Positions 1 to 64,000 of a stretch of DNA of 64,000 nt are shown in pieces. The notes beneath the pieces were generated by a model. That model saw nothing but the letters and a program-made list of their open reading frames with translations, was not told the DNA's origin and searched no databases. The number at the start of each line of letters is the position of its first letter. Position 1 is the stretch's first letter. Made by a program: the position numbers and the translations under genes. This DNA is from Bugula neritina (taxonomy: Eukaryota > Animalia > Bryozoa): positions 6,066,722 to 6,130,721 of the forward strand of contig OZ037766.1 of the NCBI GenBank assembly GCA_964035545.1. The letters run 5' to 3'.

Positions 1-12
1 CAAATTACTTAC

Positions 13-1979
13 TTTTTCTATGGAGACAGCAACAGAAACAGGAACTGATAAAGGAATTGATGATGGAAACACATCTTGGTATCGTACAACGTGGCAGGTA
101 GTATATCATGACTGAAACTAAGTAATAGATGCAAGGTAATAAATAGTTAAGAGTTTTATAGATTTGTTTCAATGAAGTTTTACTGACAGCAACAACTTAG
201 GCTGTGCAGTATATTATATGGTACACTCACCAATACAAAACAATGCAAAATTCCCTGCTAAAGATATAAAAAATGGTATCTTGTATGGGTGATCTGTAGA
301 CTCCCCTTCTGCCTGGTAACTTATCTTTTCCTTAGACATATGTTTGTCATCAGAATTTTGTGCCGGCGTGGTCTTCTGAGATTTGGATGAATTTGGTGGA
401 CTCGTGGTTATAAGAGTGTCTTCACATGCTTCCAAAAAGTCTACAATTAGTTTATCTTATTAATATTGAAGATAACAATTTAGCATTATTGATTAAAGTA
501 GCACAAGAGTCATTTTGAATGGATGCTTTTATAACATTGTTACAATACTTTGTTGGAGAACAGTAGAAATGCTAAGAGCACCTCTAGATACTAGGCCTCA
601 GTTAATTTTTTATCTTCTAATATAGTGGAAAAGAGGTAGCAGAAGTACATGCTATAGAAGCTGTAAGCATTTGCCATTTTTGTCACGACGTTAATTGCAC
701 TGGCTCATATCTCATTATCTGCTGAGTGTGCTTTATATTTGGATGTAGTTTGTATAGTTACTGCGAGTAAGCCAGCCATTGAAACATTGAATGAAAGTTT
801 ACTGTATTTTTTCTGGTGTAGCAAATGTTGTCTTTGTGCACTTTCCATAAACTAAAGATGACAGACCAAAAATAAAGCTACAATTAAAACCTCTGCATCT
901 ATCTCACAGGGATCAAATCAAATGCCATTAATTTTGTTCCAGTGAAACTCTTATAGAACATAATTTGTAGACCTGTAATAGTTTCTTGCAACTGATCCTA
1001 ATTGTAAAATATTCAGTATACTGAGCTACTAGGTATAGTACTCTGTAGTAATGACTAGTTGAACAGGTTATATGGTGAACAAGTCTGGTGTACTCACTTC
1101 CACAGTACCCTCGGCACTGGCCTGATTTCACATTTTTCTTGCACAAAATGTAGCATGACTTTTTGCTCTTTGCCTCCCCATACAAACAACAGTTGGTTTC
1201 GAAGTCCCCAGATGTAGAATTGATTGACTTGCATTCCAGACTCGTGTATCTACATGGAACAGGTTCTGCTTTTATCTGTAGCATCAATGAAGCTGTCAAC
1301 ACCAGTGGCAGCATCAGCTCTATCAGAGTTTTCTACAAATTTAATGCTTTTAAAATTATATGAGCCTCTTAAGTAAACGGTTAAAGTTAAAATATTTATT
1401 TACACTTTTAATTGCCCTTCAGAGCAGTTTTACATATTCAGCGTTCCCAATTCATTTTAAGCTACTTATAGTAGATGAATAAGATTGGGACTATAACCCA
1501 CACTGGAAAATGACTAAGCGTTCTTTGAGAAAACTATAGAGCCTCTTAAATTCTACTTGAATTGGGTCATCTTACATTACCCAGCCTTGATAATTATTAT
1601 TATTATTATTATAGAGTTAAAAAATTGGATATGCCACTAGCTCCATAAGCTAACATTGATTTATCTGATTGAAGCATCATATAGTATGGTCAACTAATTC
1701 AGTTGGGTTTCTAATAAAATATACAGTGGAACTTTAAGCTGCAACCCATCAGACATGTGATCTAAGATGGAGAATATTGACTGAATAAAGAACTCAATCT
1801 ACTAAGTCAAATTTGTTTGATCAGTTTGACAGGGATTATTATTCAACAGATTATTTCACAAGATCTAGCTTTAGTTTAAAATAGCATAATATTATATTTA
1901 TACTGCTTCGGACCTCTTCCTACATTACTTATGCGTATAAATAGTTTAAACTTACCCTGGATACCATGGCGGTCTGCAT
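13..1979 (-). CDS. Cys-rich type I membrane receptor-like gene, paralog 1 (3' end runs off the left window edge)
   Basis: Exons (minus): 1979/1967-1956 (MQTAMVSR|GTAAG), 1332-1098 (signal peptide + CRD ...KSCYILCKKNVKSGQCRGYCG), 440-231 (NFLEAC, S/T stalk, TM start IPFFISLAGNFALFCI), 117-13 (VSVMIYYL...SCFCCCLHRK|GTAAG). All junctions are GT-AG and in frame. Confidence 0.75.
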
Positions 1980-4900
1980 GCGGCTTGTCAGCTAAGAGGT
2001 TAACGATGCAATGAGTATGGCGCTCTATCTAATAATTATTCCATGAGCGCAGGGAAATTTTAATGCGCAATAAAAGACAAATGCCCGGTTAATCTTACTA
2101 TAATATGCGCATGTTAATTCGGCACTTTATTGGACGCGCAAATAAACGTGATAATCCATTGAATGCAAAATGAGTTACAAGCACGAAAATAATATTGTTT
2201 TAAAATTTTGGTGTAAGCTAAGGCTGAGCTTATACTGAGGCAGTTCTAAGTTTAACTTCCGAATGCATTTCAAGTTTCAAATTGGACAGCAGCCTTTTTT
2301 CTAGCTAATGTTGTAATTATAGGAATTCGTAATATTATAGGTCTATAACAAAAAAATCAAATATAGATTGTTCTACTTTTATAATACATACTATGGAATA
2401 TCTTAAAGTCGGTTAGTGGTAAAGATAGCAGCTATGTTCAATCATAATAAGTGCAGATATGGCCATACAGAGTGTTTTAGTGGGACAATTGGGCCATATT
2501 TTGGAATGTTTTTCTTCCAATTTGTCATCTTTATACAATACTAAAACTAGCTTCATTTTAAAGAAACACAACGCATAAATGACAAAATTGCAGGTATTGT
2601 AGCGGACAGCCAAATCTAACCAATTTATTCAACGTTGCATTCTCTCGACAACGCTCAATACTTGCTATTAAGGAAAACGTTTGAAAGACTAACGCGCCAA
2701 ACTTCAAGCCGATTTCTAATGGTTTTTACATTTTGGATTACTTGTTCCATAGACTAAATGTGATAAAATAACCCAAATATAACCCCTCTCCCCTCCTGTG
2801 CTAAGTGAGGCGTTCAACAAATATAGAATAACATAGAGTAAGTTCCAAAAGCAGAAGTACACCAGCCATACACATTGTACATCCTTAGAGCTATATAACG
2901 CAGGGTGAAGGGCTGTTAAAGTTTACCAGTAGTGTACTATGCAAAATGTCTAGTTCTATAATAATCACAATTATATAATCAGTAGAAAACTGGCTGAATC
3001 AGCTGGCAATATAGGACCATTTTACTGCAACCATTACAAAGTCTAAGGCTTATAAGGTTATATTAGGTATTACTAGCTTTCAGCGTTACTAAAAACTAGC
3101 CAAATAACTAGCTGTGCTTTTTAGTAACTGGGTTATATAAGAGGCTTTATTTTGTAACAACGCTATATTATAGACTAAAACAATGAAGACAAAGACGCAG
3201 GTGTGCGCCTATAATTTGCTTTTATACTTTTCTTTTAAGCTTTTCTTCTATATAAAGTAGTGCAATAGCTTACAAATAACATATTTGCATTTATGGCATT
3301 CATATATCATGAAAAAATGTTGCAAATATGACAAGACGTGCATCAGCAAAAAACTAGACTCTATACTCTATAGAGTTTAGAGCATATACCATCTTGGACC
3401 GCCTGTGGTAGTTATAACTTTTGGGTGGCCCTCCCTCTCCCATAAATTTTTTGTAGAAATGCTAATCTTCTCTGGCAATATTTGTTAATGTGTTAATTTA
3501 GATGCAATATTATAGGTTGCAGACCAAAGTATTATTCCAATTAATTCTTATACGTCAAAATTTGACTGTGTAGTTCATGTGATGTAGCAAGTAGGCATTT
3601 GCTGTCAATGAATTAAACTGAGACATGCACTGGGCTATCTTTAAACCTCCTAACAGCTTCATTGACTCTCCTCTCTTTTATGATTAAGTGACAACTTACT
3701 GATTTTATTATCATTACTAAAAAAGTAGACAGGTCTACAATTCAGTCAATAAAGACTAATGAGTACGGAAAATGCTTTGTCAGTTGTCTTTGCTTATTTA
3801 TTGTTATATTTCCATGCACCTATATGGGCTATGACTATGCGGTTGTACGTCAGATTTTACATTCATGTTATTGTTGAATTTTACACAAATATAATTACTT
3901 GAGTCTTGAAAATGCTGGGGGGGAAGCATCCAGTAATATCGTAAAATTATAAATCTAGCATAGTATGTTAACTACATGTTGCTTAATCTCAATCTTAGCT
4001 ATAGCTATATTTCTTATATAAGAACGAAGTATGGAGATAAATATTTTACCAAGTGTAGTGAGTCTTTAAATTTAGTCTTTTTTCAAAACTTTGCATGGGC
4101 ATACATTGGGGACAAAAATGTCTGGCCTGTTTAGCATGTTTTAAGTTGAATTGAAAAGTTTATAGCTACAAGTTGAAATTAAAGCGGTATATGAGAAAGT
4201 TAGTGATTGCTTTCATGTAATATATTATTGTAATGGCTGTGGGAAGTGTATACCCCCCAACCTCCCATGTATTAAGTACCTGCAATGGAAGTCGTGATAG
4301 TATAGGATATTATAAAGTTCCAAAAGACGATAACTCTGTTAGCGCTGCTGCAATCCCATGTGGCACCACACCACTCATTGGGGGGGGGACACTGGCAGAA
4401 CCCCCCACCGGCCAATCAGAGCCAACCCTTCAGATATAAACCGCACCTTCCGGCGCCCATCTTTAGTCAGAGGATAACTGTCAGATAGACTAGGATAATA
4501 TTGTGTAACTGTTCTATAAGTACATTCTTTTGTAATTACTGATACTTTATTTGTATACAATTAGACATAAATATATCTCTTTGATGAGCACTATCTACTT
4601 CGGTCTCTCTCGAACCTGGTCTCTCTCGAACCTCGTAGGGGATATGCAGCAGTAATTCTTGTATACAATAATACCCCACACTAGTAGTGCACAAAACTAC
4701 AACAATATTTATGCAGTCCACCTTTATTAGTTAACTATCAGCTTTTATCTAAGTTGTAGATTGTCATTGCTTAATGCCCAATAACAGAAACTTGCCAATT
4801 AAAATTTACATTGTTACTTAGAAAAAAGTTAAAATCACTCAAAACAAAAAATTTTATTTTATTTTATTTTCAGATTCAGTAAATTATATATCTTCATCAG

Positions 4901-5788
4901 AAAAATTCATGGAATGTAAACTGAAATGAAGTAGCTCAGTTGTCGATATAATACTGCAAAATATTAGCTAATATGGCGACTTTAGACAAGTGTAAACATT
5001 GTTTTCTCACTTAGTTTTCTATGAGAAAGTTGGAGAGTTGAGCTCAGTTCGAGAACATTCTTTATCAGAAGCTTTAAGTTAGGTTACTCAGTGAATACGC
5101 AAATAATCTGTTAAAGATGCACGATATGCTATAGCACGCTGATAGTGTGATATAGCCAGTAACCTAAGTAACACGGAGCTAATAATAGGCTAACTCAGTG
5201 GTGATGGCTCAACATAGCAAGCGGTAGCTTCCGTTTTCTGTAATACACTTATAGAATCTAATTTCATCACCTTGTCCCAGTTTTTAACTGTTATGAATAA
5301 GCTGCACTATGTATTTAACAAATTTGTTTAACTTGATAGCAATGAGGTCTCTATTTTAGTTCTTAAATGCTTCGCGTAAATTATTGCAATAGAATGCTAG
5401 CTGGTTTGTTCAGAGTTTGATAGTGGACAGGCTTATCTTTAATTCCTTTTATAAAAAGTGTGTAAGGAGTTTGAATTGAAAAATATTTAACAAGTGTGTT
5501 TGAAATGAAGTCCTTTGAGTTTTAAATAGCATTTAATTTTATTATCAAATTTATTAGTTGAGACTAGCATTTTGAATAGACACCATGATGTGTATAATGG
5601 AGCAAAAAATTATAAGAAAAGCAAGTAATACCAAAATTAAATAGCATTGCATACTATCATGGACCAACATTTCTTTAAAACAAGATGCAGTTATTTGGTT
5701 ACAATATTCTTTAGCACAAAATATGAAGAGGTTGATGTAAATGACTAGGAGATTTGAGATTACGCTTTGAACCAGGTGTTCGTTTGTT

Positions 5789-7861
5789 TCAAGCTGTGAT
5801 TATATTTCTCTGAGTATTATCCTCTGGCTGAGAAATAAGGTGGTCCATTTCCAATTCTTGTTGAGATTCACCCTCTACACCAAATAGAAAATAGTACAGT
5901 TATACAATAACCCAGAGCTGTATAACATGACATGTATCATGTATGCATGCATTGCGCAATAATGTATCTGCCGCATGGACTTTGCACAAATTACATGATA
6001 GCTCATTTTATAATGGATTTAGTCATTCACCTTTTTAAGTTTAAATCAGCAGTTTGTTAGTTGTGAACATTTGGAATATTCCTGAATGCTGAATGGTGTA
6101 AAATATGTTTTGTGCTTCAATTTTACTATCTCATCTCCGAGTGAGTGAGTGAGTGAGTGAGTGAGTGAGTGAGTGAGTGAGTGGGTGGGTGGGTGGGTGA
6201 GTGAGTGAGTGAGTGAGTGAGTGAGTGAGTGAGTGAGTGAGTGAGTGAGTGAGTGAGTGAGTGAGTGAGTGAGTGAATAAAATATCTTTTTTCAAATAAA
6301 TTATTTTAATAGATGGATACCAGCTGCCAAATTTTAATGAGCTAGCCTCATATACTGATATACTAGTTACGAAGGCTTCTGTTAAACACATTGATTGCAC
6401 AGTGACTGTGAGCCAGGCTACAACTTTTCTAGGCTAGTAGGTAACTAATCTAATCACTTACTGCTGAGATCTTCATCTGCTACAGCTCTTGGTTCAGTTA
6501 AATTCTCATCTCCATTACCTGACTCATCTGTAATATAAAACAAATTGTGAGTCTCAACAATGATGCACCGATTTTCTATTTGCCCTGCAGTTGCTCATCA
6601 GGCCTTTTACAAAAGTTGCTGGCAATACAAGATATAATTATAGGCTATCCATAGAAAAATGGGAAGTGTTTTTAGAAAAATATGACTAGAAAAATATACT
6701 CATATTATATGTCTTTGTTACAAACATTAATTAGTACGACCTTACAGTATTCAGTGATGCCCTGTTTGTCTCTTTTCAATTCACAGGGTAGCTCTGGGTA
6801 GTATCCATTTAATTTTAACTGCTAGGCTATCACTAGCATTACATTGACTAGTGTTTTTTTCCAGGGTTTTGTAGTCATTTGGAAAGCTGTTATCAGCGGA
6901 TAATAGATGTTATTTCATTATGTTTTAACAATCTAAAGATTAACTTACCATCTTGGTTGAGTTGACTAGGGCTTCCACTACAAAACTCTACAATAATTCA
7001 ACAAGAAATAATTAAATTACATTCGAATACAGCAGAGTACTTGGGATATATATCCTCACCTATCTCCGCTCTGTCTTGTTCGGGTAACGGGACTTGTGAT
7101 ATATATCTTAGGCTCTTAGCTAGAATAAATTTTATCAAATTTTCTCAGCAACAGTATTAGCTTAAGTTACTATTACGCATAACTTACTTTGTTTTAGTTC
7201 ATTTCTGTTAAACCAGCAGATCACTCCAATAAGTGCAATTGCAAGTAGGATACACACTGGAATCAGTGCAGCAGTACAGATGGGAATGTCTATTGGGTGA
7301 AAGCCAGTTCTATCGCGACCAGAAATATAGCTCTTCGTACTTCTGTTATCCAGGTGTGACTTAGAGTTAACAGTTTTATGATAATCTGCATTGTTTGCAA
7401 CATTTAACGGTGTAACAGTTGAAGAGTTTCTACTTTCGGCTTCTAGAGCTTCATAATATTCTACAACAACGGAAAGGAACATTTTTAGACTACTTGATAA
7501 TCAGTTTCAGCAATGTTGCTGTGGAGCAAAATTTATAAGGAAAAGCTGCTCAATATTACTACGTAGACTTCTACTCACTAGAACAATAATCTTTGCAAAC
7601 ATTATTATTAGGTTTTTGAGTCCCACATTTCACGAAACAGGAAAAGGCTGTGTCATCCATTTTCACGCCACATGCTTTGTCAAAGTCAGAGTGAGTCCGT
7701 AGTTTTGTATTTTGGCATAGTTTATTTGTCCACAGCTTCCAGTCTTCTGGTGGACTAGAAACTTCATCTGGGTCTTCTATTATGTCAAAAGGATAGCTGT
7801 AGAGGACCAAAGGAAGCTGTGTCCAACATAATAGGACTAGATAGTATGAACTTTTCCTCAT
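5789..7861 (-). CDS. Cys-rich type I membrane receptor-like gene, paralog 2
   Basis: Exons: 7861-7579 (signal peptide MRKSSYYLVLLCW..., CRD), 7460-7188 (KYYEAL, stalk, TM ICTAALIPVCILLAIALIGVICWF), 7119-7060, ~6977-6949, 6818-6746, 6527-6462, 5874-5789 (KGESQQELEMDHLISQ...IITA*). The first two exons are solid; the small tail exons are less certain. Probable 5'UTR exon ends at a GTAAG donor near 8458. Confidence 0.75.
6138..6276. repeat. (GAGT)n tetranucleotide microsatellite with a GGGT interruption (intron of paralog 2)
   Basis: Directly visible; explains the spurious THSL-repeat ORF 6131-6400. Confidence 0.97.
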
Positions 7862-9209
7862 GTTCTTCGTAATCTATACATAAAATTATTAGTTGTTTCG
7901 ATCACAATGTATAGTTGCTATAATGAGTTTAGGTAAAATCTCTCTTAATAACAAATAATAACAATAGCAAGTGCTGGCAGCAGCAAATATATTAATAGTA
8001 ATTCTGTAGAAACCTTAAGAAGTCTCCAAAAGAAAGATTTTTAAGTATATATTAATCTAGTGTATATAGATATAGGCGGCTTAGGCCATATACCTGCTGG
8101 TAAATATTACTATAACTATAAGTATAAGGCATCCACAGTCGAAGCAAAGCCTCGAATGCGAGTTGAATTTTCAGAATGTGAATTTAATCTTATAGTACAC
8201 TGATATAATTGAAACCTAATGAGCAAGTAATAATTTTCCTAAAGATAGAAATGCTTTCTACAAGCTCATCTGCTGAACTGAGCCAGCATCGGGTACAACA
8301 TTTTAAAACTAATAAATTCAGTAAAACACTTTTAAAAACACGCATCTCAAATAAACTTAAAAACGTATGTATTGTCTCATTAAAACACAAAATGTAGCCG
8401 AAAGAGTTTAAACTGTCATTCTTTTCAAAGCAGTGTTTTACAAAGTCGTTACTCTTACCGGTGTTGAGCCGATTCCACAAATATCAAAACCTCAACGAAC
8501 ACTCGCGCAACGCAGCTGGGGACTTATAAAACTTGATTAGTGTTAGCGTAGATATTATATACTATACTGCGATACCCGAAAGTTCTGGATTACCCATTAG
8601 CCAATCACAATGGGTTACGCACTGACGCATGACCGATCATAGTTTCAAAGCACTGCGCATTGAATATGCCCATCAGTTTGCCCATTATAAAAATTTGAGT
8701 TTCTGCTGATAAAAAGCTGCATAGCTACCCGTTTAGGCTAATTTAAATGACAAACTACTTTTAATTAAAGTAGAATACTGAATATAGGCCCACAAGTCAT
8801 TCCCTGACTAGCAAGTAAATCTATTTATTTATTAGATGACTCCGATTTTGCATGTCTGTTTTCATTTCACCTGCACTTTTTAATTCATTTAATTTTTTCG
8901 ATCATCCAAATATAATAGTTTCTTCAATGTATGTTATAGCAAATGGCATTATATAATACATATTGTAAGCCTCAGTCCGAATGTCTTAACGCTTTGGATT
9001 GAGCAACAGCTTATGAAGATAGCTTCAATTCAAATTTTGAGCCTTTCTGGTTCTTTTGTAAGAGAGGTAATTCTTATTTGTTTCTATAGATCATTCTGAG
9101 TCTGAAATCAACATATTCCATATAGCCAGTAAATGTTAAATTTTAGTGAAGGTAAACCAGATTGAAGCATTTTTTCTTATACCTCAAGCTCTCTATAACA
9201 AAAAATGCT

Positions 9210-9876
9210 CTAGACCAGAAAAGGGTGACCAAATTATGCTACATGGCCAAACGTGGCTCACTTGAAATAATCAGTGAAGCTCACTAGATTTCTTCTGCAG
9301 AAGCTATGTGATTGCTAACTTGTATATCTGGAAATTTGGCAAAACACAACATTATGTTCTGACCAAACCTACAGTGACACATATATACAGGTATAGACTT
9401 ACAAATTCATGCAATTGTGTCACATCATCTTGTCTTGCGTGGGTCACATGGTAATGTACACGTACATGTAATTACATCAGTATTTTGTAAGCTAGTAGCT
9501 TCCGGCGGCTATTCTATTGTTCTGTAAATAGATGTATCCATAATAGCTACTATTGTAATCTTATTATCTTATTGTGATTAATATGCCACTATACATTTGC
9601 TTTTATCAAAAACTAACATTCAGAGACTCTACAATGCTAAGCACATGTGGAGGAGCTCGGTCAAATCTTCTGCTATGTTCTCAAACAAGAGAAGGGAAAG
9701 CTGAAAGTTAGAGAATGACAATTATATATGACAGAGACTGCAATGTTACAAAACTTCACTTCACTGAAGACAAGATCTCCGATCATATGTCAAAATTATA
9801 GTTCAATGTATCTGGCTACTTGAATTCTAAAATTTCACCATGCAAGTAGCAAAAAGGTTTGGTCATCCCCACTCTA
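9210..9876. mobile_element. Degenerate TIR-bounded DNA transposon relic (possibly hAT/Charlie-like)
   Basis: Left GGGTGACCAAATTATGCTAC-ATGG matches the reverse complement of the right end CCATGCAAGTAGCAAAAAGGTTTGGTCATCCCC. No TSD resolved. Confidence 0.35.
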
Positions 9877-11951
9877 GGCCACAAAACCTTTCAAAACTTA
9901 CGTTTTTGTATTGTTAATTCAGACCTTTATGTAATCTTATTTTAATTAACAGAGAAGGTACTACATAAATAATTTTGCAAAATATTATCCTTGTAAATCT
10001 TAACATGATTTACATAGAATGGCTGCTCATAAGCTTAGGCCTACCTACACAACAATTATGCAATGTTTACTTCAGCTGCTGATTCATTTGTCATTGAATA
10101 GTGATTAACAGTTTTGAGTTCAGCAACTGGTACTAAATTTGGAGTAAACATCAAAACAATTACGATCAAAAAACCCCTTATTTTCTTTTTATTGCCTAGT
10201 AAAATTCCATGTATTTCTGTGCAAAATTTTTATTATAAACGATTCAACAATTTGCATAAACAAAGTGCAACTAAAAATTAGAATGTTTGTTTGTTAAACA
10301 ATAATCATAACAGTCCAGTCAGTTGAGTATTTGGTTATGCTATTATCTTTCAGCTTTAGTAATCTGCACAAGTAATTCAAATTCACCTGAAATATCCTGC
10401 TTAAATTACATTTGTATACATTTATGTCAGCACAAAACAGTCACAAGTTTATAAAACTAGTCTTCCATAAGTCAAAAGTTTAAATATTATCAGAAACTTG
10501 AAAATAGTTGCAACTTAACAATTCCATGGGTTTTGAATTGTATTTTGAATAAAGTCATTTATTTACAGATATATTGAGAAAAAATAAATCTTTAGATACA
10601 ATTAAGCGATACTTTGCCTATGAGAAAACACAGATTTAAAACAATAAAATAATATCATCTTGCAGTGTAAAATGCTATGGCAAGGATTCAGGATGCAGGT
10701 GCAGAAATAGAGATATTAAAAATCATATATATGAAAATTTACAAAAATTTGCATATAAGTAGTTTTCTAAAAAATCTTCCTCACCAAACTTAACCACAAT
10801 GCAGATTAAGCTTTTCACGTGACAACTAATGAATTTCAATCTTTCTCTTCATAAACGTTGATTAACATTTTGTATTCACTTGAATGGGTGGGTTGTTGTT
10901 GTGTGCCTCAGATTTCATTATCTCAGTACAATGTTCTTCACATTTACCAGATGTATAGCAGCTAATGCTCAAGACCAAACAGTCTGATGAAATCTAGTTA
11001 GACATTTCATAAGATTGGTGATAAGTAGGCTTTTCAATCAAAGAACATCTTATTCAATGGTTATTTGATATGCCCTATTCCTAACCATTGTTGATGAAAA
11101 CAAGGTAGAGTTTGTTAACTATAGATAAGTGATAATAAAGCTTGGTTCAATATATTATAATACAAAGTACCAAAAAGCATGTGTGCCCAAATGACTAGAG
11201 CTGGTAGTTAGATAAGGAATATGCCTATGTTGCCATGGGCTAATTAGTCAACTCTGCTAGGCTGTTGGTGATGTTGAAATGAGATGCTGGTCACATTAAC
11301 CAAATTATAATTTGTAAGCCAGTTGTCAAGATAACAGTCTGTCTAAAGCCCTAAACCCTTTCCCACCAGAGTGATTGTGATTAAACAGACATGAGTCTTG
11401 CATAATAACTAAATATGTTGACTCAATGACTGAGAATTCTGCAATGTCATTAGTGATAACACTCTCTCTTTTTACCATAAAATAGAGTTATGCAACAAGA
11501 TGTGTTGAAGCAATAGTGACATCTGAGTCATGTGTTTAGTACAAAGTTCAATTACAATGATTGGTTTTAGAAAGAAGTACCTAAAATCTAAATGTTTAAC
11601 CCAGAGTTGCATGTTTACCTGGTTGATTGGTTTTGATAAAATACAGTAAATAGATTAGTTATAAACTATGCTGTTACATCGACCCCCTCTCCCTCCCCAG
11701 TATTGTAGTGTTTATGCTTGTTTTTATTGACCTGTTTCAAGCATGTTCACAGTTAGCTTGATTGTACGCATCAGTTTTACTAGGTAAGGCTAAGACCTGA
11801 CATTAATAACAAAACACTACAATGAAGTTTGTAATTCTATTACGTTGGAATTTATTTTGGTTTATTTTTTATTTTACAATGTCAATATAAATTCTGTTAG
11901 ATTGGAAAATTTGAGCTTGCTGAGATTCCACTCGAAACCGAAGTGTTTGGT

Positions 11952-14734
11952 TTAAACTTTCTCTGCATTCTTCTGCATAGTAATCACTGTAGTTTGGGGA
12001 ATAAAGCTGGTAATCTCTTCTTCTTTATAGTCTTTCTCATCTACATCGTAAAAGCACAGTCACTGCATGACAAGGTTAACAACATTTAGGTGCAGTAGTG
12101 AAAAAAATTTAATAGGAATGCAAAGCCATCTTTTATTTTTAATAAGAACTTTTTGATAAAAACATAAAGTTTTGCTAAATTTATAACCTAGAACATGGCT
12201 TTTCTCCATTTTTGTATCTAATTGCTTCCTGAACACCATTATTATCAGTTTTATTCCAATCTATTAATAAAAACAATATTTTTGTGAACAGACTGAGAAT
12301 GAAATTAATAATAATGGTGGTCCTAAAGGAGATAGGTGCAGTAATGGAGAAATGCAGTGTTTGCTCAAATGTGCCACTAAGTCATAAGACCAAAGGTTTG
12401 CTAGTGAGAATTGTAAACAACCCATGCCTTCCAAATTCCAAACACCTATTTATACAATATAATAAATTACAAAGTTGTTTAATAACCATGATACTAATAT
12501 ATAGATTATTATACTAGATCAATAACAACTTCAGAACCCAGGTGTGTAGCTTGAGCAACTCAGTTAGTCAATTAAAATGATGATGCAATGCTATTATGTA
12601 ACATATACCATATACCTTACTACTTTTCCATCAGCCCTCCCCCCAAACCCCATATTATTAGTGAGTGTAGCTGCCTACTTACCATTGTGTCTTGTAACCG
12701 GAACACCCGTTAATTCATAGTTGCTCTCTTCATCATGCTTGTTTACTGCATCTTGTGCTACAAAAGAACATTCTTTGCAGCATTAAAATAATGAACGTGA
12801 CTTATCTAAATAGTCAAAGTATCTAGGTAAATATTTGTTTGCACAAATTAAAAAATCAACTGATAAACAAGCACCTTACAGTACAAGTTAGTAGTTAGAA
12901 TGACAGAATATCTAATGGCCGCAACAACAATTTTGTTATAGATATGAAAAACTGCATATTACATATTTTTTGCACAGTGTTCCCTCACTGAGCTATATAC
13001 CGCCATAGCCCCAAAACTTCAATTTGGGACATGGCAAATTACCAAATTTAACTCCCACGCAGATCCATCGAATCCAGCGATTTTATCCTTATACATAAGC
13101 CACAACACTGGGAGCCTATGGAGTTAGGGGTCTTATGGAATTCTGTGAGAAAGGGGACTGTGAGATACAGAGGGAACACTGTACTAAATACAAGTTAAGC
13201 AAGAAAGCCATAATTGTTATGAACTACATACTTAGTTATATAATACAGTATGCTGCCTGTGTGTGTGCATTATAGCAGGTAGTTGGATACACTTACGCAA
13301 CTCATGGGGTGTCGTTTCCATTGAAGCCTGTCTGTCTATGACTTGTAGTTGGAGTGGATCATCTCTAGAAGTTTGTTGAGACTTCTCACAGCCTAGATCT
13401 AATATTTCCATTTATCAATCAATACATATTGTTGCACTCATAATTTTTGAAATATAAAAGCTACACCTTCATGTATTTGTTTTAAAATCATGGGTGGGTG
13501 TAAAACAATTTCATTCATAAAGAAGGATAGTAGTATAAGCATAGTTAATCGTATAAGCATTATAGTTAATAGTATAAGCATAGTTAATAATATAAGTATA
13601 TAGTTAATAGTATAAGCATGGTTAATAGTATAAATTACCCACTGCATATATAACACACCTCCCTTATAGTAGACTAGAATAAAGTAATGAAATCAACAAG
13701 CTAATAGTTTGTGGCACAATATTTGCCATTCAAATGATTATGTAAAATTACATAAAAAGTATCAAAAGCAAAATTAATTACTAAGTGCACTTATAGTGCA
13801 GATATTTAATGTGACAAGTCTTGTTCAACATCCTTACTTCAGATAGTTTTGTTATAGCATATTATTCATTTTATTATTAGATCCAGAAATTTGACTTACC
13901 TGGCTTTAATTGGCTCTGTTTTTTACAAAATAACCCTAAAACATAAATATAGAAATTTAGCAACACGATGTAGTGTTATACAGCAACAATTATAAATGAA
14001 ATGTCTGTGTATATTTACAGATCAGGATGAAGCTAAATCTAACTGAACAAATGGCAAGACCAAGAATCCAATGTCAGAGGACAAGTTATTTGCAGCACTC
14101 ACTCTGTTTCAATGTTGAGCACTTGAATCCAAGAACAACTAGTATAACGAGAACAACTATTACAACGAGGGAGATTACTCCATATGATTTGAGTAAGATA
14201 GTCATCAAATCCGTAGTCTGATTGAAGCCCTCGCCTACTCTGTGATTGCCCACCGTACTGTTTGGTATTACTAGTTTCTTTTGCTGGCCAACTTTTTCAG
14301 ACTTGAGTGCTTCCCAGTATTCTATAAAGAGACATCACTCTTGAAGAGAATTAACCAAGAAATAACAGACTATGGTCAAGGTGTTGACTACAGTAATACA
14401 AATTTCATCAAGTTCTATACAAAGTCGATATTTCCTACTAACTTTTGCACTCATCAAGGCAGAGGTTGGATTTTGGAAACTTTCTACATTGCTGTGGACA
14501 AGAAAAAGGAGTCTGCTCGTCTATATATCCACAACTACGAGAAAAGTCTGTGTGATTTTGTAAATCTCTACAATGAGAATGTTTCCATAGTTTCCAGTTT
14601 GCTGGCACCTCTGCTTTGTCCTCGTCAGCTTCAGGTAAAATGGGGAACGGACTCTCAGGCACCTCTGCTGAAGACATTGTCGCACATTCCAACATCAAAG
14701 GAACCACCAGGCAGAATTTTCCAATCTGTACCAT
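11952..14734 (-). CDS. Cys-rich type I membrane receptor-like gene, paralog 3
   Basis: Exons: 14734-14443 (signal peptide + CRD ...FSCPQQCRKFPKSNLCLDECK), 14321-14103 (KYWEAL, stalk, TM YGVISLVVIVVLVILVVLGF), 13935-13900, 13392-13297, 12757-12683, 12040-11952 (DEKDYKEEEITSFIPQ...AEKV*). All introns are phase 1 and GT-AG. A possible extra or alternative exon near 12260-12188 is unresolved. Confidence 0.8.
12975..13181. mobile_element. Tc1/mariner-type MITE (~207 bp), intron of paralog 3
   Basis: TIRs CAGTGTTCCCTC ... GAGGGAACACTG, right flank TA. Related to the element at 31356. Confidence 0.55.
13530..13635. repeat. ~18-21-bp degenerate tandem repeat (AGTATAAGCATAGTTAAT)
   Basis: Five to six visible copies. 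Confidence 0.8.
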
Positions 14735-15653
14735 CCTTTATAAGTATCACATCAAAAAATTTATTTTATTATACATCCTAACTGAAACATTTTACAGCAA
14801 ATAGGACACACAATTTAACAGAGTTTCAAGTTTTTCATATATTATATAGCTATATTTCCTTTTAACTATAGCATGGTAAAATTTAGCTATAATAAACAGC
14901 ATCATGACCAACATATAGTTTCTCTAGTATCAGCATCAACAGACTGATAGCTATCTGATCTTAAGCAGCAATAATCCATCAGTTATAAATATAGCTTCTA
15001 TTTGAGAGTTTCATTGAAAATGCCTCAGTTGATTATGAATAAATAACTTAGAACTTTGTTAGGTTATCACAAAACTTCACCAATGAGAAAAATACCCTGT
15101 TGGCTGTTACCTTTGCTATCTAACTTAAAGTTAATCAACAATCTTATTTTATTATTACTACATTTTCGCTGATTTCATAGCTGTTCATTCTCATAGATGG
15201 ACTTTAATGAGCTACCGAATATTAGTGCCAAATCTTAGAAGTAATTGACTAATTCAATTAAAATTTGGAGTCTAATTGATTAGATTAAAGAAACCATCAT
15301 ACTCTCTACTCCTTACCTTTTTTTTCAGTGCCTCTGATAATAGCTTTGTTGAAAATTCAGATGTTAAAAGAGAATATCACTCAACTTTGAATTAAAACCT
15401 GTAACTTTCTATTTCAATTAGTAGCCACGTGAATATTTATAGAGCAGTGGCACCGTTCACCTTTTGTGAATAAATGAAGTGCTTCACTTATATTGATAGC
15501 TACTTTATCAAATGTCCCAATCTATGCATGATTTCATTGGCTATTCGGAAGAGGGGTGTGTCTGAAATTTGATGATATGCAAACAGAGGCAGGCTTTCTT
15601 CTTCACAAGCCATCATTCTATTATGCAATAATTGTTCTGATATATGCAGCAAC

Positions 15654-16221
15654 TGAGGGGGGGGGGTGACTCTTGCTTGAAAGGGGTGGATTTGCAGAAA
15701 TTCAGCAATATTCAAGGGAGCATCACAAAATTTTAAATATTCAATTATTTGAACAACTTTAGTTTTAATAGTTGATATATTATTTTCTGAGATTGTTGTA
15801 CACCCATGAAATTTGCTTTAGCAAAATTTTTTGATTTACAGTTGACAGATGAATGGAGCCTATGGTATAACGCATTGCTATTTTTATTCTCCAAATCGAA
15901 ACTTTTTGTTTTAGCATTTATAATGTCAATTTTGTATACAATTTTTAGTGTTTTAATAGTTCTCTAATTTTTCTGCCTTTTTCTACAATCCTGAAAATTG
16001 CAAACAAAAATTGGAATTACCTCATCTATTCAAAAATGCATTTTGTATAATGTCTTCGTTTTTTATCAAGTCCTTCTAGTATAAAATTAAAACTTAATCT
16101 GTTTTATTAGCTGATAGGTAATTTTATTAGCTGGTGGGTCATTTTCAAGTAATGATCAGAGCAGATACGCACGAACCCGAAACCCCTGCAAATCCACCCC
16201 TTTCAAGTAAAGCCCCCCTCA
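15654..16221. mobile_element. Non-autonomous TIR element (~570 bp) upstream of paralog 3
   Basis: Left TGAGGGGG...CTTGAAAGGGGTGGATTTGCAG is the inverted copy of right CTGCAAATCCACCCCTTTCAAG...CCCCCCTCA. AT-rich interior, no ORF, TSD not resolved. Confidence 0.6.
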
Positions 16222-17466
16222 CAGGTAAAAGGTTACTTGCATATTGGGATTTAATAGAATGTAGGCTGCTTGATGATATATAGCGCCGAAGGTTAATGTT
16301 ATTGTGTTCCATCTGCCCATATCTCATATAGGCACCCTCACTAGAATGTCAAAGTAGTCCAAAACGCAGGCCTACAACCATATATGGCTGAGACGCGTAG
16401 GTTTAACTTGAATTAAAGATGAATCAACGATAAAAATTCACTATAAATATTTTTTCCTGGGGAGAGGAGATGTACCTTAGCTCTTTAAATTCAGGTAATT
16501 GGTTTCTAAGCATTTGCAGTGTCAATATTTGCCCTTCAAGTATTGCCGCCACTATTTAGATGTGTGGCTTCTAACTAAGTTAATTGTATTCACCAAATTC
16601 TGCTTTAATTGTTTAAACTCTCTATATCTTTGCACAAGCCTCTAATGTCTCTCAAAGTGGTCTGCTTAAACTACAGGAGCAGTGATCACTATTTGTCTTG
16701 CCAGGATTCAAACCCCATGACCTAGCAAATCTTATACTACACTCACTCTAACAGTGGTTGCTTTTCTGTATTCATCTAGATTCTAGTAACCATACCAGAT
16801 TAAACATTGCTTTTTTATGGATCGAACCGGGATTGATTAATTCCTTTATATTGCTTCGAATAGTACAGTAGTACAATCTTAAAATATTTGCCAGTTTAAC
16901 AAGTCTATAGTTAGAGGAAAGCTATCAACCATATGTGACAAAAAGTTAAAAATAACTCAGAATAAATGCTAGCAACACTTAGTCTAACTCGAGTATAGTT
17001 TTGTTTTATAAATAACTATTATATTTGTCAAAAGTTGGCTGTATTTAAAATATTGTTAAACGGAAGAACAATTCATTTGGAGAGCATACTGAAGGAATGC
17101 AAAAATAATATAACTTACTGTAATATATAAAAACATGAGCTTTTTTCAGTTTGTTTACTATATTATACCTGCTACATTATAATATTATGAAAAAATGTAA
17201 AGTGTTAAATATTTTAGTAGAAAACAGCTCTAAGGCATTGTTCATATATCAGGATAAAAGTTAAAACTACTGGTGGTGGTTCAAAATTGAAAAATGTAAA
17301 AAACATGAAAAATAGTTACCAACTAATGATAGCTGTCAGAAACAGCTGACTAGCTCATGATACTCATACCTTAGATACAATCTGAGGTAATTCTTGGAAC
17401 AAAGCATTACATGTTATAATATAATCATAATCTCCAGTATAGTGTAGCTCTTCTGTGGGCACAAAC

Positions 17467-20400
17467 TTAATAATATTTTCTTTTGTTATAGGGAAGATTT
17501 TCGGAGAAGGATCTTTGCCTACGGCACTGCAAATGAAATACACTTCAAAAATATAATATTTATCAACAATACGCCCCCCCCCACCGAGATTGACAGGAGA
17601 TAACTCCTCGTTTTCCAGGCACTGACTCAATTGTCATAAAAATTCTATAGGCTGTTTTGGTCCTTTATTTTTAACACAGATGCCTGGATAGAACATACCT
17701 ATAAATCTATGTCTATATATTATACTTACAGAGCACAGACCAAAGTACCATGGCTAAAACTAATGTTTCAACCAAAGCATAATATTTAAAGAGTGAGTGA
17801 ACTCAAGCATTATTTGCTCATTTTTAGCATTAGAGACAAACAACCATGCAGCCATTATTTGTTCAATGCTTCAGCAACTTTATAAGGAATATAATTAGTT
17901 TGTTTAATTCATAGGTTTTTAATGAACTAATTATGTACTATAGTTGATTACCTCTTTAGCTTTCTTTCTAGCCTCTTCAGCAGTTCGTGGAAGTAGTAGG
18001 GTGTTGTCAAAAGCAATCTCTGAAAAAACGTCATGCTTCTCATCATTGGGCTCATCATCAGTGTCTAAAATTTATAATAATGTATAATGCATTGTAGTAC
18101 AATACCCTACGTAGAATATAATACTTGCAAATTGTAATATAGTATCAAAATATTACAGAACAAAAGATGAATTTTTTCAAAACAATGTTTATGATCATAT
18201 ATTTACAAAATATCCAATTGTTCAACATTAGCATTTTTTACTATTGCTCATATGAGCATAATTACAATATAATTGTAATATGTTGATAACTATTTTAAGC
18301 TTTGACTTTTTTATAATAAAAAGTTTATGACAGCATTAAAAAAGTTTTCATGTGTAGCGCTCAGCTAAATCAATTACAGGGCCTCTAATTTTGAAATAAT
18401 TGCTTTCTGTTATATATAGCACAATTTTGTTTAAGTTCAAAATATCTTTTACAATATACCTATGTATGTATATGCAAACTAAAGTTTTTTATATGGAACT
18501 TGTGTTAAATGAAAAAGATTGCAAAAAAATTATGTTTTTGAGAGATCATACTAAACTCACACTCTAAACAAAATATTAAATAAAACATAATCAACAAGAA
18601 TATAAGTTATTAGAAGTCATCCGCAGCTGTAGCTATATATAAATAAATTTCTAATAATGGCTATATAGCTTCTACTCACCAGTGGCATATGCACTCAGGT
18701 GCTCCGACAAGGACTCCCTCACACTTTTTCCTTCTAATTCTGAGAATTTATGTCTATAAGCAACACCCCCAGTGGCCAGTATCTCACATTCTTTTACTAA
18801 AATATTGTTTATGACAATCAAATATGCAATTAATAATTACTAATTAAATTATTACAAAATAGGATTATGGTCATGCACAGTAGTGCTTTACTATAAGTGT
18901 AGAAAGACAACTTCACTGCAAATATAACCCACCGTCAACAAAATCTAATATAGCGCGATACAATATGCAACCAATAATAGCTAAATTCTAAATCTCCTAA
19001 AAGCCAACAAGCATAATTATTGAGAATAATGGTGAATTTTGTTTTGCCCAGCATAATTAAAACAGGGACCAATATATTGTGCAAGTTTTCCACTAGCAAC
19101 AAATAACATCCTGTTTCGGCCACTTGCATGTTTGCAGGCAGCCTGTTGACATGACCCGCTATTATGTAAAAATTACGATCAGACTGGTATTGGTTACTTT
19201 CAGCACTAATATTTGCTTGATATACAGTATACTAAATCGCTGCGTTTCCATGACTGCTGCCCATTATTCTAATAAAAGCCCCCCCCCCCCAAGGATTAAT
19301 TGTGGTTTGTGGTTTGCATTAATTTATAGTTGTGGTTTTATTCCACGTAACTATAATATTTTCATTAGCCTAATGAAAATATTATACATTTACATAATGG
19401 AACGTAAAGATATACCGTGCTCATTACTAGATTTCAAAAATATAAAACAGGAGGTACTTGACTCACAGCCAGCCTCACCACTAGTTGCTCTAGGGTGAAC
19501 CCTATAACTGGGGAATAGTAAAATACTCATGCCCACCCTTGGCGATGAGGGGGTAACACCATATTCTCCTGTACTGTACAGAGAACCCTTGTGTAGAGTG
19601 ATGATATTGTAGCCCTTATATACTCGCTGCTTAATATAAGCATACCTTACATACAGTATGATCAAAGAGTACTTATATCCTTTAGATACACTTAGCCATG
19701 TTTAAAGAGTATAACATACTTTACTTACTCTCACCATCCGTAATTCGTTTTGCTGACAGGCCAGTTTCATTGATGCGTCTTATGGCTTGCTGCCTCGAAG
19801 GCTTTCCAGGCTCAGCTGGAAGATACATTGTAAAACTCTATAATTATATTTCAATTAGTACATTTAAATCATTTTAAAGGTTTATAGAACTAATTTAATT
19901 TAACTAATTTAACATTGTAATTTAAAATTATTAATATGAAAATTCAACTTAGCTCACAACCCTTCATATTGCTAAACACAGTTTCAAGTCTTGACTTCAT
20001 TGTCGAACAAAAAATAAAAAATGCATGTGTGGCATGTCACCGTGGTAATAATTATAGAGGCTTCCTCCATAGGATAAATCGCCCGCTGGCTAAAATTTAA
20101 ACTCCAGTGATGTAAAGCTGTTTTAATTTTGTTGTTTGAAAATAAACCCTATTGATGATAATCTAGCCTCACTTTCAAAGCAAGCGTGCAGCATACTTTC
20201 TAATGAGTGATTCATACCATTACGAGTTTCTTATTTATGGACCATGCTAATTTTAGCAGTTGACTTAATATTAATTTTTACTAGTTTTTTCCTACAATAT
20301 ATTATAGTTATAAGTCACACAACTTTTAAACCTGTCAACATTATTATTTATAAACCATCTTACATTTCTCAGCATCAGTCTCAGGCTTAGCTGAAGGTGC

Positions 20401-21709
20401 TGAGCATTCATCTTCTTGTTTTATGGTGGCTTTATGGGCCTGCCCATTTAGAGATAGAGAGTCACAGCTGGGAACCAAGGCATACTCATAGCCATGCTGT
20501 TTAACTGTAATACAACACAGCAAGTCATGACTACTAGGTGAATGATTACTAACTAAGAAAACACGGTGTTACTGCGACTATTGTTATAACAAACAAACAG
20601 TATAATTCAGATAAATATTTCCTTTGCTAGATAAGCGGTGTGGTGATAATGGTGCTATCCATATACCTTGGTTATTGAATCTATGAGACTGTCTCAGTCT
20701 AATAGCTGATACCACAGCAATAAAGCAGACAACTATGAGCAATACTGCCAATAGCGATGCCACCACTATCAGCAACATCTTGATTTCATTCTGTTTAATC
20801 GGATCCAAATACAGCCTGTGGGATGTTTCAGCTGGTAGGTCTGAGACCGTAGGGCTTCCGGTAGTAGCAGTGGTTGTAGCAGTAGCAGTAGTTGTAGGGG
20901 GCACTCGACATTTCTCCCTATATTCTGCACATTTTACCAAATAGTAATTTTATGACAACACATAGGGAAAGAGTACTATACAGTGAAACGAAAGACATTA
21001 TATTAATGATGTTTACAACATGCATACATACAAACATACATACACTACATACATACATACCTAGACATACTAAAGTATAGTATGATGCCAGAAATAAAAC
21101 ACTCTATAGAAGTGTACATAAATATGACTCAGATTGTCATAACAACTGCAAACTATTTTTTTAGTTCCTAAAATAATTCTGAAATTTACATAGCCAATTC
21201 AAAACTTCAAAGTTTTGAATACTTTGTTAAATTTTCTGGCTTTACTGGGCAATTTTTTCTATCAAAACTTCTGGATTTAAACAGATAGCACGACATGTGC
21301 TATCGTTTCAAGCAAAAAATCATTTTGAATCAGTAGTGGTGAGTTTGACTTACATTTAACCGACTGTGGTCTGCGAAATTGAGTATCTCAGCTATAGTTC
21401 CTTACCTACACAGTATTCATCGCTACACCAAGTAGATGGGAATTTGCTGCAACTTTCTTTACAGGACACATAGCCTAACGCCACTTCAGCACAATTGTAC
21501 TTGAAATTGGGATAATCTTGAAGTAGTTCATCATTACACTCCCAGTTTTCCCATTTGCATTCCACAGGATCCTCATAAACAGTCGTAGTAGATGGATTAA
21601 CAAGCCCAGGAACCTGCACTGCAACCTCCCGGGAGTCATTGTTGCTGAAGTAATTGCCTGCACATAGTGACAGGATGCACACACCGAAGCAGGGTTTGAC
21701 TCGAGTCAT
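17467..21709 (-). CDS. Cys-rich type I membrane receptor-like gene, paralog 4 (5'UTR separated from the CDS by the Gypsy insertion)
   Basis: Native ATG 21709-21707. Exons: 21709-21406 (signal peptide + CRD ...VSCKESCSKFPSTWCSDEYCV), 20924-20667 (EYREKC, Thr-rich stalk, TM MLLIVVASLLAVLLIVVCFIAVVSAI), 20504-20364, 19815-19735, unresolved micro-exon(s) ~19570-19467, 18753-18680, 18064-17952, 17526-17467 (CRRQRSFSENLPYNKRKYY*). The acceptor of the ATG-containing exon (29086-29087) and an upstream donor (29229-29230) lie beyond the retrotransposon. Confidence 0.75.
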
Positions 21710-21711
21710 AT

Positions 21712-22278
21712 TGTGATAGATTCTCATCCTCTACTGTTCTCAAGTAACTGCGTGTGTCAGTATTATAATTACTGTTGCGTATATTTTGAATGCTGTAATT
21801 GTAGCTAAGTTGCACTAGCTTTCTAATGCCTTGTTATTGTGATTAAGCTTTCAGTATAATGTAATTTTTATTAAATACGCATTTCCAGAGTTATTTTCCC
21901 TTTTTGCTATTTCATCGTTTTGCATTAATACTGATACTGGAAATTTGTGTAGCTTTTATGAATGCCTTCAATAGGTTGTTATTATAGCTAAATTCTTGGC
22001 CTATTGAATTATTCATTCTCCTTTGTCTATTTTTCTTTTGTTACTGTCAAGCTTAACTTTCTTTTGTCTGTTGGAACATTCTAGATGTGAATTCTTGTGT
22101 ATAAAAGCAGGCGAGTTTCCAGTGTAGCTTCAGACTACTACTGGAGCTCGCTGGTAGTAGGACCACATGAGCTGTATCTGATACAATAAAGGTTATCCTC
22201 ATTTGTACTCAAATACTTGGCTTATTCTTTCTAGAGCATGTAGGCACTAGTTGCATTCAGAACCCACAGTTTACTACA
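21712..22278 (+). repeat. 5' LTR (567 bp)
   Basis: TGTGATAG...TACTACA; TATAAAAG at 22100-22107; AATAAA at 22185-22190. No difference from the 3' LTR seen by eye. Confidence 0.97.
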
Positions 22279-22279
22279 T

Positions 22280-22297
22280 TGGTGGCAGCAGTGGGAT
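22280..22297 (+). promoter_or_regulatory. Primer-binding site, complementary to the tRNA-Leu 3' end
   Basis: TGGTGGCAGCAGTGGGAT, 1 nt after the LTR. Its reverse complement ATCCCACTGCTGCCACCA resembles the eukaryotic tRNA-Leu(AAG/TAG) 3' end plus CCA. Confidence 0.8.
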
Positions 22298-22328
22298 TTT
22301 CGAATAACTAGTTGCCGAGCGGCGCGCA

Positions 22329-23234
22329 ATGGCCCCAGGGGACTCAGCCCCTGAGGCAGCAACACCACCAGCCCTCACTGTTGAGGCGCTGGTCACAGCC
22401 CTCCAGAGATTGCGGGGTCAAGGACAGGCATCACCTGGTGACAGGTATCGCCTCCAGCCCCCGAATTTCGGAGGAGAAGGAGACGTAGAGCAATTCATCA
22501 GGGAGTTCCAGGATGTGGCCACCATCGCTGAATGGCCAGTACGGGTGCGCATCCTCCAACTCCGGGCCTGTCTGACAGGCCGGGCCAAGAGCTTCGCTCT
22601 TGGGCCTGATGAAGAGCACATCATGCGGGCTCTCAGAGCCCGGTTTGGCCTAACAGCCGAAGAAGCAGCTGATCATTTGCAGATAATGAGGAGGGACCGG
22701 AGGACTCCTCTGGAAGATCACGCTAACGAGGTAGAGCGCCTGGCTCAGGCTGCTTTCGGTCAAGCCACTGGCGACGCCCGGAAGCGCCTCGTTTATAACG
22801 CGTTCTTCCGGAGCGTTAATCACCCGGACCTGCAGCGATACTGGCTGGCCGCCAAGGTCAACAGTATAGAAGAAGCACTGGAAATGGGGAAGGCTTACTT
22901 CCAGGTGGAAGAGCCTAGGCGACCGAGCTATACAGCCCGCCAAGTGGTCGAGGAGCATGAGGAGACCACCCCACTTCCAACTCCACAGGTAGCAGCAGCT
23001 GCAACTAAATCACCCGAGCAGATGCAGCTCACCATGTTAATGGACATGATGAAAGGCCTGCAGGCTACGGTGACGAAGTTGCAGAGCGAACAGGCGGATA
23101 GGCGGGCTCCCCGATCACGGGACAACCCTGTCCGCCCATCTCTGCTAACCTGTTGGGGGTGCGGGGCGCAAGGGCACGTGAGGAGGCACTGCCCTAGAGG
23201 CCAAGGGCCTTTAAACACCCAAGGCTCACGGTAA
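22329..23234 (+). CDS. gag: Gag (capsid + CCHC zinc knuckle)
   Basis: 301-aa ORF just after the PBS; capsid-like P..F.G.GDVEQFIREF...; zinc knuckle CWGCGAQGHVRRHC. Confidence 0.93.
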   Translation: MAPGDSAPEAATPPALTVEALVTALQRLRGQGQASPGDRYRLQPPNFGGEGDVEQFIREFQDVATIAEWPVRVRILQLRACLTGRAKSFALGPDEEHIMRALRARFGLTAEEAADHLQIMRRDRRTPLEDHANEVERLAQAAFGQATGDARKRLVYNAFFRSVNHPDLQRYWLAAKVNSIEEALEMGKAYFQVEEPRRPSYTARQVVEEHEETTPLPTPQVAAAATKSPEQMQLTMLMDMMKGLQATVTKLQSEQADRRAPRSRDNPVRPSLLTCWGCGAQGHVRRHCPRGQGPLNTQGSR

Positions 23235-23254
23235 CTTCCGCCAACCGTGGGCCT
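23210..23254 (+). promoter_or_regulatory. -1 programmed ribosomal frameshift signal
   Basis: Correctly phased slippery heptamer T TTA AAC (23210-23216), 5-nt spacer, 11-bp stem AGGCTCACGGT/ACCGTGGGCCT (23222-23232 with 23244-23254, one G-U pair). The pol frame is -1 relative to gag and open from this point. Confidence 0.85.
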
Positions 23255-26200
23255 CACGCCAATCCCATCCGGGATAGGACTCGGAGAGGAGAAGAAGAGA
23301 CCTCCACAGGGTCTGCCGATACCGAGTGGCAGAGGCCACGGAGATCTCGGAGACCGCAAGGTCTACCCGATCCTCCGGCCGTGCCACTCGAGACCCGGAT
23401 GCAGCTAGAAGAAGCAGGATGGCAGGCACCTCGGAGATCTCGGAGACCGCAAGGTCTGCCCGATCCTCCGGCCTGGCCACTCCAGAACCGGTTCGCGGGG
23501 TTGCCCGAGGAGGTTGTGGAGGAGGATTCAGCTTACTCGCAAGAGTACCCCAAGCTACCCTCCCGACCTCAGAAAACCCCCGTTGTCTCTAAGACGAAGA
23601 GGAGGCCCGCTGTGCGGACCCAAGTTGTGTCTCCCCCAGAGACTGACCGCTCCAGGAGCACCCAGCCGTATGGAAGCAGCTACTTCCTACCCGGAAAGAT
23701 TTCGGGTAAAGCTGCCACATTCCTACTGGATACTGGGTGCACTACCAACCTGCTGAGTAGGCGTCTCTTTGACACTCTTGGTGCACGAGAGCGGGCGAGC
23801 CTCGAGCCGTATGAAGGTGCGCATGGTACGTTGGCGGACGGATCATGCATTCCTTTCTACGGCGTCATTTCACTACCTGGACGCGTCCGTGATCAAGCAA
23901 TTCACGAGACGTTCATAGTCAGCCAGCTGAAGGAGGACGCCATCCTGGGAATGCCGTTTCTGGAGAAACACCAGTGTCACATGGATTTCCAGAAGTCAGT
24001 GGTGGTGATGGCTGGGAAGGAACTTGTCTGCGTCGACAAGTTCGGAAGGCCCTTGGTGGGCGGAGTCCAGGTAGTGCGGGACTGCACGGTTCCGGGGAGA
24101 TCCCAGGCGACTCTTCGCTGCAGAGTCAACTGCAAGGGGATCGCCGACCTGGGGGTGGTTGAGGGAACGCACGGAGCGATCCGACTAGCAAACAGCCTAA
24201 ATCGGCTAGATTGTCGGCAGGAGCTCCTCGTGCAGTGCATCAACCCCTTCACGGAACCTGTCCGATTATCGGCTGGAGCGCTGGTGGGGAAGTACCACTC
24301 CATCCAGGAAGCGGATGTGGGTCCAGCACTGGAGACAGTGGCCGACACCCAGGGGAACCCCCCTCACACCAGACGAGGAGCAGTCCCGGAGCATATGGCT
24401 GACCTGTATGATGGAGCGTGTGGAAACTGTACAAGTAGTACTGAACGCCAAGTACTGGCTCAACTACTTGCGGAGTACAGTGATGTCTTCAGTCGTGGCG
24501 ATAGAGACATGGGGCTGACCAAGGTCATCTCCCACGAGATACCCCTGGCAGCCGGCACCACTCCCATCAGGCAGCCTACCCGGCGTCTAGGCCCGGAGAA
24601 GGAGAAGGAGGTGAGCCGACAGGTACAGGATCTTCTCGACCGGGATCTGATTGAGCCTGCCCACGGTGCGTGGAGCTCTCCAGTAGTCCTGGTCAAGAAG
24701 AAGGATGGTAGCTGGAGATTCTGCGTGGACTACCGCAGACTCAACAGCGTTACCATCCAGGATGCCTACCCTCTCCCACGGATAGATGAGTCTCTGGATG
24801 CCCTCGCGGGTAGCAAGTACTTCAGTACTTTGGATCTGCTTAGCGGGTACTGGCAAGTACCCCTCAGTCCTGATGCCCAGGACAAAGCAGCGTTCATCAC
24901 CCGCGACGGGCTCTGGAAGTGGAAAGTACTGCCATTTGGACTAACGTCCGCTCCGGCAACTTTCCAACGGCTCATGGAGCAGGTCCTCAGTGGGTTACAC
25001 TGGAAGACCCTCCTCATCTATCTGGACGACGTCATTGTCATCTCCCCAGACTTCTCGACTCATGTCAGTCGTCTGCGGGAGGTCTTTGACCGTCTCCGGG
25101 CAGCTGGACTGAAGCTGAAGCCCTCCAAGTGTGCACTCCTGCAGCCGGAAGTCACGTACCTGGGCCATGTGGTTGGCCGTGATGGGGTCGCTACCGACCC
25201 GGAGAAGGTACAGGCTGTGAAGGAGTGGACTGTCCCCCGTGACCTCCCTGAGTTGCGCGCGTTCCTGGGCCTAGTAGGGTACTACCGGCAGTACATACCT
25301 GGCTTCGCAGGAGTGGCTCAGCCGTTGAATCGGCTGACCGCAAAGGGGGTCCGGTGGCAGTGGACACAGGAGGAGCAGCAGGCATTCGACCACCTCAAGC
25401 AGCGGCTAATGGAGGCGCCAATTCTGGCGTATCCTGATCCAGCCCAAGAGTACATCCTGGACACCGATGCCAGCGAACACAGCGTGGGAGCTGTCCTGTC
25501 TCAAGTCCAGGGTGGAAGTGAGGTGGTCGTGGCTTACTACAGCAAGACTCTCGCGGCTGCCGAGAAGAACTACTGCACCACTAGGAAGGAACTCCTAGCA
25601 GTAGTCAAGGCGGTCAAGCACTTTCGGCCATATCTGTATGGGAGAACGTTCCGTTTGCGAACAGACCATGCATCACTGATATGGCTGTGTAAACGTGCGG
25701 AGCCCTCGAGCCAGGTGGCTCGTTGGCTAGAGATTCTTGCCGAGTTCTCTTACCGGATAGAGCACCGTGCTGGCCGGAAGCACGGGAACGCCGACGGCAT
25801 GAGCCGCCGGCCGGTAGAGGACTGTAAGCAATGCCTGCACATTGAGAAGCGGGACGGGGGACCCGCTCGCCTTGACGTGGAAACAGAGTTAGGGGAGGGC
25901 GCCGTCTATCGGTGGGAGCACGGCCATCTTCGGACCGAAACCCACTCAGACGACGTCCAGGCGCTTCACGCCAACCCCACTCTGTACCAGAATGTCAAGG
26001 AGCTGTGCCGACTCCAGGAGACGCTACCCGGCGCGGTAGCGGACATTTTCCGGGCCAAGAAGGAGGGCCGACGACCTAGCGAGGAACAGCAGCGGCAGGG
26101 AGACGTTGAGTTCCAACTCCTCTGTCGTCGCTGGGATGCCCTCAAGGTCAGTCCTGATGGCCTCCTGATGATAACGTTAGCAGCAGACAACCGTCAGCAG

Positions 26201-28312
26201 GAGAGGGACCGCGTCGTCTGTCCACGCGCCCTCCGACGGGAACTGATCTGGGACACCCATAAGCAGGCTCATTCTGGAGTCAGTCGGGTCATCAGGTGTC
26301 TGCGGCTGCGTTGGTATTGGCCCGGAATGACTCGGGACGTACGACTGCGGGTACGGCAATGCGAGGTCTGCCAAGCTAGCAAGCATGGCCGCCCCACGGA
26401 AACCACTGGTCGACGCCGGCTGTACGCTGGTCGACCGTGGCAAGTAGTGGCGGTAGACCTCGTCGGGCCTATGCCGTTATCCGCCAGAGGGAACACCTGG
26501 ATACTGGTGCTCACGGACCACTTTACCCGGTGGGCGGATGCTCTGGCTATCCCAGACGCAACCGCCCCCACGGTGGCCCGGACCCTGGACCAAAATGTGT
26601 TCTGTTACCTCGGTTTGCCCGAGCAGATACATACGGACCAGGGCGCCCAGTTCCAGTCCCAGCTCATGGGAGACCTCTGCCGGATATGGGGGGTGAACCA
26701 GAGTCGGACCACCCCATATCACCCGCAAGGGAACGGAGTCGTCGAGCGGAACAACAGGATGTTGGGTGACGCCCTCAGGAGCCTGCTCCTTGGTCGAGGT
26801 CAGGAAGAATGGGACGTGGTGCTGCCGCAAATCATGCGGGCTTACCGCAGCACACCACACTCCGCCACGCAGGAGACCCCAAACTTCCTGATGCTAGGCC
26901 GAGAGACGCGGGTTCCGGAACACCTGACATACCATGTTCCTGCCCCCGAGTCACCGGTACACGAATATGTGGAGGGTCTGATAGACATCATGGGCAAAGC
27001 TCATGATGCACTGCGTACCCAGCAGTGGCAGACCCGCACAGAGGACTCGGAAGAGCCCCCGTTGTACCAAGTGGGAGACTGGGTCTGGATGGTGAGCTAC
27101 CGTAGGCGACGCGGACAGTCGGCTAAACTTCAGCCCAAGTTCGTCGGTCCCTACTGTGTAGTGGAGGTGCTGCCCAACCACACATACCGTGTGGAGCGCT
27201 CTGGACAGGTCTCGGTCCAGAGCGAGCAGCGCCTGAAGCCTTACCATGCCAGCCCAGACGCAGTGGGTGAGGCTCCACCCCTCCTGGAGCCCCACCGCCA
27301 GCCCAACCGTCGAGGACGGGCCACCCAGCCCCGAGAGGTGGAAATTGTGGTTCCCAGAGAGTCGGACCAGGAGCAGGCCGCCTTGATAGAGCAGCTGGAG
27401 CGACAGCAGAGAGAAGAGCGGGAACAGGAACAGCGGGAAGCCCTAGGACCACCACCCTCCCTGGGGGAGGACACCCCCACCCCCGTGTTGGGTGAAGGCG
27501 GGGACCCCCCTACTAGGGTAGCCCAGGAGCCACCAACACCACAGGTGCCTGTTCCAATTGAGAGGAGCCAGCGGTCAAGAAGACCCCCCAGGTATCTGGC
27601 AGACTATGCTGTAGGGCACCTGGAGTGGCCCCCTCATGAAGACAACCCACCCAGTACGGACGACCACCCCATCTTGGCTGGAAATTCCCTCCATCACCCT
27701 GGAGAATTCCACCAAGAAGAAGATTTCACACAGCTAGCACGTGAGTTACAGCTCAAGTTGAATTCTAATCCTGATACCCCTAAGTATAATTTAAACACTG
27801 TTATTCAGACACTAGCATCAGCTATGGGAGTTACCTCGCCAGATACCCAAACAGAGGAGCGTAAGGATACCGAGGAGGCCAGTCGATCCGACTCCCCTCC
27901 CCCACCAGCTCCTGTTTCGGCTCCCCGCAGCCAGCAGTACGACACCCCCTCTTCCGAGGTGTGTTCCGCCAGCGTTAGTGGCCCTGACCCCGAACCGGTT
28001 GAGCTCCAGCTCATAGCTGAGGAGGAGCAGGGCACTCTATACGGCGACCACCTCGCAGGCAGAGACGAAGAGGACTCTCCAATACTGGCAATGCCTCCGG
28101 CCCTGGTCGCCCGCCAGTATTGGATATCTGGAGCACCAGGCAACCAGATAGAAGAACAGACTCAGCCAACCCACCCACAATTGCCCCGTCACGGGCAGAG
28201 TATGGCACTTCCTTACCGAGAGTGCGTCCTGGATAGCGCAATCGAGGCCTGGTCCCATATCCTCGATCCAAGTACAGAAGAGATAGAAAGCCTGGTGCAC
28301 CACCTCCAATGA
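23210..28312 (+). CDS. pol: Pol polyprotein (protease, RT, RNase H, integrase with GPY/F motif, long C-terminal extension), reached by -1 frameshift
   Basis: FLLDTGC protease; RT YLDD; RNase H DTDAS; integrase HHCC (HKQAH...CEVC) and D,D35E core (VDLVG...TDQG...VVER); KFVGPY. The ORF track starts it at 23381, but the frame is open from the slippery site. Confidence 0.97.
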   Translation, partial: FKHPRLTVTSANRGPHANPIRDRTRRGEEETSTGSADTEWQRPRRSRRPQGLPDPPAVPLETRMQLEEAGWQAPRRSRRPQGLPDPPAWPLQNRFAGLPEEVVEEDSAYSQEYPKLPSRPQKTPVVSKTKRRPAVRTQVVSPPETDRSRSTQPYGSSYFLPGKISGKAATFLLDTGCTTNLLSRRLFDTLGARERASLEPYEGAHGTLADGSCIPFYGVISLPGRVRDQAIHETFIVSQLKEDAILGMPFLEKHQCHMDFQKSVVVMAGKELVCVDKFGRPLVGGVQVVRDCTVPGRSQATLRCRVNCKGIADLGVVEGTHGAIRLANSLNRLDCRQELLVQCINPFTEPVRLSAGALVGKYHSIQEADVGPALETVADTQGNPPHTRRGAVPEHMADLYDGACGNCTSSTERQVLAQLLAEYSDVFSRGDRDMGLTKVISHEIPLAAGTTPIRQPTRRLGPEKEKEVSRQVQDLLDRDLIEPAHGAWSSPVVLVKKKDGSWRFCVDYRRLNSVTIQDAYPLPRIDESLDALAGSKYFSTLDLLSGYWQVPLSPDAQDKAAFITRDGLWKWKVLPFGLTSAPATFQRLMEQVLSGLHWKTLLIYLDDVIVISPDFSTHVSRLREVFDRLRAAGLKLKPSKCALLQPEVTYLGHVVGRDGVATDPEKVQAVKEWTVPRDLPELRAFLGLVGYYRQYIPGFAGVAQPLNRLTAKGVRWQWTQEEQQAFDHLKQRLMEAPILAYPDPAQEYILDTDASEHSVGAVLSQVQGGSEVVVAYYSKTLAAAEKNYCTTRKELLAVVKAVKHFRPYLYGRTFRLRTDHASLIWLCKRAEPSSQVARWLEILAEFSYRIEHRAGRKHGNADGMSRRPVEDCKQCLHIEKRDGGPARLDVETELGEGAVYRWEHGHLRTETHSDDVQALHANPTLYQNVKELCRLQETLPGAVADIFRAKKEGRRPSEEQQRQGDVEFQLLCRRWDALKVSPDGLLMITLAADNRQQERDRVVCPRALRRELIWDTHKQAHSGVSRVIRCLRLRWYWPGMTRDVRLRVRQCEVCQASKHGRPTETTGRRRLYAGRPWQVVAVDLVGPMPLSARGNTWILVLTDHFTRWADALAIPDATAPTVARTLDQNVFCYLGLPEQIHTDQGAQFQSQLMGDLCRIWGVNQSRTTPYHPQGNGVVERNNRMLGDALRSLLLGRGQEEWDVVLPQIMRAYRSTPHSATQETPNFLMLGRETRVPEHLTYHVPAPESPVHEYVEGLIDIMGKAHDALRTQQWQTRTEDSEEPPLYQVGDWVWMVSYRRRRGQSAKLQPKFVGPYCVVEVLPNHTYRVERSGQVSVQSEQRLKPYHASPDAVGEAPPLLEPHRQPNRRGRATQPREVEIVVPRESDQEQAALIEQLERQQREEREQEQREALGPPPSLGEDTPTPVLGEGGDPPTRVAQEPPTPQVPVPIERSQRSRRPPRYLADYAVGHLEWPPHEDNPPSTDDHPILAGNSLHHPGEFHQEEDFTQLARELQLKLNSNPDTPKYNLNTVIQTLASAMGVTSPDTQTEERKDTEEASRSDSPPPPAPVSAPRSQQYDTPSSEVCSASVSGPDPEPVELQLIAEEEQGTLYGDHLAGRDEEDSPILAMPPALVARQYWISGAPGNQIEEQTQPTHPQLPRHGQSMALPYRECVLDSAIEAWSHILDPSTEEIESLVHHLQ

Positions 28313-28462
28313 TAAAACCGGACAACCAGGGGCCGCTGGCAATAGCCAACTGAGCTGTAAATGTTCTCGTGTTACGTGTGATTAATCATAATACCTTCCT
28401 GTTAACCGCATATTTTTCTACGTTTGTGTTTCATTTTTTTTGTGTGGAATCATTGTTTTGTT

Positions 28463-28495
28463 ATCGAAAAGGGATGCTTTTCGATGGGGGGAGAA
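28463..28495 (+). promoter_or_regulatory. Hairpin plus polypurine tract
   Basis: Perfect stem ATCGAAAAG/CTTTTCGAT (28463-28485), then GGGGGGAGAA (28486-28495) abutting the 3' LTR. Confidence 0.85.
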
Positions 28496-29062
28496 TGTGA
28501 TAGATTCTCATCCTCTACTGTTCTCAAGTAACTGCGTGTGTCAGTATTATAATTACTGTTGCGTATATTTTGAATGCTGTAATTGTAGCTAAGTTGCACT
28601 AGCTTTCTAATGCCTTGTTATTGTGATTAAGCTTTCAGTATAATGTAATTTTTATTAAATACGCATTTCCAGAGTTATTTTCCCTTTTTGCTATTTCATC
28701 GTTTTGCATTAATACTGATACTGGAAATTTGTGTAGCTTTTATGAATGCCTTCAATAGGTTGTTATTATAGCTAAATTCTTGGCCTATTGAATTATTCAT
28801 TCTCCTTTGTCTATTTTTCTTTTGTTACTGTCAAGCTTAACTTTCTTTTGTCTGTTGGAACATTCTAGATGTGAATTCTTGTGTATAAAAGCAGGCGAGT
28901 TTCCAGTGTAGCTTCAGACTACTACTGGAGCTCGCTGGTAGTAGGACCACATGAGCTGTATCTGATACAATAAAGGTTATCCTCATTTGTACTCAAATAC
29001 TTGGCTTATTCTTTCTAGAGCATGTAGGCACTAGTTGCATTCAGAACCCACAGTTTACTACA
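28496..29062 (+). repeat. 3' LTR (567 bp)
   Basis: Direct repeat of 21712-22278. Confidence 0.97.
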
Positions 29063-29520
29063 ATATTCAGATTGAGTTTTAGGATCTGCAATCAAAAATA
29101 ACTTGAAGTGGAATGTTTGTGACTAAAAGCTTTTAGAATAACAAATTTTCACATAAACTCAGCTAAAACAGCCATTTTTATTTTACATAGGTAGATAAAT
29201 GATATTATATTCTATGTAAGTTTTACTTACGAGACTGTGATTGATAGCTGCGTTCGTTCGCAACTCCCTGAAAACGTTGTTCTGATTGCGAAGGCTTTCT
29301 GGTGTGTGTCGCAAGTCATTGAATGTCACTAGTTGGGTTTCCCAAAAATTCCAGTGCGCAGTTTACTTGGAATTCAATAACATAATATTAAACGGGTAGT
29401 TGGTATTTAACGTATTTATTTCGTGCGAAACACAGCGGGAACTGGGGAATTTTCTCATTCGCTACGGTCTATACAACATGCGCATTATGTATGAAATTAG
29501 ATCAAAGGGTGCATTGGGAT

Positions 29521-29960
29521 CAGAGTGGTATATATTAGGAGTGTTGACATTAAAAAATCTTACGGAATTATATGGGCGCCATTATGCCGAGATTGGTACC
29601 GCGAGTTTATATAAGTTATAAAGGAAAAATTTTGCTACTTTTGTTGTTTTATTTTTTTTTTCTATTTTATGTGTACAATTTTTTTAGTTTTGTTTATTGA
29701 AAAAGTTTTTAAACACATTTTAATGCACATAAAATTAAAAAAAAATTAAAACTCACTCATGCACGTAAATACGAAGTTATAAAGTTTAAGCTTCGCTGTG
29801 ATTACAATGTGAATATGAATTGAATAATGCTTGCAATAACCATTTCACACAAAATACGTTACAAGGTGCTATAAATGTAAGACTAGTAAATTGGATGCAA
29901 ATAGGCACGGTGATATTACTTAATTTATGCTATTTTTGAAATTTGTAGTAAATATTTGGC

Positions 29961-30034
<74 letters not shown>

Positions 30035-30450
30035 CATGCCAAATATTTACTACAAATTATAAAAATAGCATAAATTAAGTAGTATCACCGTGCCTATTTG
30101 CATCCAATTTACTAGTCTTACATTTATAGCAACTGTAACGTATTTTGTGTGAAATGGTTACCGCAAGCATTATTTAATTCATATTCACATTGTGATCGCA
30201 GCGAAGCTTAAACTTTATAGCTTCGTATTTACGTGCATGATTGAGTTTTAATTTTTTTTAATCTTATGTGCATTGAAAATGTGTTTAAAAACTTTACCAA
30301 TAAACAAAACTAAAAAAATGTACACATAAAATAAAAGAAAATAACAAAAGTGGCAAAAATTTTCCTTTTCCTTATATAAACTCGCGGTACCAATCGCGGC
30401 ATAATGATTTTTTATGCTTTAAAGTCAACACTCCTAAATATACCACACTG
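29521..30450. mobile_element. Fold-back (palindromic) non-autonomous hAT-type element, 930 bp, with a central (TA)n
   Basis: Termini CAG...CTG; exact 8-bp TSD ATTGGGAT (29513-29520 and 30451-30458); ~440-bp imperfect inverted arms around (TA)n at ~29965-30030. Confidence 0.9.
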
Positions 30451-31355
30451 ATTGGGATCACTCGCAAAACCGCAACTGCGAATCCATTCCAGAGGTTCAT
30501 TTGAGAGAAATACCCATTCGCATAATGCGAAGTATGGGAACAGGTCATTCTTTTGCTTCAGAGGTAGAAGTCAGAAACTGTGTCTGCTAGTTACACAGCG
30601 TGTGTCAACAATAGTTTTTAACGTATACTGTGTTCTATGCTAAAGTGCAGTTCATTTATTTATCTTAGCTGCTATTACGTAGTTCAGATAACTATTAATC
30701 ATTTTGAATCTACATAATTTTTCTGTAAGCCAAAGCAAAGAAGGCTGCGATCATGAGACATGCAGATCTTTTAAAAGCTGCTGTCTACAAATATATATAC
30801 CATTATGCTCAACAATGACATTCTGTGATTATGTGAATTCAAGTTGTCAAGCATTGTGCATGTCGATGTAATGCAATCTTCTGCTGTAATGACAATAATT
30901 ATACATGCATTATATTATTCATATGTTTTCTAATTCATACTAGTAGTTGTCATATCATGTCTAAATATTAAGAGTATGTAACTTTTTTATTATTATAATC
31001 TGTGTGTGTGTCATGTAAATTATACTGAAAAAGAGTTGATGGGGAATATAGTGTTTAAATTATTTTCTATAGAAACTAAAAGAGGAACTTGATTCAATTT
31101 GATTTTAAAAAATGAACATTTGAGCCATGCGCAGTAACAGTGCATACTACCTAATAGACCACCTTAAATATTATGACATGATTGTACGTCTATTAAGAAA
31201 TTGTGCAAAATAATGGAATGTGATAACGTGTTTTAATATATTATAACATTACGAAAATAAGATATAGAAAACATTCAATTAATATATGCACTATGCAAAA
31301 AATGTTTGAAGTTGGTAATTACATTGAATATATTCTAATTATCTTGCAGTACGTA

Positions 31356-31594
31356 CAGTGCTCTCTCTCTATATCTTACGGCTCCATTTCTCATGCGATT
31401 CTATAGGTCACTGGAAGGGTTTGGACCCCCATTTTGTGGCTTATGTATGTGTGTATAGGAACAAAATGCCCGAAATTAATGAATCCGTAAGTTGATGGTA
31501 TTCTACTATGTCACGATTGAGGTTTCAGGACCAGTAGCTTAGTGAGATATGGAGGGTGCACTGTGTAGCTTAGTGAGATATGGAGGGTGCACTG
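31356..31594. mobile_element. Tc1/mariner-type MITE with a tandemly duplicated right end (31-bp duplication)
   Basis: TA|CAGTGCTCTCTC...ATATCTTAC on the left; GTGAGATATGGAGGGTGCACTG twice on the right (ending 31563 and 31594). Confidence 0.55.
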
Positions 31595-33047
31595 TGGCAC
31601 AATATTGCATGCTTTGGGAAGAACATAAGATAAGATATTATTGTAAAGACAGAGTCTAGCACTGCAAGTGAGTTTAATCTACACTAGTACTGAAATATTT
31701 TACATTAACACTGATCCCACTTGTTACAACTGATGAAGAAGTTTTACTGAAACTTTAACCATCAATTAATGAAAATCTTTTACAATGAGAAATTCAGTAT
31801 AAAAATAAATCAAATAAATAGTAAATTTGTATAAACCTCCTTATTGAATTTAGATTGAATCATTCTGTGTATGCTCAATTAGTTGACTCTCTCTTTATAA
31901 TAATTGATGCAGCAGCAAAATAAAAAAGTTAAAATACTTGTTGTGTACATCTGTATCCAAATATTATGCAGCTGATGCCCACATCAGATGTTTGCAATAT
32001 GTTTTTTTTTCAAATAAAAAAATATCAAAATGCAGAAGCATAATATAATCAAGTATATTTTAAAGCCCAAGCGCATAATTAGTGGCACAACTGAATTTTG
32101 AGCTCAGTGAACACATGCATTTGTAAATATATAAGTAATAGCACTCTCACGCCTTACAAACATTATAACATTATAGCTTGACGCTTAAAGTACAATTGTC
32201 AACCATGCTCATGTTTCACGGGGTGTTGGATTGTACCCATATATATTGTTAAAAGAAACAATTTGCAAATAGTCAGATTATCACATTGATAGAGGGTGTA
32301 AGTATTTCAGGCTGAAAATCCTAGCCCTAAGGCCTAACATATGCAGGTGACTACACCTAAAATACCATTAATATTATTTTGCTGCAGAAAAATTTCAAGA
32401 CCTGTCACATTGGAATGAAAGACTTAAAAAGGATGAGTAGCTTTGATAATTACTACTTAGTTTATTTGTAATTAGTAAAACATGTTTCCATGTTTTTGAT
32501 ACTACACAAAACCTAGTGGTCTTGGGTGAACATAAGTCACAAGTTGCAAAACAAAACAATTCAGGTACTAAAGCAGAAAAATACCAAAAGGCTACAATAC
32601 TGACAGCTTAGCAGCAATAACTTAATTTTGGTATTTTAGGTATTTCTACCACTGACCCAGCACAAGATATCCCTGAAATCGCGTGAGACAGCACATGTTG
32701 GCCGTCATTGAATGCATTGTTTGGGGGGGTCTCGAGTTTGGAGATCAAACAACAAATTCTGCATTCAGTCACTCCTCAACTGCTTGCTGCTTCTAATAAT
32801 TTCCAGCCATTGCAGTTCGTAGCCATCAATGACTCCAGTTTATTACACTAGAGTCGTCGTTACAGGCAAAAAGTTGGAGGATTTATTCGAAGAGGCTATG
32901 TACTGGTTTAGGCAGAGCTAGCGTGAACTTTAACCCTTTGAACAAAGCCAATCATAATTATGCACTACCTAAATTTAACCAATCGGGAAATATATCATTA
33001 CTAGATTTCGAGCCAACCGCCTGCATATAGATTATAGAACAACCTCT

Positions 33048-33200
33048 TTTTATAAGCAACTCCAAGTGGGGAGAGGATGACTGAGTGCCATAATTTGGAG
33101 TTGGAGGAGGTTCTATGGTCTAACTTAGACCCCCCAACTTCAAAACGTAGGATCTCAAATTGCTGCACCTAGTCACCCCCAACTCGGAGCTGCTTATAAA
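33048..33200. mobile_element. ~150-bp MITE family A, copy 1
   Basis: TIRs TTTATAAGCAACTCCAAGTGGGG / CCCCAACTCGGAGCTGCTTATAAA. Confidence 0.7.
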
Positions 33201-33294
33201 ATGATTCACCAAACTCGGATGGAGATCCAATATGAATACGAGTAACCCTAACCGTAGATTAGAGGACTGGGAGTAATTGTTTTGTTGGATCGAG

Positions 33295-33850
33295 ATACTG
33301 ATACTTATAGTCAGTGTTACTAGTACTGCTACTACTACTAGTACGAGTACTACTGCTACACTAGTAGTGACTAGTAATAATACTAATAATATTAATAACT
33401 ATAAGTTAAAGTAATACTAATAGTAATACTAAATCTAATACTAATAGTAATACTAATAGCCAATAGTAATACTAATAGTAATAGCAATACCCATACTGTA
33501 AGTGTGTTAGACTTAGTAATACTAACAGTGATACTAATATTGTAATACTATTACTAATAGTAATAGTAATACTACTACTACTAGTAGTACTAGTGATACT
33601 AATACTATTACTAATGGTAATACTAATTGCCGTAATACTCTAATAGTATTACTAATAACTAATACTAATAGTAATAAGTAATAGGGAAAATACTAATGCT
33701 AATAGTATAGCGTTAACTGTAGTTTGACTTTGATAATGATTATCTATCATTATTAGTATAAGTATCACCATTACAAATACCACCACTCTAACTCCAAGTC
33801 CATGCCTATCACTATCAGTGTCAGTATGATTATGAGTATGAGTATGACTA
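33295..33850. repeat. (ANT)n trinucleotide-periodic low-complexity tract
   Basis: Mosaic of AGT/AAT/ACT triplets. Confidence 0.85.
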
Positions 33851-35208
33851 AAACATTCACCGACCATGATAGTGGGGTATCCCATAGGCTATAGCCATTA
33901 TTTAAGGCATGAGACTAAGTCAAAGTGGCAAGCCTTATCTTAACCTATTAGTATTTATAATTGTTATCTTAATCTTTACATCTTATGATAAACCTTAGAC
34001 TTAAGAGTAAGGCTATGAGTACTAGTAGGCATAGGTCTTAGCGGGTGATGGCCCATGGCCATACCTATACTCATAGTCATACTCATAGACCATAGTGATA
34101 GGGATTAGCCGATAGGGCTAGGTTAGGAAACAGCATTATATTCATTAAATTTAATTATAATTGTTTATAATTATTTCTTACAATTATACTAATACTTTTA
34201 GTTATAATATAGTAGTAGTACTAGTAGTATTAGTATATGCTGTAGCTACTAGCTTCAAGGCTACACTGATGTTACTATTAGGTTATTATTTTTAATTCTT
34301 TTTGTTATTAATAAATATGATAATCATTGTAATTATCACCTAGTAGTTGTATCAGTATGGGCTTTAAATTTTACTTAGGAATATTTATTTCTAATTCAAT
34401 GTAAATCAGCTGAGCTGGGTAAAGGCGCAGCAAGTCAAACCAATTGTTAATGCCACCAAGCCATTCAAATGATGCCTATAATTATTAATGGCATCACTGT
34501 GACTGAGTATTATTCAAACAAAAACTGTCAATTATATGCTCATGTACAGGTCAAGTTAATTAATGACTTGAGTAGACTAATATTTAGCCAGTTCAAGAAG
34601 TTTTTGATCAAATCAATAAATATGAAAGTATCAAGTCGAATAATTTATAAAAAGTTTAAAAGCCTTATGTAGCATTAGCTTGCTATGGGAAGTGTTTTTG
34701 TAGAAGTACATAGATCATCTACATTTTCTGGATCTCATTTTAAGAGATTCATACTCACATATGTATATTAGTCTTTATATTTAGATTTTAGTTCAATATG
34801 TTATATATCATAATGATTTCCATATTTTCTTTTTTTTCCCCATTCCTATCCCGTGAAAAAAATAGAGCAAAGTTAGCTCAATAGTTGGTTATGTCAGGTC
34901 AACTGTTAACTTCAACCCTGCTTTAGTACTACATGTAAAGTAGAAAACAATTTATTTTCTGAATATTGGTTGTAAATAATGATTATGGTTTAGATCGAAA
35001 CTGATCCATTACTCATTTTTTCAACTTTTTAATATGTTGTTTTTAGATCTTCAGTTTAGTTTTATAAGTTTTGTGTACTTAACTCTTGCTGCAACAGTGT
35101 TTATGCTGTTTGTCATTATTTAGGAACATGTTGCAAGTGTTTTAGTGCTAGTTAATTCATTAATTTATTTATATTCTTACACTCTTTTATAAACTGGTTA
35201 TAGTCGCG

Positions 35209-35360
35209 TATATGCAGTATATATATTATATATGCAGTATATATATTATATATGCAGTATATATATTATATATGTAGTATATATAATATATATGTGTACG
35301 TATCTATGTATATGTATGTATGTATGTGTGTATGTATGTATGTGTGTATGTATGTATGAG
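35209..35360. repeat. ~22-bp TA-rich tandem repeat followed by (TATG)n
   Basis: Directly visible. Confidence 0.85.
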
Positions 35361-36479
35361 ATGTTTACGGAATTCAGATATGGTGCTCTTGCTGTTTCTA
35401 GTTGTGGCTTGAGATTCTGCAATTCTCCTGACAGTTAAAGCACATCTATAGAGTCTAGTGTGTTATGGTAAGTATCATATTGAGCTAATTAATTATAATT
35501 GATTAGTTGCATGACATATTATTAAAGCTTCGCAAGAATATACTCTCTTGGCCTGTAACAACATGAATTACAGTCAACCTTGACATTCATTATAAATAAA
35601 GTTATAACTTTATTTTAGAATTGTCTTCTCGTGTATCTTGCTTCTACAGAAAATTCTTAACACCTCGATGAATCAATTGTATATATATATTTTGGACAAA
35701 TTGATTCTTGTATATCATATATAATTATGATTCTAAGCCAATGTAAGTGAAGATTAAACCGATAACCATAAAGGAAACCTGCTGGGCATATTTTATAAGA
35801 TTTCGAATTGCATGAGTAAAGAAATTCTAGACTAGTGACCAATGTTGGAACATTTAAGACAGCACACTTCCATGAGGCTATGGTTTCAAAATACTGAGAA
35901 TTGAGCTTTTTCTCCCTTGTTATATAATCACTCAGATTATATTACTCACTATACTATGTAACTTTTATGTAACATTATCTATGCTTTATGTCGCTGAGCT
36001 ACCAGTGGTCCAGCATCGCTGCTAGTTTGCTAATCTGTTAACATACATTTTAATTAGCATATTACTAAAACAGTAATATAATTATAATATGCCGATATGG
36101 GGGAAAATGTAATCATTTATTCATAATTTAATTATCTAAGAGTAAGTTAGAAGCCCAGAGAAGCTTCATTGTACCTCATTGGTCTAAAAAAATTAAGCTC
36201 CACCCATCTCTCTGCTCGTCGAAACAGCTGAGCTTTATAACTATAGTTGGCTATTGGAGGTTATTCACTGGTAGCCTAAAGGACTATAGAAGGGCGACTA
36301 CAGTTTTCAGCCTAGTAGTTCTAGTTCATTGAGTAGGTATTCAGGTCATGAACTTGCAGGTAACACAGCGTGTGATTGTCAGTATATGCAAAAGTACGCA
36401 TTCAAAGTTTTGGAGTGCAGTGTTATATCAGTGACTTGTACTTCTAGTATACTAAAGCATCAGTTGAAGTTGTGATAAG

Positions 36480-39400
36480 ATGACTGCTAGACACCAGTTG
36501 GCCCCAAACTCCAAGTGCGCTGTCTGCAATGATGACGCTAGCGGATTTCATTATGGGGTGGACTCTTGTGAAGGGTGTAAAGTAAGTGCCTTACTGTGTA
36601 TGTATGCCTAGTATGTCTGCTTTTTAGCTACAGAAAATGCAAAATTTTAGAACTTTGTGCTAAGATTTAATACATTATAGTTTATACAGTCAAGTGTTTA
36701 TTTGTAATTTAAACTGAAAGCTCTGCAAAAGAACTTGCCAAAGTTTTAGGAATCTATAAAAATTTGTCCCAAACCAGTAAGAGATTTGTTTAATTCAAGT
36801 TGCAGTAAATAGTTAGATTGCCCTAATTTTTGAAGTTCTAAACCCCAAACTTGTAGGGCTCACATTTCACAACATGCATCAATAAAGAGCATAGGTTTTT
36901 GTTGTCGTTTACTATTGCTTTGGGTTGCTTTCAACTTAGTCTTTGTTGGAACCCACCCTTACCAGGAGGCACAGGAGGACACAAGCCTCTCAGTCTAGAA
37001 GCCGGTGTTTCAACTTCCAGCAATGTCATTTCTAACAAAATCCTGGTGCCATGCTGGGTCTGTTTTGATCAACACATGGAAGATGAGGCTAGTGTGCCAA
37101 TTTATCAGTTCACTGCTTCCTACTAACTGGAAACCAGTGGGACACATGTTGACCCGCCATTGACCAGCTGTGTGACATTCAACGACACAGGATATTGTTG
37201 GAAGGAGCTCTGCATTCACTATGCTGTACAGTTCACTTGTGGATACTATTTCCTAGTCACAATAGAAGGAGCTCCTCTCCTTTACAGACTTGCTGGGTGG
37301 AAAATTGCTAAAAGCAGCACGGAGTTGGTAGTCACCGAGTGCAGTAGTTTGAAAGTTTGAAGTTGGGGTTTGGATCAGAACTGTGAACCCCCAACTCCAA
37401 ACTTGCTACCACTTGGCTCTCTCTCTAAAACCTGGTCTTTGAACTTGCTCTCTCTCTCATTGGCCCCTTCCCTCCCTCTCCCTTGCACTCTCATTGGTGT
37501 TGCCATCAGTCATCTCTCAGGTCACCTCTCAGGTGACCTCTCAGTGGTTGCTCTGTTAATTAAGTGCTTCTCAACTTTAATTATCATAGTTGATGAAAAC
37601 TATAGCCTACTTACACAACTGGAAGTCCATTGTGGTCTCTTTCATATCCAACTGTCCATAACATGAGATTTATGGGCTATTTGGTGTAACCATTCAGGGC
37701 GTTCATGAGGCAATATTTTACTAGTAGCCGTAACACTACTTATCAACTTGTTTTTCATAGTACCTATAGGTGACGGAGCCTTTCATGTCGTCGGGTACCC
37801 TTATAACTTGCACATTAGTGCTGTTATATATGCAAACCTAACAGGTGCTACATCTCTTGATATGTCGAGTATAGGTACACTCAGTTCTAGTTCTTTAGTT
37901 CAAAAGCTTTTCTCACCTGAGTGAAAAGTACAGCCACTAGTTGCTGGTAGGTATTTTACCGCAGATACCATTTTAAACAATCATCACATCACAGCAAATT
38001 ATCACAAAGTTTTTGGCAAGAGCTGTCACTACTAATGAGCTTTATTTAACAAGAAGCTAGCAGTTTCCCCTCCAGACTTGTTAAAGCGCAAAAATATAGA
38101 CAGTGATGGAGAAATAATAGTGTTTTGCTTCCCCAGTACCTAGTCTAAGAGAGTGGGTGGTAGCTAAAGTGGTGCTAGTAGTAGTAGCTGCAGTAGTATG
38201 GCAACTTAACCTTGTCTTGAAGCTTAGATTTCCACCTCTACCTAAAAGCTATACTGTATAAATCTAGCTGCTGGCCTTGAAAATACAGGTAAAACATGCT
38301 CTATACTTGGGACGCAATTGTTTAGTTGTAGAAGCTGGATTGTTTTCCTTTCCTGAACACATCTATACACGGTTGTAGGCATCACTGCTAATACACAGTA
38401 CAGATTGAGTTGATGTTTTGTTTTAATCAAGTCTGCCATGTGTTTTTATACAATGTTTATGCTGCAGCCTATGCAATTATTCTTCCATTACACTCATATG
38501 CAGGCAATGTGAATACAGTACTGTAGACTGGCTAATAAACCATGTGGCTAATTTTCCTTGTTGCAAATTTATGTTTTTGTTCTCCCAGTTGATGGTAGCC
38601 AACTGGCATCCATTGTGGTAGTCGGTGGTTCTAGTTTAGTACTATTTACTCCTTATAAAGGCTTTTTCTTAGATTCTTGGAATTTTTTAGCACTGCACCA
38701 ACTAGTAAAGTATGTGAAACTGATTTCACTTGTAGCCCAGACTATACAGCACTGATAAATCAATAGCCACATGTTTTGCAGATGTCTATTTCAGTTCATA
38801 GTACTTTCTAAGAAATATGCGAGTAGTATTGCCTAGTAAAGCAGCCATACTTCTGCAACCTACAGCCATACTTCTGCAACCTACAGTCTAGGACTGGTCA
38901 GTCCTGCTGTTGACTGGTTGTGCCAGCTAAGTTATGATTGACATATAATTATTATTATTGAGTACTACTAAAATGTTGTTAGACTTCATCAACAAAGCTA
39001 TTTATTACTTGCACTAGATAAATAAACACCATTGTTTGGCCAGTGGTACTGGGATACTCTGGTAGCAACCAAATACCAGACTATCTCCCAAAATAACTTG
39101 AGTTTAGCTTCTCTCCCACTCTGTTTATTAAGAGAACATTCTAAATCAACACTGTTGTGGTTTCTCTACCCTGTCTAGTAATGGTTGCAGCTGTTGGTGA
39201 AAATATTATGTTGATGGACTCAAAATGATAATCTGTGTTGTCAAGGAGTGTTCAGTATAAGTAAATCTGTGATACTAGTAATGCTTTTAGAAATGAGAAT
39301 ATTTTGACAAGGTAAAGACATGTTTAGCTAGTAGAAATTATCTTTCCCTTCATTGGCCATTCTAGTCGCCAGTGCATCTGGCCTCTCTCCTTATCTGTCT

Positions 39401-42400
39401 TGACAATATGATAATTTGATATTCCTGTGAGGCCATCATCTCCAATCGCTGTTTACCTTCACAACACTGCTTGGCAGGCAAGTGGTTAGTGCAAATGTCA
39501 AGGTCCTAGTGGGGTGACTGATTAGCATTTGAGTCTCAGTAATATTTTTGGACAAAAAGATAATATTTTATCAGTTTGTTATATCCTTTGTACTTGGACC
39601 AGTACTAGAGTGTGCTTTAGCTTTCACTTGAACTTTTTATTCCTAAGAATGCACCTTTAACCGATTTTCGATTTCACACGAGTTTGCTGCAACCCAATAC
39701 TTCCAGCCGGGTGGTTTCACTGAATGGATATGATAACCTGCAACCAGAAGCTAATCTACTGGAATGTTCCATTTACTATTTCTATTGCTTTGTTTAAAAA
39801 TAGCTTTAAAGACATTGTTAAAGCCATATTTCTGACTATTGTCTGCTCTATAGTTGAAGATATTGTATCTAACCACTGCCACTCAATAAGGCATACCTAG
39901 CTTCTTATTCACTACTCAAACCTTATATGAACTTCACTCAAGGCTGCTAAAATGTGTTTGCTGTTACATGTGAACAATTAATAATGGACACCGTAATTGG
40001 CTAGCAATGGTGGATTAATATTTCTATTTAATTACATGTAACTACTGAATTCAGTCTCCCGTCATTTTAGCTTACTAACTTTTTTACTGTCTCAGCTGTA
40101 ATAGGCTAAAATTGTCAGTCGGAGAGAATATTGTTATACTCCAATGCAGCAGTAAACTTTCATTTTAGGGCTTCTTCAGAAGGTGCATTACTCAGGGTAT
40201 AAATTTTCGGTGTTCCAATGAGGAGAAATGTCAGATCACTCCATTCACACGAAACAGCTGCCAGTACTGCAGGTTGAAGAGATGTTTCCAAGTGGGCATG
40301 TCCAGGGAAGGTTAGTAACTGCTAGTCAACTGGTCTTTGGGTGTGTACAAGGTGTTACTCATGGCCTCTACCATCAGATATGCAGATATGCCGTGGCTGG
40401 TACACTACAAGACATATAAGTATATATATTTTGGCTCACTGATAAAAACAAATATAATGCCAAGTTGTTGAAATTGTTTTATAGTATAAAGATTGACCCA
40501 GCGGGTCACCTCTGCACCTAGTTATTGAACTGACATCCTGAAGCACTGAGAAGTGGCATGCCTTTACCTGTAGTAGTTACCTGTAGCATTTACTGGTAGA
40601 ATTTCCCTGAGTGAACCTTGAGTGGTGGTGTTGAACAGCTCTTGTTTTCTCTATTTTTGTCCTTCTATGAAGTCGCTAGAAGCAGCACCGAGTTGGGGGT
40701 GACTGGGTACGGTGTTTGTATCATTAGTATCTGACCCTGCCCAAATTACTGCACTCACTCACCCCCAGCTCGGAGCTGCTTATAAAACCATTTTTAAACT
40801 CTGGTGTTTTAAGCTCATTGAAGTCTACATTGGTTTTACAGCCTCCCGACTGGGTAGAAGACCTAAAAAGGTGATGAAATCGAGTAGCATGTCATCACGA
40901 GACCTGCACGTTCAGCTCAGTAAACACATGGACACTAAAAGTACGAGTAACGGGCCCTCATCCTCTCTGAACAACTGGGACTGTCCACAGCTGGCCAGCG
41001 CCACACTCTCCGACATGTTCGGTTGTCCTCCAGATATGATGAAGAACCTCAGTCAGATGATGAGTGGCGGGGGCTTGCCTTTCCCACCCTTCTCCGCTCA
41101 GCCGGGCGACAACTCCCACTCGCTTAAGGGTCAACCAGAGGGAGCTGCGAATATCAACAATTCTTCCGCCATGGACTTGTCTCAATCAGCCTTGTCTGAT
41201 TCAGCCTCAAGTAGAAATGTGACGCACAATGACCTGAACAAGTGGAGAGAGAAGCAGTTTGAGGTGATGAGTAAGTACATGCATAACAAGGAGCTGTCGT
41301 CAGCTTCGGATCACAGCATGTCCGACAGCGACATGGCAGTAGGTAGGACAGATGAGGTGGTGAGTAAAGGCAGCTCACCTACCAGTACAGATACTTCACC
41401 CGCTAGTTTTACGAGTGGATCTAGCGACAGCGGGGTGCCTAGTCCCTGCAGCATCACACATGTGTCTGAAGAACAGCTGCAGCGAATTCGAATGCTGTCA
41501 GAGTATGTGCAGGAGAGCTATGAGCACATGTACGACTTAGTGGTTGAGGTACAAAATGGTATCATAGACAGCCACATGGAGCACTGCTATCAACTCAGAC
41601 CTAGAATAAATGCTGCCTCAGCCGAGATTGATGCCAAGGAGCAGGTAGGCATTGACTCATTTTATTTTTATATCTAGAGAGTAGAGTGTTTGTTGTAAGC
41701 GCAACATAAGTGGTTCGATCTCTAGTAAAAGCAGTTGGTGAATGGTGATGTTGGTAGGGCATTCAGTCATAATTGTTCTGTTGCCACAATAGTGAAAGAG
41801 TAACAAAGTATTTAGCCTATTTAAAAACCCTTTCTATCAGGAGTCCTCACAGGGATGGAAGCTTATCTAGAGTGTTTGTTAAGTCACATTATGTGCTGGG
41901 TGTGAAGTGGTAACCATAGTGATCATTGGTCGGTATCAAACTCCAAGGTTTTAGCGTCGGTATTACATGACCACACGGTTTCCATATGCATCGTAATACG
42001 GCACGCGATATGCCCTCTGGAGAGATAGAACTTGTTGTCACTGTCTAACACCTGTGACATTTCTATAGCCACACCATCTCACTGTAAGTCCCAAGACATT
42101 AATTATGTACTGTTTAATAGGTGATGTAGAATAGGCTGGCTAGTTCTAGTCATATTGATAAATAGGCTGGTGTCAGGGGAGTTGGAACCTATTTCAAAGT
42201 GTGCTATAGTTTACCTTCATTCTGTAATAATCAAATAATCTATGAAAAGGCAGCCTTTGTTTTCACCTTTTTAGAAATTTATGTGCAGTTTGGCTCTTGT
42301 CAATTTGAATTTGATGAGTTTAACTGAGACTCACACAGAGAAATGGTTTTATAAGCAGCTTCGAGTTGGGAGTGACGTAGTGCAGTAGTTAGGGGGGTCG

Positions 42401-45400
42401 CGAGTTTGGAGTTGAGGACATAACTCTAAACTTCAGACCCCCTTCCCTAAAATCATTCTTCACTCCCAACTTGGAGCTGCTTATAGAACCATTCCACACA
42501 GAGTGTGTTATTAGCTGTATATTCTCTAGTTTCTGTTTACTTTAGGCTGGGGAGGATGTGAAACCACCCCCTGGTTTCTGGCCCCACTGGCTGACAGAAC
42601 TAATGCCTGCTATTGAAAGGGTCGTTAGATTTCTGAAGGACACGCCTGGGTTTAGGGAGTTGCCCATCAATGACCAAATAATCCTGATAAAGAAGGGGGC
42701 GTATGACATTGTGATGTCTCAGCTGATGCCGATGGTGGATCCAGACCGGCTAACTATTCTAGACCCCCAGCTGAAGTACCGAAACACAAAGTATGTTAGC
42801 ATAACGTTCTTTGTTACCTGCTCACGTCTATTCCTGGTAGACATGGAAAGTTGATCAACGAGTAATTTTGGTATTTTCTAGAAGTAAACTGTGTTATATG
42901 CAATCTAGTCACTAGTGTGCTATACAGTGTAGTCTGCTATACAGTGTAGTCTGCTATACAGTGTAGTCTGCTATACAGTGTAGTCTGCTATACAGTGTAG
43001 TCTGCTATGCAGTGTAGTCTGCTATACAGTCTAGTCTGCTATACAGTGTAGCCTGCTATACAGTGTAGCCTGCTATACAGTGTAGCCTGCTATACAGTGT
43101 AGCCTGCTATACAGGGTAGCCTGCTATACAGTGTAGTCTGCTATACAGTGTAGCCTGCTATACAGTGTAGCCTGTTATACAGTGTAGTCTGCTATACAGT
43201 GTAGTCTGCTATACAGTGTAGTCTGCTATACAGTGTAGTCTGCTATACAGTGTAGTCTGCTATACAGTGTAGTCTGCTATACAGTGTAGTCTGCTATACA
43301 GTGTAGTCTGCTATACAGTGTAGTCTGCTATACAGTGTAGTCTGCTATACAGTGTAGTCTGCTATACAGTGTAGTCTGCTACGCAGGGTAGTCTGCTACG
43401 CAGGGTAGTAGGTAAGGGGTTCACTCCAAACTGCTAGGTGAATTGACATCGCAGGCCATTTTCATTATATATAACATGTAGCTACATTTGTTACAAATTC
43501 ATTGACTGTTACACAATTATAAAACATGTGTTGGATACCATACTAGTAACATTTTATAGTTCATATTTAATACAATAAGATCTTTAAATGTATTGTGTTT
43601 GTTTATGAACTTTCACAAACTTAACAATTTTTCAACTGACCAAAAGATTGCCATCCCTAATCTACCGAAGTATAGCTGAACAATTTTTACTGTTGAATAG
43701 TTATTCTTCAAATGCTAATGCAATACAAGATCTCTGTTCTTCAAAGACAATTCTTAAGCGTGAAATGCTGGTTGTGCACCAGAAATGGTCATCTTCTGTT
43801 GCTTTTAATGCAAGAATAAACGAGTAGTTATTCTATATAGAAAAACCACATAGCCCTAGTATTTAGGGAGCTAGTTCAGTAGATAGAGATTGTTGTGCTG
43901 GTGGCAGGTGTAAGACTGATAGCTTGAATTCTATAACCTTCATTGATGACATAAAAAAGGCATCATCTAATCAAAACTGCTTCTGGGCTTCTTGAAGCCC
44001 AGTTGTTTTTCGAAAGTGCCTTGAGACAAAAGAAGTTCCTGGCCTTGAAGAATACCTCAATGTCAGGTGGTCACAGGAATTGCAATATTGAGTTTTTTGT
44101 AATCCCGAAGTCTACTCTATCAGGGTGTATTTTTTGTCTTTTCTTCGAATACCCATAAAGCAATATTGTTTTTGCCTTTATGCTTTCTAACCATAATATC
44201 TGTGGGCTACTGGTTAACTTCTCTCCTAAATATAGAACATGCACTTTCAGCTCTGTGGAAAGTTTTATTGAACGTAAAAGCACAATCTGTATTATCCCTG
44301 TGACCTCACTTGCAAAATATTTTCATAGAAATGAGAATCGGGCACTCAAGGCGCCTTATCATCCAGCAGCTTAGATTTTACTTTATACAAAAATTTGTTG
44401 CATCAAATCTTTACCCCTGGCAGTCTACCCTAATCATACTACATGTTCCTAAAGCAGTTCTGTGTAGCTGTGATGATTTACAGTAGTTATCCACCTTTGA
44501 TATTTGTGTATGCGGGCTCACTTCTAAGGGTCAGTACACTGCACACACTGTTTATTACCATCACAGTTTAAACTCAGCCTGAATAGAAGTACTGAGGGAA
44601 GTATAAGCCCTGTTTAATTAGTAAGTGATTCATTGTGTGGTTTTTTGTCTGCGTGGTTGTTTCGTTGATTCATATCTTCTGACATTTTGAGTAGACTTTA
44701 AAAGTGTTACTGAACATTTTTCAAATTAATTGGTTCACTTTCTAACCCAATAAATGCAATATTATATCAGACAGCAAACCCAATGTCATTCAAGGTGGCT
44801 TTCATTGGTTTTAATTTTTCTCTTTCATTGGAAGGAAATTGAATCGTAGCTGATGATCTGGTGATTTCCCTTTGGACTGTAGCACTGTCTGCAAGCAGTG
44901 GAAATATTGACTACTCTGTATAGCAGTTCCTCCTAAAATAATATTTTTTGCATTGGCATTTAGTTCATATGTATTTGGTTTTTTCTAAATTTTGTAAAAT
45001 AAATTGTGTAATCTATAGTAAACTTGAAGTTTTAAGGGCTGTGTAACACTACGTCCCCATTTGAAGCATGATAATTTAGTGTAAAAAATGTCTGAATTAC
45101 CTGTAGAAATGATTGCGTACACCTGCCTCCACCAATCAGAATGCTGTTTGAAGACTATTTCGTGCTGTCTAAAGAATTCAAGACTTCCTGTATAACAGAT
45201 ACTGAGACGGGTCTTCTGAACGCTCTGCTCGGAGTGAATTCATGTATGTACACTGTATATATAGTTATAGTATAATATGCACTCTCTGTGTATATATTGT
45301 CATATTTTAACGTACATTTTGTATATAGTTATATTATAACGTACACTGTGTATATAGTCATATTCTAACGTACACTGTGTATATAGTCATATTCTAACGT

Positions 45401-46760
45401 ACACTGTGTATATAGTGGTGCCAGGTTTCGAGAACGCCAAGGCTGTGAAGAAACTAGAATGTCTGTTTGTGCAGACCCTTCATGACTACGTCACCAAGAA
45501 CTATCCCAGTGAGTATGCTTACTACTATATACTTACTACTATACTCTTACTTACTGCTATATACTTACTACTATACTCACTAGTACATACTCACTTAGCA
45601 TATACTCACTAGTAGGTATACTAGTAGTGAGTGCTGTAGAGCTCTACTAACAATGACACTATGGCAGATAAGCTCATATCCTACTGTCACCAAGTATAAC
45701 CATCTGCTACTCTCAACACCTACAGCTACCTCTATTTTCTAGGCATTTGCAGTATTTATTGCCAAAGCTGTGGTTTTCTTGAAAATTTTATATAGCTAAA
45801 AATAAAACCAGTAAACATAAATTCAGCTGAAAGTCATATTTGTAAATGTGTAAGCATCCTTTCTCGGCAAAAAAGCATATTTGCGCAATTATGATGTTGT
45901 GTTTATGTATTGGTTTAAAGGTGAACATGCCTATTCTAAAAATCCATGCACAAATGCCTGCACTTTGTAAAATCACTAAAAAAAATTAAATAAGATTTGA
46001 TCAGAAAAGAGTTACTGGCTGTGTTATCCAAACTCTGGCCTACAAGTGCATGCATTGTGTGATGTATCATCACGTTAAAGTTCTAGCTGTTTAATGGGCT
46101 AAAAATGATGGCAACCTACGAAGATGTTGTGCCGATAATATTCTTGAAACATGCACTCAAAGTACAGAGACCTGCTGGTTAGGGGAGCAATGCTAGCGTA
46201 ACTATGCCAAGTATAGAGAAGCCTAGAATTAAGACCCTGTTATGATTTTCCCAACAGCTGCACTATACTTCTGCCCAGCATATGTAGTGTTGTGATATTA
46301 TAGGGTAGATAGGGTCCTAATCAATAGCTTAACTTTAAAACATGCCACCATACAAATTCTCTCCATTCATGCTATGATTAACCTATGATTATGCCTTTTT
46401 TGTTGTTACAAAATAAAGCCTTGAGAACTTTTTACATGAAAACTTGTGTAGAACTAAGATGGCCCCCAAACTTGCAGATTTTAATATTACTAAAAGGTCT
46501 ATCGGCTTGTTTCATTGAAGGAATGTAATTGAAAATGCCAGGAAATCAGCCATTTTGAATTTTAAAAAATAATAAATCATTGGAATGTACTTTACTCTTT
46601 TTTATTTATAGATCAGCCGAAAAGGTTCGAGTCTTTGCTTCGTCTCATCCCCGCTGTGGATAACGCCAGTCAAGCTCACATCAATTCTCTACACAGCATC
46701 AAAGCCAAGGCGCCTCCATCAGAATTGGCGTTTCCACCATTGCATGCAGAAATCTGGTAG
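36480..46760 (+). CDS. Nuclear receptor, NR1 subfamily (NR1C/D/E/F-related; Rev-erb/E75/ROR-like DBD extension)
   Basis: Exons: 36480-36581 ([22 protein letters not shown]), 40169-40310 ([10 protein letters not shown]...[20 protein letters not shown]), 40842-41644 (ASRLGRRPK, long Ser-rich hinge), 42546-42790 (LBD signature [21 protein letters not shown]), 45107-45243, 45416-45508, 46612-46760 (AF-2 FPPLHAEIW*). All junctions keep frame. Confidence 0.93.
40677..40790. mobile_element. MITE family A, copy 2 (internally shortened)
   Basis: TAGAAGCAGCACCGAGTTGGGGGTGA ... TCACCCCCAGCTCGGAGCTGCTTATAAAACCA. Confidence 0.7.
41680..41860 (+). mobile_element. Possible degenerate tRNA-derived SINE (similar piece ~43865-44000)
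   Basis: B-box-like GGTTCGATCT followed by GATG...GGCAT...AA(A)CTG/TTG-like core in both places. Weak. Confidence 0.25.
42341..42494. mobile_element. MITE family A, copy 3, with TSD
   Basis: TIRs AATGGTTTTATAAGCAGCTTCGAGTTGGGAGTGA / TCACTCCCAACTTGGAGCTGCTTATAGAACCATT, flanked by direct repeat CACACAGAG (42332-42340, 42495-42503; 8-9-bp TSD). Confidence 0.8.
42918..43409. repeat. 17-bp minisatellite (CTGCTATACAGTGTAGT), about 28 copies
   Basis: Head-to-tail units with few variants and no spacers. Confidence 0.97.
45250..45415. repeat. ~29-bp tandem repeat forming most of an NR intron
   Basis: TCATATTCTAACGTACACTGTGTATATAG units; the last unit supplies the acceptor AG. Confidence 0.85.
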
Positions 46761-47668
46761 TTAGCACCACTTCTAGTGCGTTGACCATATTTCCACAGTA
46801 TGAGATGATAACAGTATATTTTAGAAGTCATCCAAACATAAGAATGTACATATACACATGGTTATCTAATAGAGCCAGCTTCCATGTTGATAGCTGGGAG
46901 ATGTATTGCATATCAGCCACTTCTGTTTCATTATACTCTGTACAGCATTATAAGAGGGGCCTAATTATTCTAATTACCAAGAAGTAGCAATTATTATTAT
47001 CATCACACATTCTTTATTAGGTACAAGGTACTATATACTTTACTGGTTTGTATATTTCAATAGACACATGGTTATGTGCCTGGAGGTAACTTGATGCTTG
47101 TAGTTATTGTAAATCATAACATAGATATTTTGTATATAACATGTTTAATTTTGTGAAATTCACTCAGTGCCAGACTAATATTTTTATTGTTAGCAGATTT
47201 CAGCATTTGTTATATGATAGTTACGGGTTTAAACACAGAAATGTGATATTTTTTATATGGTTTCTTACTACACAAGGCTTGTAATTTTTCTACAGTGTAA
47301 ATACAAATTGAAATTTTAAACCCTAGTTCAGCTGTGTATGAGTGAAGCTGCATTAACCATTCGGATGGCAATTAATGTAATAAGATTAACCCAGTTGATC
47401 ACGTATCTTGTGTCCTGCTAACAGAAGTTCATGAGGACTCTGGGTGAGTAGGTATGTAGGTCACTGGCATTAAAACATCAGGCCACCTGAGCTACTATAT
47501 TCTACACTCTAGCAGGGATAGATATTATATAGCTTTTATAGAAGAGACTTTGACTGGCTTCTTTTTCACAAGAATTGAAAAGGTATTTTGACAGTGAATA
47601 GAAAATATTTTATTACATATTCGAATTAGAACTCGTAGTTGCACAGAGGTAATAGTTTACATGTAATG

Positions 47669-50534
47669 CTATGGCACAGCGAGTGATGTGACAGCTGTTT
47701 CATTTTCATACATCTCTAAAATCTGAGCCACAAGTTGACTGATGTCTGACAGTCGAATGTCCTCAATAAACACCTAAGAAATTATTATTATGCATTAGTT
47801 ATAGGATATTGTGATTTATAATTTCAGTACATCCCTGGTAGCTAATTGCAAATCAATTGTGCATAAGAGAGAAGCTTAGAATTAAAACCACAAGTAGTTG
47901 AAATGATATAATAATGTAACAAAGAAGCCTGACGGAATGCACTCGTTGAACGCGTGAGGGGTGAAAAATTGGCTACATAGCCACTGTCTAGATTCTTGTA
48001 TACCAGAATATACATGTAATACAAAATCTAATAAACTTCTTCACTTGGGAATTCAAATCATTAGTTATAAGTGAGGGCACATTATAAAAACTATTAATAG
48101 ATTGCATTAGTTCTTTGTATACAGGGCCTGCTGTATGTGCAACACATTTTTACCATCTACTATAGAAGAAAATGTCCCCCCCCCTCCCAGCATAAACCCT
48201 GAAGAGTCTAAAATTGGATCGTCATCTTCAAAAGTGTAGTTACAACCTGAAGGGTATGCCACAAATTTAAATAAAAAGTGCATTACCTTCCACCATGGTT
48301 TCTCTGCATGCTCCTGCATGTATACTTTGATATCACAAGACTCGAGAGCAAGGTAGCAAGACGCCAGCGCCAACTGATCAGGTCTGTTCCTAATGCATAT
48401 CTTAGTGGAGAAACAGTCATTGAGAATGGACCAGGCTATTCTCTGGTAGGGCTCAGTCTCATGTTGGGGTGGCATCCACTCCGTAAGGCTCTTCAGATAA
48501 TGTAGCAGATACTACAACATATTCAATAGTAAATGCAATTACAAGACTTATCTTTGCTTTTAACACCCACTGGGGTAGTTGGCTGGGCTATTGAAACTAC
48601 AAACACAGCCAAGTCAATGACCAGTGGTGAATTCAATAATGATCCAGTAATAATCTAAAAACTATTTGCATCTCCTTTTATCTTAACAAATTTGCATTAT
48701 ATAACTAATTACAACATGTGCTTATATTATAAGTGTACAAAATAATTGAGCAATTACTGGTTAGACATTCTAAGCGCTTCATAAAGAGATACATTGTTGG
48801 ATAGCGGCTCAGTGAGTCAAGAGAGGATAACTTTTACTTGCACTTTGGTACGCTGAAAGAGCAACTAGTCTTTTAGCTACAAACATGTGTTCCTTCCACA
48901 TGAACATGAATATGTATGTTTCAAAATACTATTAATTCACTACTCCAGAGAGCAAATCAGTGTATACTTAATACTTATACTAACTCACAATAACCGTACC
49001 AGTTTTCAATAGCCTAAAACTTGCCTTGTGTGGATAATCGTATGTGAGTTTAAAGTTGAGCACCCGGCAAATGAGAAGTTCAAAGTTGACGACTGTATCT
49101 ACTAGACTACTGTATGTTTGGTCTATCTGCAGAGGAGGTTCTCTGGGGTGCAGCGTTCTGCAGATACAATACACTCATCTACACTAACATATACAACACA
49201 CTCATTTATACTAACATATACAACACACTCATCTACACTTACTTATCATCACTCAAAGTATATTATTTTACAAAAGTTTAGTAAATTATTATATACTAGT
49301 ACTTCCAATACATACATTAGTAGGTCTTACTCTATTTAAATTACCCATAAAACAAATTTTTACTACATAAAAGTTCAACTATTTTATGATATTTATTCAT
49401 ATTTACATTATTAAAAAGTCCTTAGCCTGCATGATAAAAAAAATCCTTTCCATCAAGGGATCTCACAAGGACAGTGACTATAAACTCTCATGAGTTCTTC
49501 ATTTATATTTATGCTTCTGTTTTATAAAGTATACTTATATACAACTTTGTATACTTATTGGTATCATATATACAAGTTTAAAAAATTAACCAAAACAGCA
49601 TCTAACTACGAGGTCAATGAGCAAGTGCAGCTTATGTACTTTATCAGCATATAATGACCACCCACCTGTGTGCTACATTAATCACATCTCTAATTTTCAC
49701 AGGAGTCTCCTCAATTTTACTGGCCAGAAAGAGACAAGTCATTGCAACGACCTGAAATCAATAAATCTCTTTTGAGTAAAAATTATCCACTTGAAACATT
49801 CAACTAATCAAAATATCAAGAAATTAAAATTATTAATATAGTTTTTATGCCAAATTATAACTTTAAAATAACATTATAGAGGGAATAAAACATCACCTAT
49901 AGCATTATAACTGATTCTAAAATGTTCCATGCACTCAAACTTACATACTCATCATAGTGCTCAAGCTGAGCAATGCTGAAGAATTTGTAGAAAAGCCAAC
50001 AGGCATTTGATTTGACCAGTGAACCAACTTCCAACTTTCTAGCTAGAAATATAACACCATTACTAGAGTAGCTAATGTAAGATAATCATAATTATTGGGA
50101 GTTGCACACCCAGTCAGCATATAGCTTCACACTAATTTGGCAAATTTCCAGTTTATTAAATAGTTTATAAGAGTTGGATGAAGACCAGACTTTTGGCTTC
50201 AGTGTTCAACTACAGAAAGAGAATTTCACTTTGATGTAAGAGCAATTAAATACAAAACTATGCAGCATGATTTATAATATATACATATATGGTAGCCTGC
50301 AATATGCAGAGCTGAAATATTATGATTTTAAAATGTGATAATAAATATATGCTTACCACAAGTTGTGATGAAAGATGCAGTTTTAAACAGTTGCTGCTCT
50401 TCACTGGACCAGGTGCACTTTGAGTGTGCCACAGTAGTAGAAGAGCTAGCTGCGACAGGAAGAGTTATCTGCTCTAAGGGTAGAGAACCACCTGCTACTT
50501 TGGTGTGACTCGTCAACATATCCCAGAAACTCAT
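47669..50534 (-). CDS. CCNQ: Cyclin Q (FAM58/cyclin M)
   Basis: Exons: 50534-50357, 50042-49945, 49751-49666 ([26 protein letters not shown]), 49157-49025 (TLHP..PPL...[11 protein letters not shown]...YPHK), 48511-48287 (YLLHYLKSL...AWSILND...KPWWK), 47773-47669. One GC-AG intron. Confidence 0.88.
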
Positions 50535-52609
50535 CTTGTAAGAGTTTATTTTTTAACTAGAAAAACTGCATTGCAAAAGCAAAATGTATCTTTCAACTAA
50601 TAACAGTAGCTCACATTAATACCGCTAGCCTCATATTTTCAATAAAGCAATCTTTGCAGCAGGTGCCCTCAGTTGTAAAGTTGAGTTAGAGGGAGCCTAC
50701 AACTAAGGTAGGTGCAGTAATGGAGACCTACAAGCAGTGCATTTTGGCAAACTATGTTTTTAATCGTAAAAGTGTGGTGTATAGCTTTTACATAACTGAC
50801 ACTGTAAAAACTCTCTGTGCCTCTCCTAAGAAGAGTAACTCATTTTTTCAACAATGTGGAGTCACAAATGTATATAACTTTGCTTTCATGCAGATAATAC
50901 AATAATCTGAGTTAGTGCTAAGCCAATAACCATGTTGAGTTTATTAATGAAAAGTTTGAATTACTTGCAATCATGTCAATTATCAAATGTTGCTATGTTG
51001 AGAGCTGTAGACATTATTGTCCATCAGTGTAACGCCATAACTGGCAAATGGTAGTAATAATTAAACTGGGAAATATTGGAATAATTACAACAAATTGCAA
51101 CCATTGGTTAGTGTGATATCAGTCATTTCTTAATTAGCTCAGCACTAGTATTAGGTAATTCAGGTGTAGACTAAACTAAGCTGCACTTATTAACTAATAT
51201 CTTGATCAAATGAGCTGTTCAAACATTAGACTTACTAATTAATATATTGGTGGGTAGATAGAACCTACCAATTAATAGTGAAACATTATTTCATTGAGAT
51301 ATCAAATCTCCCAGTATAGAAACATATAGCAACACTTTACATAGCACCCTTACTTCCTAGTTGCTTGTAATTCGGCTATCAACCTCTTCACCGCGGCAAC
51401 TCCATTTGTGAAAATCTTGAACTACTTTAATAAAAAACAAAATAATTTTATTTATTCCGATAGAATGTTGCTCAAAGACATATTAGACCAGTTTTAAAGA
51501 TATAATTATAGATTTTTATGTAGAGTGGTGCTTTTTTAGTAAAATGGTAAAAAAAGAATTAAAAAAAGTTTATAGATGTTGAAAATCAATTAAAAATTTA
51601 CAAATATCATCCTAAAGCACAAATTGTCAATGACCAACAACTCTGCTTGAATGCACTAAACATATTTATTAATCTAACGTCTATGTACAAAAATTGGTTA
51701 AGATGGTACTGTTGCAACACAGCTTTCCATCTATTAATACTAAAAGCTACAGTTTACAAATATTATAATTACTGGTGACCCTATAATAACTAGACTCATG
51801 AGCAAAGCAGCGTGCCCTGACATCATTGCTGCAAATATTATAGTTTTTATGCCACCAGATACAGTAAATATAGCCATAGACTGTACAAGTTAGAAAAAGC
51901 TTAAATCAAAGTGTTAGAGTATCTGCAAGCCTGTAACACTTTATGAGCATTAGTATTAAATTAATAGCAATACTTAGCATCAGTTCTAGTGCAAAAAATA
52001 AGATAAGTAGAGGGCATCCTGCAGACTACTAAAGGACTCTATTACTATTACCATTGCATGTGTTTCTATGTACACTAGTTGACTAATATAATTTATCTTG
52101 CACAACTATGACTTGTTGTAAAAGTATTGCTGTCACTCAATTATGGTTTACCAAGATAATTTTAATATCTCTGACACATGCCCGCAGCCCAGTCCCACAC
52201 ATGGCACAGATATCGAATGCTAGTATGAATACAAATCCAATTGGATTCTAAAAGTTTAAATTGTTTACAGGTGTCTTCAGTGTAAATCAATAGTATTACA
52301 TGCTAAAACTGACTGTAACAATAACACTAGCTCACGAATCATGGTAATAAACATCAGTGTCAATAACTAAATTAGTAGAAGCAGTTGAATCATGGATCAA
52401 TCGGTTACTCACCAATTAATGACTAAAACTAAAAGCATTGATCATATATGAATTAATACTTAATAGTTAATAACAAATATAATTTATAAACATAATATTA
52501 TTAATAAATATGAATATCAATGTGATGCTGTCAGGTTGATAAAATTGAAACATATTCTAATTATAGAGTGATTGATTATTTATTTGATAACTGTATTGGG
52601 CTACCAAGG

Positions 52610-53070
52610 CATATATTTATAATTATAATCATAATGATGATAATCATAATGATTTAGATTATGGTAATGATAATCGCAACAAAATTTATTCGAAATATTC
52701 TTACTCCAAGTTTGAAAATTCAAATCTTACTCAGACTAAAACTAATAGTGATATTCATATTCATACCAGTCATACTGATACTGCAACACCTAAAAGGCTA
52801 CTGTTAGTGTTCTGTTAGCGTTACTGTTAGTAATTCACTAACACTAACAGTAGATGTAATACTAAATCTAATACTAATACTAATAGTAATAGTAATACTA
52901 ATATCAATATTAATAATATTCATGTAATATTGATAATTATATTAAATATTACTATTACTATTAGTAAGACTAAGAGTAATAGTAATACTAATAGTAATAT
53001 TATTATTACTATTAGTATTAGCAATACTAATACCGTAATCAGTAATGTAATACTCAATACTAAAATTAAA
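52610..53070. repeat. (ANT)n low-complexity tract upstream of CCNQ
   Basis: AAT/AGT/ACT mosaic. Confidence 0.8.
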
Positions 53071-54452
53071 TTAACAAATTATTGAAAGTGAATTATTAAT
53101 TACTCAAATTACTATTACATAAAGATTATACTAATTGTCGTTATTTATTTTTAATTTTAGTACAAGAAATTCGGAACTTTTCATATTATTTTGGTTTTAT
53201 TATACAAACTATTAGAATGGATTCGTTGTTGTTCAGTTCAGTATAACAATTTCGATTATTATAGAGTTGTTTTCTCTACTGAAATATAAACTATATAGCT
53301 GTGTAGTAAAAGTTACATAAAGAGTTGTGTTGCCTTGCATATAAGACACTTGAAATCCTCAATAGCTAAAAATAGTGTCTTTTACAAATAATTAGCTATA
53401 AGCATAGAAAATATTTGCTAAATGTAGTTATTAGACTTTTACACTCTTTTTCATTGCCATCATAAATGTATTCTCATAATGTAGTTATGATGCATCAGTA
53501 TAATATATTTTATATTATTATAAACTTGTGTTTATATGGCATGTTGCATACTGTTGCATATTGCTACCACAATATATACAATTTCTTGGTCACTGCCTAT
53601 ATTGATACTTTTTTTGATTCCTGCACTAATCACTTATATTCTAAAAAAACAATCACGATATATAGCTGTATTGTGCAAAAATACAAAATACAAATACATG
53701 TTATATATTATACAATAAGCAACATAAAATGGACTGAACATTAAATATTGAAAGAACTTTCATTAACACACATTTAGGTATCATGGCACTGAGGGAAATG
53801 TATAGGGATGTAATATGAAGTATAGTAAAGAGAAAAAAGTTGATTCGAAAGAATGTTAAGTGTAGAATTATATAAATAGAAAAAAATAAATATAGAGAGC
53901 TTTTAGTCATGCACTTATTAAGAACAGTTGAGCAAAACATATAATTATAGTTAAGTAAGAAAGTAGAAACGTCAAACTACAATTAATTAATTCAAATCAC
54001 AATTAGCATAATTGCCATATTAAAAATACATTTGTAACAGATTCATTCTAGTCCAAAGTAAAGCATATAAAGTAGTGTTTAAAAATTTGGAAGAAAAAAA
54101 ATTATTTCAACAAATTTTAAATATATTCGTTGAACTAAATAATAAACGCCTAACAAGTGCTGTCAAATAATGCTGCCTTAAATTACATCATCATACACAT
54201 TGTACCGGAGTCATAACTCAAGCCTGTGGTGTTGAGTTGACCATAGAAATGTGGAAAATGTGACTTTAAAAACTACTAGCAATAATTTAGCTAAACAATT
54301 AACACCACAACTATAATCTAAAATAGACTAAACATTTTTACATTAAAAAACTACAATTTTAAAAGCTTAAAAGACAAAAAATTAAATTATATAAGCCATA
54401 ATGATCCTAATCATTTCGCATGGTAATAATATAACCAAAATGATTCATAATT

Positions 54453-56862
54453 TTACATTGAAATAACAACATGATTACTCTGCTCTTGGCTGTGTCCATT
54501 GACGCCATTTTCTAGAACAGTAGAGTGACGCTTATTTAAAAGAAATGGTTGGTCAAACTCCTTTTGCCTAAACACCAACTGCATGGGTAATATAAAATTA
54601 GCCACCCAGCATGGCCCAAACACTTCCATAAAGTTCTCTGAAACTGTCCGATATGACCTGGTCCTTTTTTCCTTTTTAAATTCATGAAAAGTCTTGCCAA
54701 GGAAGATTATCATCATTTGAACAAAAAAGAAACCAGTACCTGCGTAATACACAAAAACAATTAATAATTACAACAAATAGCTTTATAAAAAAAATTGCCA
54801 AGTATAGATTTGCTTCTATGACTGTTTAAAAATTACAAGAATAAATATTATTTAACAGCTCATACTATTATGAGGTTTATTAAAAAAAAATCAATAACAA
54901 AAGTTATAGGTCAACAGATTTTTAATATATATTAAAGGTTTCAGTGAGTTAAAGGCTAGTAACAAAAACTTTTACATGAGCTCCAAAAGCTATACCTTTT
55001 AGGGAAGTGAATTGTAAGAATTGCACCAATTATTGCATGAATTGAAGATCTATGATAATGAATGATCTTGTGCTACAGCTGTTTTATTTTAATTTAAAAA
55101 TGTGAAAAATGATGAAAGTATTATAAAAACATACCCATAATTGTGGTCCAAGCAAAGGTGTAACAATAAAACATTAGCACCAACTCTAAAAGTGATATTC
55201 TTCCAAAGAAAAAATGTTTGATTGTGAGAGGAAGCAGATGTTCTGTCCAGTGGAAGTCTGATCGCAAGTAACTGAGGCTAAGAATTCTTTGCCGAGAGTA
55301 ATGGAACCCTAGAATGCTAGCTAAAAAGGTGCACTGTATAAAATTAATGCAATGCCTAAATATCAGAATAATGCTTTACTCACGCAAAGGAAGGGCCAAT
55401 TCAGATTTCTACAGACATATCTTTCACAAAGCTAACAGTTCTAAATTTTATATAATGAAAAGAACTATATAATAGATCACTCTTTATATATTATATGGTA
55501 GTTTATTTCAAAAAGTAGAATGCAAAGAAATTTTTGTGCCATCTCAACAAAATATTCATGACTACATAAATGTGAATAATACTTTTTTAAATTTCACACT
55601 ATATTTTTACAACATGGCGGCATGGCAAATGGTATAAATAATTTTTACTCACCCAGCCCAATGTAGAAGGTTAGCATCACAAAGTACCTCTGATTGTAAT
55701 ATCCTATACACGTACCGACCATAAAACAGTGATGGTCTCGCCTAAGTATACACTTATTACACTGCTTACAGTGGTGGGTCTTGGAACCATATGGAGCTAC
55801 CAGCTTACACCTGCATTCACATGTCAAAGTTAACTCACCCATGTCGCAATGAAATATCTGCCAGCTTAACAAAAAACCTAATTTCTTAAAAATGAAACAA
55901 ACATAATCACTATAGTTTATCAAAACCCTAAAGTAAAGGAATGCAGTGTGTATATAAAGAATCGAATAATCTAGAATAAGCAGCTGGCTGTAGATCTTAC
56001 TTGCTGCAGTAGTTGGGATCTTTTGTGTAGTCTTGATACTGTTCATGAGCCCAGAGATCTTTTTCTATTACGGGGCGGTCTCGAGTACCTTTCACATGTG
56101 TTGAAACAAACCTTAAAATACCAGTAGGCTACAGTTAAGTATTAAAAAGTAGTTGTATAGTTGTAGAGAGAACAGCACATACAGCATTTCGTGATAAGCA
56201 TGATTACAGAGCAAACTTACTGACAGCAAAGCCAGTTTGCCATGACTTCAATAAACATAATGAGAACAAACACATTCAGCCAGTATTGTTGAGTCTCTGA
56301 ATGTCCACTGCAAATACAAATATTAAACATGTCAAAATTTATCAATTACGTTGCTATGTTAGATTAATAGACATCACATTACGTTTAATAACTGTTAAGT
56401 TTAAAGCAAATACTGCAATATCTACGGCTACAAAGTTTTCGGGTTACTGTAACAAAAGAGAAGTTCCTCCTCAATTTATTTTCAAAAAAATTTAGTAAGT
56501 ACTCAATTTGAGCGAAAAATGAACAAAGAATTTTAACAGATATATTTCAATCAACACCATGGTAATCTTTAATAACATAAATTAAACTTGTAATAATAAA
56601 ACTACATTTTAATCCAGAGCTTTTTTATTAAAATACATGCATGTGACAAAACTCAATTAGATATTAGTTACAACCAATATTATAGATATACACAACATAT
56701 ATTTACAAACCTTTTAGGAATGACGTCAAAAACAAAAACATATGGAACAGTACATGTGACTAATAGAAAGTAAATATGAGTTGATATCTTTGAATTTCTC
56801 AACACATCTGCTTCATCTGGTTTCTGGTTTAAAAACTCCCATATTGTTTGCCCATCTTGCAT
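54453..56862 (-). CDS. DHHC palmitoyltransferase (ZDHHC22/24-like)
   Basis: Exons: 56862-56711, 56307-56221, 56111-56001, 55810-55653, 55308-55135, 54739-54453. Spliced CRD reads YCSKCKLVAPYGSKTHHCKQCNKCILRRDHHCFMVGTCIGYYNQRYF; C-terminal GKTFHE and NFMEVFG motifs. Confidence 0.9.
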
Positions 56863-58074
56863 CTAGATCAGGAAAAAAATTTTGATTACACACCTCTTTC
56901 AACTTTTTCGTTTTAAATGATTAAAAAGCAATTACTAAGCAGTCAAATAGTTTAAACAACAGCTACAACAATTTTAACTGAATCAAATTATATGTAAAAT
57001 AAAATTACAAGTGACTCTTGTTGTGAAGCAATACACACCTTATATGATAACATATTTGAGATTTGTTGTGAACATTACAATCACAGCTTTTTATAAGTCT
57101 TTCAGTTTCAGGACCTGCTAAAATAGTTAGTACTTTGGTATAGTTTACACTATTGCCTATCCTTATACTATAAGTTATAGTGCAACTTATAATGTAAGTA
57201 TAAACAATATTTTTGTGGTCATTTAAATTATCATTCATAAAAAATTAGAATAAAAGATTAAACATTACTTTAAAAATAAAATAAATAAAGTTTCATAAAC
57301 TTTCAGTTTAACTTAAACTTAAAGCTAAAGATCAAAATGCTACCACTGTCAAGGTCAGAATGACTATCAGCATCACATTAAGGATGAAAGTGACATTGAT
57401 TTTGGGTTTGGCATTTAGCTTCACCAAAATAAAAATATAACATAATTAATTTTGTTTAACTAAAATTTTTTGAGTGTAACTTATCATCATACTCATACTC
57501 ATAGTCATAGTGACAACCATAATGATACTGATAACCATTGTGGTTGTATTTAAAAACACATATGCCTATAGTAAGACAAAAAATTATAAATGTTCCAGTT
57601 CTGCAATTTGAATTTTTAGGCTAAGGTGAGTTTTTGTAACAATTTAAATAAAATTTCTATTTGATTAAATTTAATGCGATGAATGGATAAGTAATTGTTA
57701 GAAATAAAAAACTTTTGTTTACATTGTTACCCTGCACTGAATTTATTGCAGCAGCCCATTAGGCAATTCTTAGCATTTCAATGAGCCTAATTTTACTTAC
57801 TTTTAATTACGCAGGCTAAGTTCTTTTAACGAATAAGGCAATTTACGGGAGGCACAGTTTCGTGATCACGAAATAGCATAACTCCAGCTCCAGTTCAATG
57901 ACCGTATTCACTATAACAATTTTTGCAAGTGCATGGAGCTTCCCTCAAGTCTCAAGATCACATACTTTGTAGCAATATTTTTAGTGTCTTTAATTATTGA
58001 CATGGACACAATTTATATTATACCACATGATTATGTAGCAATAATTATTCTTTAACAACTCAATTGTTATTAAT

Positions 58075-58800
58075 AGTGATGTCATTATGATTATACCCCA
58101 ATAGAAATACTAAATCTAGTACTAGTACTACTAGTAGTACAGTAGTAGTAGTAGCCAGTGCCCAATCACTATCAGTATGAGTATCAGTATGACTATGGGT
58201 ATGACTATGAGTATCACTGCAATCACCAGTCAGCAAGTCATTTTTATTATCATTATGATTATCATAATCATAATGACCATAATAATCGCAATCACTAATT
58301 TATAATTATCACTAAATTTATTATTAACTATAAAAATTAAAATATAATTTAAATTATTATTGTGATTATTATTTATACTATGTTGCTGTTAGTCACTAGT
58401 GTTACTCTAAGTATTACTATTACTATTACTGTATTAGTATTACTATTAGTATACTCATACTGTATACCTATTTAATTTTATTACGAGTTTCAGTTTTACT
58501 TTTAGTTTAACTAATACTTATGGTTATACTATAGTTCTATACTCTAATCAAATTCAATTTATAAATCATGACACTTCAGCAAGTTTAACTCTAAGTTAAA
58601 CTGCTGAAGTTTATTAGTATTGCTATCCTCATACTTATACTGATACTGTCTATAAAGATAAGTTAATTTTAGTGTAACATTAACTCAATAGCTGTGGCTT
58701 ATAGAACTTATAGTTATACTCACTAACTCAGTCTTGCAGACCAAGACTAGAGTTAATGTTATATACTTTTATATGTTTTTATTAACTCTTATAGTTATAG
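58075..58800. repeat. (ANT)n low-complexity tract between divergent ZDHHC and OXCT1
   Basis: Same triplet mosaic; a second patch at ~59165-59385. Confidence 0.75.
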
Positions 58801-58802
58801 TT

Positions 58803-59167
58803 ATGTAGGTGAGGTCAGGTGTTTAATCTACTGCCGGTAACCATGTAGTACCTGTCTCATAGGTCGGACTGTCGGCAACTAAACCGATACTCCTAATGTC
58901 TTGATATTAGGGAGGGTGTACTGGACATTCATGTAAAGCTAAAAATATCATCTACTAAAGGTCTAAAAGATTATTTCAGTGGGTATCTGTGGCAGTCTCC
59001 AAGGGTGTGTACAGACAAACATGTATAACGGCCAGCCACGGCAGCAGGATGTAAATGCTAGCACGTCTTGACCTGTTCTTACCGCTAGATCTCATTTACA
59101 CCCTGCCGAGAGAGAGAACATGGTAACGCGAAAGCCAAATTCACTTGACCATTTCGCATGCAGTTTT
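58803..59167 (+). ncRNA. Candidate structured RNA of unknown class (alternatively an old MITE)
   Basis: 5' and 3' ends pair, there are nested stems mostly G-U compatible on the + strand, and it ends in TTTT. No diagnostic motif of a known RNA family recognised. Confidence 0.3.
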
Positions 59168-59531
59168 ATGAATATAGTTATAGTATGAAAATAACTATTA
59201 GTATTACTATAACAATCTACTATAACTATAAGATACTTATAGTTGTACTCATACTTATAGTTATATTATAAACTGTATACATATAAGTTAAACTTACGGT
59301 TAATGTATAAGCATTAGTATAACTATTACTTATAGTTATTTATTATTAGTCTTAGTCTATAGAATATAACACTAGTTATAAATAAAAAGTTTGAAGTTTA
59401 TAGACCGGAAATGCATTCACTCAACTCCAACTCATTTTAGTGCCATAGTTACTGGGGCAGTGGGCAAGTCACTGTCAGCTACATGTATGAGTGGAAGCTG
59501 TGAATAATATAAATCTCTATTAATTGACATC

Positions 59532-63853
<4,322 letters not shown>

Positions 63854-64000
63854 TGAGATCATTTCTTATATGGCAGCTAACAAATTATTTTTAATGAGAA
63901 AGCGTAACATATACCATTATAATATATTGATCTATTTTTTTGTTTTTTTCTTGGTGTTGGATATCAAATTTGCCGAATCTCTGAGGTGTATATTTTAACA

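Follow-up and report, generated by a model that had tools for sequence, protein, structure and literature searches.

Results and Discussion

A tandem gene array in the genome of Bugula neritina

The 64,000-nucleotide stretch of the Bugula neritina genome analysed here (the window) carries four co-oriented genes on its minus strand, g1-g4, which were located in the open reading frame listing and by direct reading of the strand (Table 1). A fifth gene, g0, lies about 6 kb past the left window edge (G000:C2:6060729-6060881) and was recovered with an E-value of 6.9e-12 by a profile of g1-g4 that had not been trained on it. All five are old paralogues that follow a common plan: the signal peptide is succeeded by a single Cys-rich domain (about 55 amino acids), a short and partly mucin-like stalk and one transmembrane helix, and the tail, which spans 40-100 amino acids, is acidic and disordered. 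The last exon of g1 is located outside the window, and the start codon of g4, as judged by its conservation in related sequences, is probably at 21709. A retroelement occupies 22.3-28.3 kb of the window. Rfam had no match anywhere in the window.

Table 1 Exons of the four receptor-like genes in and next to the window (window coordinates unless stated otherwise).
Gene	Part	Position	Strand	Remarks
g1	Exon 1: signal peptide and 8-Cys-type Cys-rich domain	1098..1314	-	phase-1 donor GGA A|GTGAGT
g1	Exon 2: F-L-E-A-C (eighth Cys), S/T/P-rich stalk, first part of transmembrane helix	231..440	-	phase-1 donor
g1	Last exon (acidic tail)	~470-610 nt left of window start (L008 9391-9530)		
g2	Exon 1: signal peptide and 6-Cys Cys-rich domain	7579..7861	-	phase-1 donor A|GTGAGT; matches KAF6040405.1
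g2	Exon 2: K-Y-Y-E-A-L helix end, stalk, transmembrane helix	7188..7460	-	phase-1 donor
g2	Exons 3-5: acidic cytoplasmic tail	5789..6987 (6987-6949, 6527-6462, 5874-5789)	-	all introns phase 1; contains SQQE
g3	Exon 1: signal peptide and 6-Cys Cys-rich domain	14443..14734	-	phase-1 donor A|GTTAGT
g3	Exon 2: K-Y-W-E-A-L helix end, stalk, transmembrane helix	14103..14321	-	phase-1 donor
g3	Exons 3-6: cytoplasmic tail	11952..13935 (13935-13900, 13392-13297, 12757-12683, 12040-11952)	-	all introns phase 1
g4	Exon 1: signal peptide and 8-Cys-type Cys-rich domain	21406..21727	-	phase-1 donor G|GTAAGG
g4	Exon 2: E-Y-R-E-K-C (eighth Cys), T/A-rich mucin-like stalk, transmembrane helix	20667..20924	-	phase-1 donor
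g4	Last exon (tail)	20344..20552	-	acceptor uncertain: 20552 or ~20504; stop codon 20346-20344

The four window genes all match C-x7-9-[DN]F-x3-C-x8-10-SC-x3-C-x7-9-C-x3-4-C-x2-[YF], with the final Y or F encoded by the first full codon of exon 2, and every member of the family has the spacing C-x3-C-x7-9-C-x3(4)-C. The exon-1 donor follows the last core Cys by exactly one codon plus 1 nt in four out of four window genes and in g0, which also shares the exon-2 start; the second intron of g1-g4 is likewise in phase 1. Since the profile of four genes recovered the untrained g0 with the same donor and exon-2 start, the five-gene pattern is not a product of chance. An earlier sequence-only reading of the window had described four genes of this architecture, Cys motif and intron position as a tandem array of paralogues that might continue beyond the left edge, and on each of these points it was confirmed. 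Apart from the last exon of g1 being outside the window, two details required adjustment: [DN]F is replaced by SF in some g4-like genes of a sibling lineage, and only the six-Cys core is common to all members. g0, g2 and g3 have six Cys, whereas g1 and g4 (as well as P0004, see below) carry eight, one of the additional two being in exon 2 and the other six residues ahead of core Cys 1. The same reading had described the genes as rapidly diverging, with little else conserved, and the paralogues are indeed highly diverged, their Cys-rich domains being 23-42% identical.

A 12-sequence profile detected exactly five family members in the 216-Mb genome of B. neritina, all inside about 28 kb, and found no relatives at other loci of this genome. 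A sixth relative, the outgroup gene P0004 on contig L009, belongs to a different organism and shares the intron position, a T-rich stalk, the transmembrane helix and the second phase-1 donor. Database searches covering 1.84 and 5.8 billion proteins yielded only sequences of the B. neritina complex and one relative from a marine biofilm, and a word-based search for full-length homologues of the sibling-lineage protein P0007 returned none. Both sibling-lineage orthologues in GenBank (KAF6040403.1 and KAF6040405.1) are named 'hypothetical protein' and Pfam offers no match, in agreement with the earlier suspicion of an undescribed family. On these sequences, the family is undescribed and restricted to bryozoan-type DNA; 'orphan' should be read in this sense rather than as lacking any structural kin.

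Transcripts and gene models

But, are these open reading frames genes at all? Exon 1 of g2 is covered by short contigs in three runs labelled 'RNA?' (the label being a guess), exon 2 is covered in one of them, and a 214-nt metatranscriptome contig corresponds to g2 7245-7457 with zero differences. The g2 introns and the intergenic stretch 1901-4300 are uncovered, except for repeat pieces and one contig in the modelled intron 4 (6329-6454). Among the read contigs over the locus, which are too short for this purpose, none spanning a splice junction was recovered. Splicing is supported only indirectly; the exon 1/2 junctions agree with the GenBank models KAF6040403.1 and KAF6040405.1, which were made by AUGUSTUS with transcriptome hints (PMC7576161). 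The missing junction-spanning contigs, together with the purely ab initio nature of the GenBank models, would be compatible with chance open reading frames, pseudogenes or annotation artefacts. We regard this as very improbable, as five paralogues and the outgroup gene agree in their Cys pattern, in where and in which phase their introns lie and in the signal peptide/transmembrane plan, as one RNA run and three 'RNA?' runs cover g2 exons and spare introns 1-3 and most intergenic DNA, and as intact orthologues exist in another lineage.

Predicted fold and possible relation to TNF receptors

The sequence-only reading had likened the Cys-rich domain to those of the TNF receptors (TNFRs) TACI, BCMA and Grindelwald (Grnd). 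Full-length analyses employed the sibling-lineage database proteins P0005 and P0007, while window exons were searched one by one; the 8-Cys forms of g1 and g4, with their last Cys in exon 2, are not among the whole-domain models. An AlphaFold2 model of P0005:46-110 (65 amino acids; pLDDT 87.5, pTM 0.70) consists of strands 26-29 and 33-36, followed by helices 37-43, 48-53 and 55-64, i.e. a predicted β-hairpin and a Cx3C...Cx3C helix-loop-helix. The hairpin is predicted between Cys2 and Cys3, unlike in A1 and X2 modules (first Cys pair).

Comparison of this model with 48,161 PDB representatives using VIA-align ranked the Grindelwald ectodomain first (6zsy_A; Z 2.5, rmsd 3.3 Å, 41/48 residues, 17% identity), tied with unrelated TPR-like helical rows at Z 2.0-2.4. 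The ends of the aligned range (model 14-58 on chain 37-81) place model C50/C54 on Grnd C73/C77; judged from these range ends rather than from a residue-level alignment, and allowing for the shorter loop, model C37/C41 would fall on Grnd C57/C61. A second look with the 65-aa model gave no match and left Fn14 below Z 2, and the longer first model (87 aa) gave no Z ≥ 2 in either the wide search or the second look. The shape search in the ESM Atlas ranked a TNFRSF12A/Fn14 cluster first (TM 0.41, 43 aa), which is recorded almost only from chordates. Foldseek placed Fn14 at rank 7 in the PDB (38 columns, rmsd 3.1 Å, 24% identity) and, for the first model, BCMA at rank 15, with E-values of 6-7 and no PDB row under E 3 for either model. 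Language-model features of the g2-type domain led to TACI-CRD2, BCMA and again BCMA as the top three clusters (0.79-0.75), all below 0.8, which is attained in a third of the cases with shuffled proteins; the exon-1 domain of g4 gave no usable match in this search. Every structural and feature score is thus under its usual significance level.

Profile searches yielded no link. With all exon translations plus P0005 and P0007, hmmscan at E up to 10 retrieved no model for BCMA, TACI, Fn14 or the A1-B2-type 6-Cys module of TNFR_c6. In six-frame searches of the genome, PF00020 detected TNFR_c6 on contigs C5 and C7 and none at the g0-g4 cluster, and PF09257 and PF09305 matched other loci, leaving the cluster untouched. 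The family profile run against PDB sequences hit chance IL-6R fragments only (E > 1), and the hairpin sequences contain no DxL motif, which the BCMA/TACI/BAFF-R subgroup carries at the tip of its hairpin. From Pfam, only weak stalk/transmembrane look-alikes were obtained (TMEM154, TMEM119-type, ECSCR). It has been shown that TNFR_c6 also misses genuine grnd homologues (preprint 10.1101/2024.07.27.603686).

Grindelwald is the closest available structural comparison in the PDB ranking. It consists of a hairpin and a C2 helix-loop-helix with the spacing C57-x3-C61-x11-C73-x3-C77 (C-x3-C-x11-C-x3-C), nested disulfides and a Phe packed between the modules (PDB 6ZSY/6ZT0), and even with true TNFRs its superposition is poor (Palmerini et al. 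2021, PMC8024323). Like Grindelwald, the proteins analysed here are type I membrane proteins in which a single small N-terminal Cys-rich domain (about 50 aa) is linked by a short stalk to one transmembrane helix and a short tail, as seen in the sequence and in the GenBank models; they are predicted to form a β-hairpin and then two antiparallel helices held together by Cx3C...Cx3C, have a conserved Phe near the module junction and eight Cys (in g1, g4 and P0004 only), and are without DxL and missed by TNFR_c6. Unlike in Grindelwald, with which there is 17% identity and no HMM link, the inter-helix loop has 7-9 instead of 11 residues, and the extra Cys pair would link the last helix with the N-terminus. 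For the N-terminal part, the prediction is a helical segment with a single disulfide, the hairpin coming after Cys2, in place of the X2 hairpin of Grindelwald and its two interlocked disulfides; the earlier remark that this half differs from known TNFR modules thus agrees with the model when compared with the published description (PMC8024323). Binding of Eiger/TNF is a feature of Grindelwald, and counterparts of its Traf2- and Veli-binding motifs were not seen here.

Fn14 (TNFRSF12A, the TWEAK receptor; PF12191) is the smallest TNFR, with one Cys-rich domain of three disulfides that combines an A1-like part with a nested C2 helix-loop-helix. Its spacing of C-x2-C...C-x2-C differs from C-x3-C...C-x3-C here, and PF12191 gave no match. 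BCMA has C-x3-C-x8-C-x3-C in its second half, the same as the family, and pairs its last four Cys 1-3/2-4, whereas nested pairing would be expected here. A hairpin plus helix-loop-helix is shared with BCMA and TACI CRD2 (PF09257, PF09305); the differences are a Cys2-Cys3 gap of 8-10 residues instead of 2, the missing DxL ligand-binding motif and the missing Pfam match. In other invertebrates, grnd homologues have expanded lineage-specifically, e.g. to 12 paralogues in Capitella teleta, in a survey that does not mention Bryozoa (preprint 10.1101/2024.07.27.603686). The array resembles such expansions in consisting of lophotrochozoan, lineage-specific, single-domain TNFR-like paralogues that need purpose-built HMMs, and differs from them in forming a tight 28-kb tandem array that evolves at or above the intron rate.

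Taken together, the predicted fold and the best structural and feature matches point towards the proposed TNFR likeness, while the subthreshold scores, the g4 domain without a language-model match and the absence of TNFR-type Pfam models do not. Given a shallow alignment of 12 rows, AlphaFold may also be echoing a Cys pattern that it has learned. Most likely, the Cys-rich domain is of the TNF-receptor type and belongs, in very divergent form, to the single-domain class represented by Grindelwald, Fn14, BCMA and TACI, a kinship that we infer around a predicted fold. In our estimation, there is about an even chance that the family as a whole represents a divergent form of the single-domain TNF-receptor-like receptors that is restricted to bryozoans. 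A possible, though somewhat doubtful, alternative is a bryozoan-specific Cys-rich domain that merely converged on the shape of the TNFR C2 module and serves in adhesion or recognition of non-TNF ligands, with putative roles in colony self/non-self recognition, in perceiving larval settlement cues or in sensing microbes or the Endobugula symbiont. Helical hairpins with twin Cx3C are simple and have evolved many times over; moreover, convergence would fit the lack of a sequence or profile link to TNFR families, the weakness of structural matches tied with unrelated folds, the unusual N-terminal half (vs PMC8024323) and the lack of profile relatives elsewhere in a genome that does contain canonical TNFR genes. 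However, four different search methods rank single-domain TNFRs first or near the top, which would be surprising if the fold were unrelated, and the overall plan is that of Grindelwald, BCMA and Fn14.

Divergence between lineages

Orthologous DNA of the two lineages is 79-88% identical. Between them, the exons of g2 differ by 11.5% compared to 5.0% in its introns (2.3-fold; Fisher p = 3.6e-5) and those of g3 by 12.5% compared to 11.7%. Pairwise dN/dS is 0.57 for g2, 0.75 for g3 and 1.3 for exon 1 of g3, which substantiates the rapid divergence supposed from the window. In contrast to a background of about 12%, tail exon 4 of g3 has 1 of 95 aligned nucleotides changed (P ~7e-6 for zero changes). 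In the Cys-rich domain of g2, 14 of 56 positions vary among three haplotypes; the variable sites are found in the loop from Cys1 to DF, the hairpin, helix 1 and the inter-helix loop, while the second helix is invariant. Several haplotypes occur inside single RNA runs. The sibling lineage has an extra chimeric paralogue with a g4-like 5' part and a g1-like exon 2 between g3 and g2, and the GenBank orthologue of g1 is truncated by a frameshift. True g4-like orthologues are P0010 and P0011; P0003, also considered as the g4 orthologue, was rejected, being located downstream of g3 in contig L011 and matching g4 by only 72%.

The genes evolve at the neutral rate or above it, and the lineages differ in gene content, which suggests a changing ligand or a recognition role; for diversifying selection, the pairwise data are suggestive only. 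Exons diverging at least as fast as introns, several haplotypes and variable gene content are also the pattern expected of recognition loci and would suit a converged, non-TNF domain as well. Could the genes instead be free of strong constraint, encoding products that do not signal, either small surface glycoproteins of a mucin-like kind or proteins that are shed or act as decoys, with the Cys-rich cap serving structural or protective purposes? The S/T-rich stalks of g1, g4 and P0004, the short, acidic and poorly conserved tails, Pfam similarities limited to weak TMEM154/TMEM119-type stalk-transmembrane matches, the intron-like overall divergence of g3 exons (with its dN/dS of 0.75) and the frameshift in the g1 orthologue would all be in line with this. 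We nevertheless consider it unlikely: frames, Cys and splice sites are intact in all five genes and the outgroup gene despite 23-42% identity in the Cys-rich domain, the near-unchanged exon 4 of g3 argues for a constrained cytoplasmic function, and relaxation alone cannot make the exons of g2 faster than its introns.

A further reading keeps the TNFR-like receptors and regards the array as a polymorphic recognition locus under balancing or diversifying selection, e.g. for colony fusion and rejection or for discrimination of symbionts and microbes. Signs of it would be exons outpacing introns, haplotypes within RNA runs, variable sites gathered on the face predicted to bind, and genes gained, lost or turned chimeric between lineages; as a specific claim it is improbable, but if true the TNFR fold would have been put to a new use and Bryozoa would have their first molecular allorecognition candidate. 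This colonial phylum has received little study; Bugula neritina attracts interest through its bryostatin-producing symbiont and as a fouling species. If the TNFR kinship holds, the known range of minimal receptors of the Grindelwald/Fn14 type would extend into this phylum, and the family would illustrate how far a tiny domain can drift, given its new N-terminal module and a fourth disulfide in some members only. As it evolves so fast, the array is a candidate locus for co-evolution of receptor and ligand, or else for recognition of self/non-self or of the symbiont in a colonial animal, and five short genes with ectodomains of about 55 amino acids make binding, structural and population-genetic tests cheap.

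Putative ligand and signalling

How might such a receptor work? According to the model, the N-terminal part would be closed by one disulfide and carry the invariant Phe of [DNS]F. It would be followed by the β-hairpin and the helix-loop-helix stapled by Cx3C...Cx3C, similar to the nested C2 module of Grindelwald and Fn14, and in g1, g4 and the outgroup gene a fourth Cys pair would tie the N-terminus to the last helix. Hairpin and inter-helix loop would form the putative ligand-binding face, the ligand might be a trimeric TNF-family protein, which functional TNF receptors bind 3:3, or something else, and clustering driven by this ligand would signal via short motifs of the tail. In a six-frame genome search for TNF ligands, PF00229 gave nothing at E 0.01, a result which is uninformative as introns split the domain and the control genomes cannot hold the family; at E up to 10, two weak exon fragments appeared (E 0.06-0.09), one with a GIYYIYVQI-type strand. 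In the tails, hmmscan detected no death domain or other Pfam domain. The SQQE in the tail of g2 fits the TRAF-type pattern (P/S/A/T)x(Q/E)E; inspection by eye revealed no TRAF-like motif consistent across the other tails, while SQQE itself is kept in P0007.

Results and discussion

The window, G000:C2:6066722-6130721, consists of AT-rich animal DNA (~33% GC) with a single GC-rich insert. ORF listing and direct reading placed four genes, designated g1 to g4, in the same orientation on the minus strand, and all four first exons (4/4) match the Cys motif proposed in the sequence-only reading, each with a phase-1 splice donor one codon and one base past the last core Cys. Their second exons start with x-[YF]-x-E-[AK], continue into the stalk and the transmembrane (TM) helix and end in phase 1; the remaining introns of g2 and g3, traced with GenBank orthologues as guide, are likewise all in phase 1. 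Eight Cys residues are found in g1 and g4 vs six in g2 and g3, the extra pair consisting of one Cys six residues ahead of core Cys 1 and another in exon 2. The last exon of g1 lies outside the window, to its left. A profile built from the four domains identified a further gene, g0, ~6 kb left of the window (E 6.9e-12), which shares the donor, the exon-2 start and the second donor with the window genes. Continuation of the array past the left edge, as had been suspected, was thus confirmed, and the count rises from four genes to five. Exactly these five members, g0 to g4, were found genome-wide with a 12-sequence profile in the 216,009,554 bases searched; the chromosome-level assembly of the ruby bryozoan is reported with 216.00 Mb (PMC11480708). 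Intron 1 of g0 is mostly composed of tandem ~11-nt units, GTGTAAGTATA / GTGTAAATATA, each of them splice-donor-like.

Coordinates of the array genes, their neighbours and related features (window positions unless prefixed)
Feature	Position	Strand	Remark
g0	C2:6060729-6060881		match of four-domain profile
g0 intron 1	L008 (left of the window) 3770-3990		tandem repeats
g1 first exon	1314-1098	-	signal peptide and Cys-rich domain
g2 first exon	7861-7579	-	signal peptide and Cys-rich domain
g2 intron 2 repeat	7050-7092		short dispersed repeat
g2 intron 4 repeat	6131-6400		microsatellite
g3 first exon	14734-14443	-	signal peptide and Cys-rich domain
g3 exon 4	13297-13392	-	tail; CEKSQQTSRDDPLQLQVIDRQASMETTPHEL
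g4 first exon	21727-21406	-	signal peptide and Cys-rich domain
Ty3/gypsy-type retroelement	22329-28312	+	56-61% GC
Nuclear-hormone-receptor ligand-binding-domain exon	40712-42854	+	PF00104, E 3e-4; long Ser-rich ORF precedes
DHHC palmitoyltransferase exon	55648-56046	-	E 2e-16
CoA-transferase (OXCT-like) exon	61354-61632	+	E 8e-10
Additional gene (P0003)	L011 (sibling-lineage contig) 3291-4700		between g3 and g2
TNF-domain fragment (L016)	G000:C1:29388682-29388792	-	PF00229, 20 bits

Two GenBank proteins of a sibling lineage, both labelled 'hypothetical protein', are orthologues of g3 (KAF6040403.1) and g2 (KAF6040405.1), and the exon 1/2 junctions of both models are identical to those read in the window. 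The GenBank models of B. neritina were obtained using AUGUSTUS with transcriptome hints (PMC7576161). Contigs from four runs, one recorded as RNA and three as 'RNA?' (a label that is a guess), were placed on positions 1901-7900. Three runs yielded pieces on g2 exon 1 and two runs pieces on exon 2, among the latter a 214-nt metatranscriptome contig that matches 7245-7457 with zero differences. Dispersed-repeat pieces aside, g2 introns 1-3 and the intergenic stretch 1901-4300 were uncovered in these runs, and the remaining pieces fall only on dispersed repeats or on the modelled g2 intron 4 (6329-6454). Since no contig of the four runs crosses a junction in this region, splicing is supported only indirectly. 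One 'RNA?'-run contig overlaps 6329-6454, hence a read-through g2 isoform ending in ...DEDLSSK* is possible. Intron 4 also harbours a (CTCA/CTCACTCA)-type microsatellite readable as a THSL-repeat ORF, while the dispersed repeat in intron 2 recurs in many unrelated 'RNA?'-run contigs at a depth of up to 139.

Compared to the window, the sibling-lineage contigs show only 79-88% identity in non-coding DNA and, judged by this sequence divergence, represent a cryptic sister lineage instead of alleles. Comparison of the two lineages bears out the fast divergence of the family: the exon rate exceeds the intron rate in g2 (11.5% vs 5.0%; Fisher p 3.6e-5; dN/dS 0.57) and equals it in g3 (12.5% vs 11.7%, no difference; dN/dS 0.75 overall and 1.3 in exon 1). 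Exon 4 of g3, encoding part of the tail, differs by 1 change in 95 nt where introns differ by ~12%, its peptide is identical, and P for zero changes is ~7e-6; the exon may hold a signalling motif under constraint, or an element that acts at the nucleotide level. Among three g2 haplotypes (n = 3), 14 of the 56 domain positions vary, mostly in the loop from Cys1 to the DF motif, the hairpin, helix 1 and the inter-helix loop; the Drosophila receptor Grindelwald (Grnd) contacts Eiger through its hairpin tip and the loop joining its helices (PMC8024323). Several variant exon-1 contigs were present in each of the three 'RNA?' runs, although high heterozygosity is reported for B. neritina in general (PMC7576161).

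Gene content differs between the lineages as well. The sibling lineage carries an additional gene, P0003, which is missing from the window, and the window-L011 alignment breaks at 11128. From its sequence, P0003 is apparently a chimeric paralogue, in which exon 1, the intron and the exon-2 start are g4-like; the exon 2 sequence after that is g1-like, contains an internal duplication and has a doubtful TM. The GenBank orthologue of g1 (P0012, EB796_001280) is annotated with 67 aa, and after ...GEAKAK the g1 frame is shifted by one base, indicating either an allele with a frameshift or faulty assembly of the 2020 draft.

An exhaustive profile search yielded four matches among 1.84 billion representatives and a word-indexed search seven among 5.8 billion. 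All were either exon-1 ORFs of B. neritina-associated metagenomes or runs, members of the B. neritina GenBank proteome, or the proteins P0004 and P0009, which originate from a marine-biofilm metagenome (source sample named in PMC6355793). The gene encoding P0004 (on L009) has its intron at the same position and in the same phase as the array genes; a T-rich stalk and a TM come next, and the second donor is again in phase 1. As P0004 belongs to the 8-Cys type, this form is probably ancestral and the Cys pair was probably lost in g0, g2 and g3.

Which known receptors does the domain resemble? Pfam gave no relevant match for the exon translations or the two GenBank orthologues, a profile search of PDB sequences returned chance matches only, and a six-frame genome search with TNFR_c6, BCMA and TACI models found matches at other loci, including canonical TNFR_c6 genes on other contigs, with none at the array. 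These nulls are not decisive because the TNFR_c6 model is said to miss genuine grnd homologues (preprint 10.1101/2024.07.27.603686). Detection of TNF-ligand fragments in the genome was weak only; one such fragment, L016, holds a CGIYYIYVQISY strand typical of TNF ligands and probably represents a single exon from a gene of the TNF family.

Structure prediction was performed for the ectodomain of the g2 orthologue (87 aa, pLDDT 77) and the trimmed domain of the g3 orthologue (65 aa, pLDDT 87.5, pTM 0.70). In both models, short N-terminal helices precede a beta-hairpin, which lies between Cys2 and Cys3, and a helix-loop-helix with Cx3C...Cx3C comes after it. With VIA-align against 48,161 PDB representatives, the Grnd ectodomain ranked first for the 65-aa model (Z 2.5, tied with TPR-like rows; rmsd 3.3 A, 41/48 residues, 17% identity), Fn14 stayed below Z 2 and the 87-aa model had no match. 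An ESM Atlas shape search placed an Fn14/TNFRSF12A cluster at rank 1 (TM 0.41), and Foldseek listed Fn14 at rank 7 (65-aa model) and BCMA at rank 15 (87-aa model) with E-values of 6-7. Language-model features of the g2-type domain ranked TACI-CRD2 and two BCMA clusters at the top, with scores < 0.8; the g4 domain had no such match. Grnd combines a hairpin with a C2 module of nested type, C-x3-C-x11-C-x3-C, a Phe sitting between the two, and its superposition is poor even on Fn14, BCMA and TACI (Palmerini et al., PMC8024323). A hairpin and a helical module bearing C-x3-C pairs are also seen in the predicted fold of the array domain. Because four methods converge on one small receptor class, each with a score that is weak alone, the balance tips slightly towards TNFR-type kinship. 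The sequence-only reading of four tandem TNFR (TACI/BCMA/Grindelwald)-like genes stands as to a real, fast-evolving tandem family, and weakly as to the TNFR likeness, through the predicted fold and the weak Grindelwald, Fn14, BCMA and TACI matches. Our preferred description of the family is a fast-evolving variant of single-domain TNF-receptor-like receptors that is restricted to bryozoans and has a novel N-terminal half; its ligand, signalling and biological role are inferred.

Beyond the array, the GC-rich retroelement starts ~600 bp upstream of g4 in this 33%-GC genome and has two open ORFs, a gag-like one of 301 aa and a pol ORF of 1643 aa that covers protease, RT, RNase H and integrase.
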